Positions 1 to 64,000 of a stretch of 64,000 bases of DNA are shown here, piece after piece (positions within the stretch are counted from its first letter, which is position 1; every line of letters starts with the position of its first letter). Location of the stretch: positions 8,771 to 72,770 of the IMG/VR virus record IMGVR_UViG_3300022666_000049; one strand, 5' to 3'. Source of the DNA: a virus. The position numbers and the translations under genes are program-made. The notes below the pieces were generated by a model. It saw only the letters and a list, made by a program, of their open reading frames with translations, did no database searches and was not told the DNA's origin.

Positions 1-2473
1 CTGAGGCTGTTACACTACCAATAAATAAACTTTCGCTACTACTTAGCCATACACCGCCCTGACCATTAGCATCACCTGTACGCATGCGCCCAGTAACTGC
101 AAAATCTATACTAGTACCACCTGTACCAAGTATGTTTGCACTTCCAGATACTTGTAGCTTATTTACACCATTGTCTGTAGCTGTTCCTACAAGAAAATTG
201 CCAGTTATTCCTGTAACAATTTTAGAGCCATCCAATTGTAACGGCTTGTATTGAGAGAGATCCCGATCATAAGATACGAGATATCCTATACCTCCTGTAT
301 ACTGGAGTTCAGTTCCAACTCCTGTTGTTAGGGTTGTATTCCCTTGTGCTCTAATGCCATTGGCGACAGTTACACACCCACCTTTTTGGGTTATTCCAAT
401 TTGGAATGAACCAGGCCCCCCATCATAAAGAGAAAAACTACCATCCGAATTTCCATTAAGGGCGAATCGTGGGCTTGTACCATTCCCTATAACAAATGAA
501 GTTTGTCCATCAGTTTGAGTTATTCCAAGTTTAGCAGCAGTTGAATGTAATGCAGCAGCTCCATTAAGGCCTAAGCTAGCAAACTGTGGTGTAGCAGCAG
601 TGTGTATACTTTGAGGTAAGCTTAGTGTGACGGCACCTGTAGAAGCTGAGACGTTTACTTGGTTTGCTGTTCCCGTTAAAGATGTAACTGCTGTTGTTAG
701 ATATGTATTTGTATCTAATGTCCAAGTGTCTGCTGCTGTCTTCTTAAGAAGTCCGCTTGTCCCAGCTATTGCAGCTATTGCAGTTAGATCTGCGTCTAAG
801 GGTTGCTTATTTCCAAGTTGAGTTTGAATCGCTGATGTTACACCGTCTAAGTAACCTACCTCTGTCATCGTTACTGCAGCCGGCCAGTCTGAGTGAGATC
901 CTGTTGTATGTGCAGTTGGTGTCCTTGCATCAGATAATCTAGAATCATTTCCCTGACAGAATGTTCCTGCACCAGTACCAAAGGATCCAGTGGTAAGAAC
1001 ACCAGAGGTTGTAGTTATAATTGGCAAGCTTGCAGTAGTGCCTATTGCACCTGCATTAGTGATATTGCCATGTGTATGAGATGTAGGAGTACGGGCATCG
1101 CTTAGTCTACTATCATTTCCAACACATGCTGTTGTTCCAGTAGTGCCATAAGATACCGAAACCGTCCCTGTTGCTACACTTAATCCTGTTCCTACTCTTA
1201 AGTGCCCTGCATTTGTTGCATCTCCATATCCATAAGTAGATGCATTGACTGCATGTGAAATAGGCGCTGCATCATTTGCTATTTCTGCGTTAACAAATGC
1301 GGTAGTTGCAAGTTGGGTTGTACTTGTTCCAGTGGCCGCTGTTGGGGCAGCTGGAGTCCCTGTGAATGTAGGAGATGCTATTGGTGCTCTACTTGTATCT
1401 GTTGGATGGACATGATCAGCCCTTGCAACTGTTGTAGATGTACCTATAGCTACAGAGCCATCCATTGAAGGATTTGTAGAAGATAAGGCTGTTATAGAGT
1501 TAAATGAAGTCCCAGATACTGCTGCAGGGAATGTTGCATTCTTATTTTCATCTACACTAAATATTCTTCTTTTTGCCATAGGGTAACCACCCCATAGCTG
1601 TATGTTATATATATTTATATTTTTAGAACGATAAGAGCCATTCCACGAAGGAATAAATACAACAGAAACTTCATGGAAATGTGTTCCAAGTATACCAGTT
1701 GGATGAAATGGTATTGTGTCAAATGGTAAATATGCATGCCCTGGCCATTGGTTGATTGTTGCAGTCGATGAAGTGTGCTGTGTGTATGTCCCACTATCAT
1801 GTTTTTTGTATATGTGTATTTGTGATGCATGACCATTAGAGCTAAAATATGAATATAGTGCATTTAAATATACATAAGATGTAGCCCTAAATCTTACTCT
1901 AAAATATGCAGTTCCGTATGGAATTACTAAGTTGGAGCCGGAATCACCACCAACCAATCGTCTTTTATTTGTATCATCTACAGAATAAGTAGACCAGGTA
2001 GTCCCATCAGTTGAAGTTTCAATAAATAGATTAGCTATATCATGAAATTCTGTTTTATTATTAAACTGAGTTTCAAATAATCCCATCTCTGCTATAGAAG
2101 GGTCGCCAAGGTTTGAGCTTGGATATCCAGAACTTGTCTTAACTTTCAAATGACGCATTGATATAATACTATCTTGAAGTTCAGTTTCAGTATAGTATCT
2201 TCCATCATGAGTATGTGAATCATCTACTACTGTAGCAGTAAGTGTTCCATTCCCTAAATCTGTAAGAGTTACAGATCCAGTTAAATCACCGCCAAGTGTG
2301 ATTACAGGATCTGGTTTATTAGTTACGTTTGTCCAGTCTAGATAATAACTACCTTCTTGACCATCCAATTTATCTGCATTAAGATTTGCCACGAGCGTAT
2401 TTGAGGTTATCCCTAGTGGCGCTGTGCCACTAGGGACTCCAGTTATATCGACTGGCTTGAAAAACTTAGACAT
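1..2473 (-). CDS. Long tail fibre protein, partial (>=824 aa, runs off the left edge; absent from the ORF track)
   Basis: Manual translation from ATG at 2473 (SD GGAGGT upstream) is stop-free to base 1: MSKFFKPVDITG...NLNADKLDGQEG...DSHTHDGRYYTETE...QLWGGYPMAKRR...VARADHVHP...SPTFTGTPAAPTA...TTQLATTAFV...GNDSRLSDARTPT (x2). Thr/Gly/Ala-rich with HxH motifs typical of fibres; last gene of the baseplate/fibre cluster. Confidence 0.85.
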   Translation of the reverse strand, partial: MSKFFKPVDITGVPSGTAPLGITSNTLVANLNADKLDGQEGSYYLDWTNVTNKPDPVITLGGDLTGSVTLTDLGNGTLTATVVDDSHTHDGRYYTETELQDSIISMRHLKVKTSSGYPSSNLGDPSIAEMGLFETQFNNKTEFHDIANLFIETSTDGTTWSTYSVDDTNKRRLVGGDSGSNLVIPYGTAYFRVRFRATSYVYLNALYSYFSSNGHASQIHIYKKHDSGTYTQHTSSTATINQWPGHAYLPFDTIPFHPTGILGTHFHEVSVVFIPSWNGSYRSKNINIYNIQLWGGYPMAKRRIFSVDENKNATFPAAVSGTSFNSITALSSTNPSMDGSVAIGTSTTVARADHVHPTDTSRAPIASPTFTGTPAAPTAATGTSTTQLATTAFVNAEIANDAAPISHAVNASTYGYGDATNAGHLRVGTGLSVATGTVSVSYGTTGTTACVGNDSRLSDARTPTSHTHGNITNAGAIGTTASLPIITTTSGVLTTGSFGTGAGTFCQGNDSRLSDARTPTAHTTGSHSDWPAAVTMTEVGYLDGVTSAIQTQLGNKQPLDADLTAIAAIAGTSGLLKKTAADTWTLDTNTYLTTAVTSLTGTANQVNVSASTGAVTLSLPQSIHTAATPQFASLGLNGAAALHSTAAKLGITQTDGQTSFVIGNGTSPRFALNGNSDGSFSLYDGGPGSFQIGITQKGGCVTVANGIRAQGNTTLTTGVGTELQYTGGIGYLVSYDRDLSQYKPLQLDGSKIVTGITGNFLVGTATDNGVNKLQVSGSANILGTGGTSIDFAVTGRMRTGDANGQGGVWLSSSESLFIGSVTAS

Positions 2474-2494
2474 ATTTTTAACCTCCAGTTATTT

Positions 2495-3883
2495 TTATCC
2501 TATAACAATAACTCTGAATTGATTGCTGGTGGGAGCTGTTGCAAATATAATTTTTACATTATTTGCATCAACAGTCTGGATGTCTGGGAAGACATAATCA
2601 TAAGTGGAAGCAACATGTTTTACCTGAACAATAACATCAGTAGAGTTTAAGTTATGAGTTACTGTAAATTCAGTTAAAGCACCATTGCCTATTGATGTTG
2701 CGTACTTAGAGGTATATGTTCCTGTATGAGTGTGAGAAGGTAAATCTCCTGCTGTGACAGCAGTATTGCCTGATACACGACCATAACTATCTATAGTAAT
2801 TTTAACAAAGCTTGAGCCAGCGCCCTGTGTTACAGTTGCTAAATCAATTGAGTCTGCATTAGCTACGATTCTTCCTGCTGTTCCAACAACATCTATTTGA
2901 TTGCCTGTCTTAGTTAAGCCATTGCCAGCAGCAATTTGTCCTGCCCCTGAAGTTTGAGTAAATACAAGAGCAGTAGTATTTAAAGTTATTGGGTCATTTG
3001 TAGTTAAGGTATAGCCATTATCTCCATTTGCTGTACCTTCTGATATGAAGACAAACATACCAGCTTTAACTTCACTAGAAGCATCAGCATCAGCAACCCT
3101 TGTTAATACAGCAGTTGATCCATCTGCTCCTGTATCTGTTACATAATATATACCATTCTGCCATCCTTCTGACTGGTCTTTTAATAAAACCCTATCATTT
3201 AATGCAACTGCAACACCATCTATTGTTAACTGCCCTTTGGCTGTTGTTGTAAATGTATTGGCATTAAATGTTCCTGCAATGTTTGCTGTACTTGCAACTC
3301 TAGCCGATGTCTTGTATGATATGCCATTTACTCTAGCATCTAGTGTTTGTAGGTTAACTATGTCTAGAGATGCAGATGGATCGGACACTTGCGCCCTACC
3401 ATTAGCATCGCGTATCACTAATGTACTGACAGTATTGCCTGAAGTTGCATTGTCTAGTTTAGTCTTATCTGCACCTGGCATAAATCCATCAACACCAGAT
3501 GTAGCTAATCCAGGCATTGCGTGGACGTGATCAGCTCTTGCAACAGAAGAGGATGTACCTGTTACAGCAGATGCTCCTATAGTTTCTGCTGTAGGACTAA
3601 CTGCTGCTCCTAATGGGTGAACGTGATCTTCTCTCGCATATTTTATCGCTGTTCCAACTGCCCCTGCTCCTCCAGCTAGTACAGTCCCTGGAGTAGCTGT
3701 TGCAGGATCTACCGTTGATGTTGAAACCCATGTAGTGCCATTGTATACAAATGTTTGATGCACAGTTGTATCATGATAAATTTGACCTTCTACTGGAGTA
3801 GAAGGTGCGGATGCTAGGTTTTGTATTCTAGCATTTTGTAACTCGTTTTTACTCAAATCTAAATTGTTTAAAAACTTAGGCAT
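2495..3883 (-). CDS. Tail fibre / fibre-associated structural protein (462 aa)
   Basis: Thr/Ala/Gly-rich; repeats YAREDHVHP and VARADHVH; SHTH motif; LNDRVLLKDQ...QNGIY motif common in fibre proteins; C-terminal FTVTHNLNSTDVIVQV small beta domain; lies between two fibre-like genes. Confidence 0.75.
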   Translation of the reverse strand: MPKFLNNLDLSKNELQNARIQNLASAPSTPVEGQIYHDTTVHQTFVYNGTTWVSTSTVDPATATPGTVLAGGAGAVGTAIKYAREDHVHPLGAAVSPTAETIGASAVTGTSSSVARADHVHAMPGLATSGVDGFMPGADKTKLDNATSGNTVSTLVIRDANGRAQVSDPSASLDIVNLQTLDARVNGISYKTSARVASTANIAGTFNANTFTTTAKGQLTIDGVAVALNDRVLLKDQSEGWQNGIYYVTDTGADGSTAVLTRVADADASSEVKAGMFVFISEGTANGDNGYTLTTNDPITLNTTALVFTQTSGAGQIAAGNGLTKTGNQIDVVGTAGRIVANADSIDLATVTQGAGSSFVKITIDSYGRVSGNTAVTAGDLPSHTHTGTYTSKYATSIGNGALTEFTVTHNLNSTDVIVQVKHVASTYDYVFPDIQTVDANNVKIIFATAPTSNQFRVIVIG

Positions 3884-3897
3884 TATACACCCCTTAC

Positions 3898-4986
3898 TTA
3901 ATTAAGATAGGCCTTCCCTGAGAATGATGCTGAGAATCTTACAACTACTACATCGAGTGTAGTATATTCAATATCTCCAATCACACAGCTATTTGCGCTA
4001 TCTACGACTGTGACTGATGGGTACTTGCTCAAAGTATGACTTATTACCCATGTATTTGTTGGAACCGATTGGTTCCATATAAATGACTTATCTCCTGTTG
4101 TTATATCATCAAGAGTAGCAACAGTTTTTAAATTACCTAATTCTCCTACTTTAAACTTATCGTCAGTTTCATCAAATATAATCATGTAATCAGGGGAATC
4201 TCCCCTGTCTACTTTTATACCAGCTTGTCCTTCTGCTACTCCTGTTCCTGCTTCACCATTATTAATTGTGACAATATTGTCTTCTATTAATAGATTTGTA
4301 GCATTTACATTAACTGCTGCTCCTTCTATTGTAAGACCATTCTCTATATTTATAGAATCAACAGTAAGAACTCCATTAATATTTACTGTTGGAGCTGTTA
4401 TGTCTACTTGCTGTGTAGCACCTACCTGTACTTTTCCACCAACTCCCGTGGATTGTACATTTACTGAACTGTTTAATCCACTAGTTGAAAGCTCAACTCC
4501 ATTTTCAGATATAACTTTTGATTCGCCTGCTCCTATTGTTTTTACAACAATAGACTGATCTCTGTCTGCCTTTATGTTTATGATATTAGCATCTGTACCA
4601 ATTATAGGAGTATCACCTAAGTATAATGTATTTCCACTTAAATATATCTCATCTATATATGCTTTGCTAAATCTGTAAGCTGGAGAACCAAGATTCCTTG
4701 TAGCTGTTATATTTGGAAGAAGATCTCCAAATATATTTACATTCTTTACCTCTATGTCAGTATATCTATTTATTACAGTTCCAACACCTGATACTGCTAT
4801 GGTTGTTATAGCCTGGTATAGTTGATCGTCTTGATCTGGGTCAAGAGGGATTCCTTGTCTGATTATTACATTTGCTATTTCTTCCTGAACTGTATTTAAC
4901 CAATCTGTAGTTATTACAGTTCTTGTCTCTCCTGTCAAAGCATTCTTTAGCTGGAATAGTCCATCTGATGTATTTATCCTTTGCAT
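3898..4986 (-). CDS. Tail fibre base / collar-like protein with Mu gpS-type N-terminus (362 aa)
   Basis: N-terminus MQRINTSDG...DWLNTVQEEIANVI...GIPLDPDQDDQLYQAI resembles, from recalled family motif, the baseplate-attachment N-terminus of Mu gp49-type fibres; C-terminal TWVISHTL..YPSVTVVD...FSGKAYLN module. Confidence 0.65.
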   Translation of the reverse strand: MQRINTSDGLFQLKNALTGETRTVITTDWLNTVQEEIANVIIRQGIPLDPDQDDQLYQAITTIAVSGVGTVINRYTDIEVKNVNIFGDLLPNITATRNLGSPAYRFSKAYIDEIYLSGNTLYLGDTPIIGTDANIINIKADRDQSIVVKTIGAGESKVISENGVELSTSGLNSSVNVQSTGVGGKVQVGATQQVDITAPTVNINGVLTVDSINIENGLTIEGAAVNVNATNLLIEDNIVTINNGEAGTGVAEGQAGIKVDRGDSPDYMIIFDETDDKFKVGELGNLKTVATLDDITTGDKSFIWNQSVPTNTWVISHTLSKYPSVTVVDSANSCVIGDIEYTTLDVVVVRFSASFSGKAYLN

Positions 4987-6717
4987 TTATTCCTCTTTGC
5001 CGGCTATTGCAATTCCAGCTATTGCTAGTCCCGCTATAGCTAGGTCTAATAATTCATAAGACGTTTTAACTGCATCATTATCCAGTCTGATATTAGATAT
5101 AGAATCATGTGTTATGATATATCCATTATCTGTATTATAGTAATATGTGTTGTATGCATTTGCTATTTTATAGCTATCCAACATAAGGTCTTTTGATGAT
5201 GAGAATTTGTATAGAACTGAATTTTCTGTGATTTGAAAATCTTCTACGTCAGGATCCATATATGTAGGAAATGTCGAAAAGGAATAATTATCTATAAAAT
5301 ATGTATTCTCTGTTATATCTGTACTGTATACATCTATTGTATTCTCTCCATATTGATCTATACTTGATAAATCTTTTGTAAATAATGGCTCTAAGTTCTT
5401 TTTGCCTATAAATATTGGAAGAGTTGATCTCTTAGCTCCAGAAGTTTCAAAAATTATTAAAGCACTATTGTTTACAAATAAATCTTCATATGGGATTTCT
5501 ATTTTGTTGTCTTCGATTCCCTCTTTATATAGGTCAAGTAACATATCTGACATGTATAAATCCCCATTGATATAGATATGCATCAACTCTATGTCATTTG
5601 TTTTACTTGAGGGAAATATGGTAAATGTTACCTTTTCACTATATTCATCAACCGTATACTTTACTTTTAATGATTGCTCTTTTGTTTTTAAAGCATCTAT
5701 CTTTTTGTCAAATGTATAAGGGATAAGTAAAGGGTAGCAGTGAAGCTTGTTTTTTGATGTAATAATGTATACCAAATCATCATCGTAATCTATAAAGTGG
5801 TTATAAATTATTTCATCAGTTGGCATATTTAAATCTATTATATGCTCTATATCATATCCTTTTGGATAAGATATATCATCTGTCATTTTGCGATAGAATA
5901 ATAGCTTCTTATTCTCTTTGTCTATATTGATTACAGTCTTATATTCATCAGCATATTCTCTATCAACAATATTGTTTTTCCATACTTCGATATCACCTGA
6001 TACATATGGATATAGGTTTATTGTTACAGTATATTTATTTCCTATAGAATATATATTGTTGATGAAACTGTATACATACTCTGACTTATAATCTATGACC
6101 TCTTCTATTGATATAATTTCTGAAATCTTATTATTGCTTGTATCAAAGCCTTCTATGCAAATATATACAATATCATCACTATAGGCTAGTGCGAATTGGT
6201 CAAATCCAGAATCCAATTTTATAGTAACTTTACTATTGTTAATTGGCTTGTTTATTGCTACCTTTTTACCTTCATTTAACAATAAGGTTTCTGGGCTTAT
6301 ATCAATATTCTCTAATTTATCTTTGAGGATAACATCACACGGATATGAAAACCTTGTGAACTCTTTGTCAGTATACACTCCGTGTAATTTATATATATTT
6401 CTTGTGTATTTGCTGTATCCATACATTGAAGAAAGATGAACTGTATCTTCTTCTGGAATTGATGTTGAATTTAGACTAAACCTATTTACTGAATCAATTG
6501 AGTTGTTTGGAATTAAATTATAATCAAATCTAATGTGATAGTTTAAATTCTCATATTGTGCATTTAACTCGTTTGATGCGCATTGCAATAGTCTAAATAT
6601 CAAAGATGAATCGTTTAGATATTTTAACATATTGGCACTTATTCCAAAGTAAGTGCCATAGTTAAATTTCGATATATTTTCTTTTGTTATCGCTGTAGGC
6701 TTGTAGTATACTATCAT
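4987..6717 (-). CDS. Putative baseplate wedge / structural protein (576 aa)
   Basis: Directly downstream of the baseplate J-like gene and upstream of fibre genes; no motif recognised; call rests on synteny. Confidence 0.45.
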   Translation of the reverse strand: MIVYYKPTAITKENISKFNYGTYFGISANMLKYLNDSSLIFRLLQCASNELNAQYENLNYHIRFDYNLIPNNSIDSVNRFSLNSTSIPEEDTVHLSSMYGYSKYTRNIYKLHGVYTDKEFTRFSYPCDVILKDKLENIDISPETLLLNEGKKVAINKPINNSKVTIKLDSGFDQFALAYSDDIVYICIEGFDTSNNKISEIISIEEVIDYKSEYVYSFINNIYSIGNKYTVTINLYPYVSGDIEVWKNNIVDREYADEYKTVINIDKENKKLLFYRKMTDDISYPKGYDIEHIIDLNMPTDEIIYNHFIDYDDDLVYIITSKNKLHCYPLLIPYTFDKKIDALKTKEQSLKVKYTVDEYSEKVTFTIFPSSKTNDIELMHIYINGDLYMSDMLLDLYKEGIEDNKIEIPYEDLFVNNSALIIFETSGAKRSTLPIFIGKKNLEPLFTKDLSSIDQYGENTIDVYSTDITENTYFIDNYSFSTFPTYMDPDVEDFQITENSVLYKFSSSKDLMLDSYKIANAYNTYYYNTDNGYIITHDSISNIRLDNDAVKTSYELLDLAIAGLAIAGIAIAGKEE

Positions 6718-6719
6718 AA

Positions 6720-7898
6720 TTATATATTCACTATTATGGCATCTGTTATTGGTTCTACAACTACTTTTTCTTGGTCAAAAATTGTTATAGAATCTATCTC
6801 ATCAAGATTGACAGTTTCACTTTGTCTAAGTTCGTCAGTTCCTCTAAATGTTTTAAATACTGTTATATCTACATCAGCTATGTCACTACTCATGTTTAGT
6901 ATAACTCTCTTTAAGTCTAATATATATAATTCTGATCCAGAAAAGTTATTTATGTATGACTCTAGCCCAGACTTGATCATTTTTGTAAACTGTACTGTAT
7001 TTGTAACATTTGTAGTAGATATTAAGGATATATTTGCGCTTAAGGAAATGCCTATATAGTCTGGCTTTACCACATTAAAATCTACCCAAGGAGTTACGCA
7101 ATTCTGCATTAAAGCAAGCTTGACACTTCCAATTACATCATCTGAGGTGATTGGTGTTATGCCTTGTACGTATGCTGTAAATGTCCCAGCTCCATCTTTT
7201 GCAGGATATACATATGCATCAGAAACACCTTTTACAGATCGAATTATATTCAATACGCCATCTAGATTAGATTGATTAACAAGCCTAAGATAGTTTTTAA
7301 TTCTATATCTATAATCTTCATCAGACTCTTTAGGTCTACCTGTTATAATAGGCATAGTATTTGTAACTAGAAGTGACTTGCTTTTGTAGTCTGAGTAGTT
7401 TGTAAAAGAATGTTCTGTTAGCACATTTGATTGTATTATATCATTTGGTCCTTGGATCAATGATGCGGATACATAATATTCTATATATGATGCAGGGAGT
7501 ATATATTCCTGGTCTAATACAAATCTTACTCCTGTTCCGGAAATAACTGTTCCTCTTGGTAAGATTATATCTTCATCATTATTTACTGCACCAAATGGTC
7601 TATCTCCTGTTGTGCTAAACTTAAGTGTTTTCATTGAAGAAGAGATATAAGGTTTCTGTGCTTGAATCCTTTCTATTCCAAAGAAATTACTTCCTATCTT
7701 GTCTAAGTGTGGGCCTACTGCAGAAGATATGCTATTGTTCTCAAAGTTTATATCTATCTTTAACTCTTGTTGATATGCTTCGTAAGCAAATGCTTGAGCA
7801 ATCTGGTAAGCAGTTGTTCCTGGAACTATATTTGTAAGTCCAGTTCTGTCTGTAATTAATTGTATAATATTTTCTAATTTATTGTAGTAGCTTGCCAA
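6720..7898 (-). CDS. Baseplate J-like wedge protein (392 aa)
   Basis: A.G..LDKIG...GIERIQA, ILPRGT, NxxPIITGRPKESDEDYRYRI, RSVKGVSDAYV...GAGTF pattern of the baseplate J / Mu gp47 family. Confidence 0.85.
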   Translation of the reverse strand: MASYYNKLENIIQLITDRTGLTNIVPGTTAYQIAQAFAYEAYQQELKIDINFENNSISSAVGPHLDKIGSNFFGIERIQAQKPYISSSMKTLKFSTTGDRPFGAVNNDEDIILPRGTVISGTGVRFVLDQEYILPASYIEYYVSASLIQGPNDIIQSNVLTEHSFTNYSDYKSKSLLVTNTMPIITGRPKESDEDYRYRIKNYLRLVNQSNLDGVLNIIRSVKGVSDAYVYPAKDGAGTFTAYVQGITPITSDDVIGSVKLALMQNCVTPWVDFNVVKPDYIGISLSANISLISTTNVTNTVQFTKMIKSGLESYINNFSGSELYILDLKRVILNMSSDIADVDITVFKTFRGTDELRQSETVNLDEIDSITIFDQEKVVVEPITDAIIVNI

Positions 7899-7902
7899 TT
7901 TA

Positions 7903-8298
7903 TCACCTATATGAGTTTTGATTTAATTGATCTATTATTACTCTGAATCCTTGTGACTTTGTTAGACCTGAATTTATCTTTATAAATACTTGTGCAACTT
8001 TATTCTCAGATGCTAGAGTAATTACTTCAAAGTCACTATCAGAGAATAGCCCTCCAGCACGTAATGATTTTGATACATCAAATACAATACCTGACTTTGA
8101 GTTCTCTAGATTTTGATACATATATTTTTCTAATCCTGCACCTATATCGTCTAGAATAAAATCATCTCCTCTTGCAGAAACACGTCTTTCTCCAGTTTTT
8201 ATAGTAGAGATATATTCATCATCTTCAAGAGATATATTTCCATTCTCTAGCACAAGATCATCTGATTCATCTGTTTTAAGGTCAATGATATATAGCAT
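7903..8298 (-). CDS. Putative baseplate wedge / sheath-initiator (gp25-like) protein (131 aa)
   Basis: DLKTDESDDLVLENGNISL start, DIGAGLEKY motif, size and position immediately upstream of the J-like gene. Confidence 0.6.
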   Translation of the reverse strand: MLYIIDLKTDESDDLVLENGNISLEDDEYISTIKTGERRVSARGDDFILDDIGAGLEKYMYQNLENSKSGIVFDVSKSLRAGGLFSDSDFEVITLASENKVAQVFIKINSGLTKSQGFRVIIDQLNQNSYR

Positions 8299-8300
8299 AA

Positions 8301-8534
8301 TTATTTATTCTGCCCATCAATTTTGTCTTGAATGGTTTTTGTTAGTCCTTTATTTATTCCATATAGTGCTATTATTACTCCACCTAGCATCAATGGTATA
8401 TCTGGTATTTCTAATTTTTTAAAGGCTATTACAGTACCCCATATAAAGTACATTATAATACAAATGAATCCGGTTATCCTGCAGAAGCTTGGATTCCCGT
8501 TGTCGGAAGTGAGCATTGATTTGAAAAATCCCAT
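8301..8534 (-). CDS. Small two-TM membrane protein, holin-like (77 aa)
   Basis: NPSFCRITGFICIIMYFIWGTVIAF and IPLMLGGVIIALYGINK hydrophobic segments, charged C-terminus. Confidence 0.55.
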   Translation of the reverse strand: MGFFKSMLTSDNGNPSFCRITGFICIIMYFIWGTVIAFKKLEIPDIPLMLGGVIIALYGINKGLTKTIQDKIDGQNK

Positions 8535-8559
8535 ATTTAACCACCTTTATGTTTGTTAA

Positions 8560-8934
8560 TTACTCTTTTGAAGGCTTAAGTCCTTCTAAAAATGCCCTTA
8601 CCATTTTAGGATAATTAGGCTCTTTATATTCTAATACTGGAATTGGAGTATATGTTGTAGAAGGTATTGTTGTAAGTAATTCATCGTTAAATACCCAGAA
8701 GCCATTAATCCTAACATTGCTCGGAGTATCTGCTAAGTGTGATGGACCTTTTATTATAGTGCCGTGTTCACATATCAACATTCCATTTTGTACATGAGTA
8801 ATATAGATTGCCTTATCTTGTATTAATAACTCTGCTGTACCTTTTAATGTTGAATACTTCCTCTCATCATTAGCAACTACAATTTTGCTCCCATCATCTA
8901 TTTCTACATCTGGTTCTCTTGGTAATGTTATCAT
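8560..8934 (-). CDS. Hypothetical baseplate-region protein (124 aa)
   Basis: Translationally coupled (ATGA overlap at 8931-8934) within the baseplate cluster; no motif recognised. Confidence 0.4.
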   Translation of the reverse strand: MITLPREPDVEIDDGSKIVVANDERKYSTLKGTAELLIQDKAIYITHVQNGMLICEHGTIIKGPSHLADTPSNVRINGFWVFNDELLTTIPSTTYTPIPVLEYKEPNYPKMVRAFLEGLKPSKE

Positions 8935-9305
8935 GGAATATTTACTCCCATTGCTATTGAAGAATTCTTATCCATAATCAATTCTTCATGGTTATTTGTT
9001 ATGGAGAGAATAAATGCTGTAGTGAAAGCATTTTTGTGCAACACCTTTACTACATCACCTACATTTGGAAATCCATTCTGACTATAATGAGCTTTGCCAA
9101 AGAACAATGGCACTTCAGTAATTACTATATCTTCTTTTGGCATATGGACTTCATATTCTGTTCTATCTTTACTAACGTCTTTTATGACACCTTTCGTAAT
9201 TTGAAAGGTGCTATTTGAATAGTCCTGAAGCTTTGATATAGAATCAGAATGTGATGCTATAGAATTTTGTAAATCTTGTATTGTTTTTGGTTCATAAAAA
9301 CTCAT
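8931..9305 (-). CDS. Putative baseplate spike OB-fold protein (gp5/gpV N-terminal-like, 124 aa)
   Basis: KGVIKDV...YEVHM...EVPLF...GFPNVGDVVKV pattern; directly follows the hub gene. Confidence 0.55.
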   Translation of the reverse strand: MSFYEPKTIQDLQNSIASHSDSISKLQDYSNSTFQITKGVIKDVSKDRTEYEVHMPKEDIVITEVPLFFGKAHYSQNGFPNVGDVVKVLHKNAFTTAFILSITNNHEELIMDKNSSIAMGVNIP

Positions 9306-12300
9306 TATGCTTTCCCCTTTTTACCCATAACAACATCTGGTGCCTCTATTATAACTGTATTTAGATAATCTTTGAAAGTGCTTGATACAGTCTCACTCTC
9401 GTCTATTTTTGCGGGAACTATATAAACATAGTCTCCAAGCGGAGCCCATTTCGGATAACTACTATTGCTTCTTCCTCCATTATAAAACATGTAAGTTAGG
9501 CTATATGTTACTTGAATTTTGTTTGGAGCATTTTTAAACTTTTCTTTATTTATCATTGATTTTGCTTGATCATAGCACAACCTAAGCTCTTTCATTCCTG
9601 CGTATATAATTCCATCTACATATTTTCCTGGATCAGATACAATTTGTGCTTTTGTTGGGACATATTTTATATCTTCTGTAGGATAATAGCTTATTGCATT
9701 GTCTATATGCTGAGTTGTTTTCCCTTTATATGTTGGCAATATTTGCATCAACCCTATAGCTCCAGCTTTACTTGTTGGGGGGTTAATACTATATCCTGAC
9801 TCTTGCGCTATTGTTGCAGATATAAGTTTCCAGCTTAAATTCTGTCTTTTCTGCTCTCTTACTAGTATATTGAATGCATGCTGTGCATCTTTTTTAGAGT
9901 TTGCTTTGTGCAACATTCGTTTTAAATATTCAGCAGCCACGTTCTCACTAACAGAATTCATTTTTACATCTGAGATAAATGTTGTAGGAGTCATTAGGTC
10001 ATTTTTAATCCTATTTTGCATTCCTGGCAATCCAGATCCATGACCTACACTTGCATGAACGTTGCTTGATCCAGCTCCCATATTAAATTCAGCATCAGAG
10101 TAGTATTCTTTCATTACATCTACAGCATTAGAAACTGTACGCTTGGCATTTACTATAACACCTTTTGTATGCATCCATAGATCATTGTTCTTATAACCCT
10201 CTAATCCTGACATCATAGTTCTACCCTTACTCCATAGTGGATGAACTATAATCGTATTATTTTTGGTTGCATATTTTACAGCTATAGTTTCAAGTGCTAT
10301 TGGAATTAACTCTGTAACACTACCTATAATCATAGCTGGCCAAAAAGACTTTAGTGCTTTCCCTGCAAACTTTGCAGTTTTTGTTATAGTAGATATACCT
10401 TTATCTGCCGCACCTAATGCTGAAGGTATTCCTCTATTTTTTGCGAAATCCCCTATATGTTTTGCAAGAGTTGTTGCTGCAGCTTCACCTCTTATGATGG
10501 TAGCAAGCTTACCGGCTTGGCCAGGCGCTCCTTTTACTGCAACAGATGTTTTAGACCATGCATTTCTTGTTGCTTCCCATACACCCTTTAAATTATCTTT
10601 TATCTTATATTCTGCAATTGCGCTTTTGCTATTTTTTAAGATTCCTATATACATACCAAAGCGTACAGAATCCAGAGCGCCTTCCCATTCGAGTGACCTT
10701 CTGAAATAATCTTGGACCTCTATACTTTCTGAACGTGTTGTTGTCTCTTCTGGACCATCGCTATTGGAATGTTGCCTATCGTCAAAATAATGCTGTGCAA
10801 ATGCTGATACTACTGCAACTCCAGCACCAGCTAGAAGGAGTATTGGGGCACCAACTCCTGTTGCAGCTATACCCGCCATTATACCCATACCAGCAAGTCC
10901 TATAGTACCATTTGCGCTGAATAAATGGTCAAAGAAGAATTTTCTTGCTACCTGTCCAGTTGTTAAATAAGCATCTCCATTTACATCACATACCATATTT
11001 GGGACTATATGTGTTGTGAAGCCCATTTCTGAATCAAATTTATGTATCACTGTTTCTACTTGAATCCATCCATACATCTTGTGAATTTCATCAAATACAT
11101 AAACTTTATCATATGGCTCAATCTTTGGATTGCCTTTAATAATTAAAGTGCCACCATATAGTTTTTCAACGCCTTCTTTTAAAAGCCCTAGTGCATAAAA
11201 CTTGGCAAGATCCTCGTCATCAGTAAAATCAATATTTGCATACTTTGTTATAACTGCACCAGGATCAATTGAAGCATCTGCTGCTTGAGTTATGACTCCA
11301 GCCTCACCATTATCATGTTCTTCTGCTTTTGTTGAATAGCTTACTACTACTGTATTCCATCCTCTACTTGGAGTCGATTTGATACCATTTACGATTATAT
11401 GGTCATATGATGTTACAATATGCTGCTTCTGGAATGGAACCCTTGGTGCCATTTCATCTTTGTTTTTTATTGTATAGTCTGTTCCTAACTGTGCCATTTT
11501 AGATGCTAATGCAGCATTTTGAAACTTGTTTAATGATGATGGTTCTTTGCCAAGTTTAGCATCTTCTGCATCTTGCCTATCTTTTCCTGCTAAAAATGTT
11601 AACGCAGGAGCCATAGCCTGTATTGGATCATCTGTTCTCCAGTAATCAAAGTCAATAGGACCAAAATATAGTGTTGACCTATTACCATAAGGTCTTACGT
11701 CTAATGCGAATCCTGGATATAACCTCTGGATGTTTTGTAATACATTCCATATTGTCCGTTTAGCATTTACATTTAGGTTGAAACTTCTTCCGCCCCATCC
11801 ACCATTCCAAATATCAACAGCATAAATATTATCGTCTACAGGGTTGTTGTCACCTTTATATGTCTCTCTTAAGATCTGTCCTATCTGCTGATCCGCCTTG
11901 TACGCGTTAAATGTATTTCCATTGAACCATCCTTGGATATCAGATAGTCTAGCGGCCATATTTACATTATTATTGAAGCTTACATTACTTAAAACTCTGC
12001 CACCTTCAACTTTTATAACGTCCGCCATTGGACCAGCTAAAGCATATGCTGTCATCCCTGCCATAATTGGGATCCCAGCTTTTGCTCCAAATACAAACTT
12101 TGAGAATGTTCTCCATCCTGCAAAATGAGCTATTGTTCCTATGCCAGTAGTTCCACCTAAAAATCCTGCAGCCTGGAAAGATGCTCTACCTAATTCTAGA
12201 ATAGTATAATGCTTCTTGGAAAATCTTTCTAAGAAAGATCCGTACACTCTACCAAAGTGAACGACATTTGTGTTTGCCCTTAGCATCTGGCTTATAATAT

Positions 12301-15300
12301 CAGCAAATGTTGGAGCTTTATATGTTGTTGTAGAGTTTACAGCAGGTACAGTTAGCTCTCTTCCGTCTCCATGACATTCTATGTCATAGATCCCTATATC
12401 TGGCCTACCATTTAGAGATACTATTGTCCCTATAAATACTGTATCTAATGCTCTAGGATCAGTATGATATCCTAGCTTTAGGCATATTCTCATTCCTTCT
12501 CTTAGAGGCGCACGTCCACGATCCCATTTCTTGGCATCTGGTGTATCTACCTTATCCATAGGCATAGCATATGATACGTCAAACTCAGCATTTCCACTTC
12601 TTACGGCATCTGGATTAAATAGTGGATTAGTTGTTATATACCTTGCATCTACTACAACCCGAGCCTTCATTATATGTAAAGGCGTATTCCTATCCCTTAT
12701 AACCATTAGATCTTGAACTAATCTAAAATCATAATAGTCATCTAGAGAATAGAATCGTATCTCAGATGTATCTTCTGATATAATATATAACTTGAATGTA
12801 GGAAATGCATTCTCCATACCTTCGGTTGGAAGCCTACCTATTAGAAAGTCATCTCTAATCTTTCTTCCTGCATCTTGCATAGCTGGTGTATTTGCAGTAT
12901 TTAGATTTTTTAATAGTTGTAGCTGACTCTCCATAGCATCTTTGGTCTGTTTCTCATCAAGGCCAAATCTGTTTTCCTCGAAATTAGTTCCATATAGTGT
13001 TACATCTCCAAGAGATGATCCTCCAGAATATATATCAGGCATCCCATATACAGCTCTATCAATTAAGCCAGGCTGGTATTTTATTGGACCGCCATGTTGC
13101 GCAGCTCTCTCTTTTTCTAACTCTGCATTTATATATGCTGGTGTTTGTGCAATACTTACAACTCCATTCTTTTTAAGGTGTTCAATTGTAGCATTTGGAT
13201 TTCTCCTAAGTCCAGCATTTACCATATTTTCTGGAAGTGTATTATTGTTTGATGCAAACGGCCCTGCAACCTTAGCTGTTGCATTTTCCAATAACTCAGG
13301 ATGGATTGCTCTCATTGGTGTTTCTGCTGGATCAGTTAGTGCTGACCCATCAGATGTTGTCATAAATAAGTTGTTTTGTGAACTGTTATAAATCCTTTGT
13401 ATCTGCGGTACAGCAGTACCAGATGTTGTTGTATTTGTTGGAGTAACAGTATCTATAGATATTTGATTATTTACCCAATTTTCTCTTTTTTGATATGCTT
13501 CTGTAGTATAAGCTTGTGCATCTTCACCAAAAGCTCCTGTTAAACCCCATCCCGCCTGTAATGCTCTTCCTTGGAATGTTTTAAATGGATAGTTATGAGA
13601 ATCAGTTGCATCTTGATGGTACTCTAATAATTGACCATTGTTTGTGCTTAAGAATTCACCATTTTCTCCATATATAGGCTCTCTTTTAGATACTGGATAT
13701 GCAATCCCTTCTATGATAGATGTAGGGCTATTGTTATCTTTAATCTTCTGATATAGACCTCCCCACTGCTCTTGCATATATACAGAAGTCCAAGCCTCCC
13801 AGTCCTGAGTCGGACATACTGCATTAGCAACCTCAGACTGGAGCCTATTGAGCATAAGTCCTAAGCTCTTAAACCTATCGCTATAATACCAATCTCCTAT
13901 GGTAGAAGACAAGAATGCTGAATGATGTACATATTTGTCAATATCTGGGAAATACCTATGAGCAGCCCAAGGCTTAACATTTTTTACATACTTAGACAAG
14001 TCTATCCCAGCTAATTCTTTTCTAACCTTTTCTCTTAACGCCTTTTCTTTTTCAACAAGATCTTTATGCTTTTTGTCTGCATTAACTTTATAATGGATAA
14101 CTATGTCATTAGTAGTAAGAGCATTGTTGTCTCCATCATTTGGAACAAAATCTTTTGTTACTCGATACATCTTAAATTCATTAGGGTTAGAAAAAGGCCT
14201 TAGCTTAGCATAACTAGTAAACACCTCTTCTTTATTGCTAGCATTACATCTTAAAATTAGGATTGTTCCGTCTGATGCGAACTGATTTATGCTTGTCACG
14301 TATGGACCGAATATATTAAATATCTCTTTATCTGATTTTCCTTCAATCTCTTTCTTATATTGCATCAAAGATGGATATGATCCTACTCCGGCCCTAAAGA
14401 TTTCACCGATTTTCCTTTCATCCATCCACCCTTTTGCATCTTTTAAGGCTCCAGATAACTCTACTCTATCCGTGTCTTTAATTATTCCTTGCCCAAATGG
14501 TCCATTTGTTTGGGTATATTTATATGTAAGATTCTCTATAAAATCTTTTACATCAGCATTTTTACCATATAATGCATCCCTCTTACCTTGTACTATAAAA
14601 AAGTTATCAGTAATGAACTTTTCACCTTCAGGCATACTTTTGGCGATCTTCATCAACTCTCTGTTGATAGTCTTTCTTGCATCTATATCCATTCCAGCAA
14701 CATTTGCTCCCATTGGATTTGGTATACGATCAAGAATAGTGTCTAGATTTTTATCCTCTATTGCCTCTTTCCTAGCTTTATCTAAAACTGACTTTACTTC
14801 TGGGTTATCTGCGATTTTGACTATTCTGTTTAATCCCCAATAGTCATCAAACTCCATAGCTGAGTTATTATATATCAAGCCATATTCAAAAGATGATTTA
14901 TTGAACTGTATATTGACATCAAACCAACCAGGATGTCCATCTAGAGAGGTTACTGCAACATCAGATATAGATGCTATATTTGCATCTAAGAAATTAGTTA
15001 CAGAAGATTTGATCATGTATCTATCATCATAAAAACCATATTCGTTTTCTTTTATCTTTTCATGGAATGTTTTTAGTATCTTGTTTACATTCTCATTATT
15101 ACTTGTTTTTATATTGATAGATATGCAGCCATTCCCAGGTCCTAAATATTGTGCTGTAGGATTAGGATATCCAGAAATAGGTTGCCAAGCAAAATTATTC
15201 CGATAAGAAACAGAAATGCTATGAGCTATTTCTGTTACACTAGATTTATCTACAGTATTTATAAAATCTTCAGGATCCCTAGCATCCTTAATCATTCCTT

Positions 15301-16756
15301 GAGGATCACCTTTTTTTGCATTTTTTTCTTTAATGAAGACTTCTTTTTCTGTTAATGTTTTGTCAACTTTAAGGATAGATATTAAAGATGGGTTTTTATC
15401 ATCAACTGTATACTTGGATATATCCTTCTTTAGTTCTGCTTCAATTATTATATTATATGGTGAAACAGAGCTTTCTAGACGTAATGTGGGTTTGAAGATA
15501 TGGTCGAGTGTTGCTCCATTGTCGTCGAACTTTGTCTGATTATACTCAAAGTATTCTAGCTTTCCTCCATCTGTATCCCTATAATATGGGAGATAGTTAA
15601 ATAGAGAGAATTGCATAGAGCACCCCAACATATGTGGATGTCCTTCTATGGTATAAATGACATACTCATCCATTGTCACAGGTACGGCAAAGTGACTTTT
15701 GTATGGGCTTAACAGTGTTGATAGCTGGCTACTTGAATTATCTGTACCATCTGATGAAAGCTTATTCCATAGATCTCTAGACCATATAAGATTAAATGGA
15801 CAAAACTTAAACTGAGTAAGTATCCTTTTAAGATCTGTATTTATTTTACTCTCTGGAAACACAACATTCATCTTGACAGCAATTCTGCTAACAGGAGATG
15901 CTAAAGGCTTAGACTCAAAACCTAATAGATCTATATTATTAGATGATCTAATCTGAGTAACAGTAAGATGTGTTGGAGGAATGTCTAACCAAACATCTCC
16001 TATCTTTACCTTATTTGCATATTCATCTTTTGTTAAGTCATAATCTAACTGTGACTTCTTAGTATTAAAAAGAGTATCATCATATATATATCTAGACTTG
16101 TCATTGAGCTTTTCATACTCATTTGCTTTTAGTAGTTTTCTAAAATCATCAGATGAATATATACCTTTCTTATTTTGCTGCGCTCTACCCCAAGCAACTT
16201 GATAGTCATCTGACCTTCCTGGAACCTGTGTTCTTGGGAGCTTGCTATATGGCCTAGTTATACCGTTTGATAATAGTAGATAGTCTACATCAGCTTTGTT
16301 CCCATCTTCGTCAACTATACGAAGAAATGCATCCTGTCGACCGTATTCGTCTCCCTTGATTGGATCAAATGATAAATGCTGACCATTATTGCTAGCTTCT
16401 TTTAATAATCTATATAATGCTGCTCCTTGTGATGCAGAAAAAGGTTCATCGGCAGATAATTCAAATGTATCAGATGCGGCTAAACGTATTTTAGTTTGAG
16501 AAACACCTGCACTATAGACTTCAATTGTATCACCGTCTATAATCCTTACGCTATCACCTATTCTTTGTCCCATTTTGTCATATATATCTAGTCTTACAAT
16601 AGGCCTTTCTTCACCTAAGAAGATTCTAGCTATAGCATCATCCTCTCCAGATGGAGACATATATGCATTACTTTGAATAAATTTATCATAATAATCATAT
16701 AGCTTATTTGTTAAGCTTAAAGAAAAAGCATTTGCTGTATTAGTAGGTATTGCCAT
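9305..16756 (-). CDS. Giant baseplate hub/tail-tip protein (2483 aa): N-terminal thermonuclease (SNase) domain, hub-like middle, C-terminal lytic transglycosylase
   Basis: SNase motifs IIDGDTI, IRLAASDTFE, DEYGR, LLSNG, AQQNKKGIY (~16150-16560); hub-like LREGMRICLKLGY...VFIGTI...IECHGDGREL; SLT motifs ATIAQESGY, AGAIGLMQILP, YNGG (~9450-9870). Confidence 0.8.
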   Translation of the reverse strand: MAIPTNTANAFSLSLTNKLYDYYDKFIQSNAYMSPSGEDDAIARIFLGEERPIVRLDIYDKMGQRIGDSVRIIDGDTIEVYSAGVSQTKIRLAASDTFELSADEPFSASQGAALYRLLKEASNNGQHLSFDPIKGDEYGRQDAFLRIVDEDGNKADVDYLLLSNGITRPYSKLPRTQVPGRSDDYQVAWGRAQQNKKGIYSSDDFRKLLKANEYEKLNDKSRYIYDDTLFNTKKSQLDYDLTKDEYANKVKIGDVWLDIPPTHLTVTQIRSSNNIDLLGFESKPLASPVSRIAVKMNVVFPESKINTDLKRILTQFKFCPFNLIWSRDLWNKLSSDGTDNSSSQLSTLLSPYKSHFAVPVTMDEYVIYTIEGHPHMLGCSMQFSLFNYLPYYRDTDGGKLEYFEYNQTKFDDNGATLDHIFKPTLRLESSVSPYNIIIEAELKKDISKYTVDDKNPSLISILKVDKTLTEKEVFIKEKNAKKGDPQGMIKDARDPEDFINTVDKSSVTEIAHSISVSYRNNFAWQPISGYPNPTAQYLGPGNGCISINIKTSNNENVNKILKTFHEKIKENEYGFYDDRYMIKSSVTNFLDANIASISDVAVTSLDGHPGWFDVNIQFNKSSFEYGLIYNNSAMEFDDYWGLNRIVKIADNPEVKSVLDKARKEAIEDKNLDTILDRIPNPMGANVAGMDIDARKTINRELMKIAKSMPEGEKFITDNFFIVQGKRDALYGKNADVKDFIENLTYKYTQTNGPFGQGIIKDTDRVELSGALKDAKGWMDERKIGEIFRAGVGSYPSLMQYKKEIEGKSDKEIFNIFGPYVTSINQFASDGTILILRCNASNKEEVFTSYAKLRPFSNPNEFKMYRVTKDFVPNDGDNNALTTNDIVIHYKVNADKKHKDLVEKEKALREKVRKELAGIDLSKYVKNVKPWAAHRYFPDIDKYVHHSAFLSSTIGDWYYSDRFKSLGLMLNRLQSEVANAVCPTQDWEAWTSVYMQEQWGGLYQKIKDNNSPTSIIEGIAYPVSKREPIYGENGEFLSTNNGQLLEYHQDATDSHNYPFKTFQGRALQAGWGLTGAFGEDAQAYTTEAYQKRENWVNNQISIDTVTPTNTTTSGTAVPQIQRIYNSSQNNLFMTTSDGSALTDPAETPMRAIHPELLENATAKVAGPFASNNNTLPENMVNAGLRRNPNATIEHLKKNGVVSIAQTPAYINAELEKERAAQHGGPIKYQPGLIDRAVYGMPDIYSGGSSLGDVTLYGTNFEENRFGLDEKQTKDAMESQLQLLKNLNTANTPAMQDAGRKIRDDFLIGRLPTEGMENAFPTFKLYIISEDTSEIRFYSLDDYYDFRLVQDLMVIRDRNTPLHIMKARVVVDARYITTNPLFNPDAVRSGNAEFDVSYAMPMDKVDTPDAKKWDRGRAPLREGMRICLKLGYHTDPRALDTVFIGTIVSLNGRPDIGIYDIECHGDGRELTVPAVNSTTTYKAPTFADIISQMLRANTNVVHFGRVYGSFLERFSKKHYTILELGRASFQAAGFLGGTTGIGTIAHFAGWRTFSKFVFGAKAGIPIMAGMTAYALAGPMADVIKVEGGRVLSNVSFNNNVNMAARLSDIQGWFNGNTFNAYKADQQIGQILRETYKGDNNPVDDNIYAVDIWNGGWGGRSFNLNVNAKRTIWNVLQNIQRLYPGFALDVRPYGNRSTLYFGPIDFDYWRTDDPIQAMAPALTFLAGKDRQDAEDAKLGKEPSSLNKFQNAALASKMAQLGTDYTIKNKDEMAPRVPFQKQHIVTSYDHIIVNGIKSTPSRGWNTVVVSYSTKAEEHDNGEAGVITQAADASIDPGAVITKYANIDFTDDEDLAKFYALGLLKEGVEKLYGGTLIIKGNPKIEPYDKVYVFDEIHKMYGWIQVETVIHKFDSEMGFTTHIVPNMVCDVNGDAYLTTGQVARKFFFDHLFSANGTIGLAGMGIMAGIAATGVGAPILLLAGAGVAVVSAFAQHYFDDRQHSNSDGPEETTTRSESIEVQDYFRRSLEWEGALDSVRFGMYIGILKNSKSAIAEYKIKDNLKGVWEATRNAWSKTSVAVKGAPGQAGKLATIIRGEAAATTLAKHIGDFAKNRGIPSALGAADKGISTITKTAKFAGKALKSFWPAMIIGSVTELIPIALETIAVKYATKNNTIIVHPLWSKGRTMMSGLEGYKNNDLWMHTKGVIVNAKRTVSNAVDVMKEYYSDAEFNMGAGSSNVHASVGHGSGLPGMQNRIKNDLMTPTTFISDVKMNSVSENVAAEYLKRMLHKANSKKDAQHAFNILVREQKRQNLSWKLISATIAQESGYSINPPTSKAGAIGLMQILPTYKGKTTQHIDNAISYYPTEDIKYVPTKAQIVSDPGKYVDGIIYAGMKELRLCYDQAKSMINKEKFKNAPNKIQVTYSLTYMFYNGGRSNSSYPKWAPLGDYVYIVPAKIDESETVSSTFKDYLNTVIIEAPDVVMGKKGKA

Positions 16757-16768
16757 TTTTATCCTTTA

Positions 16769-19700
16769 TTACCCGCCATAGCGGTACATGTCTTGTTTAT
16801 ATGGATTGGAACCATCAGAAATGATAGTTGAAGAATTGTATCCCCTTAGACCGACTACACTATTTATATGTCCCATAAGAGTTTGAGAGTTTTCTCTGTA
16901 GTTTGTTAATAAGGATGATGACACATTTGAGCCATGTCCTCCATATATAGTGCTTCTTTCAGACATGCTATTATATTGTGTATTATGGAATGATGGATTA
17001 TTATATGATGGTATATCATTTAACTCTCTTGGTGTTCCATCTCCTGTTACAAGGTTAAGAGCGGTAAATCCTAATAATGCTGCTCCAGCAGCTATTCCTG
17101 CCCTTTTAGGGGTTAAGTGTTTAGTCAGAAATGCAATTGTTTCATCTACTACTGGGAAGACTCTCGTTTCAGCCCTTCTTGTAGCTCTCATTGCTTCAGT
17201 CATGAAGATATCTTCACCTTTTGCTCTTCTTGTTGCAAGATTCATTAATTGGTCATTTAATAATCTTGTTACTTCTTCTTCGGCTACCTTATATCCATTT
17301 GGGCTATTTCTCTTTAGCTGTTCTCTAATGCTTTTTTCTATGAATTCAACACTGTCAGAGAAACCTTTACCTTTTAATGGCCTTTCAATAAAATCGAGAT
17401 AGTGTGCATCAGATACTAATCCTGCCTCTTGTAACAGCTTGTTCTCTGTGAAATATTCTATATCTTTAGTTGCTTCATTAAATCTGGTTTTAAAAGCGTC
17501 AAGAGTTTCATCTTTCCTATTAAACCATCCTCTTTTATGTAGATTTTCTATTTCTGTATCTGATGCCCTTCGCCAGTTATTTTGCAAGTCATGAACTGTT
17601 AGAAGGTCATCCATTAGGCCACCCCTTTGTAATGCCTCTAGTCCTTTCTCATTTCCTGGCTTCCTAGCCTCCATTAAAGCCCATTCTCCAAGAGCATGAA
17701 TCTCTCCTAATTGAGCGACACTTCTGGACATGGTTTCTGGAGTTATTTCTCCAATATTCTCAAATACTGCACCCATAGTTGCGAAATGCTTCATTTGAGC
17801 ATCTGTTGCTGTTCTATCTAAAATAGCTTTAGCATGTTTGGATGAGATAATAGACTGTGGACCAGATTTTGGAATAAGGGTATCTATAAAATATTTTGCA
17901 TGAGTATATGCTTCATCTGACAAGCCTTGCGTATTTGCTAATACATCTCTATAGTATGCAGTCTGACCCCATGCTCTTACGGTAGCTGAACCTGTTAAGC
18001 CTTTTGTTAAAAAGGATGCTCTTGACTGTTCTATCTCTAGGCTTTTCATAGCAGAAGCAAACTCGCCCTTATATCCTTCAGGGAGTGCTGTAAACATTCC
18101 TTGTTCTGGCTTTACTAATTTTTTGAGAACATTCCCCTCTTCTACTTGCTTCATTATCTTATATGCTTCTAAGTTCTCTTTCTCAAAATACTGCATGGCC
18201 ATTTGTCTATTATTGCTTTGAATCATGGAGAATGCATGTATTGCGTCACCATCAGTATCTGCATTCATCAATGACTTTATGACATGTCCAGCAGCCATAG
18301 TCCTATCGTTACCTAATTCTGGAGCAACAAATCCGAGAGTCATTAGTGTAGATTTTGCGTAAATATTTGGGTAACGAGTTAGGTAGTCTACATTTGCATG
18401 TTTAAATATCAAGCTTTTTATTTTACCAAGTGCCTCTTCAGTTATTTGTCCAGTTTGATTTACGGCTAAATCTATTTCAGTCTGTATATTTTTCCATGCG
18501 CTTGCTGACTTATCAGCCATTTCGCTTGCTATCTTCATAGCATTGCCAGATTTTGATTCTTCAACAGCACTAGTAATTGCGTTTCCTGCTCCATATCTTT
18601 CGTTCAATACGTCAACTACGCTTTTAGTTTGCTCTTTTGCTATTGTTTGAGCATCTTCTATTTGTCTAGCCATAAATGACACATAGTCGTCTCTCGATCT
18701 TAATGTAAGACTTCCAACTACATTATCTAATCCTTCTGCTGTAGAGCCTTTCATTCTAGACAACCTCTTATGGGTATCCAATAAGAATTGGCTATCTACT
18801 AGTTTTTCATAACTTCTTCCTTCTATCTGAAGAGCAGAACTTCTCATAAAGCTAGAGTAGTCTTTCGCTGTCTGATCTAGTAATTCCTCTAAGGCTTTAC
18901 CTTTTATAACTCCTGTATTGTCCTCTGCAGCCTCAGATAGTGCTCTAGCCATATTGTATGTAATTTCTTTAGCTGGAACATAAGATCCATCTTCTAGAGA
19001 CTGTAATCCACCTATCCATTCTTGACTTGGTATGTAGAATAACCCATCACCTTGTTTTCCCTTAGTTTTTACAAAGTATCCGAATTTATTTTCATCTGAC
19101 CCAAACAAAGAATTGAAAAATATATCAGGTGATTTAATTGCAGAAGATGCTTCTCTAGAAATTTGTAGATATGGAGAGCCAAGCTTTGCTCTTAGTTCAT
19201 CTACTCCTAATGTTTCTATTTTTGCACCTATAGTTTTTTCAAACTCTTCAATAGCTGCAGCATCTAATTCATTTGAGGCAGACATTAGCATCATTCTTGT
19301 TTCTTGTGTTAGCTTTGTAGATCTCACCATATTTCTTGCAGACAATTCCTCAAGTGCCGTAGGCATATCTGCTGTATAAGATAAGTCTAATCCTGTGTGT
19401 CTATATATACCAGAACCTTTACCTAATGTCATAGCCTCAGCTTCATGGGCTGTCATATCTCCCATATAATTCATAAGCTGAAGATCTTCTGCATTTATTA
19501 CTCCACTACTTATTGCATCCTGTATTTCCTTTGGAAGTAAGCCTACAGACCTTCCTATTATTTCATCTTTGGTATATTTAGACATTAAGTCTTGTGCTTT
19601 AAACGTTCTATTTAGAATCTTTACTGCTGTTTCACTTGATACGCCTGACCCTACATATGAACTTTTGCCAGAGAGGTGCGCCATCTGAGTTGCTGCTGCC

Positions 19701-22009
19701 ATCTGCTGATATGCTATTGCCGCTTCGCCCAAATCATCAACCCTAGTGTATTGTAAAAGTCCTTTCCGTGCTGCATGTGTGATGTTAACAGATGTTCCAG
19801 TGTCGCCTATATTTGTATATTTCTTGAATGTATCTAAAAGTTCTCCTGTTGCAATTAAATCTGTGGCAGACTCAGTTAGATTACCAAGCGACATGCTTCT
19901 TAAAAAGGACAAATACTCTCCTCTGCCTTTGCCAAAAACATACTTTCCATCTTCTAGTTTTGGTATAACGTTTTTAAATAAGTCCCAAGACATCTCTCCT
20001 TCTGGGAGTATAGCAAGATTTCTAGAAGAAGCCAAGGCTCTTGCATGACGTAGCTCGTCTCCGGTCCTCCAAGTATAATCAAAATTAGGATTATCATATG
20101 CATCAACTAATGAACCTCTAGTCGTGCCGTATAATGTACCAACTTTTATCTGCTTATCTTCATACTCTGCAAATATCTTCCAGGGTTCTCCTGACTTCTT
20201 TCCTCTATTATACTCAATTGTTGCATTAATATGTTCTTTGCTCATCCTTAGATTATATGGTGCAGTTACTACTTCCATATCATCTGCTTTGCTTAATAGG
20301 TATTCTTGCTTTGTTCTTAAATTCTCGCCTCTTCTTTTCCTTCCCATGACTGATCCTTGAGGAAGCTTTATGAACATATCATCAACTGCTCTAAACTCTG
20401 GATCGCTTACCATTTTCTGAACAAGATTTGAAAACTCAGATACACTTCCGCCATCTCTACCTGTAACTAATTCGTCAAGGTATAGTGGTATTGTTTTGCC
20501 TACATTCATCCTTTTTACTTTTGGAGATATCATTATTGCTTCGCTACTGAATGGACTGATTTGCATTGGAACATTTATATGTCCTCTTTCAGCTATTTTA
20601 GCAATAGTCTCTTCTGCTCCCTCGATTGTAGGGAGTTCATACTGTGGTAGATTCCTGGATCTTGAACTAGTCCTATAATCCTTGTGTGTATGAACATAGC
20701 TTACTTTTTGGATATTGCCTGAATAGTAAAGCCCCTTTACAGATTTTAATGCTTCTGGAGCTGTTACATCTCCAACTGGACCAAAATAAGTTGTAGTAAA
20801 GTCTGCAGATTGAGACTGAGAAAGTGAACTAGACCAATGAGTTGCTATATTATGTAATTGATCAGCCTGAGGTTGTTTTGGTTTAGTCACAGGAACTATA
20901 CTGTTTAGCTTCCTGCTAAACCTCCCCCAATATATCTTTTCTCTTCCTTCTCTTACACCTATAACATGCTCTGGATACATAACAGCCGTTTCTCTTGATG
21001 CATATTTCCCATCTTGTCCAAAATCGGCAGTATTTGTTCCTAAAATAGTGGATTGACCAGTTCTATGTGATGCAAATGGACTAAATCCTATTTGTTTACC
21101 TAGTGCTCCAATTTCTTCTGGGATATTCATTCCAGCAATTGGTAGGCTGTTCATCTGCTGGACTATGTTTGTTACCCTTTTAATAGAGTACGCCTGTCTC
21201 CTATATTCTTGACCAAGCTCTTCCACTGCTAAATTTAATATATCTCTGGCAGCAGTTTCGGCTCCTTTACCGCCTTTTGCAAGCCTATTGTAGTATTGGA
21301 ACTTTCTTTCATCTGCAAATATTTGCATCATGTTTGCATTAGGATCAACGACAACAGATATCATTTTACCCTTTGTGTCCAATATAGCTTCGTCCATTAA
21401 CTTAGCTACAGACGTAGATCCATCTTGATAGACCCATGATCCATTTATTTGTTTTGCAAATGGAATAGCATAACTTTCTCTTTGCCCAGTTTTGCCTACA
21501 ACATCAAATGTTAAACTTGTTCCTCTGGTGCCAACATTTTTAATATGCAGATCTCTATCTAACCCCATCTTTTCAGCAAAGATATCTAGAAAGTCATTTG
21601 CTATAGGATTGCCATGAACATCTACAATCTCTCCTGCATTTTTGAATCCTATTCTGTTTGGAGATGCACCAGTTGCCTCATTAGTCCAATTATCAAGAGG
21701 GCTAAATTCATATCCTTTGAATTTTTCTGTAGAAGACTTTATTCTATCTTCTCTTAGAATTGTATTCACACTATGAGCAGTATTTTCTTTTCCTCTTATT
21801 GAGTTATAAGCTGTCTCAATTTCAGACTGTAAACGATCACGTTCAGGCTTTTTTACTGTAGATATTTTATTTAATACGGATTTGGTTTTATCTCTAAAAC
21901 TTTGGTCTGTAGAGTATTTATATAAACCAAATCCTGCGGCTGTGACTGTTGTTAGTCCAACTAGCTGAGGAAATACTGAATCGTCATCATGATAAACATC
22001 ATTGTACAT
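16769..22009 (-). CDS. Tail-module virion protein (1746 aa) with two-barrel RNA polymerase catalytic signature; candidate virion RNA polymerase
   Basis: YLTRYPNIY (RYP 18368-18376) followed 37 codons later by MNADTDGDAIH (18245-18265), matching the beta-prime NRxPxLH...NADFDGD arrangement (33-residue spacing in E. coli); hydrophobic Gly/Ala segments at both termini. Confidence 0.7.
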   Translation of the reverse strand: MYNDVYHDDDSVFPQLVGLTTVTAAGFGLYKYSTDQSFRDKTKSVLNKISTVKKPERDRLQSEIETAYNSIRGKENTAHSVNTILREDRIKSSTEKFKGYEFSPLDNWTNEATGASPNRIGFKNAGEIVDVHGNPIANDFLDIFAEKMGLDRDLHIKNVGTRGTSLTFDVVGKTGQRESYAIPFAKQINGSWVYQDGSTSVAKLMDEAILDTKGKMISVVVDPNANMMQIFADERKFQYYNRLAKGGKGAETAARDILNLAVEELGQEYRRQAYSIKRVTNIVQQMNSLPIAGMNIPEEIGALGKQIGFSPFASHRTGQSTILGTNTADFGQDGKYASRETAVMYPEHVIGVREGREKIYWGRFSRKLNSIVPVTKPKQPQADQLHNIATHWSSSLSQSQSADFTTTYFGPVGDVTAPEALKSVKGLYYSGNIQKVSYVHTHKDYRTSSRSRNLPQYELPTIEGAEETIAKIAERGHINVPMQISPFSSEAIMISPKVKRMNVGKTIPLYLDELVTGRDGGSVSEFSNLVQKMVSDPEFRAVDDMFIKLPQGSVMGRKRRGENLRTKQEYLLSKADDMEVVTAPYNLRMSKEHINATIEYNRGKKSGEPWKIFAEYEDKQIKVGTLYGTTRGSLVDAYDNPNFDYTWRTGDELRHARALASSRNLAILPEGEMSWDLFKNVIPKLEDGKYVFGKGRGEYLSFLRSMSLGNLTESATDLIATGELLDTFKKYTNIGDTGTSVNITHAARKGLLQYTRVDDLGEAAIAYQQMAAATQMAHLSGKSSYVGSGVSSETAVKILNRTFKAQDLMSKYTKDEIIGRSVGLLPKEIQDAISSGVINAEDLQLMNYMGDMTAHEAEAMTLGKGSGIYRHTGLDLSYTADMPTALEELSARNMVRSTKLTQETRMMLMSASNELDAAAIEEFEKTIGAKIETLGVDELRAKLGSPYLQISREASSAIKSPDIFFNSLFGSDENKFGYFVKTKGKQGDGLFYIPSQEWIGGLQSLEDGSYVPAKEITYNMARALSEAAEDNTGVIKGKALEELLDQTAKDYSSFMRSSALQIEGRSYEKLVDSQFLLDTHKRLSRMKGSTAEGLDNVVGSLTLRSRDDYVSFMARQIEDAQTIAKEQTKSVVDVLNERYGAGNAITSAVEESKSGNAMKIASEMADKSASAWKNIQTEIDLAVNQTGQITEEALGKIKSLIFKHANVDYLTRYPNIYAKSTLMTLGFVAPELGNDRTMAAGHVIKSLMNADTDGDAIHAFSMIQSNNRQMAMQYFEKENLEAYKIMKQVEEGNVLKKLVKPEQGMFTALPEGYKGEFASAMKSLEIEQSRASFLTKGLTGSATVRAWGQTAYYRDVLANTQGLSDEAYTHAKYFIDTLIPKSGPQSIISSKHAKAILDRTATDAQMKHFATMGAVFENIGEITPETMSRSVAQLGEIHALGEWALMEARKPGNEKGLEALQRGGLMDDLLTVHDLQNNWRRASDTEIENLHKRGWFNRKDETLDAFKTRFNEATKDIEYFTENKLLQEAGLVSDAHYLDFIERPLKGKGFSDSVEFIEKSIREQLKRNSPNGYKVAEEEVTRLLNDQLMNLATRRAKGEDIFMTEAMRATRRAETRVFPVVDETIAFLTKHLTPKRAGIAAGAALLGFTALNLVTGDGTPRELNDIPSYNNPSFHNTQYNSMSERSTIYGGHGSNVSSSLLTNYRENSQTLMGHINSVVGLRGYNSSTIISDGSNPYKQDMYRYGG

Positions 22010-22020
22010 TTATTACTCCA

Positions 22021-25000
22021 TTAATAAGAGTCAGTTAAGATACCAAGAATATCTTGTGTTATACCTAGTGATAGATATGTATCTCTTTTGACAACTGAGT
22101 CATAGTGGTTTGTTTGAACGTTATTTTTAACAATAGGACTAGTAGATGCTGTAGGAAGACCAAAAGAATGGTTTATATTATCAGATGCCATCATGTATGG
22201 CAGAATTGATCCTATAGCATGTGAGGATGTACTATTTATAGATTTTAAATCAATAGATGCTGTAATAGCTGGACCATTATATGCAGCTACTCTGGCTCTA
22301 TTCTCAAAAAATCCATAGTCTTCAATGTTTCTACCACCCTCTTTAAGTGTTAATAATTCTACATCTTCTATATCTACATCTGGTGACCAAATAGGACTCT
22401 CTGTATCGGGAATAGCATTTTCTTTAGAGAACTCTTGAATATACTTTGCCCTAATATAATCTCCAAGACTTGTTTCGCCACCAGTCTCTTTTAAATACTG
22501 GTCATATTCTTCTGTTGTTATATCCCAGCCTTCTGCCTGTTGCATTAAAGCATAACGCTCTTTTAGATCTTGTGGCGCATCTGGAGCACTTGCCTCTTTG
22601 CCCATCCAGATTGCTTTATAAATCCTTTTTGATGCATTAGGTAGATATTTATATATCTTGCCTCTTTTATCTGGATCAGGTTCGTTTGCAAATCTGCTAT
22701 AATATGCTCTTTCGCTCTGTGGTAAAGCTGCTAATTCATCTCTTGTGTTTTCATCAGTTGGGTCTGCTCCTATCATAGTTGATCGCCACAAATTATGATA
22801 GTGCGATGCTAACTCTTCATCTCCAGATTCTGATGCCTCTACAGAGAGCATTTTATATTTAATATACTTTAGTACATCCCAATACTCTTGGTCTTTCCTT
22901 CGCTGAAGCGTAAATGATGGAGTCCAATCTACTCCTAAAAAGCGATGCATCTCTGTTGCAATGAATGGCTTTAATAGATGTTCAATAGGATGGCTCCATA
23001 GTTTTACTTCTCGGTTAAATACTTGATTGTATATATAGTGCTCTAGATAATCTTTCTTTGGTAGTAGTTTTATTGCAGCATATGACTCTTCTGGAACTAA
23101 GAAGTTCCAATATCTTGCCATAGCTCTTCCACCAAACCCTATCTCATCCTGCTGCATATTGTATTTAGATATATTACCGGTATTGGCTCTTGCTGCTCCA
23201 GCCTCTAGTAACTCTCTATTTAAGTCACCTACAACAGCTTCTATACCACCATCAGTATTTATTAGTTGGTCAAAATCTGCAACCTCCATATTGATATTTG
23301 ATCCAACCTGCATATACTCTGCTATAATTTCATGGGTTCTCTCTTGAATCTTTCTTACATCATCAGATAGGGATTTAGCATCATAATACTTCTTTTGTTC
23401 CAATAGTGTGTATCTAATATCTTCTTCTTTTAAAGATACTCCAGCTAATTTAAACTGCCTATTCCCATATGCCTGTAATGTAAAGCCACCATCTTCTCTT
23501 ACTGATGATACAATTCCATTCGAAGCATGTGTTGATACTCTATATGCATACTCTTGTTCATGAGCGTATATCTGATCTTTAAGTTGTCTGACTTGATCTA
23601 ATGACTCATAATATCTTTGTTCTTGATATGGAGTAAGTTGATTACCTATAGCCATATCCATAACTTTCTGAGCCTGTTGACTAAACTCGTTTGAGTATGG
23701 AGCAAGAGACTGTAATATCTCTAACCTTATTGGATCTGGATACTCTTCTAGCTCTGCACCTTTGACGGTTGGATATAAGAACTCCCAACCTTTTCTTGAG
23801 CCATATAACCATCCCATAGGAACTTTGTCATAAGTTGTTCCATGAGTTAAATCCTTGCCAGCCTTCTTAAAATCATTATTATTGTCTCCTTGTGGAATCC
23901 ATGAAACTCCACTTAGCTCATTTGGTATATTGTTTACTTTCCACAACTTCTCTGGATACACAAATAAACGACGTAGAAATTCGCCACCTATTACGGTAAT
24001 ATCACCAAGCTGGTATTGCCACATTGACTGTGCAGGATTGTACATCTCTGTAGCATCTTGTGCATATGGAATAAACTCTTCAGGTGATTTACGTCCTGTA
24101 ATAGAGTCTCTAATTGTTTCATAAGCAAATCCCCTGAAACCGATAAGGTCTCGGAATTGATTTGCCATCTTATGATATAATCTTCCTGATGATGATTCGC
24201 TTGTTATCCCTATAGAGCTAATTATTTCCTGATTCGTCATAGTTCGACTTCCAACGGCATCAGGGCCTACAAACTGGCTAAGTCCAGCATTTGGATCACC
24301 ATCTTCAATTTCATGATAGGTTCTAGTTGGCTTTATTACTCTTCCTATTGTTCCTGCAATAAGAGGCCCTACAAGTGGGATGTTCGCTCCATAAGGGGCA
24401 GACTGATATACTGGCTGACTTTGTGCATGATACTCTTCTAGCGTATACCTTCCTAATAGTCCTCCTGATAAGCTGTGTGCAGCTCTTTTAAAGTAACTCG
24501 GCCATACAACACCTTTGTTTTCCCAATCACTCTCTATAAGATTAGCCATATGTCTTCTAAAGTGAGTAGGCTTGCCACCTTCGTATGGGGATGAAGAAAG
24601 TAACCATCCTCTATATTTCCTTACTGGAACTTCTTTCCTTCCCTCATATTCGGCTTTTCTTTCTGCATATGACTTAGTTGAGCCAAGTAATCCTGGGACA
24701 AATGGTATCATAGGAAGCATCATAAATGAGAATATGGCTTTTTTAGGATTATTTAGTGACCAAGCAAAGTACCTTTCTAGTGCTGTTTTGGTAGTCCTGC
24801 CTTTGTATAATTCTGTTGCTAATGCACGTTTGGCGAAACCTGTTCCTCTAATCCTATTTGAAACCCTATTTACATATCCTCTAAACCTACCTGATCCATG
24901 CCTATAAATAAGTTCTCCACCTTTATATAATGAAACAGCAGATATTGCTGGAACAAAGAAGCCCAATCCGGTTGAGCCAGGAGCAACTCTCTCCTGCTTC

Positions 25001-27999
25001 TTTGCCATGCGTGTAAAACCTGTTATATCAGAAATCTTCGAATATACAAGTGTACTCCACTCATAAGCTTTGACCATTGCGGTAGTCATTGGTCCAGATC
25101 CATGAGAGAATGTCAATGCTCCTAATGCATGGTCTGTTACCTTAAATCCTTGCCATAATAGATATCCAGGTAGAAGTCTCTTAGCTGTGAATTTCGCTAA
25201 ATATTTTGGGAACGCAAATCTTCCTAGGTCATAATCTACTAAACCTAAGTGAGTTCTACTCAACCATTTTGCAGTCTTTCCCGCCATCCTTGTTGTAAAA
25301 TGATCAGCCTTTTGCCATTTAGCGGACAACTCCATAAGATGTTCAGGAGTCATACCTATAATACTAAGTGGAGACTCAAGGAATGTATTCATTCCTCTGA
25401 TGGTATATTCACCCCAGACGCCTTGTAATCTTCCTATGCTTCTGGGCGTAATTATCCTTCTGGTTCCTCTAGCATATTTAGACATATCTGAAAATAGATT
25501 ATTACCAAATTCACCGACACCTTTCTTATCAAGCTCTAGCCAATAGCGTAACTTATTCCACAATACCTTTGGAGAATTGCTGGCTATTTCACTAGGAGTT
25601 AATCCTCTATTTCTTAAGAACTCTTCTTGAGTAAATCTAGGAGCATAACCATACTTGTGAAGATTTTGCTGAGACATGTGGTGAATGATAGAGTTTGGAA
25701 CATACTGATCTTTTCCAAGCCGTCTCATTCCTTCACGTATATTCCTTACATTTGGTTCTCTTAAGAATAAATCATCCACTTTAAATGAAAGCCTTATCCT
25801 CTGAAATCTGTTACCAAATGTGTTATTGATATATGAATTTGTAGCAAGAGTATCATTCTCAGTTAGCTCATATGCCTTTACAATTGCACCATTTTTAGAG
25901 TTTGCGATTTTTACAATAACTCTATTTTTCTTGTTTTTTACAGTTGTTGGAACAAATGCTTCTTTTAACAGATTAAATTGTTCTTCAGGGAGATCTGTCT
26001 TTGCCTTCTCCAAGAACTCATCAAACATAACTCCATACTTGCGATATTGGCTAGAATATGATTCTTTCTTTAATGTTCCAACAGACCGAAAGTCTCTAGC
26101 TTTCCCTTTATCAAAAGATACAAACCTTATAGACCTCTTAAATGTTTCTGTTGCGTCATCGTATATAAGATTTGATCTTCCCATTAGCATATCCATCATC
26201 GCAGATATACGGAAAACCCTGGTACTAGGTATAGTAGACTCAATATACTTTGCACCCCAGTTAACTGTTTTAACAAACTCTCTTGCTGCCTCTCCTATGT
26301 TTTTAGGCATTTTAACGGTTCTTCCTAAAAGCTTAGGGCTAGTTATGCCTTGATATAATCCGACGCCATACAGGGCTGCTACAGGCAGTGCTACGCCTAA
26401 TCCTAATGTTGGCATAATACCATTTGCTGCAGTTGGTTCGTTTTCAAAATATGAGTTTAAATTGGAGAATGGTGTTCTTCTTTTAGACTTACCTAATGAT
26501 CCAGATGAAAAAGGATCTACCTTATCTTCTCCTTCTCCATATATACTAAAGGATACTCCAGCTAATGTGCCAGCTAAAACACTATGCTTTAATAGTCTAG
26601 CTCTTGTATTTTTCACCATAGTTGATGCTATGGAACTTATGTTCTGCTCTCGTATATATCTAGTTGCATTAAATCCTTCCTCTGCAAAAATCTTTTCAAA
26701 ATCTTTTACGCCTTTTATTGCATTCTTGCCTACTGCTTTTGCAGTCTCCTGCTTTATCCTTTTATCCAATATCTTATGTAGTAACTTAGGATCCTTTGGA
26801 CTATATGCAACAAACTCTTCAACTGAATTTATAATTGCTCCATCTTTTGCTGCTTCATTTACATAAGCTTTATAGATGTTGAGAATCTCATCAGATAAGG
26901 ATTTTTCTAGATTTACGTCAGCTCCTGCGGCGTGAGCCTCATACCCAAATGGCATATTTGCTCTTACTGCCTTGCTATAAGACATTAATCTACCAGCTAC
27001 ATCTGCATTCCAAGGGGCAGCATATCTCCATTCTCCAAAAGTTTTAGGGATTTTACCAGCTCTTCCTGTTGCAGCAGTTGCTTCTGGGTTTAAATGTATT
27101 AGAAAGTTTTTTGCAACTTCTGGATTCTCTTGAGCCAGCTTATATGTTACAGCTTGCCATATGCTCTCTAGGCCTTCTACTTTTATCATTCCTGAGTAGT
27201 ATGCCCTATCTAGCTCTGCTAGCATATCCATATGGCCAAACTTTTGTAACATGCCTCTTAGCACTTCTAAGTCGAAGTATGGGTTCCATCCCTGGAATGC
27301 AACCTTTTGGCCTTTTCTAATATTTGATAGATATAAGTCTTCTATTATACTATATAGAGATCCTGAGCCTTTGCCTTCGAACTGCTTTTGTGTTACGCCA
27401 GAGTATATAGCATTATAGGCTTTCGTAAGATTCTTGGCTCCGATAGTGCGACCCTTTAATATATCTTCGCCAGAGCCAAGTTCTCCGTGTGCTGCCATAA
27501 AACTTAGTGATTTCTTTGAGGCAAATATTCTCCTATTGTCAGGAGTAGTAAACTCATAATAGACTTCATGCTTAGCCCTACTTCTTTCTATAGCAGCAGT
27601 CTTATATGCTCTAGTTCCCTTTGACCCTTCTTTTAGTATAACTCTAGCATTATCTTCTTTGCTAACAGTATTTACTATTCTGGCCTTAACAGGGATTTCT
27701 ACTCCATTAACCCTAATTGACGTTTCTCTATATGATCCACGTATGGTAGATGATCTAAATACATCAGCAGAACTATTGACAGCTATACTAGTATGCCTAG
27801 CCTTCTCATCACCTATCTTCCAGGCTATTTGAGACAAGTCTATGTGTGAGAATGACTTAATCAATTCTCCACTAGACATTAGCTGTCTTAATCCACTTGA
27901 CGTATGTTTAACTGGTGGTAAATGTATACCTAGTCCAGTAGTCTCAATATCTAATACTATACGGAAAAAATCTCTATTAGGGTTTATGTTATTGCTCAT
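22021..27999 (-). CDS. Probable tape measure protein (1992 aa) with N-terminal DEDDh 3'-5' exonuclease and a degenerate SNase-like domain near the C-terminus
   Basis: First long gene after the two tail chaperones; several hydrophobic Gly/Ala segments; ExoI VLDIETTGL, ExoII GWNPYFDL, ExoIII HAAGADV; C-terminal VSSVREDG..FKLAGV...DLNRELLEAGAA. Confidence 0.65.
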   Translation of the reverse strand: MSNNINPNRDFFRIVLDIETTGLGIHLPPVKHTSSGLRQLMSSGELIKSFSHIDLSQIAWKIGDEKARHTSIAVNSSADVFRSSTIRGSYRETSIRVNGVEIPVKARIVNTVSKEDNARVILKEGSKGTRAYKTAAIERSRAKHEVYYEFTTPDNRRIFASKKSLSFMAAHGELGSGEDILKGRTIGAKNLTKAYNAIYSGVTQKQFEGKGSGSLYSIIEDLYLSNIRKGQKVAFQGWNPYFDLEVLRGMLQKFGHMDMLAELDRAYYSGMIKVEGLESIWQAVTYKLAQENPEVAKNFLIHLNPEATAATGRAGKIPKTFGEWRYAAPWNADVAGRLMSYSKAVRANMPFGYEAHAAGADVNLEKSLSDEILNIYKAYVNEAAKDGAIINSVEEFVAYSPKDPKLLHKILDKRIKQETAKAVGKNAIKGVKDFEKIFAEEGFNATRYIREQNISSIASTMVKNTRARLLKHSVLAGTLAGVSFSIYGEGEDKVDPFSSGSLGKSKRRTPFSNLNSYFENEPTAANGIMPTLGLGVALPVAALYGVGLYQGITSPKLLGRTVKMPKNIGEAAREFVKTVNWGAKYIESTIPSTRVFRISAMMDMLMGRSNLIYDDATETFKRSIRFVSFDKGKARDFRSVGTLKKESYSSQYRKYGVMFDEFLEKAKTDLPEEQFNLLKEAFVPTTVKNKKNRVIVKIANSKNGAIVKAYELTENDTLATNSYINNTFGNRFQRIRLSFKVDDLFLREPNVRNIREGMRRLGKDQYVPNSIIHHMSQQNLHKYGYAPRFTQEEFLRNRGLTPSEIASNSPKVLWNKLRYWLELDKKGVGEFGNNLFSDMSKYARGTRRIITPRSIGRLQGVWGEYTIRGMNTFLESPLSIIGMTPEHLMELSAKWQKADHFTTRMAGKTAKWLSRTHLGLVDYDLGRFAFPKYLAKFTAKRLLPGYLLWQGFKVTDHALGALTFSHGSGPMTTAMVKAYEWSTLVYSKISDITGFTRMAKKQERVAPGSTGLGFFVPAISAVSLYKGGELIYRHGSGRFRGYVNRVSNRIRGTGFAKRALATELYKGRTTKTALERYFAWSLNNPKKAIFSFMMLPMIPFVPGLLGSTKSYAERKAEYEGRKEVPVRKYRGWLLSSSPYEGGKPTHFRRHMANLIESDWENKGVVWPSYFKRAAHSLSGGLLGRYTLEEYHAQSQPVYQSAPYGANIPLVGPLIAGTIGRVIKPTRTYHEIEDGDPNAGLSQFVGPDAVGSRTMTNQEIISSIGITSESSSGRLYHKMANQFRDLIGFRGFAYETIRDSITGRKSPEEFIPYAQDATEMYNPAQSMWQYQLGDITVIGGEFLRRLFVYPEKLWKVNNIPNELSGVSWIPQGDNNNDFKKAGKDLTHGTTYDKVPMGWLYGSRKGWEFLYPTVKGAELEEYPDPIRLEILQSLAPYSNEFSQQAQKVMDMAIGNQLTPYQEQRYYESLDQVRQLKDQIYAHEQEYAYRVSTHASNGIVSSVREDGGFTLQAYGNRQFKLAGVSLKEEDIRYTLLEQKKYYDAKSLSDDVRKIQERTHEIIAEYMQVGSNINMEVADFDQLINTDGGIEAVVGDLNRELLEAGAARANTGNISKYNMQQDEIGFGGRAMARYWNFLVPEESYAAIKLLPKKDYLEHYIYNQVFNREVKLWSHPIEHLLKPFIATEMHRFLGVDWTPSFTLQRRKDQEYWDVLKYIKYKMLSVEASESGDEELASHYHNLWRSTMIGADPTDENTRDELAALPQSERAYYSRFANEPDPDKRGKIYKYLPNASKRIYKAIWMGKEASAPDAPQDLKERYALMQQAEGWDITTEEYDQYLKETGGETSLGDYIRAKYIQEFSKENAIPDTESPIWSPDVDIEDVELLTLKEGGRNIEDYGFFENRARVAAYNGPAITASIDLKSINSTSSHAIGSILPYMMASDNINHSFGLPTASTSPIVKNNVQTNHYDSVVKRDTYLSLGITQDILGILTDSY

Positions 28000-28577
28000 A
28001 GTCCACCAATTGGCATTCCATCAAATTCTTCAGCCTGTAGAGATGCCTTAAGTGCTGATAATTCTTCTTTTGTTATCATATTAATAATTTTACTCTTAGG
28101 CTTAGTTTTCTTCTCTTCAGTTGAAGCTAATATTTCTCTCATTTTTGCAGTATCATGAATTTGTCCATCTATTACAGATTCGCATAATACATATAGCTCT
28201 AGCAATTCATTGAGTGTTTTTGTTTTTAATTCTTCTAACTTATATACACCTGGAACTATTTTCATTATCTTTGAATAGAACATTTTGTGGTATATATTGT
28301 TCTCATATAAACTTCTAGCATTATCTATTGTATTTGCTATATCTTCTTGTTTTGCATAATATCCTGATAGCTTAAATGCAGAATATACTACATTTGTTAT
28401 AATCCCTGCACTTAAATCATCTATATCATATTTATCCATAGTAATCGCATTGAATACAAATTCTTCTGCGTATGGATTTCCAGACATTACTGCTACGTAC
28501 ATCCTGTCTGCTTCTTCTGCTGATAGACTTCTAAATTCTATGTATTTATCTTTTTCGGCCTGATATTTATATTTCAT
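27996..28577 (-). CDS. Putative tail assembly chaperone (193 aa)
   Basis: IEFRSLS, LSAGIITNVV...SG; position between tube genes and the TMP. Confidence 0.55.
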   Translation of the reverse strand: MKYKYQAEKDKYIEFRSLSAEEADRMYVAVMSGNPYAEEFVFNAITMDKYDIDDLSAGIITNVVYSAFKLSGYYAKQEDIANTIDNARSLYENNIYHKMFYSKIMKIVPGVYKLEELKTKTLNELLELYVLCESVIDGQIHDTAKMREILASTEEKKTKPKSKIINMITKEELSALKASLQAEEFDGMPIGGL

Positions 28578-28971
28578 AGATTAGTTCGAGGGATTTAGCT
28601 GGATCAGATAAGAAGTTTGAAACAGCCATAATTTGATAAACTAGAGTAAGCATTATTCCTGCATCTTCGTCTGCGATTTGAATAGGATCCATAATAGGCC
28701 ATAATACACATGTATTTACAATATATTCATTCATAGAATCTTTGTCTAAATTCTTGGATCTAATTTCTTTATACATTCCCCACTTTAAAGGTCTGAACAT
28801 ATAAAATGCTGGAGACTCATTGGGGCCTAAGAATGTGGCATATACTTTTGAATTCCTAGCCTTAATCTCTACAAACTTTTCTTTTGTTATTTTATTATGT
28901 ACTACTGTATCCCAATTTACTTCATCATAAAAACTTGGCTCTTTTGCATCATATACTTTTTCTTCAGACAT
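28567..28971 (-). CDS. Putative tail assembly chaperone (134 aa)
   Basis: FYMFRPL..YKEI...IVNTCVLWP...AGIMLTLVYQIMAVS; paralogue-like to the adjacent gene; synteny. Confidence 0.55.
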   Translation of the reverse strand: MSEEKVYDAKEPSFYDEVNWDTVVHNKITKEKFVEIKARNSKVYATFLGPNESPAFYMFRPLKWGMYKEIRSKNLDKDSMNEYIVNTCVLWPIMDPIQIADEDAGIMLTLVYQIMAVSNFLSDPAKSLELIYEI

Positions 28972-28981
28972 TGTTTACCTC

Positions 28982-30202
28982 TTATCTTATTTTTCTAGCT
29001 ATAAACGAATAGCTTTCTTTAACTGCTTCTCCACCAACAACAATTGGGAGACTCTCTCCAATAATAGAAACATCCTCTAAGACGACGTGATTCATTCCAT
29101 TTATATTTATAAAGATAGTAAACGCTGGCATGTCTTCTGGTCGTCTTTTTACATTTTTCCCAGTAGCTTCAAGCTCTTTTAAATCGCTCCAAGATCCTTG
29201 TTCATCATTCAGTTGTTTTCTTACTTTTTCTAGTTCTTCTAGTAAAGTTTTTTTCTTCTGCTGATGATCTGTAAATTCCTGCTTAACTCTTTTCGTATCC
29301 TCTTCTGCATTTACTACTGTTTCATCTGCACCACTACTGACCGTTTTGCTATCATCCTCTTGATAAACAAGATTAAGCTGAGATTCTTGATATTCTATTC
29401 TTGAAAATGCAACATCTTTTATTTCTGGATTATCTTCAAAAAAGCTATCTGCTCCTGTTACTAGTGCTTCAGATATCTGTATATATTTATCTTTCTCTTC
29501 CGACACTTTCATTTGAAGACTTAGTATTTTGCTTTCAACAAGGTCTGGGTCATCTCCCACATTCATCTGTGATGCTTCAGCTAATTTTTGTTCATAGCTT
29601 TTTACTATAGCTAATTGTTCTTCTTGTAGCCTATTTATGTTTTTCTCTATACTTTGATAATCATTATATATTCTTTTTTGCTCGTCTGTTAAGCTTGTAT
29701 ATTTGGCGTTATATGTATCTTCTTTTTCTTTTAAAATTTCTTTTGATATATCTATCTTCCTGGAAGCTTGCATTTTTGTATATTCTGCAAGTGCCTTTGC
29801 AGCCTTTTCAGACTCTTCCTGTTGCTTAACTCTATTTTTTAGTTCTTTATCATTCTTTTGTGCGGCCCTATAGTCTCTTAGAATTTTAAGATATTTACCA
29901 TTTAACTCTTTTATTCTAGACATTCTGGCAGTAGAGCTAGAAACACTAGAACCTGTAAATCCTAACTTATTTAGTACATGAAATAAATATTTATCATGCC
30001 TATAGTTTATGGTAAATGATCCATGAATGATAACATTGCCACCAGCTAGATGATCAAAATATTTTGAGTTATATCCATATATAGGCTCTTTTGTTTCTCT
30101 ATATGCATATTGCAAATCATATATATCATCTATTAAAATACCACCAAAGTATATTTTGGCATTAGATGAGTTAACATATGTTAGATCAGGTTTTTCTGCC
30201 AT
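28982..30202 (-). CDS. Tail tube paralogue (tube initiator-like) with long coiled-coil insertion (406 aa)
   Basis: SSNAKIYFG..IDDIYDLQY..RETKEPIYGY...GNVIIHGSFTINY and C-terminal MPAFTIFI...LEDVSI...YSFIARKI share the pattern of the 208-aa tube; central K/E/Q-rich helical region. Confidence 0.6.
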   Translation of the reverse strand: MAEKPDLTYVNSSNAKIYFGGILIDDIYDLQYAYRETKEPIYGYNSKYFDHLAGGNVIIHGSFTINYRHDKYLFHVLNKLGFTGSSVSSSTARMSRIKELNGKYLKILRDYRAAQKNDKELKNRVKQQEESEKAAKALAEYTKMQASRKIDISKEILKEKEDTYNAKYTSLTDEQKRIYNDYQSIEKNINRLQEEQLAIVKSYEQKLAEASQMNVGDDPDLVESKILSLQMKVSEEKDKYIQISEALVTGADSFFEDNPEIKDVAFSRIEYQESQLNLVYQEDDSKTVSSGADETVVNAEEDTKRVKQEFTDHQQKKKTLLEELEKVRKQLNDEQGSWSDLKELEATGKNVKRRPEDMPAFTIFININGMNHVVLEDVSIIGESLPIVVGGEAVKESYSFIARKIR

Positions 30203-30214
30203 TTAAATCTCCTT

Positions 30215-31525
30215 TTAATACTCGTCATAATAAGCATCATCACTGCTTATTTCAAGATCATCCTTATTTAACTGATCGCTTATGTCATCTAAAACTTGTG
30301 TGCCAGTTATCTCATAGCTTATATTGAACTGAGAGTTAAGTATACCATTTATAAACATTTCGTCTATAGATGTTAGTGAAGATATAACTGTTTGATTATT
30401 TGTAAATGTAGCTAATGGAACTATGTCTAATGCTGTAAAAGTAATTTTATTTATAGCATTTGGTTGCTGTGTTCCCTGATATTGGTTTTCATCTATTACA
30501 GAAACGTTTTTTATGAATAGCTTACTAAATACTCCTGTTTCATTTACACCCATAACTAATATATGAAATGGAGGTAAGGCATCTAATAATTGTACTTTTT
30601 CTCTGGTATTTAAAAATTTCTGATAATATTGTTTGAACCCTTCCCATTCATCAAGCTTCTCTTTATAGTCATCATAATTTTCCATATTGAGATCTTTATC
30701 AAAAAACTCGTCAAATTTGGAATCTATCTGACTAATCCTATTTGCTATAATTCCACGTAAATAAGCTAGCACATCATCTGAAAATATAGTACATGCCATA
30801 CTTCCTGTAATGGTTCGAATACCACTTAGTATAGCTTGTGGGTTTATATGACCTAATGATCTTACTGGGAACTTTTCTCTAATTATACTATAGCTTATAG
30901 ATAGAACGTTATCTAATTCTATTATAAAGAAATCATTCTTTTGAAGTTCTCTAGGGAGAGATAGGTTGCCATCTTCTACGGAAGGGTAAGACATTACAAA
31001 GAATACCGATAGGTCTGCTCCACCTATAACATCTTTTAGGGCTAGTGTTGGATTTGCTGGAGTTTTTACAATATCCGAATATGGAGTTATTTTTACAGGA
31101 GCTTCATACTCTCTAGATATAGTATATGCCTCACCGATTTCTGCACTTCTATTTGGGGAAGGTATGTCAAATCCGAATATAGATTTTGCGACACTTGTTA
31201 TCCCATCGTAAATTTCTGAAGCTGCATTTTGTACATATGTGACAATGCTTCCATCTTCTGCTGCTGTTCCTGGTTCTTTAAATCTCTCAACCCCATTAGA
31301 AACATTTACTATAGACTGTGCGCCTGATGTAAGCTGTGCTTCACTTTGCTCTACAGCATTTGTTTGGATATATGAAACTACTTTGTCTTGTGTGTTTTGT
31401 GTAATGGTTGTAGGGCTAGAAACCGCTATATTCTTTCGCTCTATTGCTCCATTATCTAGAACAACCTTTGTTGCGAATATGGGGGATGTATCTGTTCCTA
31501 TTTTACGGACACTTACTTGTGACAT
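30215..31525 (-). CDS. Tail tube paralogue (436 aa)
   Basis: GGADLSV, ISYSIIREKFPVRSLG...GIRTITGSM, LPPFHILVMGVNETG...IKNVSVIDE parallel the major tube motifs. Confidence 0.6.
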   Translation of the reverse strand: MSQVSVRKIGTDTSPIFATKVVLDNGAIERKNIAVSSPTTITQNTQDKVVSYIQTNAVEQSEAQLTSGAQSIVNVSNGVERFKEPGTAAEDGSIVTYVQNAASEIYDGITSVAKSIFGFDIPSPNRSAEIGEAYTISREYEAPVKITPYSDIVKTPANPTLALKDVIGGADLSVFFVMSYPSVEDGNLSLPRELQKNDFFIIELDNVLSISYSIIREKFPVRSLGHINPQAILSGIRTITGSMACTIFSDDVLAYLRGIIANRISQIDSKFDEFFDKDLNMENYDDYKEKLDEWEGFKQYYQKFLNTREKVQLLDALPPFHILVMGVNETGVFSKLFIKNVSVIDENQYQGTQQPNAINKITFTALDIVPLATFTNNQTVISSLTSIDEMFINGILNSQFNISYEITGTQVLDDISDQLNKDDLEISSDDAYYDEY

Positions 31526-31539
31526 AAATTCTCCATAAT

Positions 31540-31565
31540 AAAAAAGCCCGAATATAATTCGGGCT
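31540..31565 (-). terminator. Rho-independent terminator after the major tail tube gene
   Basis: AGCCCGAAT-ATA-ATTCGGGCT (31545-31565) followed by a T-run on the minus strand (A-run 31540-31545). Confidence 0.8.
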
Positions 31566-31602
31566 ATTTGATATAATTGTTATGCAATTTGTTAATTACT
31601 TA

Positions 31603-32229
31603 TTAAAATAGCTTTTGCATCCTAGACGAAGCAGTAGCCACGAATGTATATTTCTGTTCAATGTTAAGTTCATCGATAGAAATTCCAAGTCCGTTGTTTA
31701 GAATAGTAACGCCGTAGACACGGAATCCCATCTTTTCACCCTGCTCGTTTACGCCTACAACAGTAATGTTGAAAGGTGGAATTTGGTCAACATAGAAAGG
31801 TTTGGCAGATTGCCATAAATCACTCTGAGCAATATTAGCTGCAGCACCAGCAGTAGTAGCGCCACCAGCACTAGAAATCTCAGGAGTACGTGACCTATCT
31901 GCTGTAGAACCATTCATCTGAAGAACAACTTCATCCTTACGAATCCAAATTTCTTGTTTCCTAGGATCCTTCTGAACTGAATCGATATATTCAAGAAGAG
32001 CATCATATCCTAGCTGTGCTAATACGAAAGAACCACCAATACCCCTCTTCCCTTTAGGTATAGCTATAGGAGATTTTCTACCCATTACATATAATGGGCC
32101 GGCCTCTCTGTTAATGCCTATCGTGAAGGACATGCACTCTCCGATATATTCGTCACCAAAGATGATGGCAACATCAGCACCGGAAAATACAGTAGAGAGG
32201 CCAGTTTGAGAATTAAATAGTTGCGACAT
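31603..32229 (-). CDS. Major tail tube protein (208 aa)
   Basis: FSGADV, REAGPLYVMGRKSPIAIPKGKRGIGGS, QIPPFNITVVGVNEQG...IYGVTILNNG-type motif; directly after sheath; own SD GGAGG, upstream hairpin and downstream terminator. Confidence 0.75.
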   Translation of the reverse strand: MSQLFNSQTGLSTVFSGADVAIIFGDEYIGECMSFTIGINREAGPLYVMGRKSPIAIPKGKRGIGGSFVLAQLGYDALLEYIDSVQKDPRKQEIWIRKDEVVLQMNGSTADRSRTPEISSAGGATTAGAAANIAQSDLWQSAKPFYVDQIPPFNITVVGVNEQGEKMGFRVYGVTILNNGLGISIDELNIEQKYTFVATASSRMQKLF

Positions 32230-32252
32230 TGTTTAACATCCTCCATAAGTTT

Positions 32253-32274
32253 TGGAGCGGTATTTCTACCGCTC
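32253..32274 (-). promoter_or_regulatory. GNRA-loop hairpin between sheath and tube genes
   Basis: Minus strand GGAGCGGTA-GAAA-TACCGCTCC, perfect 9-bp stem, no downstream U-tract in the coding direction. Confidence 0.6.
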
Positions 32275-32285
32275 CTCTATTTTTA

Positions 32286-34808
32286 TTATCGTGTATTTTT
32301 TTCATTCCTGTCAATAACTGCATTGATATCAACCTGAACAAGTTCGAGAGGTGGATTGATAGCGCAATTAAGAACAAGCTTACCCATTACCTTAGCAGCC
32401 TCTACAACCTCTAGGCTGAAACGGAAGCCATTTAGCATACCATTTGCGATGTCAGCAGTAAAGCTTTCAGCAAGTTTGGTTTTAGCAGCTTCGTAGTTAT
32501 AGGTATTGATTGGTTTGCCAATGAATCCTACAAGGATAGAACGCTTGTCTTCAATTACATACTTGACAGTTCTGGTAGTGGATAAGAGGTAGTAGCCAGA
32601 CTGATCTCTTGCAACTGAAGGATCATTGTTTACAACCCAGCCTAGTGCTTTTTCGCGAGTTGGAACAATATAACCAATACGGGCAAGATCGTTGTAAAGG
32701 GAACGAGAAACAATAGTTCCAATTGTTACGTTAGATCCGGTACCAATTTTCCTAAATGAAGCACCTTCGTTCTTAGGTAATCCAGCAAGCATACCTAGAG
32801 CGTAAATACCCATAGAGTCAATATAGGTAGTAGCAGAAGCTTGGTTGTTGAAGTTTAATAGACCTGCACCAACGCAACCAAATTTACCGAGGTCAATAAG
32901 CTTATCGGTATCATCCTTGATTGGAGAGCCATCTACATAACCCTGATCAGTAAGTAATAGACCAAAAGCAGGATCAGCAAAGTCACTTGCAGATGGATTG
33001 CTAAGATAGCAGCGATTATAGGTTTTGGAACCTGCTAAGATAGCATTGCCTAATAGACCAGTACCATTTTTGGTAACGGCTTCAATTGCCTCTGCATCAC
33101 CAGCTACGATCTTGTACTCAGGAAGTGAACCAATCCAAGAAACAAGCTGTGCTCTGGTAGGAGTAGATGCAAAAGGAACAGTTACGTTCATGCCAAATAA
33201 TGGAGTGTTATATCCAACGGTAGCATCATTACAGAATTTACCAATTAGATAACCAAAATGGGCAGTGTAATAACCTGGGAGCTTTGTGTTAGACCAAGAG
33301 AACTCAATATGGTCACCAAGATCTGTTTCTTTTACGAAACCAAGACCTAGTTCGAAGCTTTCGGTTTTAGTCCAAGTATTTGTAACTAGTGTTGTCTCAG
33401 CGGTAAATACACCAGTAGAAATCTTAACTGAGTCATTCGCTATATAAGAGCTATCGATAGCAGATGCAAATACTAGTTTTGCAGGATCATTTGCATCAAC
33501 GGTATAAGCGTAGTAGTTTATAGTAACACCGTGAGTTAACTTAACATAGCCCTTAGAAGGGATGCGAGTTAGTGGTACGGCAGAAACGTCAGGCTCTACG
33601 ATGATAGAGAGTTTATCACCAGCAACAGATGCAATATTGAAGGTTGGTAAATCAAGGGTAAGTACAAAGTCAGAGCCAGAAGCGGTGACTGCAGTATATT
33701 TAACCTTTGCTTCATTGGTTGCATCGTCAAGAGTAACTTCACCAGTTGCAGGCCATTCAGCAGCAGCATCAACAGTAACAGTAGTAGAGGTGTTAGTAGT
33801 ATTAGCTTTTAGCTGAGTGGTTTCAATATACTCTCTAGCGTAAGTTTCGGTTGCATCAAAAGGTACGCAAGGAATGATATAGTCAGGTGTATACATTTCT
33901 ACATCAAGTAAGGCATTGCGTAGTTTTTCATACTTCTCACGATTGGTGAGGTCTAGTTCAGAATCACCAGCAGTAAGGATAGATCCAACAACACCTACTT
34001 CAGCGGAATCAGTATAAGCATAAGCAGTACTGTTGGTTCCAGTAAAGGTGAAGGTTCCAGTTGTTTTATCTAGAGTATAAGGAAGGAACTCACGATAGGT
34101 TACAGCACCTTTAACTTCAGTGATAACTAATGTACCAGTTAATGGGTAAAGGGTTACATCATCTGCAGTAGTAAATACTGTAGATCCAACTGGAACACCA
34201 GAAGCTGGAGGAGTTAACCAAGCAGCGCCTTTATATACGATATCTTCATTTACTAATTGAGCGATTGTTACAGGGGTTTCAAGAGGATCGTTGTCGATAT
34301 CTACACCGTAAATTTTACCACTTTCACCGGTAGGTAACTCAAGAACTTCAAAATAGTCTGTATCAATATCATTTGCTGAGTCATAAACGACTAGCTTGTT
34401 AGAGTCCCAAATTTTGACTTTTGCACTTTCTGCAGAACTATCATCAACATAGATGTAAAATGCATCCTCAAGTCCAGTATATGCATCATTGGACTCAAGA
34501 ACTAATCCATAAGAAGTAGTTAAAGCAGTTTTAATGCCACCAATCCTCATTGTTACGTAAACAATATTTTGAGCCTTGGGGGAATCGTCAAAACCATCTT
34601 TAAATTGAAATAATCCTTTAGTTAAAGGATTTTCAGTGCCATATAGAGCAATTGCGTTATCTGGTGATTTAAGCTGAATAGGAGCACTTGGTCCTTTTGT
34701 AGCTTGACCGATAACAACAGCAATTTCTCCGGTTACTTCCCTCTTGGTGATGTCATCGCCTAGAAAGACGGAAACGCCAGAGAGATATCTAGTTGCCACT
34801 TTAAACAT
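32286..34808 (-). CDS. Tail sheath protein (840 aa)
   Basis: AVVIGQATKGP N-terminal motif; C-terminal LARIGYIV, LLSTTRTVKYV, FIGKP, INPPLELVQV sheath domain; precedes tube. Confidence 0.85.
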   Translation of the reverse strand: MFKVATRYLSGVSVFLGDDITKREVTGEIAVVIGQATKGPSAPIQLKSPDNAIALYGTENPLTKGLFQFKDGFDDSPKAQNIVYVTMRIGGIKTALTTSYGLVLESNDAYTGLEDAFYIYVDDSSAESAKVKIWDSNKLVVYDSANDIDTDYFEVLELPTGESGKIYGVDIDNDPLETPVTIAQLVNEDIVYKGAAWLTPPASGVPVGSTVFTTADDVTLYPLTGTLVITEVKGAVTYREFLPYTLDKTTGTFTFTGTNSTAYAYTDSAEVGVVGSILTAGDSELDLTNREKYEKLRNALLDVEMYTPDYIIPCVPFDATETYAREYIETTQLKANTTNTSTTVTVDAAAEWPATGEVTLDDATNEAKVKYTAVTASGSDFVLTLDLPTFNIASVAGDKLSIIVEPDVSAVPLTRIPSKGYVKLTHGVTINYYAYTVDANDPAKLVFASAIDSSYIANDSVKISTGVFTAETTLVTNTWTKTESFELGLGFVKETDLGDHIEFSWSNTKLPGYYTAHFGYLIGKFCNDATVGYNTPLFGMNVTVPFASTPTRAQLVSWIGSLPEYKIVAGDAEAIEAVTKNGTGLLGNAILAGSKTYNRCYLSNPSASDFADPAFGLLLTDQGYVDGSPIKDDTDKLIDLGKFGCVGAGLLNFNNQASATTYIDSMGIYALGMLAGLPKNEGASFRKIGTGSNVTIGTIVSRSLYNDLARIGYIVPTREKALGWVVNNDPSVARDQSGYYLLSTTRTVKYVIEDKRSILVGFIGKPINTYNYEAAKTKLAESFTADIANGMLNGFRFSLEVVEAAKVMGKLVLNCAINPPLELVQVDINAVIDRNEKNTR

Positions 34809-34829
34809 TATTAATATCCTCCATAATCA

Positions 34830-35543
34830 TTATGTGTCCAAACCAATTTGGACAACTACCTGTTCTAAATTCTTTTCTCTTAATTCTTTTACTTCAGCTA
34901 TTCTTAATTGGTATTTCTCGGTTTTAAACTTTGCGATATTTTTAGCGTCCCAGGTTTCTTCTTCATAACTTTCTACCCACACTAACTCCCTAAGACCTTT
35001 ATGCTTGAAATACCATGTGTTTGTATCTATAACTTCTCTCAATATCTTAGCTCTTTCTCGTATATCCTGGAAGTAGCTTCCCCACACTTTAAATGTTATG
35101 TCTACTTGGATATCTTGAATTGATCTAAGTATCGAGTATCCTGTATATTCTGGATCATCATAAACACAGTTATATCTCTTCTTTATATTTCTTATGCCTT
35201 CTCCGCCAACTGTATGCGAAGATATGACAGCAGGACACTCTTTTGCTAGATAGGTTATAACTCTGATATCTCGCTGAGTTGCATCTGTTATAGATGTATC
35301 TCCTGTGTCATTGTTTAGTTTTGCCAAGATTTCTTTTGGAAAATCTTCAGCAAACACTAACTGTTTATTCTCTGGTATAGAGAATGTTTTATTATAAATT
35401 CCATTAGCTTCTATAAGAAGTTTAATGAATTCATTTACAGATGTAACAATACCCTCTTTTTGTATATCTTCCTTTACTACAAAAGAAGCATTGGTCCTCT
35501 GTACTATTTCGTTAAATACGCCTTGTGCTAAAGTTGTTTTCAT
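34830..35543 (-). CDS. Putative tail terminator / neck protein (237 aa)
   Basis: Synteny between head-tail genes and sheath; ITFKVWG...RERA motif. Confidence 0.5.
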   Translation of the reverse strand: MKTTLAQGVFNEIVQRTNASFVVKEDIQKEGIVTSVNEFIKLLIEANGIYNKTFSIPENKQLVFAEDFPKEILAKLNNDTGDTSITDATQRDIRVITYLAKECPAVISSHTVGGEGIRNIKKRYNCVYDDPEYTGYSILRSIQDIQVDITFKVWGSYFQDIRERAKILREVIDTNTWYFKHKGLRELVWVESYEEETWDAKNIAKFKTEKYQLRIAEVKELREKNLEQVVVQIGLDT

Positions 35544-35567
35544 AATTGGTCTATTTGTTATTAACGA

Positions 35568-36029
35568 TTAGACATTTAATGGTTTGGCTAATATCTTAAT
35601 GAATTCGCTTTTTCCAAAATCTAGGTTCATGGGAGGGCGATCCGTAATCTGCCACTTCCTTGTCCTTCTTAATGGCTTAACTAGTTGACCCTCTCCTTTT
35701 GTTGCTAAGGTAAATATAAAATCGTTAATACTTATTTTGTTTGTATTTTCATTATAAGGCAAGTATGCAGTTATAGCGTTGCTATAAGATCTTCCATAAT
35801 CAAAGTCTTGTGAATGAGATACAATTTGACTATCAATAAGAAACAATTTACATTTCTGTACAAACTCTGTGAATATCCATCCTGATCCATCACAATTATT
35901 ACAGGATGGATCAGGAGTGTTACTCTCTTTTCTCCAGCAAAAACATTTAATATCTGTTAGATGTCTAACGATAACATAATCATAATAGTCGCGTATAATA
36001 TTTTTGAGTTCTTCTCGTAAATTTATCAT
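35568..36029 (-). CDS. Putative head closure (stopper) protein with Cys cluster (153 aa)
   Basis: KCFCW...PDPSCNNCDGSGW (CxC...CxxCxGxG); position in neck cluster. Confidence 0.55.
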   Translation of the reverse strand: MINLREELKNIIRDYYDYVIVRHLTDIKCFCWRKESNTPDPSCNNCDGSGWIFTEFVQKCKLFLIDSQIVSHSQDFDYGRSYSNAITAYLPYNENTNKISINDFIFTLATKGEGQLVKPLRRTRKWQITDRPPMNLDFGKSEFIKILAKPLNV

Positions 36030-36030
36030 A

Positions 36031-37086
36031 TTAGAAAGATATTTCGTTTAGTCTAGTCATACTGGTTGGTGGTACTCTAAATATACTTCTGAAAGTTATT
36101 CCTCTTACTCCCCTTATCTCTACATCCTGTCCATCTATATTTATTACAGCAGTACTTGTTGTTGTATTTACCCAAGGATATGTATCATTTATCATCAACG
36201 AAGCTCTTGATACATTTGGTCTATTGGGATCATTTAGACCTTTAGTGAATAGCTTTGATATATATGGTGTATCTAAGCCACCAGCGTATATAATTTTTTC
36301 GTAAAACTCAATAAGGTCATCAAGTTTCTTTATTACAAACTCGGCCCCACCTGACTGTCTGCTTATCTTGAATGTATCAAGCTCTTTAGATTCAGCGTTG
36401 GTGTTTAATATTGGAATTAATACTAGCCTTGCAACACTTGCGTTAACAAATTCTCTAACCGCATTATTGTATGAATCTGCATAAGTTATAATTGTTGGCC
36501 TCATATGTAGGTCTACATATTTTGACCATTCAAGTATATCAGTTGCTATATCAAAATTAGATATAGATGCTAATTCGTTTTGAGCATATGATCTAACACT
36601 ATCTATGTTTCCATAAAATGGGGTAAGCTTAGTGGTTAGTTCTATATCGCAACTTTCTAAAACAGCACTATCTATATCCAATATTCCATCTAGATTTATT
36701 TCAATTTTACAATTATCTGGTGTTGGTACGTCTACAGAAGATCTTTTTATGAATATATCATAAGATAGAGCTGAATCCTGTATGTGCCATACATCTTTTA
36801 AATAAAATAAAGAAGGATCATAAATAGACTCATCTGCTCCACCTATATTGTATAGATCAGATAAATTGGTAGGGATTGTATATTCTGTAGCATATACATT
36901 ATCCTGAATTAATTCAGCAGATATAGTTGATATAATATTATTAAATATGTCAATTATATCTACAGATATAGTATCGCCTATTTGTGATGCAACTTCCTGA
37001 TCTATCTGTAAGATCAGGTCTAATGTTTCTCCGAGACTATATGTATTTTCTTGTACTATATCTAACTTAACTGACTGAATAGACAT
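36031..37086 (-). CDS. Putative head-tail adaptor (351 aa)
   Basis: TKLTPFYG...VR, ESKELDTFKISR pattern; synteny. Confidence 0.5.
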   Translation of the reverse strand: MSIQSVKLDIVQENTYSLGETLDLILQIDQEVASQIGDTISVDIIDIFNNIISTISAELIQDNVYATEYTIPTNLSDLYNIGGADESIYDPSLFYLKDVWHIQDSALSYDIFIKRSSVDVPTPDNCKIEINLDGILDIDSAVLESCDIELTTKLTPFYGNIDSVRSYAQNELASISNFDIATDILEWSKYVDLHMRPTIITYADSYNNAVREFVNASVARLVLIPILNTNAESKELDTFKISRQSGGAEFVIKKLDDLIEFYEKIIYAGGLDTPYISKLFTKGLNDPNRPNVSRASLMINDTYPWVNTTTSTAVINIDGQDVEIRGVRGITFRSIFRVPPTSMTRLNEISF

Positions 37087-37097
37087 TTATATATTCC

Positions 37098-37322
37098 TTA
37101 CTTCTTTTTCATTTTGCGAAAGGTTAAAGCTAAACGAGCCTGCCTTCCTGTTCTTCCATTGCCGGGATCGCCTTTTTTAAGCTTAGCTGCTTTTTTAAGC
37201 CATCCAGCCTTTATCTTTCCTTCTTTTGTCATACCACCAGCTTTTTTAGCTTTTGCTCTTAATGCTCCAGGTCGTTTCACGGCCTTTTGAATCCATTTGG
37301 TATCTTTTTTTTCTTTAGCCAT
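37098..37322 (-). CDS. Small, very basic Lys/Ala/Gly-rich protein (74 aa)
   Basis: MAKEKKDTKWIQKAVKRPGALRAKAKKAGG...; SD GAGGTG. Confidence 0.7.
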   Translation of the reverse strand: MAKEKKDTKWIQKAVKRPGALRAKAKKAGGMTKEGKIKAGWLKKAAKLKKGDPGNGRTGRQARLALTFRKMKKK

Positions 37323-37332
37323 TATTCACCTC

Positions 37333-38268
37333 TTATCCAGAAATAAGATATAGTTTGAGAATATTGCCATTTATCTTATATCTATATTTTAAGTCTTTTA
37401 TTCTACCTGTTAGAAGGTCTGTTCTTTGAATTGTTATTTTGTCTGTTAAATCTTGATCAGCTTTAATGTCTTTGTTAAATTTGATTGTTATAGGATTACA
37501 TGACATATTGTTAACACTATAGTTTTTAGGTATAGTATTGGTTATGCTAAGTGGAGATAAACTAGTAAAATCTGTATCATCTACTCTTTGAGATGTTGGT
37601 ATTGCTGTTACATATTTATTTGTAGTGAAACAAACTTTGTATAATGATGATATTCCTGAAGCCTTAAATACTGGGACAGATATAATATCTCCTATATCAA
37701 ATGCTCCAGTTAGCTTAATTGTAATATTCCCTAAGTCTACATCTATACCATCAGCAAAAGTAAATGTTCCTAAATATTCAATACCAAAAAGTAAATCAAA
37801 TGTATCTGTATCTGTTATAGTTATTTCATATTCACCATTGTCTGCGCCAACGTATGGGCTAGAAACAGCTAGAGTCCCTGTGCTTGACGCAACTCTTGTA
37901 TACACTGCATCAGCATAAGTCTCTGTAGACACATATCTTGATACATCATTTCCTGGGAAAACTGATACATAATATGTTCTATCTGGTAGTAATGATGCAG
38001 ATGGAGTTATTTCAATAACATTGCCACTAACTGCATATGTATACTGAACATTATAATAGTCGTCTGATACGCTTAATACATCACTATATTTTGTATCTAA
38101 AATGGAGAGGTCTGGACCAGACCAGACCCCATCTGAGGTAGTATAAACACTAATACCATTTATAATAGAAAATATATCTATTGGTTCATTAAACTCTATT
38201 GTTATCTTTTGGTCTATTGGTATATTTACACTATTATTTAATGGTAGTATTGAAGTTATTTCTAACAT
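37333..38268 (-). CDS. Ig-like (Big_5/SbsA-type) domain virion protein (311 aa)
   Basis: SILPLNNSVNIPIDQKITIEFNEPID...IEITPSASLLPDRTYYV and a second NTIPKNYSVN...PITIKFNKDI repeat. Confidence 0.7.
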   Translation of the reverse strand: MLEITSILPLNNSVNIPIDQKITIEFNEPIDIFSIINGISVYTTSDGVWSGPDLSILDTKYSDVLSVSDDYYNVQYTYAVSGNVIEITPSASLLPDRTYYVSVFPGNDVSRYVSTETYADAVYTRVASSTGTLAVSSPYVGADNGEYEITITDTDTFDLLFGIEYLGTFTFADGIDVDLGNITIKLTGAFDIGDIISVPVFKASGISSLYKVCFTTNKYVTAIPTSQRVDDTDFTSLSPLSITNTIPKNYSVNNMSCNPITIKFNKDIKADQDLTDKITIQRTDLLTGRIKDLKYRYKINGNILKLYLISG

Positions 38269-38277
38269 GTTTAGCCT

Positions 38278-38733
38278 TTATTTAAACAGTTCTATTGTTT
38301 TAAGGATACCTGTCCAATTCAAGAAGAATAATGCTAATATTCCTACAATTACCATTACTCCAAAGTTATCTGTTGCTGTCTTTATTCCTTTGTTTAGCCA
38401 TCCTAAGTGAGATGTAGAATTTTCCAAGCTTTTTATAGAGCTTGTGTTATCTGCAGTCTCATCTTTCATGTCCTTTATATTATTGCTTAAATCGTATATT
38501 GTTTGCTGAAAAGTTATAATATGGTCTTTCACGACCGTCAAATCTTTTATATTTTCTTTTATAATTCTTATATCAGAAATAGTATTGTTAATACCATCAA
38601 GAGAGCTTGCTATATTTCTATTATTTTCTTCTATAGCCTTCGTTATAGTTGTTAAATTTCCTAACTCTCTTTCGTGTCTCAATATCCTATCGGCTGGACC
38701 GCACGTTTCATCAATCATAACTACGTTGTTCAT
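38278..38733 (-). CDS. Coiled-coil protein with C-terminal TM helix (XhlA/holin-like); ATG at 38733
   Basis: Heptad-like RILRHERELGNL...LKDMKD and C-terminal FGVMVIVGILALFFLNW. Confidence 0.5.
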   Translation of the reverse strand: MNNVVMIDETCGPADRILRHERELGNLTTITKAIEENNRNIASSLDGINNTISDIRIIKENIKDLTVVKDHIITFQQTIYDLSNNIKDMKDETADNTSSIKSLENSTSHLGWLNKGIKTATDNFGVMVIVGILALFFLNWTGILKTIELFK

Positions 38734-38829
38734 AAGCAAGGTTCCTTCGGTTTTAGTAGTGTCCTTGCAGGAGCTAGGACGTTTTTATATGTATGTTACT
38801 AACTATAAATACATACATCACGATGCATA

Positions 38830-39168
38830 TTATAAAAGTCCGTTATATCCTTCATCTTTTTCAATTGAGTTTGAACAATGGTTTTTGCCAAACAAGAAAT
38901 CAACTATTTTTACAAAGAGTCTTCCAGCCTTTGACTCTGATTTTCCTAGTCTTGAGCTAATGGTTTCGTCGCAATCTCCAAGCCATATAGCATTCATCAT
39001 TTGGTCATATCCTAGATAATTGTTCATAATATATGTTCGGATATCTTTGCTATTAAAAACAAAATATAGAGGTAAGAAAATCAGTGTGAATAAAGTTAAT
39101 TGGAATATTTCTATTATCGTAAACATCAAACAATTTATAGCTGCCAATATATATAAAACTGTTTTCAT
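38830..39168 (-). CDS. Membrane protein with DETISSRLGK motif (112 aa)
   Basis: N-terminal hydrophobic segments; NAIWLGDCDETISSRLGK...HC motif recalled from small phage proteins. Confidence 0.5.
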   Translation of the reverse strand: MKTVLYILAAINCLMFTIIEIFQLTLFTLIFLPLYFVFNSKDIRTYIMNNYLGYDQMMNAIWLGDCDETISSRLGKSESKAGRLFVKIVDFLFGKNHCSNSIEKDEGYNGLL

Positions 39169-39422
39169 TTTTGATTTGCCTCTATTTCAAACCTATTTAA
39201 TTCATATCCTTTTGTTGCTAAATCCCAAAGATACAATATGGCAAAACCTATATACCAATATTTTCTCCATTGTTTTTTATGACAATCTTCATGAGCTTTC
39301 CATCTGGCCGATACTTCTTCTTTTGGCACATTATACCATGTTATATTGGCCAATGTTATAGCCCACGCTCTTTTATTCTTTGGTTTAAATATATTTGGAA
39401 ATTTTGAATTATATATGTCCAT
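39165..39422 (-). CDS. Small zincin-like metallopeptidase (HExxH; DUF4157-like, 85 aa)
   Basis: AITLANIT...AHEDCHKKQW...Y...NRFEIEA. Confidence 0.65.
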   Translation of the reverse strand: MDIYNSKFPNIFKPKNKRAWAITLANITWYNVPKEEVSARWKAHEDCHKKQWRKYWYIGFAILYLWDLATKGYELNRFEIEANQK

Positions 39423-39434
39423 GATTTTATCAAT

Positions 39435-39472
39435 AAAAAAGGGAGAGGGACTATACCCTCTCCCCTCTTTTT
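39435..39472 (-). terminator. Rho-independent terminator after the major capsid gene (possibly bidirectional)
   Basis: AAAAAA-GGGAGAGGG-ACTATA-CCCTCTCCC followed by CTCTTTTT; T-runs on both strands. Confidence 0.8.
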
Positions 39473-39492
39473 ATTCAGACAGAGTCTGGTTG

Positions 39493-40689
39493 TTAGCTAA
39501 GCTTGTTCGCAAGGGTCATTCCTTCAGGGAAGGTAATGGCAGAAGAATCAAGATTAACGTTAGTGACACCGAAGTCGGCAACACGATTAGGTACAACCTT
39601 AACATTTTTAACAACACCAACACCGCGACCTTCGTTCATGATATTGATACCATACTTCTCACGAAGTTTGATCATCTGGATATCACGCTCTGGGTCGGTC
39701 CACTGGTGATGATTAATGGTTTCGGCCTGGATGATTGCGCCAGCATTACCTGGATCTACAAAGTAGATATCAGTTAGCTTGCTGATTGGATCAAATGGAA
39801 CCTGTGGAGAAACCATGATACGGAAAGGAATCTGTGCCCAAGAAGGTAGAATTGGTGAACCTTTGAAGTCAACAGGCTTAGTTTCACCGGGGCGAGCACC
39901 ACCAGAAGACATACCTAAACCGTTGAAGAAGGAGTCACGCTTAACACCCTGTACATCGTATCCAGCCATAAGGTTTCCGCCACCATTTTGCCATGCGAAT
40001 ACTTTAAGGAATGGATCTTTTGCCCAGATTGCCCAAGTCATAGGATGCATAACGATTACAGATGGAGCGAAACCTTCTTGTAGCATTGCAGCATAGATAT
40101 CGAAGAAGTCTTCAGAACCAAAAGAATAGTTGAATGCGCCAGTAGAATCACGTCCAGAAAGAGCGCGACCAAGAACAGAAGCAGAAGGAGCTTTGTTATC
40201 AACTAGGGTTAGACCTTGCTTGCTAAAGAGGTTGAAGCAAAGAGCATTCTTCCTACGAGCAAAAGCACGACCAGCAGCACGGAGCCAGTAAGCAATTACA
40301 TCCCACTGGGACTGCTCAATCATTTCTTCAGTAAGTGCAAGCTTGAGACCGTATTTCCTAATGTCAATACGGATAACAGTTCCACCACCGAAGGTTACAG
40401 TTTCAGTACCGTACTCGGCACCGGCTGCGATTTCATCAACCATTTCCATTGCACCCTCTGCAGGCATGGTGATATAAACACCTTCCTTCTGAGAGATATT
40501 AACGAAAAGCTCGTTAGCAATAAGATATGGTTCAGCAGCTTCGCGAACGATCTCAGAGATGGCGACTGGTAGATATTTGGATAAATCGCCATGATTGAGA
40601 ATATCTTTAAGTTTTAGCTCTTCCTTATCTGCATCAGTAAGGTTTAGTTTTTTAGCAAGAGCTAGAAGTTTTTGTTCAAGGGTAATCAT
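39493..40689 (-). CDS. Major capsid protein (HK97 fold, 398 aa)
   Basis: AISEIVREAAEP, EIAAGAEY, IRKYGLKLALTEEMIEQSQWDVI..WLRAAGRAFARRK, IKLREKYGINIMNEGRGV; strongly biased codon usage; follows protease and decoration genes. Confidence 0.9.
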   Translation of the reverse strand: MITLEQKLLALAKKLNLTDADKEELKLKDILNHGDLSKYLPVAISEIVREAAEPYLIANELFVNISQKEGVYITMPAEGAMEMVDEIAAGAEYGTETVTFGGGTVIRIDIRKYGLKLALTEEMIEQSQWDVIAYWLRAAGRAFARRKNALCFNLFSKQGLTLVDNKAPSASVLGRALSGRDSTGAFNYSFGSEDFFDIYAAMLQEGFAPSVIVMHPMTWAIWAKDPFLKVFAWQNGGGNLMAGYDVQGVKRDSFFNGLGMSSGGARPGETKPVDFKGSPILPSWAQIPFRIMVSPQVPFDPISKLTDIYFVDPGNAGAIIQAETINHHQWTDPERDIQMIKLREKYGINIMNEGRGVGVVKNVKVVPNRVADFGVTNVNLDSSAITFPEGMTLANKLS

Positions 40690-40731
40690 TTTAAAGAAAC
40701 CTCCATTTAAATCTTTCTAAGTATAAAGTTT

Positions 40732-40759
40732 ATATCGGCCCCTTTACAGGGGCCGATAT
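40732..40759 (-). promoter_or_regulatory. GNRA-loop hairpin upstream of the major capsid gene
   Basis: Minus strand ATATCGGCCCCT-GTAA-AGGGGCCGATAT, perfect 12-bp stem, no U-tract downstream. Confidence 0.65.
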
Positions 40760-40767
40760 TGTGTTTG

Positions 40768-41946
40768 TTAGATTACAGCTTCAAAGTTAAGAGAAATACG
40801 AGCAATGTACTTAGGAGCATTTGCAATAGAAAGCATTGCGTTACGTCCATCAGTAGCAGAACCTGGACCTTCTTGCCATAGACCAAAGTCACGGAAGTAG
40901 GTGCGAACAAGAGCTAGGTCTTGTGAGCTACCTGCTTTAAGGTCAAGAATTCGACCGATCTTAGCTGTAGAACAACCAGTAGAACCGGTGATCTGGTAAT
41001 CAGAATTAATGTTGTAACCAACAGTTTTTCCGATGACATCTTTTACTTCATATGCGGTCTGTGCATTAGCAGTCTGACCTGTACCGATAATCTTGCCAGA
41101 ACCATAATCTACTTTTAAGCAAGCGAAAGGAAGGGCAACATTAGGAGTATAACGAACTTCCCAGCTAGCAGGTAGGGTATAGTTGAAGAGCAAGGTCCTA
41201 CCGATCATAGCATAAGAGGTTGGTACGGTTCCAGAAGCAGGTGGGGTTAGTGCAGCAGGAGAAGCCACTAGTGTAAGGGTCTTCTGTACTGGAGAACCTG
41301 CATCAGTTACATCATAGAAGGTTAGAGCAACTGCGTCAGGGTAAAGTGCGATACGATGCTCTTTAGCGCCTACAGTTAGAGCTTCAGCCCTCTGGTTAAT
41401 TTCAACGATAGGAACTTGGATATAAGCCTTACGAGAGTAAGCGCGTGATCCACCTGTATCGTAGCTATGCTTGAAGAAGGTAGAAGGGTCAGAGGGATCA
41501 GTACCTGGAGCCTGTAGTGCAGAGTAACGGATGAAACCAATAGGAGCATCAATTACATCTAGACCAGCAGCAGCTAAGCCAGTATAAACTTCATCACCTT
41601 CAACAACTGTAGCGGTGTTAGCAGCATTACGAACGCCAGCGGCTACGTCAGCAGCAGTGTACTTGAGTACACGGGAACCAGCATTGTTTGCTTTATCAAG
41701 GATAAGACCAGCACCAATTAGACGCTTGTTAGTGTCATAGGTGATAACCTTACCGGGCATTAGAACGAAATTTGAACCACCAATGCGATTTTCAGAGACA
41801 GCTACAGGTAGGTAATGAGCAGGATAGAATCCACCAGGAGGGTTGATCCCATCACCAATTTCTACGTCGTAACTAGGAGTTCCCTGAATAATCTGAGGTG
41901 CTTTTTCAAATTGTGCAAAGTAATTAGTACCTTTAAATCCAGCCAT
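40768..41946 (-). CDS. Head decoration / structural protein (392 aa)
   Basis: Between protease-scaffold and MCP; same high-expression codon bias as MCP; PAHYLPV...VLMPGKVIT. Confidence 0.6.
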   Translation of the reverse strand: MAGFKGTNYFAQFEKAPQIIQGTPSYDVEIGDGINPPGGFYPAHYLPVAVSENRIGGSNFVLMPGKVITYDTNKRLIGAGLILDKANNAGSRVLKYTAADVAAGVRNAANTATVVEGDEVYTGLAAAGLDVIDAPIGFIRYSALQAPGTDPSDPSTFFKHSYDTGGSRAYSRKAYIQVPIVEINQRAEALTVGAKEHRIALYPDAVALTFYDVTDAGSPVQKTLTLVASPAALTPPASGTVPTSYAMIGRTLLFNYTLPASWEVRYTPNVALPFACLKVDYGSGKIIGTGQTANAQTAYEVKDVIGKTVGYNINSDYQITGSTGCSTAKIGRILDLKAGSSQDLALVRTYFRDFGLWQEGPGSATDGRNAMLSIANAPKYIARISLNFEAVI

Positions 41947-41964
41947 TTTTATAATTCCTCCAAA

Positions 41965-43890
41965 TTATACATTTCTAAATAAGTTTATGAAAGCTTTAAC
42001 GATCTCTTTATCTGTTAGAACTTCAGGTGTAGAGTCAGAATCATTTAGATTTGTATCGTCTGTTTTATCACCATCATCACTACCAGCATCAGAGTCGTTT
42101 AGTGTGGGGTTATCAATAGTTGTGATTTCTGTAGTGTTATTAAAAGGGGTAGTTGTAATCTGTGCTCTTAACTTACTAAAATCACTTTTTTGTTTTAATA
42201 GTGCATCATATGGAAGCTTCATTAATGCAGCTTTCTCAGCATCTTTGTCGCTATCAGCAATTTTAAGTTCTTCTCTAAATGATACTATTTCGTCAACTAA
42301 TGCTACTCTAATAGTATGATTTAGCTCCATATTTTGCTCTTCAAGGATTGCAATTTCTTCATCTCTTTCTGCGATTGAATCCTTTAGTCCTTTTACTTCT
42401 TCCTGAATTGAGTCGAACATTCCTTTTTCACATGCTTCTTTACCACATCCTACGAGGAAGTCAGTTACTCTGTTATTAAGTGCCTCACCTGCCCACCTAA
42501 GATTGCCAGCAAAAGATACAAGCATATTAAATACTTCATTAATAGGATTTGTAGCAGAAGCATCCTTAAGTTCTACGGTGCCATCTTCTTTTTCTTCAAA
42601 TTCTACTTTCTCAATTTCAGCTTTGATTGTCTCAAGAGCATCTGCTAGTACATTTACTGATTCAGTAGGATCTTCGACTTCTGTACCTTCTTCAGTAGTT
42701 TCACCGTCCTCAATTTTAAATTCGATACCTAGTTTTTTAGCTGCTCTACCAATAGATGTAATAGCTTTTTCTTTTTCTGATTCAGTTAGGTCTTCTGCTT
42801 TACCAATTAGTTGAACGCCTGCTTTTACATTTTCGGCGTTATGGATAGGAAATCTACGCTTAATGCCATCTTCTGTTTTCTGAACAATGGCAAAATCCCT
42901 ATTGGTTAATTCACCCATTACTTCATCAGAAAGTTTTAGTGACTCTTCAACATTAACATCTTCACTATCTGTGAGCTTAATGTCTTTAAGTTGATCGGCA
43001 TTGAACTCGTCAATATAGCTTACATTGAGAGTTTTCTGCCCTTCTTTCTGCTTTCTCATTTTATCCTCCGGTTCATTTATAACTTTGCAGATATTATCCA
43101 TACAAACAATCTTCTTCCCCTCTGCTTGTTTAAAGAAGTCTCTTGCAAGAATAATATCAACATCAGCCTTTATGGTTACTGGCTCTGCTTCACATGTTAC
43201 TTCTTCTCCATCATGGATAAAAGTAATCTTCCCAAATTTGTCAGCTGGTTTAGGAACAAAAGATAATTCCTCATAAACTAAATCTTCAGCTAACATGAAT
43301 ATGCCATTTCCTTTTCTTGGATAATGGTCACATATTTTCTTTACTTGATCTTGTCCACACTCTGAACATATCAATTTATTTGGTTTTGCTCCAATGGATA
43401 CATATAAAAACTCAGAATCCATTATTTTCTGGATGCCATCTTTATGATCAATCTTACCAACAAGTTGACAGTACGCTAAGCCATTATAGTTATGGTCTGA
43501 GTCCTGTAATGGAATAATTACTTCTTTACATAATTCCATATACTGTTTTGTTGTTAAATTCTCTAAAGATATTCCCTTGTTAATAAGGGAATTATAATAT
43601 GCAGTCTCTTTATAGTCTGCAGCTATAACTCTTCCAAATTTATCTGAGAGTTTAGGCATATGATTTTCTATAATAGGTTTTGTATCTGGATAAACAAATG
43701 TAGGTATACAATCCCTTACTGTATCATGTCTATATATCGTATTGTTTTTATTTAAGAATGCATAGTGTGATGCATCTATTGTAACAACTACATTGTCTTT
43801 CTTTCTTATGCTATCTTCTAGTTTTATTAGCACTTTATCTGAAAGACTTATGTTGTATATTTCATTTAAATAGATTTGATTAAATACCAT
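41965..43890 (-). CDS. Prohead protease fused to scaffolding region (641 aa)
   Basis: IDASH, KPIIENH...GRV, YVSIG, CSECG...CDH, EELSFVPKPAD protease pattern; acidic coiled-coil C-terminal half. Confidence 0.85.
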   Translation of the reverse strand: MVFNQIYLNEIYNISLSDKVLIKLEDSIRKKDNVVVTIDASHYAFLNKNNTIYRHDTVRDCIPTFVYPDTKPIIENHMPKLSDKFGRVIAADYKETAYYNSLINKGISLENLTTKQYMELCKEVIIPLQDSDHNYNGLAYCQLVGKIDHKDGIQKIMDSEFLYVSIGAKPNKLICSECGQDQVKKICDHYPRKGNGIFMLAEDLVYEELSFVPKPADKFGKITFIHDGEEVTCEAEPVTIKADVDIILARDFFKQAEGKKIVCMDNICKVINEPEDKMRKQKEGQKTLNVSYIDEFNADQLKDIKLTDSEDVNVEESLKLSDEVMGELTNRDFAIVQKTEDGIKRRFPIHNAENVKAGVQLIGKAEDLTESEKEKAITSIGRAAKKLGIEFKIEDGETTEEGTEVEDPTESVNVLADALETIKAEIEKVEFEEKEDGTVELKDASATNPINEVFNMLVSFAGNLRWAGEALNNRVTDFLVGCGKEACEKGMFDSIQEEVKGLKDSIAERDEEIAILEEQNMELNHTIRVALVDEIVSFREELKIADSDKDAEKAALMKLPYDALLKQKSDFSKLRAQITTTPFNNTTEITTIDNPTLNDSDAGSDDGDKTDDTNLNDSDSTPEVLTDKEIVKAFINLFRNV

Positions 43891-43891
43891 T

Positions 43892-44380
43892 TTAATTACC
43901 TAACTGTGAGTCTATAAGTAATAGTGCAGCTGCATTATCCCCAGCTACCCTCAATTGAGCTAATATATCATAGATAAAGTTTTCTTCTTCTATTTGCTCT
44001 AGAAGCATGTCATTTAAGAAGATTTCAGTTAATTGATCATCTACATTTATTGCTTCTTGCCTAATTTTCTTTAACTCAGCAGTTGTTTCTTTTTCTCTCA
44101 TAAGAGCTATTTCAAATATCTCTTTTAGAGTTTCTGCATTTCTTATAGGCTCTACTATACCAGTAATAAGTGGTAAGTGATCTCTATCAAGAATGTATTC
44201 AAAGACTTTGTTAAAATGATCTAACTCATCTGAGTATTGTGACTTAAGCTTAGATTCTGTATTTAAAAAACCAAGCTGGTTAGCAACGGCTGATAGCTGT
44301 CTATAAAGTGCAGCATTTCCTAACTCTATGTTAACTTGATTATTTAATAAGCCTAGTAATTTTGGTGTTATATTTGCCAT
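43892..44380 (-). CDS. Non-haem ferritin (FtnA-like, 162 aa)
   Basis: LNNQVNIELGNAALY, SDELDHFNKVFEYILDR, ALMREKETT, FLNDMLLEQIEEE: ferroxidase-centre-type E, Y, E-x-x-H, E, Q, E residues. Confidence 0.85.
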   Translation of the reverse strand: MANITPKLLGLLNNQVNIELGNAALYRQLSAVANQLGFLNTESKLKSQYSDELDHFNKVFEYILDRDHLPLITGIVEPIRNAETLKEIFEIALMREKETTAELKKIRQEAINVDDQLTEIFLNDMLLEQIEEENFIYDILAQLRVAGDNAAALLLIDSQLGN

Positions 44381-44394
44381 GTAATTACCCTTTT

Positions 44395-46434
44395 TTATTT
44401 GTTATTAAGTATCTTAATTTTTAATCGTGAGTTAGGATGATATGGCGGTATATTTTTAAGTATAGTATAATTATCTATATTTATTTTTTGTCCGATATAC
44501 TCAGAGCTGGCGCTAGAAATATTATCGATATCGCTATATATGATAAACTCATTTTTACCGTGCTCCAAAGAAAGTAAACTATAGCCATAATTATATCCTC
44601 TAATTTTTTCTGTCCTATTTGCCATTCCTACTCTTGCAGAAGCCTTATTTAGACTCTCTTTATCTTTACAAATCATATTTACAACATTATCTCTTATCTC
44701 ATCCAATGGTTGGAATATATTATGTGTTATATCAACATCATAATCCTTTAGGCCTAAATCTTTTGCTGCAGCTTCCATTCCTTCTTTTATGGATTCAATC
44801 ATATTATACTTTATTCTGTCATAAGTATATTTTGTTGCAAGCATTATATCTAATCTGTTTGATGTAGGCTTTTTATTGTAAATGTTTTCTATAGAATTTT
44901 TAAACTCATCTTGTAATGATATGCTTTCGATAGAATCTTTTATAGCAATACTATCCTTATGTTTTACAATATTGCTATTAGTTTTTGATGCCTTGATACT
45001 ATCTCTTTCTGCTGCGCTTTTATCTTTTTGAGCCTGCTCTTCTTTGCTGAACTTGCTCGATATACCTGGTGCGGTATAATTATCTATATCATCATCTGTA
45101 ATGTCTTTATGTCCGAGCTTATTCCTTGTTTCGTGTATAGTTTTGACACCTTTTGTATATAGGTCAGCTTCATGATTTTCAGATCTAATCTTCCATTCAA
45201 TATCAATCTCTTGGAATAATAATTTTACTTCAGTTTCTTCATCAAAAATATCGCTATAATTAGATTGAAGCATCATTTCGTCTAATACTTTTTCTTTAAA
45301 CTGCTGAGACAGTTCTTGCTGTATAAATTTGACACCATCTATAATTTGTCCAGACAATGTATCTGCTGTACCATTAGTTGTTGTACTTCCTATGCCAAGG
45401 TCTATTTCAGATACACCTAATCCACTAAATACCCTTTGTTGGAAATATTTAAGAAAAGGAAAGGCATCTACACCTTTGCCATTGTTTCCAATAAATTCAA
45501 TCTCATGACGATTGTCTGTAGCAATACCTCCATCTTGCATCATATTTTTCATATCAGACTGTGCTCTTTCGAGTTCAGTTAGACCACTTCTATGATCTAT
45601 AATAGATGGATTTTCTACTTTATAATGGATGATAGGGAATAAATCTCTATAAATTAAAAGCTGTATATCTTCTTCAATCTTTCTTAAAGTCCTTATATCA
45701 TCTATAACAGGAATTATTTCTGGCATACCAAATACCATCCCATCTTCCTTATATAGTGTGAAGTGGACTATATCATCTGGATCAAACTCTTTTTGTATAC
45801 CTCTTCTGTTTGTATGTACCCATTTTTCGATTATAAGCCTTATTCCTGTTTTCTGTGATGCATCTTTTATAAACTTAAACTTTGGCTTCATAGTAGTTGG
45901 GTGAACGGTAAATAAGCCAGATATTGGCTTCATTTCTTTCCCATCTTTCTTGTATGACTTGCCATACTTAGGATCATCACTCCTAGTTTTTATAAGAAAT
46001 GCATTGCTTGCTGCTATTAAATAAAATGCAACCTGTTTAATTACTGTATCAATTGAGGATCCTGTTTCAAGTTGCATTAATTTAAATCTATCATTTATAT
46101 ATTTTTTCTTTTCATCATCATCTGAATGAATAGACATTCCAGACTTAGTTAACAGTCCATGCTTTTTTTGTGTTGCTTTTAAAAAATATGCTTCATGTTT
46201 TAATAGCTTAAATACTGCAACTAGATCGTATTCTGATTCAGCATACATATAAGTAAGCTGATTTGGTGATTCAAAATAACGGGTAACTGGAGGTTTAATA
46301 GTTTTGATATCCTTGGCAACTTTTGAAACAATTCTGCTGCTGGAACTACTAAAGGATTCAGTCTTGTCCATTACTTTGATAATATTGCTAGCACTTTGAA
46401 ATGCTTTTTCGGTTGGTTTTATAAGCAATTTCAT
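44395..46434 (-). CDS. Portal protein (679 aa)
   Basis: LFTVHPTTM, FDPDDIVHF...GMVFGMPEIIPVIDDIRTLRKIEE, RVFSGLGVS...TADTLS..., KTIHETRNKLG. Confidence 0.85.
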   Translation of the reverse strand: MKLLIKPTEKAFQSASNIIKVMDKTESFSSSSSRIVSKVAKDIKTIKPPVTRYFESPNQLTYMYAESEYDLVAVFKLLKHEAYFLKATQKKHGLLTKSGMSIHSDDDEKKKYINDRFKLMQLETGSSIDTVIKQVAFYLIAASNAFLIKTRSDDPKYGKSYKKDGKEMKPISGLFTVHPTTMKPKFKFIKDASQKTGIRLIIEKWVHTNRRGIQKEFDPDDIVHFTLYKEDGMVFGMPEIIPVIDDIRTLRKIEEDIQLLIYRDLFPIIHYKVENPSIIDHRSGLTELERAQSDMKNMMQDGGIATDNRHEIEFIGNNGKGVDAFPFLKYFQQRVFSGLGVSEIDLGIGSTTTNGTADTLSGQIIDGVKFIQQELSQQFKEKVLDEMMLQSNYSDIFDEETEVKLLFQEIDIEWKIRSENHEADLYTKGVKTIHETRNKLGHKDITDDDIDNYTAPGISSKFSKEEQAQKDKSAAERDSIKASKTNSNIVKHKDSIAIKDSIESISLQDEFKNSIENIYNKKPTSNRLDIMLATKYTYDRIKYNMIESIKEGMEAAAKDLGLKDYDVDITHNIFQPLDEIRDNVVNMICKDKESLNKASARVGMANRTEKIRGYNYGYSLLSLEHGKNEFIIYSDIDNISSASSEYIGQKINIDNYTILKNIPPYHPNSRLKIKILNNK

Positions 46435-46455
46435 TATTTGTATTCCTTATATTTA

Positions 46456-47862
46456 TTAATTACACTTTTTATCGAACTGATAAGTAATAGTTGCTGTGTT
46501 TGGATTTATATTATAGTTTTCATCTAATATATTGTTTAATATTCCATTATTAATGAATTCTTTTATCTGATCTGGAGCATTATTTAATATGTTATATGAA
46601 CTCTTAATTGTATTCTCATCAATTACTATATTGTCTGGAGAAGCAAAATCCTTAAACTTTTCAGCTATATCATCAATATCTTCATATGTAGCTGCATCAC
46701 TCTTAATTGTATAACTTGGAAGGGATGACAATGTATATCCAAATGGATTAATACTATCTTTGCTATCTAATAAATTACCAGCACTCATTAAAGATGTATA
46801 TTTTGGAGCTGACGCATTGCCAGTACATGGTTCTACACCACACCCTCTGGCTATCTGCATAAAGTTTCCACTAACATATTTTAATGCTTCTGTAAGAGCA
46901 GCTAGTTCTAAAGACCACCCTAGATTTTTATTTATTTGTCTAAACTTTAAGTTAAATCCATTATTCGCTGCAAATATATCTGATATCTCTTGTTTTATTT
47001 TACTTTTTAATGAACTTATAGTCTGTAAAATACTTATACGTATCCTATCTGCCATGTTATTAAAACATTCTTGAGGGACTAGGTTATTTATAAGATCTTC
47101 AACTGGACCAAAGATTTTATTTAATACTTCGTCAGCAGCCTGCAATAACATCCCTTGTAATGCAAATAGAACGTTCTGTGCAAGATCCCAAATTCCAATA
47201 CCGGTGAAATCTGGCATTGTAAATTTAAAATTTTTAGAAAAATTTAAAGCATCTAGTACACTTTGCACATTTTCATAAATACTAATTGGGGCGGCTAAGA
47301 TAGTACTTATTGCCTCAGGAACATTCATTTGAGCACCATCTGATGTCTCTTGAATATTAGAGAATATTTGATCTATACTGGAAACGATAGTCTCTGCAGC
47401 ATCTGCAGTTGCATTGAATGTTTCTATTGTATTATTTAATGCTCTTGCCCCTGTATTTAATATAGAAATCCCATTATTTATATCTCTAATGGTTTCGTAT
47501 AAAGAATTCCTTGCAGAACAAGACATTGTGCTTATTAAAAAACAGAACACTGCACAGAGAATGTCTGTACCCTTAATGTTAAATGTCTGCAATAAAAATG
47601 CAGACTGTAAAGATTTATCGACCTCTTTTCCGAGATCATGAAATGTATCAATGATTACTTTGCTTGGAGCATAATAGTCTAACACCTTTATCTTTTTGTT
47701 TGCTTCATTGAATAAAGATGCAGAGTTGACTTGACTATTATAGACATTGCCATCTTTGATAGGTATGTCTACGCCGTTAACGCTAATGGTTAGAGCATTG
47801 CTTTTTAATTGATTGCCAAGCTTTGTAAAAGTAGCTTTATTTGTAAAATCGCTAATTTGCAT
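46456..47862 (-). CDS. Hypothetical protein (468 aa)
   Basis: Long ORF in the co-oriented block; helical, several Cys pairs; no family recognised. Confidence 0.5.
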   Translation of the reverse strand: MQISDFTNKATFTKLGNQLKSNALTISVNGVDIPIKDGNVYNSQVNSASLFNEANKKIKVLDYYAPSKVIIDTFHDLGKEVDKSLQSAFLLQTFNIKGTDILCAVFCFLISTMSCSARNSLYETIRDINNGISILNTGARALNNTIETFNATADAAETIVSSIDQIFSNIQETSDGAQMNVPEAISTILAAPISIYENVQSVLDALNFSKNFKFTMPDFTGIGIWDLAQNVLFALQGMLLQAADEVLNKIFGPVEDLINNLVPQECFNNMADRIRISILQTISSLKSKIKQEISDIFAANNGFNLKFRQINKNLGWSLELAALTEALKYVSGNFMQIARGCGVEPCTGNASAPKYTSLMSAGNLLDSKDSINPFGYTLSSLPSYTIKSDAATYEDIDDIAEKFKDFASPDNIVIDENTIKSSYNILNNAPDQIKEFINNGILNNILDENYNINPNTATITYQFDKKCN

Positions 47863-48050
47863 TATTCTATTTCTAAATTATAACTTTCTAAAGGATTTAA
47901 CAAACTTTCTATTCTGTATCTTAGTAGTTTAAGATGTGCATACTGTTGAGCGAATACTGCTTTAGAACTCTTATCTTCAGATGCTTTTTCTATAAAGAAA
48001 TCAAAAATCTTTTTGGCACTAGTATAATTATTATAATCCATATCCCACAT
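47862..48050 (-). CDS. Hypothetical protein (62 aa)
   Basis: Overlaps both neighbours in the operon. Confidence 0.35.
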   Translation of the reverse strand: MWDMDYNNYTSAKKIFDFFIEKASEDKSSKAVFAQQYAHLKLLRYRIESLLNPLESYNLEIE

Positions 48051-48378
48051 CCTTATTTGCAGCTTCTTTTACTTTACCTGGATTTCTATTGTATACATCT
48101 TTTGTTCCCTTTGTTATTGTATATCTCATTTTACTTTCTATGGGATTTAATATCATAGGGAAGTTATGTATATTACTATTGTGCTGCATAAATAGCTTTT
48201 TCAGATAGTCTTCCATCTCTTCTCTTGTAGGATAATCAAAGTTTATAAGTTTATATAATAGATCATAACAACCTGCTATTTGCACAGACCATTTCTTCTT
48301 TTCTGGAACAACTGGTATATTTACTTTTACTTTGGAAGCAGTTAGTGCCTCAACTAATTTTGCAGAATCTATGCTCAT
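48031..48378 (-). CDS. Hypothetical protein (115 aa)
   Basis: ATGA-coupled to the upstream gene. Confidence 0.45.
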   Translation of the reverse strand: MSIDSAKLVEALTASKVKVNIPVVPEKKKWSVQIAGCYDLLYKLINFDYPTREEMEDYLKKLFMQHNSNIHNFPMILNPIESKMRYTITKGTKDVYNRNPGKVKEAANKDVGYGL

Positions 48379-48767
48379 GGTCTTTTTCCAGATAGACTTA
48401 CAAGTGTCATATTTACATAGTTTTCAATTATATCATCTACAGCCTGCTTAAACATGCTGAATGTTACTGTGTTCCCAGTTCCACCATATGCCTTGATTGC
48501 CTGAATTATATCATCTCGATCTGTTGAATAGGATAGTTCATCAACTAATTTATCTGCATTAGTTATTAGATAATCTACCGTCTCTAGCCTTTTGTTATAT
48601 TCTTCTATAACTTTTAGATGATCTACTATTCTTTCTGCAACTTTAATTGATTCTTTTTCTACTATATCTTTTGAGACTAGGCTTCCTTGAGAATCTGTCT
48701 CTGATATATTATCATTTTGTATTTTTGCAGGCTTATATGATATATCTTTACGCTCAAATATACTCAT
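48375..48767 (-). CDS. Hypothetical protein (130 aa)
   Basis: Co-oriented, tight spacing. Confidence 0.45.
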   Translation of the reverse strand: MSIFERKDISYKPAKIQNDNISETDSQGSLVSKDIVEKESIKVAERIVDHLKVIEEYNKRLETVDYLITNADKLVDELSYSTDRDDIIQAIKAYGGTGNTVTFSMFKQAVDDIIENYVNMTLVSLSGKRP

Positions 48768-48769
48768 TC

Positions 48770-49393
48770 TTAAACACCTACTACATCTAGCTCTTCTGAG
48801 TAGGATATGTCTATAAAATAATCTCGTATTGTAAATAGAGATGGGTTGCTTAAAAAATTTATCTTTAAGCGTATTGGCTTATAAGACATATCAAATAAAG
48901 TAGAATTTCCTAGATATGGAATATATAGTCCTGATTTTCTATTTGACCAAGAATAATTAGATAATTCATCATATCCATAGCTAAATTTTACTTCTATATC
49001 TCCGTCATTAGAGATTGGGACATAATTTGTTTTATAGCTATTTCTAAGAATTATATTTGAGGTAAATGTAAAACCCTCATATACAGACTCTAAATATAGC
49101 TTATCTTCTGTAGAAGGTACGCTTAGGTAAATATCTGTATCTTTTCTTACTACACCAGTAGCATAATTACTTACACCACTAACCTCTTTCATCAAAGAGA
49201 CAACTATGCCTTTGTAGTATTTTAAAGGATTGTCATTTCTTAGATATATAACAGACTCTAATGAGTTATAGCTACTAGTAGAATTAAAAGCAAATGGCAA
49301 TATTACTGGATTTGTAAAGTTGCCATCTTCGCTTATTTTCTGCTCTAATCTTTTATTTGTAAATGGTACAGACTCTTGGAATAGTGTTAACAT
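48770..49393 (-). CDS. Hypothetical (possibly structural) protein (207 aa)
   Basis: SD GAGGA; beta-rich appearance; follows terL. Confidence 0.45.
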   Translation of the reverse strand: MLTLFQESVPFTNKRLEQKISEDGNFTNPVILPFAFNSTSSYNSLESVIYLRNDNPLKYYKGIVVSLMKEVSGVSNYATGVVRKDTDIYLSVPSTEDKLYLESVYEGFTFTSNIILRNSYKTNYVPISNDGDIEVKFSYGYDELSNYSWSNRKSGLYIPYLGNSTLFDMSYKPIRLKINFLSNPSLFTIRDYFIDISYSEELDVVGV

Positions 49394-49402
49394 TATGTCC
49401 TC

Positions 49403-51232
49403 TTAAATTGGAAGTATTCTTGTTATTACATAATTATTTCGCCTACTGGCATTAATAGGAGGCCTTCTCTCCATTCCTCTGTTAAAAGTTCTAGAGACAA
49501 CTGGAACAAGCTCTTCCTCTTTTGGTTCATATTTTTTAATTTTGTTTTCATCCAACGTAATAGGCTGTGGAGAATTATCTGTTAATAAGACTATAGATTG
49601 ACTATGGTGTATATTAATAGTGTCCATTTCCATATTAGGACTTAATAGTTCTCTAGCATTTATGCGTACTGACTCTGCTATAATTCTCTTAAATAATTCT
49701 GAGTAATGTTTTATAATGCCATATAGTGCTAGACAGAATGCATCAATTAGATGGTCTTCAAATCCACTATTCTTTTCAAAACCGTACTGTTCTGTTCCCT
49801 TCCCAGTTATATTTAGCATCTTATAGTTTTCTAAACTTGCTATAAGGTCTACATCTGATGCTGGATAAGATATTGGAACTAGATTATTTTCAGGTTCAAA
49901 TAATCTTGATACCTGACCAATTATAAATCCTCTTGTCGTCTTTTTAGTTATCTCTCTATTAAATGGATCCTCTATTTCAGTCCAAGAACCAAATTGTACA
50001 GGCTCTAAAATATGCTTGATCATTGCATCAGGATGCATAGGCTCAATCATACCATCCTGCTCTGATTTAAGTGACCATAGCTTTAAATCTTCACATATAG
50101 AGTGAGAATATCCATAGTCTACCATCCAATGTTTTGGTTGCCATTTTCTGTTTAATTCTATGAATGTTTGTTTTGCAACTGTACTATTCCATACTGCAGA
50201 AGATACAACTTGTTTATCAACACATTTTATATGATTTATATCTGGGTTAAAACCTATGATATAAAAATATGTACCGATATTTGGACCATTCCAGTCAACG
50301 CCACCAAAATATAGATATCCAGGCTCTCTAGCGCAAAACTCATATTCATACTCTGATTTAGCTAAGTCTATTCCTTTATGGTTAAATGGACCACCTGAGA
50401 CATCTGGGAACTCAGCTTCAGCTTCTTGTTTAAAGCCTGTCTCTCCAAGCAACTTCTTAAAGAACTCAATCTGACCCGCCATTTCTTCTACATCGTAAAT
50501 GGATGTGTGAAACTCTGCAAACTCAGGTGACTCTTTACATGCTTCGTAAAAAGGATTACCTCTGCCTTTTGGTGTAGAAGTTTCTATAATAGTTGCATCA
50601 TCACCTCTAGATGCCATAACCATTATAATGTCATTTAATATTTCTTTTTGTACAATTGCAGCCTCATCTATATATAGCCAATCGCAAGTCTGTCCACGGA
50701 CACCAGGTCCGGCAATCATAAGGATAATCTTTGATCCATTATCAAACTGTACATTATAAGTAGGGCTCATAGACTTACCAGTCATGGAAGACTTGATTAT
50801 GTCACTTTTATATATAAAGTCTCTAAATATATATTCGTCCCAAATCTTTTTAATCTGAGCTTCCTGTGGAGCAACAACTAATACGGTTGCATTTTCATTG
50901 GTTATAATGTGATGAAATATCTTAAACATTATAATTAATGTTTTACCAGTCTGCCTACATTGTCTAGCTGCTAGTTTTTTAGATGAGCAATATAAAAGTT
51001 TTTTCTGATACTTTCTAGCTGGCTTGCCATATACTAGACCAAAGAAATATACTGGGTCATATAGCCATCTGGCATCTTCTTCTGTCATTCCATTTTTTAT
51101 AGCAAACTTAACATCTTGTTCTACGGTTATGCCAGAGCAGTCACAAGCAAACTTTCCATATTTCTCAAATTGCTTTTTAATACAAGCTTGACATATATCA
51201 TTCTTATAGGCGCTACTATTAATATTACGCAT
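49403..51232 (-). CDS. terL: Terminase large subunit (609 aa)
   Basis: Walker A RQCRQTGKT, Walker B LYIDEAA, coupling motif TSTPKG, nuclease GGVDW and DHLIDAF. Confidence 0.93.
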   Translation of the reverse strand: MRNINSSAYKNDICQACIKKQFEKYGKFACDCSGITVEQDVKFAIKNGMTEEDARWLYDPVYFFGLVYGKPARKYQKKLLYCSSKKLAARQCRQTGKTLIIMFKIFHHIITNENATVLVVAPQEAQIKKIWDEYIFRDFIYKSDIIKSSMTGKSMSPTYNVQFDNGSKIILMIAGPGVRGQTCDWLYIDEAAIVQKEILNDIIMVMASRGDDATIIETSTPKGRGNPFYEACKESPEFAEFHTSIYDVEEMAGQIEFFKKLLGETGFKQEAEAEFPDVSGGPFNHKGIDLAKSEYEYEFCAREPGYLYFGGVDWNGPNIGTYFYIIGFNPDINHIKCVDKQVVSSAVWNSTVAKQTFIELNRKWQPKHWMVDYGYSHSICEDLKLWSLKSEQDGMIEPMHPDAMIKHILEPVQFGSWTEIEDPFNREITKKTTRGFIIGQVSRLFEPENNLVPISYPASDVDLIASLENYKMLNITGKGTEQYGFEKNSGFEDHLIDAFCLALYGIIKHYSELFKRIIAESVRINARELLSPNMEMDTINIHHSQSIVLLTDNSPQPITLDENKIKKYEPKEEELVPVVSRTFNRGMERRPPINASRRNNYVITRILPI

Positions 51233-51698
51233 TATCCTCTAAAACCTCATTTAGTTCTGCTGTATCTTCTGGCACAGTTTCTTCATTTTTTATAACTAGT
51301 TTTTGTGAAATCCAAGTAGGGAATGTTATATTGTGTATGCCATTAGCTACACCATCTTTGTCTCCGGAATTATGATGTTCGTTACATAAGACTAAACAAT
51401 TCCTTATATCATCTACAGTAGTGATTGGAATATTTTTTAGTAACTTTCCATATCCATATGGATCAAAATCTTCACAAAATTGTTTTAACTTATCAAAATC
51501 ACATACATTTTCAAGACATCATTCCATTCCACTATGATGTACTTCTAAGTCTTCTAAAGATCCACAAACCCAACAATAGTAATGTCCGTCTTTCCTGAGT
51601 CTCGCCTTAGTCTTTCTAAACTCTTTAGACTCTTTCCTTTCTTCATGACTAGGAACTACTAGTAAATCTGTTAATGTTTTCTTTACTACATGTGTCAC
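51225..51698 (-). pseudogene. HNH endonuclease-like gene (157 codons) interrupted by in-frame TGA at codon 60 (51519-51521)
   Basis: GTG at 51698 with SD AAGGAG; translation ...HYYCWVCGSLEDLEVHHSGME*CLENVCDFDK...DDIRNCLVLCNEHH...GIHNITFPTW...; TAA 51225-51227 overlaps the terL start. Not in the ORF track. Confidence 0.75.
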
Positions 51699-52459
51699 AA
51701 CTTTCTCCTTAATGCTACTGAAATAGCTTTGGCTGCTGGTCCAAGGTTACTTGATTTCCCTGGTGTTACATTTATTGCCTTTAATATAGTCTTTGATTTA
51801 TCTATCTTTTTAAATGGTATCTTGCTTGTAGTTGTATCAATTACCTGTCTAGCTGGCTTTGTAATATTCTCTGCCCCATCTACAGCCCTCATTGCCTCTA
51901 AGTCTTTTAACCTAGACTCTACTTCAAAAGCTGGTACAATATTTTCTGGATAAAATGTTCCAAAGTTTAGTGCGTTTGACTCTTTAGTAAATACACCATC
52001 ATATCCTTTTGCTTTTAATTCATCTAGTACAGATTTATGCTCTATAACTGCCCAGTTTCCCCATTCTGCAAATTTATTTAGCTTTTCTAATTGCCTTTCT
52101 TCTGTTAGCCCTTCTAATACAGGAGCGAATCTTGTTTGGAAATCTGGCGTTTTTAACTTATTTTTAAGTATCCCAGATAATTCTTCCCTATGTGCTTCAT
52201 TTCTAAAGTCCCAAGGCTTAGAGCTTTTTATATAAGATGGCCTAACATTAGCCCCAGGACCTTCTGTGGCAAAGGTATTGGCAAACTCTGCGTTTGCTGA
52301 GCCATAGAATAGCCCCGTATGCTTACTTACGCCATAATTCTTGAAGTTTTCGGCAGTCCCATGATAAAACTTTAGAGGGTTTCCTTGTTCGTCTGGAAGG
52401 AAACCCTTTTTTAAATTATCTATAAGTTGAGATGCTAAATCAAATTTATTATTTACCAT
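51695..52459 (-). CDS. ADP-ribosyltransferase-like protein (ART-PolyVal type, 254 aa)
   Basis: GNPLKFYHGT...GLFYGS..AEFANTFA...NVRPSYIK...KGYDGVF..E...GTFYPENI. Confidence 0.65.
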   Translation of the reverse strand: MVNNKFDLASQLIDNLKKGFLPDEQGNPLKFYHGTAENFKNYGVSKHTGLFYGSANAEFANTFATEGPGANVRPSYIKSSKPWDFRNEAHREELSGILKNKLKTPDFQTRFAPVLEGLTEERQLEKLNKFAEWGNWAVIEHKSVLDELKAKGYDGVFTKESNALNFGTFYPENIVPAFEVESRLKDLEAMRAVDGAENITKPARQVIDTTTSKIPFKKIDKSKTILKAINVTPGKSSNLGPAAKAISVALRRKL

Positions 52460-52662
52460 CTTGTTTTATACTCCCAAGTAGCAGTTAGCATAACACCATC
52501 AATATTATCTGCAATATTTATTAATAGCTCTCTATATTCATAGGACGATATGTTCTGTTTTAATAATATAGGCTTAATAGATACAGACTTAGGCTCAATA
52601 TAAGTAATATAAGAACAGCTACACATTAGGAGCATATATAAGAGTAGAATAAATTTATACAT
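52453..52662 (-). CDS. Small putative lipoprotein (69 aa)
   Basis: MYKFILLLYMLLMCSC signal peptide with lipobox-like Cys. Confidence 0.4.
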   Translation of the reverse strand: MYKFILLLYMLLMCSCSYITYIEPKSVSIKPILLKQNISSYEYRELLINIADNIDGVMLTATWEYKTRW

Positions 52663-52663
52663 A

Positions 52664-53350
52664 TTATATATTCGGATTTATAGTTCTGGTAAAGTGAGTG
52701 TCAGTTTGTCCCGCATACGCAGCAGCACCCAAAGCCATAGTGGTAACCCTACTATCTGCTACTTTAGACACCATATTCGCACCTTTTAACATCCAAGGCT
52801 TGATATTTTCATTGAATTTGGCATTCCTTGTTAAGCTTCTAGCTGCTCCACCAGCAGCACCTAACGCTCCAATAGTAGCTCCAGTTAGCATTGCATTTCT
52901 GATAAAATGTGGGTCTGTTTCAGCAATATTAGGGTTTATCATATTTCCAGCCATACCCATCACTGCTCCACCAGCAGCACCAATCCCTGCGCCCATAAGA
53001 TGCTTACCCATTGAGCCCATTTGAAAATCTTTAGCTATTGTTCCAAAAATAGATTTTGTTTGATTTTTCCATCCATCTACAGCACCTATTCTTTCTCTTA
53101 GAGTATCTCTAGACCATTTTCCTGTAGCCTTATCTGCAGCAGTGCCTGTCCCTAACCTACCACCCATAGAGGCTTCTTTAAACTTTGCCGCAGTCTCATC
53201 CATAAACTTTCCTAATCCACCACCAACTCTTGCCCCTACAGTTGCTGCCTCTGCTGTTGCTGCTGACTTTATGCTTTTCCCTACTACCATGCTACCAGCA
53301 TTGTTCCCTAAAGTTTTAGCCCCAAATTTCAAAAAATCACGTAATCCCAT
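52664..53350 (-). CDS. Gly/Ala-rich hydrophobic-segment protein (228 aa), candidate internal/ejection protein
   Basis: GAGIGAAGGAVMGMAG and GATIGALGAAGGAA glycine-zipper-like segments. Confidence 0.5.
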   Translation of the reverse strand: MGLRDFLKFGAKTLGNNAGSMVVGKSIKSAATAEAATVGARVGGGLGKFMDETAAKFKEASMGGRLGTGTAADKATGKWSRDTLRERIGAVDGWKNQTKSIFGTIAKDFQMGSMGKHLMGAGIGAAGGAVMGMAGNMINPNIAETDPHFIRNAMLTGATIGALGAAGGAARSLTRNAKFNENIKPWMLKGANMVSKVADSRVTTMALGAAAYAGQTDTHFTRTINPNI

Positions 53351-53352
53351 AA

Positions 53353-54087
53353 TTATCCCCTATTATGAAAGAGTCTAGCTGTAGATACCATTTTGCTTTC
53401 ATACATATCCATAGCCTGACCTATTGTTTGATGTAAACTGGCTTCATCTCTTTGTGTGTTAAAATATCTAGTATCGTAATGCATTTTCCTTCTATTTATA
53501 TCAAACTGTGCTGCCTGATCCATCAATCCGCCAACTTTACTAAAAGCCCATGATGCCATCATTCCTGCTGCCATAGAAGCCATCATTCCAACCATTGGGC
53601 CACCCATTCCTTTAAGAGCTTTAAACTTACCAGCTTTGTTAAAAAACCCTCTAGTGGATGACTTTTTAAGGTCACTTATAGCCTCTGATGTAAGCATTTT
53701 CAGTCCATTTTTGTCTGCATACATACTCCCGCTTGGGTTGGACCAAATGTCTCTACCCTGCATGAAACCTCTGCTCTTTCTCCACACCTCTTTGCTACCT
53801 AAAGCAGCAAACTGAGCCTGCCTCATTCCTCTCATGGTCATCTGTGCGCCAAAAATCCCAGCTCCAAAAGCCCCAGCAAACTGCCCAGCCTGGACGCCTA
53901 CATTCCTAAAAGTATCAGGATTCATGCTATTAGCATCATCTAAGAAGTTTATAGCCGCATCTCTACCTATAGCTATAGGATCCCTAGCAAAAGTCCAGTT
54001 TAAATATGTATTTACACCAGATGCATCAAAAGCTTCACCTATACCAGATAATGCTTTAGCTCCTACCTGTAATCCAGATTGTAACAT
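53353..54087 (-). CDS. Gly/Ala/Met-rich hydrophobic-segment protein (244 aa), candidate internal/ejection protein
   Basis: GQFAGAFGAGIFGA and GPMVGMMASMAAGMMASWAF segments. Confidence 0.5.
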   Translation of the reverse strand: MLQSGLQVGAKALSGIGEAFDASGVNTYLNWTFARDPIAIGRDAAINFLDDANSMNPDTFRNVGVQAGQFAGAFGAGIFGAQMTMRGMRQAQFAALGSKEVWRKSRGFMQGRDIWSNPSGSMYADKNGLKMLTSEAISDLKKSSTRGFFNKAGKFKALKGMGGPMVGMMASMAAGMMASWAFSKVGGLMDQAAQFDINRRKMHYDTRYFNTQRDEASLHQTIGQAMDMYESKMVSTARLFHNRG

Positions 54088-54088
54088 A

Positions 54089-54271
54089 TTACTCTCCTAG
54101 CATTTCCTTTAGAGTACATTTTATGTCTAAATTAGACAAAGCTATATTGTTATACATATTCTCAGCATATAAATGATATGGAACATCATTTATAAAATAC
54201 ATTTCAACATCCTTATACCTTTTGTCTATTGAAGAAAATAAACTTTCTACAGACCAATTCTTTGGTGGCAT
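54089..54271 (-). CDS. Hypothetical protein (60 aa)
   Basis: SD TAGGAGA upstream. Confidence 0.45.
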   Translation of the reverse strand: MPPKNWSVESLFSSIDKRYKDVEMYFINDVPYHLYAENMYNNIALSNLDIKCTLKEMLGE

Positions 54272-54284
54272 TATATCTCCTAGT

Positions 54285-54311
54285 AAAAAGGCTGAGTGTA
54301 AGCTCAGCCTT
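54285..54311 (-). terminator. Rho-independent terminator after the metallophosphoesterase gene
   Basis: AAGGCTGAG-TGTAAG-CTCAGCCTT with a T-run on the minus strand (A-run 54285-54289). Confidence 0.7.
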
Positions 54312-54361
54312 ATATTGTGCTACATGTGTTAATAAGCATCAGTTATACAAATAAAGAATCT

Positions 54362-55297
54362 CTATATAAATTCAGCCTTTAACCTATCTATAGAGAACTG
54401 CTCTATATCAAATCTACCCTCTTTACAGAAATGTAAAAGAGAGACACATCTAACATTAGCATGAGGAGTATCATCAGCATACCCACCAGGAGGATCCCCT
54501 TCAAAGAAACAACCTGCATTATATACTTGTATCAATTCATCATCACCATGTCTCTGACAATTAAACTCTCCTGTAAAATGAGTATGAAAGAATACAAGAG
54601 ACTTGGATGTAAGATCAGAAGCCTTTTGAGTAGCAAACTTACCAGATATAGGTTGGCCAGCAGCATTTAAAGGAACATGTGTAAACAAAGTGCCATATAT
54701 TTCTCTAAACTTTTTATAAGGGACAACGTCAAACCCTCTTTCTTTTAACTTCAAGTCTTCTACTATATCCATATGCCCAGAAAGCGCAGGATTAGCCTCT
54801 ACATACCTTTCTACTCTGAACTCATGGTTTCCTATTAGATAAACTAAAAGAGGCTTGTAATCCCTAATCTCGTCCTTATAAGACAATAAAATATCTAAAG
54901 CTTTGTTACATGTATCAATTTCTAACTTATATCTTCTTCCTTCAACAGACAACTTGTTATTTCTATCAAAGAAATTTAGAGAAAGCATATCAGCAAAATC
55001 TCCACCAAATAGAATTACATCAGGCCTCTTATCTTTTATTAACTTTGCTAAATGGGTAAATCTAGAAAGGTCTTGATCATTTGTAACATGAGCATCAGGT
55101 ATAACTAATACTCTGAATATCTTACTCTTTTGCTTTACATGAACTAAAGCAGGCCTGTCTTTTAGATGAATATTCTTCCTTTGTTTACGTATAGATTCTC
55201 TAGTCCTCTTAGGTATAAGAGAGCATAACTCATCTAGTGTCTTAAACTTATTAAAAACTAATACATCAAACTCTTCTTTTGTCCACAATTCACTCAC
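54362..55297 (-). CDS. Calcineurin-like metallophosphoesterase with N-terminal HTH/Myb-like segment (311 aa)
   Basis: VIPDAHV, GGDFAD, GNHE, THVP, FHTH motifs; N-terminal WTKEEFDVL...IPKRTRESIRK. Confidence 0.85.
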   Translation of the reverse strand: MSELWTKEEFDVLVFNKFKTLDELCSLIPKRTRESIRKQRKNIHLKDRPALVHVKQKSKIFRVLVIPDAHVTNDQDLSRFTHLAKLIKDKRPDVILFGGDFADMLSLNFFDRNNKLSVEGRRYKLEIDTCNKALDILLSYKDEIRDYKPLLVYLIGNHEFRVERYVEANPALSGHMDIVEDLKLKERGFDVVPYKKFREIYGTLFTHVPLNAAGQPISGKFATQKASDLTSKSLVFFHTHFTGEFNCQRHGDDELIQVYNAGCFFEGDPPGGYADDTPHANVRCVSLLHFCKEGRFDIEQFSIDRLKAEFI

Positions 55298-56118
55298 TAC
55301 ATATCTCCTAGTCCACCAAGTGGGTTGTCTAATTCAGTATGTACATCTTCAACATTTAAATCTTGTTTCTTTAACTCTTTCATCTTAGCCTTCATACTAG
55401 AAAGAAGTTGTGCAGGCCCAGCTTTGACCTCTTTCAAAGCAGCCTGCTTCTTATACTTCTCTTTCCTAGTAGCAGTAAAAGATTCTAGTATCTGCATCTT
55501 ATTCTTGAATATCTGCATCTTTATAGACAATGCATGAGATATCTCTTCTTTAGTTACAACCCTACCATCCTGATCTACACCAACTACAGATTCCATTCTA
55601 AGATCTTTATGATAATTAGAGAGTATAGCATTACACCTATACTCTATAAGTTCATACTCTACTAACTGATTTATAAGAACCATCTCAGGATAGTTATTTA
55701 TATCTATATCTAAAGATTCTAAATACATATTCATAGCCTGAGTAAGAACATAGTTCTCATGCAAACATTCCATACCTTCAGGACATTTATCAGCTACATA
55801 TAAAGCACATCTTCCTTTATATAAACATTCTGACTTGGTACATATAACAACTAAATTGGTAGAAGAACCAGTTTCAATATCTTTAAAAGACTTAGCAATA
55901 GATTTAAGTTCAAAAGAAGTAAGAGGTATAGAATTATACTGATTCATTCTAAGAGCTAAAACAGATCTAACTCTATCTAAACCAGCCTCCTGTTCTTGCA
56001 ACTGAGTTATAACATCACCCAGTTGATAAGTATCTATTACCTCTACATCTTTGAATTTATCATTGATTTGTTTCTTCGGCTTATTAGCCTCATCAACAAC
56101 AGCAGGAAAATCATCCAT
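55297..56118 (-). CDS. Cys-cluster protein (273 aa), terminase small subunit candidate
   Basis: ICTKSECLYKGRCAL...KCPEGMECLHE; long helical C-terminal part; near the start of the packaging operon. Confidence 0.4.
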   Translation of the reverse strand: MDDFPAVVDEANKPKKQINDKFKDVEVIDTYQLGDVITQLQEQEAGLDRVRSVLALRMNQYNSIPLTSFELKSIAKSFKDIETGSSTNLVVICTKSECLYKGRCALYVADKCPEGMECLHENYVLTQAMNMYLESLDIDINNYPEMVLINQLVEYELIEYRCNAILSNYHKDLRMESVVGVDQDGRVVTKEEISHALSIKMQIFKNKMQILESFTATRKEKYKKQAALKEVKAGPAQLLSSMKAKMKELKKQDLNVEDVHTELDNPLGGLGDM

Positions 56119-56285
56119 TACTTGTTCTCTTTCTCTAAGTTATCCAATGCATATCTAATAAGATATAATACAGAAGGACCAAACTTATATACTTTAAGTT
56201 TTCCAGCTACCTGCATAACTTCATCGTATAACTCCATACTCATATCCATTGTTACCTTTTTATTTTTACCATTCTTCTCTGACAT
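56118..56285 (-). CDS. Small ribbon-helix-helix-like protein (55 aa; not in ORF track)
   Basis: MSEKNGKNKKVTMDMSMELYDEVMQVAGKLKVYKFGPSVLYLIRYALDNLEKENK; SD TAGGAGA; TAATG coupling to the next gene; first solid gene after the promoter. Confidence 0.55.
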   Translation of the reverse strand: MSEKNGKNKKVTMDMSMELYDEVMQVAGKLKVYKFGPSVLYLIRYALDNLEKENK

Positions 56286-56426
56286 ATAAATCTCCTATAT
56301 ATTCTTTTTGCCTTTTGTTTGAAATAAAATCTTTTTTGTTGTATGTGCTTTCCTGCACAACAATTGTTCTAAGTACTTTATCAATTGTTCCATATCTTGA
56401 ACAACTATACCTGAACAACTAAAAGG

Positions 56427-56455
56427 ATTTTATCATATTTTAAATCCATTGTCAA
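56427..56455 (-). promoter_or_regulatory. Near-consensus sigma70/sigmaA promoter facing the morphogenesis block
   Basis: Minus strand TTGACA (56455-56450), 17-nt spacer, TAAAAT (56432-56427), with extended -10 TG. Confidence 0.75.
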
Positions 56456-56799
56456 CAAGAAAATATTATTTTTTCATTTTAATTCATTTTTATTTTGTAT
56501 ATGATAATATCTACGATGTTATTAACGCCTGTTGTACAGGTGTGGCCTAGGTCATGAATGACCTATAACGGTCTCTTCTAATAATAAGAGAATATTCCTA
56601 TATGTATTTGAAATTATTATAAATATTTTGAAAAATCTGAGTTTGAGTTGGGTTTGGTTTGGGGATAGGCTGGGGTAAGAAAATATTACTAATATAGGTT
56701 GGATTTGGTGGATATTGGTTGAAGGGCTAATTAGAGGTTTGGAGGGGAGAAATCGCCAAGATCCGACCCCACCACCAAAAATAACAAGGAGGAAGTACA

Positions 56800-56883
56800 A
56801 TGGGAAAGCTCAAGTATGATGTGGCTATCGAGAAGTATGCAGCATTATCTGACACTCTTCTTGCTATTAAGAAAAGGCTGTAG
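56800..56883 (+). CDS. First early ORF (27 aa), in frame through a single TAG with the next ORF
   Basis: SD AAGGAGG; MGKLKYDVAIEKYAALSDTLLAIKKRL*. Confidence 0.45.
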   Translation: MGKLKYDVAIEKYAALSDTLLAIKKRL

Positions 56884-56889
56884 TACTTC

Positions 56890-57081
56890 ATGGAGAAGCG
56901 CCTGCACTACTACTACGCTCTTAACAACGAGCGTTCTGTAGAGACAGGTATTGTGATCGGTATTGTTATTGATACCGAGTATGATCTTATACGCATCGGT
57001 GCTCTTATAGACCGGGCTGTGTATGAGACTGCCTTCCGCAAGATAGAAGAGGTAGAGGCTAAGCTTATTAAGCTCCTGTAG
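56890..57081 (+). CDS. Hypothetical early protein (63 aa)
   Basis: ORF track; weak SD; same frame as the 56800 ORF. Confidence 0.45.
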   Translation: MEKRLHYYYALNNERSVETGIVIGIVIDTEYDLIRIGALIDRAVYETAFRKIEEVEAKLIKLL

Positions 57082-57137
57082 TACAACACTCTAACAATGG
57101 GGGCTGCGCACCCTACACGCAGAGAAAGAGGTACAAT

Positions 57138-57272
57138 ATGGTAGCTGTTATCGTTGGTGTAGTAGCGTTGGTAGTTGGTTATGTTGCAGGTATCAAAGTA
57201 CAGGCAGCAAGGGATATAGGCGCTGTTGATGCTGCTATTCAGGCGGCATATGACAAGGCTATTGGGGGTTAG
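57138..57272 (+). CDS. Small single-TM protein (44 aa)
   Basis: SD AGAGGT; MVAVIVGVVALVVGYVAGIKVQ... Confidence 0.55.
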   Translation: MVAVIVGVVALVVGYVAGIKVQAARDIGAVDAAIQAAYDKAIGG

Positions 57273-57396
57273 TAATACAGTGGACTAGGCCACTATAAAT
57301 AGACACTAAGCCTAGTGCGTCTCTCATGCTCATCTGCATGAGGGGGCTGTGTAAGACCTGACCCTGTATAGGCAGGCATCAGATAGGAGGTGTAGT

Positions 57397-57633
57397 ATGA
57401 AGGTAGTGTTCTTCGCAGTGGCTGCATGTGTAGAGGATGCGCAGAAGGATACCCATCCTATAGAGGCCGTGGCATGCGAGAAGGTAAGCGATGGTATGGA
57501 GTACATGCTTAACAAGCTCCCTGCAGGGTACATGGTAGCATGGCACGGTGATAGTGAGGGTCACAAGAGTGATTCTATTCCTTACTGGTACATCAAGTAC
57601 GAGGGTAGGACCATTCTTGTACAGGGGCTGTAG
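57397..57633 (+). CDS. Hypothetical early protein (78 aa)
   Basis: SD AGGAGGT. Confidence 0.6.
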   Translation: MKVVFFAVAACVEDAQKDTHPIEAVACEKVSDGMEYMLNKLPAGYMVAWHGDSEGHKSDSIPYWYIKYEGRTILVQGL

Positions 57634-57684
57634 TACAACAATCAACGCTGTCCTATCGGCTATACGGGGAGAAAGAGGTGTATC

Positions 57685-57840
57685 ATGTTAAACAGGATTC
57701 TTGCAACTCTGGTAGTAGTGGCGATGTGGACGTTGTTGATCGGCGTTGGACCGTCTGTGGTGGCAAAGGGAATGGCTTCTGTCTATAAATGGCAGGAGCA
57801 AAGGAATGTGCTTGTTAAGGCCCTCGATGCCAGTAAGTAG
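57685..57840 (+). CDS. Small membrane/secreted protein (51 aa)
   Basis: SD AGAGGTG; MLNRILATLVVVAMWTLLIGVG... Confidence 0.55.
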   Translation: MLNRILATLVVVAMWTLLIGVGPSVVAKGMASVYKWQEQRNVLVKALDASK

Positions 57841-57870
57841 TATCCTCCAACCAAAGAAAGGAGACATATC

Positions 57871-58701
57871 ATGATGGCGAAAAAAGAAAGCAGGCTTGTA
57901 TTCGTGGAAGGCAAGAGGTGGCTTGTTAACGGGATCATTCCCTCTGACTATGGGAAGGAGGAGATTGGGCAGGCCATCAAGGACAACATAGTGCGTATCG
58001 TAGCAGTGAAGGCTCTTGAGGGGCCTATGGATGAGCGGGTGTGGATGGACCTCACACCCAGCAGGTTGGCAAATGAGGAGAACTACCGGCTGAATAACCT
58101 CGTCAAGATGAAGAACATCTGGCACATCAACATGCCGGATAGCGAGATCATCAACTGGGTGCAGCACGAGAAGAGCACCCGCTTCCCTCAGTCGGCAACA
58201 ATCAAGGTCGGTGATGAGATTGCCGATGTTGTGGAAGTGGATGGTAAGTACTACATCCATGCTGAAAAAACCTGCCAGGTCTGCGGCATTAAGATCGCAG
58301 GTACGAGGCAGGTATACAAGAAGGGTGATGGATTCACCTATCCGCAGATGTTTCAACCGGATCCTCAGTTCGCTGGAGCAGTCCCGGCCAAATTCAAGTC
58401 CAAGTTCTGGGTCTGCAAGGACCATGCTCCCGTGGACGTAACGGAGGAAACCAAGGGCGAATACAAGGCTCCTGGTGTCACCATTCCTGCACCCAAGAAG
58501 GTCCACAAGGCTGTTGTTACACCTCATGAGTACGATGATCTCAAACATGAGATCAAAGACCTCAAAGGGGCTCTTAGGGCTCTTAAAAAGAACTCTTTCA
58601 CTATCGCAGAGCTTGAGGCTAAGTTCTGGGATATGACTGGAGAGGCTGACTCTGCTGACCTTGGTGCTATTGCCAAGTTTATCAAGGCCCTCAAGAAGTA
58701 G
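57871..58701 (+). CDS. Hypothetical early protein with CxxC...CxxH Zn-ribbon-like motif (276 aa)
   Basis: SD AAGGAG; KTCQVCG...WVCKDH; C-terminal helical region. Confidence 0.6.
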   Translation: MMAKKESRLVFVEGKRWLVNGIIPSDYGKEEIGQAIKDNIVRIVAVKALEGPMDERVWMDLTPSRLANEENYRLNNLVKMKNIWHINMPDSEIINWVQHEKSTRFPQSATIKVGDEIADVVEVDGKYYIHAEKTCQVCGIKIAGTRQVYKKGDGFTYPQMFQPDPQFAGAVPAKFKSKFWVCKDHAPVDVTEETKGEYKAPGVTIPAPKKVHKAVVTPHEYDDLKHEIKDLKGALRALKKNSFTIAELEAKFWDMTGEADSADLGAIAKFIKALKK

Positions 58702-58764
58702 TCGTCACTTTTCTCATTCCCGCTAGCAGACCGGTTATAATAGTCTGCTTAAAGGAGAATAGTC

Positions 58765-59691
58765 ATGGAAGAATTCAAGAGGACAGTATTAACTGCGGCA
58801 AATCTGATTGGTATGCTGGATGAGTATCTCTTTCGGGGGGAAGGGTACATCAAGGCCAGCATCAAGAGAGCGGTAAAGGAAGTGAAGCTGCGTGGTCACA
58901 AGGTATTGGGCGTGTACATAGCTGGTGGAGCAGTAGCTAATGTACTCATTCGTAAGTGCAAATCCCACAACACCATGCCCATCAATGACATCGATGTATA
59001 TGTATTCATTGACGGAGAGAAGTATCGGAAGAACAGGGCATCCTCAGTGCTTAGGACTCACTCGTTTGGCAAGTTTGAGTCTGTTGTTGAAGGTGAAGAT
59101 GAGTATGGTATGAATATCCGCCATCACATCTTTAAGGACAAGATGTATAGGGTAGAGAAGTCTTACTCGTATAACAAGATCTTCAATATTATCCTTTGTT
59201 CTACATGGGAGAATCATATCCCTACAGCAGAGGAGCTGGCTAAAGATTTTGACATTAATGTATGCCAAGCAGCCATTGATCTCAGAACAAAAGAAGTGTT
59301 TGTCCATAACGATATCCTGATGGCAATGCAGCATTTCTTTGTCAAGGTCAATATACTGAGATGGCACTCTCCGGTACAATCTCTCCTTAGGGCTGCAAAG
59401 AAAGAGCTGCAGTTGTATGGCAGAACTCACTATGCTCGGGCCAATGCGCTTGAGACATTCGCTCAGTGGCTGTTGTATGAAGAGACTTCTCCTCAGGTAT
59501 TTGGGAAGAAGTTTGTAGAGCTGTACTATGAGATCCCTGAGCTCCACAAGTACTTCAGGGTTGAGAGGTGCGAGGAGACTCGCGCATTTAAGGCAGTTTG
59601 GGATGAGGGCTTTGCAGGATTCCAGACTCACCAGATGGCAATCAAATACTTGAGGGGAGAGAAAAGAAGGGAGGTAGCACATGAGTTTTAG
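58765..59691 (+). CDS. Nucleotidyltransferase (CCA/poly(A)-polymerase head-like, 308 aa)
   Basis: VYIAGGAVAN, NDIDVYV, DFDINVCQAA motifs of pol-beta-superfamily NTases. Confidence 0.7.
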   Translation: MEEFKRTVLTAANLIGMLDEYLFRGEGYIKASIKRAVKEVKLRGHKVLGVYIAGGAVANVLIRKCKSHNTMPINDIDVYVFIDGEKYRKNRASSVLRTHSFGKFESVVEGEDEYGMNIRHHIFKDKMYRVEKSYSYNKIFNIILCSTWENHIPTAEELAKDFDINVCQAAIDLRTKEVFVHNDILMAMQHFFVKVNILRWHSPVQSLLRAAKKELQLYGRTHYARANALETFAQWLLYEETSPQVFGKKFVELYYEIPELHKYFRVERCEETRAFKAVWDEGFAGFQTHQMAIKYLRGEKRREVAHEF

Positions 59692-59961
59692 CATCGAGGA
59701 GCTCTCTGCAATGGGAAGTATTGGGTTGGGGCAGTTATTGGTATAGATGAATATACCATAACCTTATTGTTTGAACCTGTCATACCGCCTGAAGGTGAGG
59801 GGTACGACCCTATCCGCTGCAATCCTAAAACGATGGTTGTCAACAGACATCTCTTGCCAGCTTTTAAAGCAATGGGGTGGAGAGACGAACTGGTCGTAGA
59901 AGTAGAGGATAAGGGTGAGGTCGACACGGGCTATTGCCCGGAAGATGATATCCCGTTTTAG
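59681..59961 (+). pseudogene. Apparently frameshifted early gene (~92 aa if repaired)
   Basis: ATG at 59681 with SD GGAGGT stops after 21 codons; removing one CT from GCTCTCTGC (59701-59709) gives MSFSIEELCNGKYWVGAVIG...EDDIPF* ending at 59961. Confidence 0.5.
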
Positions 59962-60121
59962 TATTCTCTTCGGCATCACAAGACTCTACATCTTGTGGTG
60001 CTCATAGGGTGTACTAACCAACAAGCCTATATCTAATAGTGTAATGCTCCTAAACAGAGTTGCTATTAGATCAATTGGCATCTATTAACCTCAACCAAAT
60101 AAATAGGAAAAGGAGTCTATC

Positions 60122-60568
60122 ATGACAACGAACAACAGCATCAACATGGTACAGTATCTGGAAGAGAGGATCAAAGCTGCAAGGGCTGCAGTAGTTGCAG
60201 CAGAAGCAAAAGTACGTGAAGAGGAGGCCAAACGCAAAAAGATCGATGAGCTGCACCAGGCCATCGATGAGAAACAGGTCGAGATGAAAGAGGTGGCAAT
60301 GAGGAAGAATACCCTCATCGCAGCAGTCAACGAACTCAAAGAAGCAGCAAAACACGTCAAAGGATTTGAGAAAGAGATCTCCGAGTTCAACAAGGACATC
60401 CTCTCTGCAACTGCTCTCATCTCTGCACTGAACAACGACATCAGGATGATCGAGAATGAAATCCACAAGGTAGCTTTCCCTGCATCAAACAAGGTCGACA
60501 ACGTGGTACTATCAAGAACGAAAGAGAAGGCCGGCTTCTGCAACAGAGCCAGGATCGTCAACAGCTAG
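60122..60568 (+). CDS. Coiled-coil early protein (148 aa)
   Basis: SD AAGGAG; heptad-rich, E/K/A-rich. Confidence 0.65.
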   Translation: MTTNNSINMVQYLEERIKAARAAVVAAEAKVREEEAKRKKIDELHQAIDEKQVEMKEVAMRKNTLIAAVNELKEAAKHVKGFEKEISEFNKDILSATALISALNNDIRMIENEIHKVAFPASNKVDNVVLSRTKEKAGFCNRARIVNS

Positions 60569-60576
60569 GAGGTTAC

Positions 60577-60666
60577 ATGGAACGAGTAGAGTATCAGGAT
60601 CCCTGCATGGGATGCGAACGTAGTACATGTTTTGGATGCGAATACCAACACAAGGAGGATAACTAA
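60577..60666 (+). CDS. Cys-rich micro-protein (29 aa)
   Basis: SD AGGAGGT; MERVEYQDPCMGCERSTCFGCEYQHKEDN*; TAATG coupling to the next gene. Confidence 0.55.
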   Translation: MERVEYQDPCMGCERSTCFGCEYQHKEDN

Positions 60667-60875
60667 TGGCTAGGACAATTGAGATGGTAAGAACAAAGAA
60701 AGGAGTGTGGGTTATGAAAGATAAGAAACCTGCATTGCTGGACCGTATTACTTTAAAGATCATTGAGAAGATGTTTAACTTTCCCAAGTTTGCAGTATTT
60801 TGCTGCATCCTCACTTATGATGAGATTATGTCCGACCAGTACCTCATCAACGAACTCTTGAGCTTGATAAACTAG
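60666..60875 (+). CDS. Hypothetical early protein (69 aa)
   Basis: SD AAGGAGG. Confidence 0.55.
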   Translation: MARTIEMVRTKKGVWVMKDKKPALLDRITLKIIEKMFNFPKFAVFCCILTYDEIMSDQYLINELLSLIN

Positions 60876-60889
60876 AAAGGAGAACAACA

Positions 60890-61237
60890 ATGATAACAAT
60901 CATCGGCACTGTAGTTAAAAGTACAATAACCCAAGAGAAAAAGCCTCACCACCCTCACAAACGTAGGCGCACTTTCATCTCAATCTTTCTTGATAACGGG
61001 AACGTAGAATTGCCTATTCAGTGCTCGGCTATCAAAGGAACGAAGCTTTATGCGACATGTGCAACATTAAACACGGGAGATATAGTTACTATACAGGCTA
61101 AAGCTATGTCTGGATATGCATTTATGCAAAGGAATATACATTTCGATGATATAGAAGAGAAGCCTAGGGTAATAGTAACTGTAACACCTGGGTGGAAAAT
61201 TATAGACATTAAAAGGAGGAACAAACATGAAAGATAG
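60890..61237 (+). CDS. Possible OB-fold (SSB-like) protein (115 aa)
   Basis: MITIIGTV...FISIFLD...IQCSA...LNTGDIVTIQAK pattern resembles SSB beta strands. Confidence 0.45.
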   Translation: MITIIGTVVKSTITQEKKPHHPHKRRRTFISIFLDNGNVELPIQCSAIKGTKLYATCATLNTGDIVTIQAKAMSGYAFMQRNIHFDDIEEKPRVIVTVTPGWKIIDIKRRNKHER

Positions 61238-61445
61238 AATAAAGCAGGAGTTGAATTTTAACTACAAGACGTATAAAGCTATAGAAGGAGAAGGTATATT
61301 CATATTCCTTGTACAGTTTTGTGTATGCAACTTCTGTACTATCAAGGAGGTGATTAGTCCAACTGAATGGATCATAGAGATAGAGAGGATTGATTACCGG
61401 GTGTGGTATGACGAAGAGTTCAATATTATAGAGAAGGAGGTATAG
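61227..61445 (+). CDS. Hypothetical early protein (72 aa)
   Basis: SD AAGGAGG. Confidence 0.5.
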   Translation: MKDRIKQELNFNYKTYKAIEGEGIFIFLVQFCVCNFCTIKEVISPTEWIIEIERIDYRVWYDEEFNIIEKEV

Positions 61446-61447
61446 CA

Positions 61448-61621
61448 ATGGGAAAACTTATAGCTGGAGTTGTCCTCATGATAGGCGGTGCAATTGTGAG
61501 TGAGATTATGGTATATCCTATATCTTTTATAGGAACTATAGTCATTTTGGCAGGAGCAGCTCTGTTCGGTGCTGCTATAATGAAAGAAAAAGGAGGAAAG
61601 AAAGATGAGGAAAGACGTTAG
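61448..61621 (+). CDS. Small two-TM membrane protein (57 aa)
   Basis: SD AAGGAGGT; MGKLIAGVVLMIGGAIV...IGTIVILAGAALFGAAIM; basic/acidic tail. Confidence 0.6.
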   Translation: MGKLIAGVVLMIGGAIVSEIMVYPISFIGTIVILAGAALFGAAIMKEKGGKKDEERR

Positions 61622-62039
61622 TATAAGACTACAGAATGGGGATACTCATCATCTCTTTGGCTTCTCTAAGTTTAGCATTGATAACAATAATACAATCATA
61701 GAAGTAGATGGGACTACACAAACTTTTCCGTCTACATCTATCGATCAAATATTTATTGTTGTGAGGGAAAAAGTAATGTCAGTTAAATTTGATGTTACTT
61801 ATGGGGTTGTAACTATTACATATCCCAACAAGATGATTGTAACAGTGAGAGAGTGCGCAGTTACTAATTACGTTGGAGTAGATGTATATTTCGAAGGTAA
61901 GAATATCAACAGAGAGGTATATAAAAGAATGTACGGATATCAGGCAGAACTGCCATTTGGTTTTGCCAATGTAGACGCAGAGAAACTTACTGGTATTTTG
62001 AATTTCGTAAGCAACCAAACCACAGGAAAGGAGAAATAA
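61605..62039 (+). CDS. Hypothetical early protein (144 aa)
   Basis: SD AGGAGG. Confidence 0.6.
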   Translation: MRKDVSIRLQNGDTHHLFGFSKFSIDNNNTIIEVDGTTQTFPSTSIDQIFIVVREKVMSVKFDVTYGVVTITYPNKMIVTVRECAVTNYVGVDVYFEGKNINREVYKRMYGYQAELPFGFANVDAEKLTGILNFVSNQTTGKEK

Positions 62040-62040
62040 A

Positions 62041-64000
62041 ATGACCGTTAAAGAATTGTATGCAAGAGCGAAAGAGCTGAGAGTAATCAGGTATTCCAAG
62101 ATGAATAAGAAGGAGCTTGAGTCTGCCATAGCTAAGGCTGAGGCTGATATCAAGCTTAAAGAGATGATTGTACAGCAGGAAGGGGCTGGTAAAGAACTCT
62201 CAGATAAAGAGTTTGATGAAATTATCAGCCACATTGACAAGAGGAAGGAGGAGGAGTTCAAAGAGTATACCGAAGGAAAAGCCCATCATGGAGATGGCAA
62301 AAAGAAAGGAGAGGATATGAGCAAGTTCACATTTATCAAAGGAAAAAGGGTTGTTGCCAGTGATACTGAGATGTATCCTGGTAAACACGCCATCCTCCAG
62401 CAGAAAGAGGATGGAAGCCATGTGGTTGTTTTCAGAGAGGGAGATGTTCCTATACTTATGCAGGCAACCGTGAGGAAGGCAGCATTGGAGTCTGGGAAAT
62501 TTACACCCATCAGGATCCAGTACTCTGATGTTGATCTCAGGATCACCGCCATGAATCTCACTATTGACCGTCTCCACAAGGAGGGGATCGAGAAGTACGG
62601 GAAGCCTCTGTACCCTGTATTCTGGCACACTGATACCAGCAATGCTAAGGGGCTGGTAGGATTCAAGGAGGATTTCGACGAGTTGTTTGGTGTCGATATA
62701 TTTGCAGGTAAAGATCCGGTCAGGTTGATCGAATACGACACTCCTGTCTCTGTACAGATAACCAATAGCACCAAGGAGTATCTCAACTTCTTGGTCCTTG
62801 ATGTAGTAGGTCCTAATGGCGAGGCATATTGGGATGGACAAACCTGGATGAATGTTGTATTCAAATATGAATCGTATCTGTCTGAAAAGGACAAGGAGAA
62901 AGGTAAAAAGACTTACCATATCCATGAGGATACCGTACAGCTGAGGGCATTTATCCCCGCATTCCTGAAGGGACAAGGGGCAATGGCTCCTCAGTTTGTT
63001 CATGATGCTTGCCTGTCTTATGGCATCAAGAACTATGAGGACTACGATGGTGTTATCTCTTTTGACACCATGAAAACCAATCCTCTTGGGCTCAAGCATG
63101 GGGACAGCTTTAAGATCAAGGCAACAGATCTTAAGATTGTCAATATGCTTACCGAAAACCCTGTATCTTCTACTGGTGTACAGATGGTCACTCATAAACC
63201 TTCTGCCGTACTTAATTTCTGCGAAGAGCTGAACATTGCAGAAAATGGTAGGGTATTCCGTGGAATCATTGATGGAGACATTGAGGAGGCATATAAAATG
63301 CTTTCTGCTCCTAAAATGAGGACGATGGAGGATGCAGATATTGCTCACGCAATGTTCCTTGCAATGGCAGTTCCTGATGGTACCGGTTCATACAGGGTAA
63401 TGCGTTGCACCTCTATCTATAACAAGTACATCGCCCGAGCAGTAAAGTTTTATCAGAACGATGTGCTTAAGATTGAGACTGCTGCATTGGCAGCATACGC
63501 CATAGCATGCCCTATTATCCTTCCTGATGAGAACGGGAATATGGTCGATGCACTCTCTATGTTCGAAAGACTTCACTATAAAGAAACTGGAGAGATGATT
63601 AACTATACCGTATTCCCTGATGATGATTCATTTATCAGAAAGGCAATGGCTAAAAGGTATCTCAACTCTCACAGGCATCCTGTTGTTGGTCCTGGCTCTG
63701 TTCAGAGAGATACCAATCTTCCCAAGGAGTATGTAGAAAAACTCCAGGCAATGGGATTCAAGTCTATCTACATGAAAGAGGTAGATGGAAAAGAATATGC
63801 AGTATGCCCTGTAAAGCATGGGTATATGATCTCCTATGACAAGGCACAAGCTCAGAATGGTGACTTTGATGGAGATATGCAGTATTACATTCCATCTGAT
63901 ACCGCTGACTTCGGTGTCATCCGTATGCCTGAAGCTAAACCTGAAGAGGCATCTGGTGAAAAGCTTGAGTATACTTATGAGAACTATTATAAGTTCTTGA
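62041..64000 (+). CDS. Single-subunit two-barrel RNA polymerase-like protein (YonO/QDE-1 type), partial (>=653 aa), with Rho-N-like N-terminus; absent from the ORF track
   Basis: Stop-free from ATG 62041 to the window end; VQLRAFIPAFLKGQG (62938-62973), NSHRHPVVGPGS (RHP 63673-63681), AQNGDFDGDM (63856-63876); N-terminal MTVKELYARAKELRVIRYSKMNKKELESAI. Confidence 0.8.
   Translation, partial: MTVKELYARAKELRVIRYSKMNKKELESAIAKAEADIKLKEMIVQQEGAGKELSDKEFDEIISHIDKRKEEEFKEYTEGKAHHGDGKKKGEDMSKFTFIKGKRVVASDTEMYPGKHAILQQKEDGSHVVVFREGDVPILMQATVRKAALESGKFTPIRIQYSDVDLRITAMNLTIDRLHKEGIEKYGKPLYPVFWHTDTSNAKGLVGFKEDFDELFGVDIFAGKDPVRLIEYDTPVSVQITNSTKEYLNFLVLDVVGPNGEAYWDGQTWMNVVFKYESYLSEKDKEKGKKTYHIHEDTVQLRAFIPAFLKGQGAMAPQFVHDACLSYGIKNYEDYDGVISFDTMKTNPLGLKHGDSFKIKATDLKIVNMLTENPVSSTGVQMVTHKPSAVLNFCEELNIAENGRVFRGIIDGDIEEAYKMLSAPKMRTMEDADIAHAMFLAMAVPDGTGSYRVMRCTSIYNKYIARAVKFYQNDVLKIETAALAAYAIACPIILPDENGNMVDALSMFERLHYKETGEMINYTVFPDDDSFIRKAMAKRYLNSHRHPVVGPGSVQRDTNLPKEYVEKLQAMGFKSIYMKEVDGKEYAVCPVKHGYMISYDKAQAQNGDFDGDMQYYIPSDTADFGVIRMPEAKPEEASGEKLEYTYENYYKFL

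Follow-up and report, generated by a model that had tools for sequence, protein, structure and literature searches.

To our knowledge, transcription of phage genes by single-chain relatives of the cellular RNA polymerases (RNAPs) has been demonstrated only for YonO (2017), the crAss-like gp66 (2021) and the P23-45 pair (2024). YonO, from the Bacillus prophage SPbeta (PMC5467207), is a two-barrel RNAP of 839 aa with an R-S-P...DNDGD site and invariant Q-I-R-x-K-K / R...K-G motifs; its gene adjoins the late genes of a temperate phage, which it transcribes, and its relatives are numerous and often PF05183-positive. The virion RNAP gp66 of phi14:2 (PDB 6VR4) is a packaged protein of 2,180 aa encoded in the structural block. 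Thermus phage P23-45 provides a precedent for a pair of single-chain two-barrel RNAPs, one virion and one non-virion (PMC10770324); gp64 of P23-45, which together with P74-26 gp62 is structurally described (PDB 8F72, 8F5M), is encoded by one of the early genes, and the phage has a tail-module polymerase as well (PMC10770324). The jumbo phages phiKZ and AR9 also encode two polymerases, although their non-virion enzymes, which are nearer to cellular RNAP, are multisubunit assemblies of four or five beta/beta' fragments. Outside phages, the same fold is found in the eukaryotic RNAi polymerases QDE-1 of Neurospora and RDR2 of plants (PF05183), and in the QDE-1 structures residues D709, Q736, R738, K743 and K767 contact the product and NTP (PMC9508822). 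The protein described here, from an uncultured phage, is predicted to represent a new family, without annotation, of this enzyme class already known from a few phages.

The DNA analysed (the window; 64,000 nucleotides, G000:C1:8771-72770, from a parent viral record of 83,543 bp) ends within an open reading frame (62041..63999, plus strand) that meets no stop before the window end, as the original prediction had pointed out. Retrieval of the downstream sequence from the parent record places the stop 1,088 bases past the window end and yields a complete ORF of 1,015 aa (L002:812-3859; Table 1). The start at 62041 has a strong ribosome-binding site, and the TAA of the preceding small gene (62037-62039) falls inside the spacer between the Shine-Dalgarno sequence and the ATG, so that the two genes are tightly coupled. 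Within the linker there is a second in-frame ATG, at 62317 (M93), with its own AAGGAG situated 5 nt upstream. Conservation gives no support for a separate isoform from this ATG, as M93 is not conserved among homologues.

Table 1. Features of the polymerase gene and its product, in window coordinates except where another sequence is named
Feature	Position	Strand	Basis
Shine-Dalgarno AAGGAG, 7 nt 5' of polymerase ATG	62028..62033	+	read from sequence
Polymerase gene, first 653 of 1,015 codons	62041..64000	+	sequence
Polymerase gene, codons 654-1015 and stop	L002:2772-3859, outside window		sequence
Rho_N-type helical domain, residues 1-35	62041..62145	+	Pfam PF07498, pLDDT 84-89
Charged disordered linker, residues 43-94	62167..62322	+	pLDDT <50
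N-terminal beta-rich core domain, residues 95-235	62323..62745	+	strands/helices at pLDDT 80-95
First barrel (beta-like, DPBB-B/DPBB1), residues 236-381	62746..63183	+	alignment, model, structural matches
Q300-L-R302...K310 signature	62938..62970	+	invariant, 26/26 sequences
Helical connector between barrels, residues 382-477	63184..63471	+	helices at pLDDT 85-95
Second barrel (beta'-like, DPBB-A/DPBB2) with catalytic loop, residues 478-620	63472..63900	+	VIA alignments, hhalign
R545-H-P547-VVGPGSV-Q555	63673..63705	+	alignment; counterpart of beta' N-R-A-P-TLHRLGI-Q
Lineage-specific insertion in second barrel, residues about 560-590	63718..63810	+	spacing, gap vs beta'
N-G-D608-F-D610-G611-D612, predicted metal-binding aspartate triad	63856..63876	+	invariant, 26/26 sequences

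Three polymerase-like motifs (QLR...LKG, RHP and NGDFDGD) had been predicted from the window, and in the complete protein they are located at residues 300-311 (QLRAFIPAFLKG, 62938-62973), 545-547 (63673-63681) and 606-612 (63856-63876) respectively. The metagenomic relatives of the protein, each roughly 1,000 aa in length, form about 27 clusters, none of them named, as compared with the numerous relatives of YonO. Conservation was scored on a 26-sequence alignment whose members are 18-51% identical to the query, and in this alignment D265, G266, Q300, R302, K310, K345, S376, G379 and Q381 of the first barrel and P547, D608, D610, G611 and D612 of the second are invariant, while R545 is kept in 20 of the 26. 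The motifs thus belong to the core that is invariant among the homologues, and because they are invariant at such levels of identity we judge that they are not there by chance. The resemblance of QLR...LKG to the lysine motif of QDE-1 also holds, in that both enzymes have the same D...QxR...K...K pattern, and from this pattern only we infer that D265, Q300, R302, K310 and K345 are the counterparts of QDE-1 D709, Q736, R738, K743 and K767.

The distance from P547 to D608 is 61 codons (63 if counted from R545), in agreement with the predicted spacing, from which an insertion had been proposed. Comparison within the family bears this out: the shortest members have a spacing of only 35-37, the subclade of the present protein has 61, and a single member reaches 96. 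There is also a gap of about 28 residues at the R-x-P/DFDGD spacer when the protein is aligned to the NRAP...NADFDGD stretch of E. coli beta', an alignment that is suggestive only (hhalign, local; E 0.0038, probability 8.8%). The insertion at residues 560-590 is modelled as a beta-hairpin (577-589) preceded by a helix (562-570).

The predicted layout of the remainder of the protein accounts for a polymerase core of about 920 residues preceded by a small N-terminal domain. The PF07498 match to this domain lies just above threshold (E 1.8e-5; 25.0 bits, cut-off 24.9) and the domain is present in 5 of the 26 family members; it is a putative nucleic-acid-binding appendage. The beta-rich domain that follows the linker and the first barrel are both contained in the stretches of the model that align with QDE-1 (105..1009) and gp62 (140..1006). 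The borders of the first barrel are approximate and were drawn from secondary structure, and the helical connector is assigned as a likely clamp element by analogy with P23-45 gp64 and QDE-1 (PMC10770324). For the second barrel, VIA aligns model residues 481..619 with a designed double-psi barrel (7dww; Z 6.3, 83/86 residues), and residues 473..632 and 477..631 with the beta'-like subunits of phiKZ and AR9 (Z 6.4-6.8). A 38-residue bridge-type helix (646-683), in which G668 is invariant, follows the catalytic barrel and leads into a helical C-terminal region.

Searches by sequence reveal little of this. For the polymerase, Pfam, PHROGs and the PDB sequences return nothing but Rho_N; tblastn with either the whole protein or the core (225-720) finds no match among 50,697 GenBank phage records, even at E 10; and phmmer or the family profile against PDB gives noise only at E up to 10. 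At this noise level the family profile aligned the R-x-P...DFDGD stretch with phiKZ gp55 (E 1.4). There is no match to PF05183 for the query at E up to 10 nor for the 26 members at up to 0.01, hhalign against E. coli beta finds nothing, PF00623 (beta') has no match in the window's record or in a 206.6-kb relative (G001), and PF00562 has none in the window's record. G001 was itself the sole find of a locus search with an 8-sequence alignment. The suggestion that the protein is a YonO-like single-chain RNAP holds for one part and fails for the other: a single-chain two-barrel enzyme is supported by the fold, whereas membership of the YonO sequence family is rejected, as hhalign reaches no significance with YonO alone (E 0.21) or with a profile of 16 YonO sequences (E 0.055, probability 1%). 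The alignment with the profile nevertheless runs colinearly over 312 columns, and YonO has two candidate counterparts of QxR...K, at 150-155 and 266-272. The polymerase is thus YonO-like, and of similar size, in a broad sense only. Because no sequence method gives a significant link to a characterised polymerase, the assignment rests on the predicted structure together with the motifs.

The AlphaFold2 model (pLDDT 85, pTM 0.78) is a high-confidence prediction containing the two-barrel fold, and two independent aligners match it to solved single-chain RNAPs across nearly the whole core. Foldseek against PDB gives QDE-1 at E 1.2e-9 over about 1,000 aligned columns, P23-45 gp64 (8f72) at E 6.6e-6 and phi14:2 gp66 (6vr4) at E 1e-5, with a probability of 1.00 for QDE-1, RDR2, gp64 and gp66. 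With VIA-align the highest score is for P74-26 gp62 (8f5m; Z 16.1, rmsd 5.5, 489/592 residues), followed by QDE-1 (Z 14.3, 658 residues), plant RDR2 (Z 13.6), gp96 (Z 9.7) and phi14:2 gp66 (Z 8.0 over 606 residues); Rpb1 and beta' subunits reach Z 7-8 over model residues 418-802. Searches of BFVD and AFDB return the same class of matches, and no YonO entry appeared in either PDB structure search. Among the structures searched, the closest solved ones are thus P74-26 gp62/P23-45 gp64 and QDE-1.

There are nevertheless clear differences from each of these. Sequence similarity to gp64/gp62, which are likewise single chains with two barrels, is not detectable, and the present protein is about 400 residues longer, having the Rho_N domain, the linker and a larger N-terminal domain, as well as about 25 inserted residues within its catalytic barrel. 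With QDE-1 and RDR2 it shares the fold over about 650 residues and has the same first-barrel D...QxR...K...K set and second-barrel DxDGD, but it is a phage gene product without the N- and C-terminal extensions of QDE-1 and without a PF05183 match. It belongs by fold to the same clade as gp66, although it is half as large and is encoded in a non-structural arm, and it is a single chain where the phiKZ and AR9 enzymes are fragmented. The best explanation overall is that the gene quite probably encodes an active single-chain two-barrel RNAP within a clade that includes QDE-1, YonO and phage gp64.

The location of the gene provides further insight into its likely role. It is situated 4-6 kb into the plus-strand arm, which consists of small genes of unknown function and diverges from the structural arm, the head and tail genes all being on the opposite strand. 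G001 (52% identity) and the P0012 contig (23% identity) both keep the layout of TerL...(C14 peptidase), divergent junction, small genes and polymerase. From this conserved position and synteny only we infer the "non-virion" and "early" status of the polymerase. A different possibility, that the polymerase is packaged and constitutes a second virion enzyme, is unlikely: nothing in the sequence excludes packaging, and jumbo phages do package proteins from genes outside the structural block, but the gene lies at a conserved position in an arm whose small genes are non-structural, on the strand opposite the head and tail genes, and the tail module already has a giant protein with an R-x-P/NADTDGD site. 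Two activated-sludge RNA libraries contain short contigs of at least 99% identity to the phage, those inside the polymerase gene including 62394-62575, 62701-62851 and 63009-63159; as these contigs show no strand, level or timing and may reflect DNA carry-over, we do not count them as evidence of expression.

In the model the Rho_N-type domain is joined to the core through a charged, disordered linker about 50 residues long. We propose that D265, Q300, R302, K310 and K345 of the beta-like barrel would grip the 3' end of the RNA and the phosphates of the NTP, and that the D608-x-D610-G-D612 loop of the beta'-like barrel would bind the catalytic Mg2+ ions. The polymerase would copy DNA into RNA, as does every characterised phage member of the class. 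It would be made after infection rather than packaged, because its gene lies near the head of the plus-strand small-gene arm in a position kept in distant relatives, and it would take over transcription of the later phage genes after a different polymerase has started the programme; candidates for this starter are the host enzyme and the giant tail-module protein with the DxDGD site.

The best Foldseek matches, QDE-1 and RDR2, are RNA-dependent. An enzyme acting mainly on RNA templates, or on both, like QDE-1, possibly with dsRNA or antisense RNA as its product instead of phage transcripts, would be in keeping with these matches, with the Q-x-R signature, which is typical of RNAi-type enzymes according to the QDE-1 paper (PMC9508822), and with the AFDB matches, most of which are named RNA-dependent RNA polymerase. 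We nevertheless consider it quite improbable, since YonO, phi14:2 gp66, P23-45 gp64 and gp96 are all DNA-dependent (PMC5467207, PMC10770324), the top match by Z-score is the DNA-dependent phage enzyme gp62, and a conserved place heading the early arm of a dsDNA phage suits a transcriptase. A role in phage DNA replication, with primers or other short RNAs as the product instead of mRNA, seems very unlikely: non-transcription roles have been proposed for two-barrel enzymes of plasmids and mobile elements, but G001 has its own DnaG/Toprim-type ORF of 817 aa (Toprim_2, E 3e-9, over the cut-off) and the polymerase gene does not adjoin replication genes. That the protein is a catalytically dead relic with a structural or regulatory role has nothing in its favour and is scarcely credible, as its catalytic and substrate-binding residues are all invariant in relatives of 18-51% identity to the query.

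If the gene product is a DNA-templated transcriptase, as we favour, it would probably be one of two in this phage lineage. A giant ORF of 1,746 aa in the tail module, beside the putative tape-measure gene, carries the R-x-P/NADTDGD site, and G001, a complete genome, has a homologue of it. This protein is a candidate for the other polymerase on the basis of its motif; a model of its residues 700-1700 from a 4-sequence alignment is unusable (pLDDT 47, pTM 0.30). Unlike in P23-45, the candidate virion polymerase here is a separate ORF, unfused to the neighbouring tape-measure gene. Comparison of the polymerase family with this ORF gives no sign of a recent duplication, as hhalign aligns the DxDGD loop only (E 0.34).

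The sequences that might direct such enzymes are less clear. G001 gives no match to PF04542 (sigma-70), nor to PF00940 (T7-type), for which the control found nothing anywhere either. The compact sequence GTTAWTAACA occurs in G001 15-35 nt before about 25 gene starts, but roughly the first 20 kb of the early arm, where the polymerase gene lies, is devoid of it. Sites in the window include 35556-35565 and 56517-56526; in the window alone GTWAWTAACA is found 4 times against 1.1 expected, a weak excess given that 6 of 100 shuffles reach 4. A search for an early-promoter motif by k-mer counts over plus-strand intergenic regions of the window and the downstream sequence yielded only ribosome-binding sites. 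GC-rich hairpins can be seen by eye upstream of early-arm genes in both genomes. The late block is headed by a near-consensus sigma-70 promoter (TTGACA-17-TAAAAT, 56455-56427, minus strand), and the host polymerase may thus do part of the job assigned here to the phage enzyme. A tentative and rather speculative extension is that, with the 1,015-residue enzyme and the tail-module DxDGD protein, this phage lineage would be largely independent of the host RNAP, middle and late transcription starting at GTTAWTAACA with no sigma-like factor and with the Rho_N domain aiding template binding.

The single-chain solution thus seems to exist, so far without annotation, in giant phages with contractile tails that form a separate lineage, come from biofilm and sludge and have genomes of roughly 200 kb, unlike the long-tailed siphoviruses P23-45 and P74-26, and the pairing of a virion with a non-virion enzyme probably occurs again there. 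The polymerase would be a compact and well-modelled enzyme with which to test promoter recognition by minimal two-barrel polymerases, for which the family also supplies a candidate promoter motif, and the family may serve as an annotation marker for this phage lineage.

The polymerase ORF that starts at 62041 has no stop before the window ends, as the original prediction had it, and in the parent record (83,543 bp, of which the window is 8771–72770; CheckV completeness 40%) the stop is reached 1,088 bases past the window end, giving a protein of 1,015 residues. AAGGAG lies 7 nt ahead of the ATG, and as the stop codon of the upstream 144-codon gene falls within the spacer between them, the polymerase gene belongs to a plus-strand operon of closely packed genes. 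A further AAGGAG precedes, by 5 nt, a second in-frame ATG (M93) that is situated exactly where a disordered linker ends and could yield a core-only isoform without the Rho_N domain; this Met is not kept in homologues. Directly 3' of the stop is a GC-rich hairpin without a U-tract, and similar hairpins occur in several early intergenic regions. Short contigs of at least 99% identity from two activated-sludge metatranscriptome libraries map to early as well as late genes within 44001–64000, and four of these contigs fall within the polymerase gene or immediately before it; this is no proof of transcription. The assembled source has the look of a biofilm metagenome.

The sole Pfam match of the protein is to Rho_N (residues 1–35, E 1.8e-5, barely above the cut-off), and neither PHROGs, PDB sequences nor 50,697 deposited phage genomes searched by tblastn gave any match, even with the catalytic core at E 10. 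Searched exhaustively with phmmer, 1.84 billion cluster representatives yield a family of 27 clusters, nearly all of about 1,000 residues, to which a word-indexed search adds close relatives at 52%, 52% and 43% identity; all ten members looked up are metagenomic, their proteins unnamed. The QLR...LKG, RHP and NGDFDGD motifs are where they had been predicted, with 61 codons from P547 to D608. Invariant throughout an alignment of 26 sequences (18–51% identical to the query) are D265, G266, Q300, R302, K310, K345, S376, G379, Q381, P547, D608, D610, G611, D612, G668, I704, D815 and N1001, and because the motif columns are among them, the motifs form the conserved core of a genuine family and do not lie outside it. 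Two distant members, one of them P0022 (1,360 aa), are fusions of the polymerase with a YpsA domain (SLOG, nucleotide-binding) in circularly permuted form.

An AlphaFold2 model built from this alignment (pLDDT 85, pTM 0.78) is disordered only in the linker 43–94 and in one loop, 864–894. Foldseek against the PDB matches it to QDE-1, a eukaryotic RNAi polymerase, with probability 1.00 and E 1.2e-9 over about 1,000 aligned columns, and, also with probability 1.00, to plant RDR2, P23-45 gp64 (8f72), phi14:2 gp66 (6vr4) and P74-26 gp62 (8f5m). Independently of Foldseek, VIA-align against 48,161 representative chains finds P74-26 gp62 (Z 16.1, 489 of 592 residues aligned), QDE-1 (Z 14.3, 658 residues), RDR2 (Z 13.6, 630), P23-45 gp96 (Z 9.7, 332) and phi14:2 gp66 (Z 8.0, 606), with the largest subunits of cellular, poxvirus and ASFV RNAPs at Z 7–8 over model residues 418–802; the catalytic barrel (about 478–620) aligns with a designed double-psi barrel and with beta'-like pieces of the phiKZ and AR9 polymerases. 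Searches of BFVD and the AlphaFold DB return the same class of matches. A local hhalign pairing of the family profile with E. coli beta' 351–850, in which GRxPxVGxGxxQ falls on NRAPTLHRLGIQ and DxDGD on NADFDGD, is suggestive (E 0.0038, probability only 8.8%). The predicted two-barrel fold, matched to solved single-chain enzymes by both methods, thus supports reading the ORF as a two-barrel polymerase.

In the first barrel of QDE-1, D709 helps to hold cation B, Q736 touches the 2'-OH of the product -2 nucleotide, and R738, K743 and K767 touch the product -1/-2 nucleotides and the NTP phosphates (PMC9508822). The invariant D265...Q300-x-R302...K310...K345 of the family repeats this set in unchanged order and at comparable distances, in agreement with the predicted likeness of QLR...LKG to the Lys motif of QDE-1-type first barrels, and from this pattern we infer that the residues are equivalent. 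The 61-codon spacing had correctly been ascribed to an insertion: the P-to-D distance is 35–37 in the shortest members, 53–65 in others, 61 in the subclade of the window polymerase and 96 in one sequence, and E. coli beta' is shorter by about 28 residues at this point in the local hhalign alignment. The extra residues are modelled as a helix (562–570) and a hairpin (577–589), and the insertion is, by these sequence comparisons, lineage-specific.

The original prediction of a YonO-like single-chain phage RNAP holds in part. Taking YonO from the SPbeta record, we collected its family (3,572 matches at E 1e-5, many of them matching PF05183) and compared profiles; the comparison is not significant (E 0.055, probability 1%) and PF05183 matches neither the polymerase nor its relatives, so that membership of the YonO sequence family is rejected. 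No YonO entry came up in the two PDB structure searches, and the closest solved structures found are the Thermus phage non-virion enzymes and QDE-1. What stands, by fold, is a single-chain phage enzyme of the QDE-1-like clade. Such an enzyme transcribes the early genes of crAss-like phages. The clade is set out in PMC10770324; one of its enzymes transcribes the late genes of SPbeta (PMC5467207), and YonO-like enzymes have also been noted in two jumbo phages (PMC7824862).

The minus-strand structural arm of the window meets, at a divergent junction at about 56.1–56.9 kb, a plus-strand arm made up of small genes that match nothing in the databases, with the polymerase gene about 5 kb in. In the relative G001 (206,638 bp, CheckV 100% complete) the 52%-identical polymerase is found at the corresponding position, some 4 kb inside a plus-strand arm (14–126 kb) bordered by minus-strand arms, and the contig of P0012, a member at 23% identity, preserves the succession of terminase ... 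C14 peptidase, junction, some nine small genes and polymerase. It is from this conserved position among non-structural, first-in-line genes only that we infer the polymerase to be early-expressed and non-virion. A primase role is weakened, as G001 encodes its own DnaG/Toprim-type primase ORF. The gene directly after the P0012 polymerase (322 aa) has a Pfam RNA_pol_A_CTD (alpha C-terminal domain) match and might encode a DNA-binding partner. Pfam matches neither of the two genes that follow the window polymerase (134 and 119 aa). Of the genes near the window polymerase, just one has a solid Pfam match; it encodes a 476-aa early-arm protein with DUF2828, DUF7788 and von Willebrand A domains (E 1.6e-44).

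Coordinates of features in the window and in related contigs (L002, a part of the parent record that reaches past the window end; L011 and L012, the contigs of P0012 and P0022)
Feature	Position	Strand	Remark
Tail fibres		minus	structural arm
Giant ORFs, 2,483, 1,746 and 1,992 aa		minus	structural arm
1,746-aa ORF	16769-22009	minus	tail module
Tail sheath	32286-34808	minus	
Major head protein	39493-40689	minus	
Portal	44395-46434	minus	
Large terminase	49403-51232	minus	
GTTAWTAACA element	8554-8563, 31590-31599, 35556-35565, 56517-56526	minus	upstream of late genes
Sigma-70-type promoter	56455-56427	minus	head of late structural block
Early intergenic hairpins	57284-57342, 58725-58749		examples
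Polymerase ORF	L002:812-3859	plus	
M93 ATG with AAGGAG	62306-62319	plus	
QLRAFIPAFLKG	residues 300-311		polymerase
RHP	residues 545-547		polymerase
NGDFDGD	residues 606-612		polymerase
Hairpin GGGGAG-N12-CTCCCC	L002:3860-3923		past window
476-aa DUF2828 protein	L002:11264-12694	plus	
RNA_pol_A_CTD protein	L011:13052-14020	plus	
P0022	L012:2895-6977		

That this is the 'second' polymerase of the phage, as first proposed, is borne out as far as motifs go: the 1,746-aa ORF has R-Y-P and, 37 residues further on, NADTDGD, a spacing that is canonical for the beta' barrel, and both motifs are invariant in its four known homologues. G001 encodes a homologue at 29% identity inside its structural arm. 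As to fold, an hhalign comparison with E. coli beta' pairs the expected segment, though only at E 0.093, and an AlphaFold model from four sequences has a pLDDT of only 47, too low to bear out the fold. The two candidates have nothing detectable in common beyond the DxDGD loop. PF00623 (beta') and PF04542 (sigma-70) match nothing in either the window's record or G001, and PF00562 (beta) nothing in the window's own record; PF00940 (T7-type) also matches nothing in either, which says little, as the control matched nothing anywhere.

The 10-mer GTTATTAACA occurs 19 times in G001 against about 1.1 expected and, with one mismatch allowed, at 25 sites lying 0–56 nt (mostly 15–35 nt) upstream of gene starts, many of them of middle and late genes, in gene orientation. 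Upstream regions read in this orientation amount to 2.4% of the sequence and contain 17 of the 67 one-mismatch matches (binomial p 4e-13). In the plus arm of G001 the sites appear only from 33.9 kb on, with none in the first ~20 kb, which holds the polymerase gene, and they are present in the late minus arm too. The window sites, one of them at the divergent junction, have weak statistics (p 0.005). The element, whose 9-bp core GTTAWTAAC is palindromic, lies too near the start codons for a -35 element. It may serve as a compact promoter of the phage, as an operator bound by a dimeric regulator or as a 5'-UTR element, and that the polymerase reads it seems to us rather doubtful. The junction GTTAATAACA site is followed, about 60 nt on, by a near-consensus sigma-70-type promoter (TTGACA-17-TAAAAT with extended TG, 11 of 12 matches), and as this promoter heads the late block, participation of the host RNAP in transcription of this phage is plausible, as with the P23-45 late genes (PMC10770324).

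The enzyme class is already known from P23-45, as is the two-polymerase relay, established there with a tape-measure-fused virion RNAP and gp64 (PMC10770324). What is new is a separate polymerase sequence family, unrecognised by the annotation libraries searched, its architecture of Rho_N, linker, core of about 920 residues and catalytic-barrel insertion, and the constant position of its gene in an uncultured lineage of contractile-tailed phages of ~200 kb, a lineage that probably has a virion polymerase as well.
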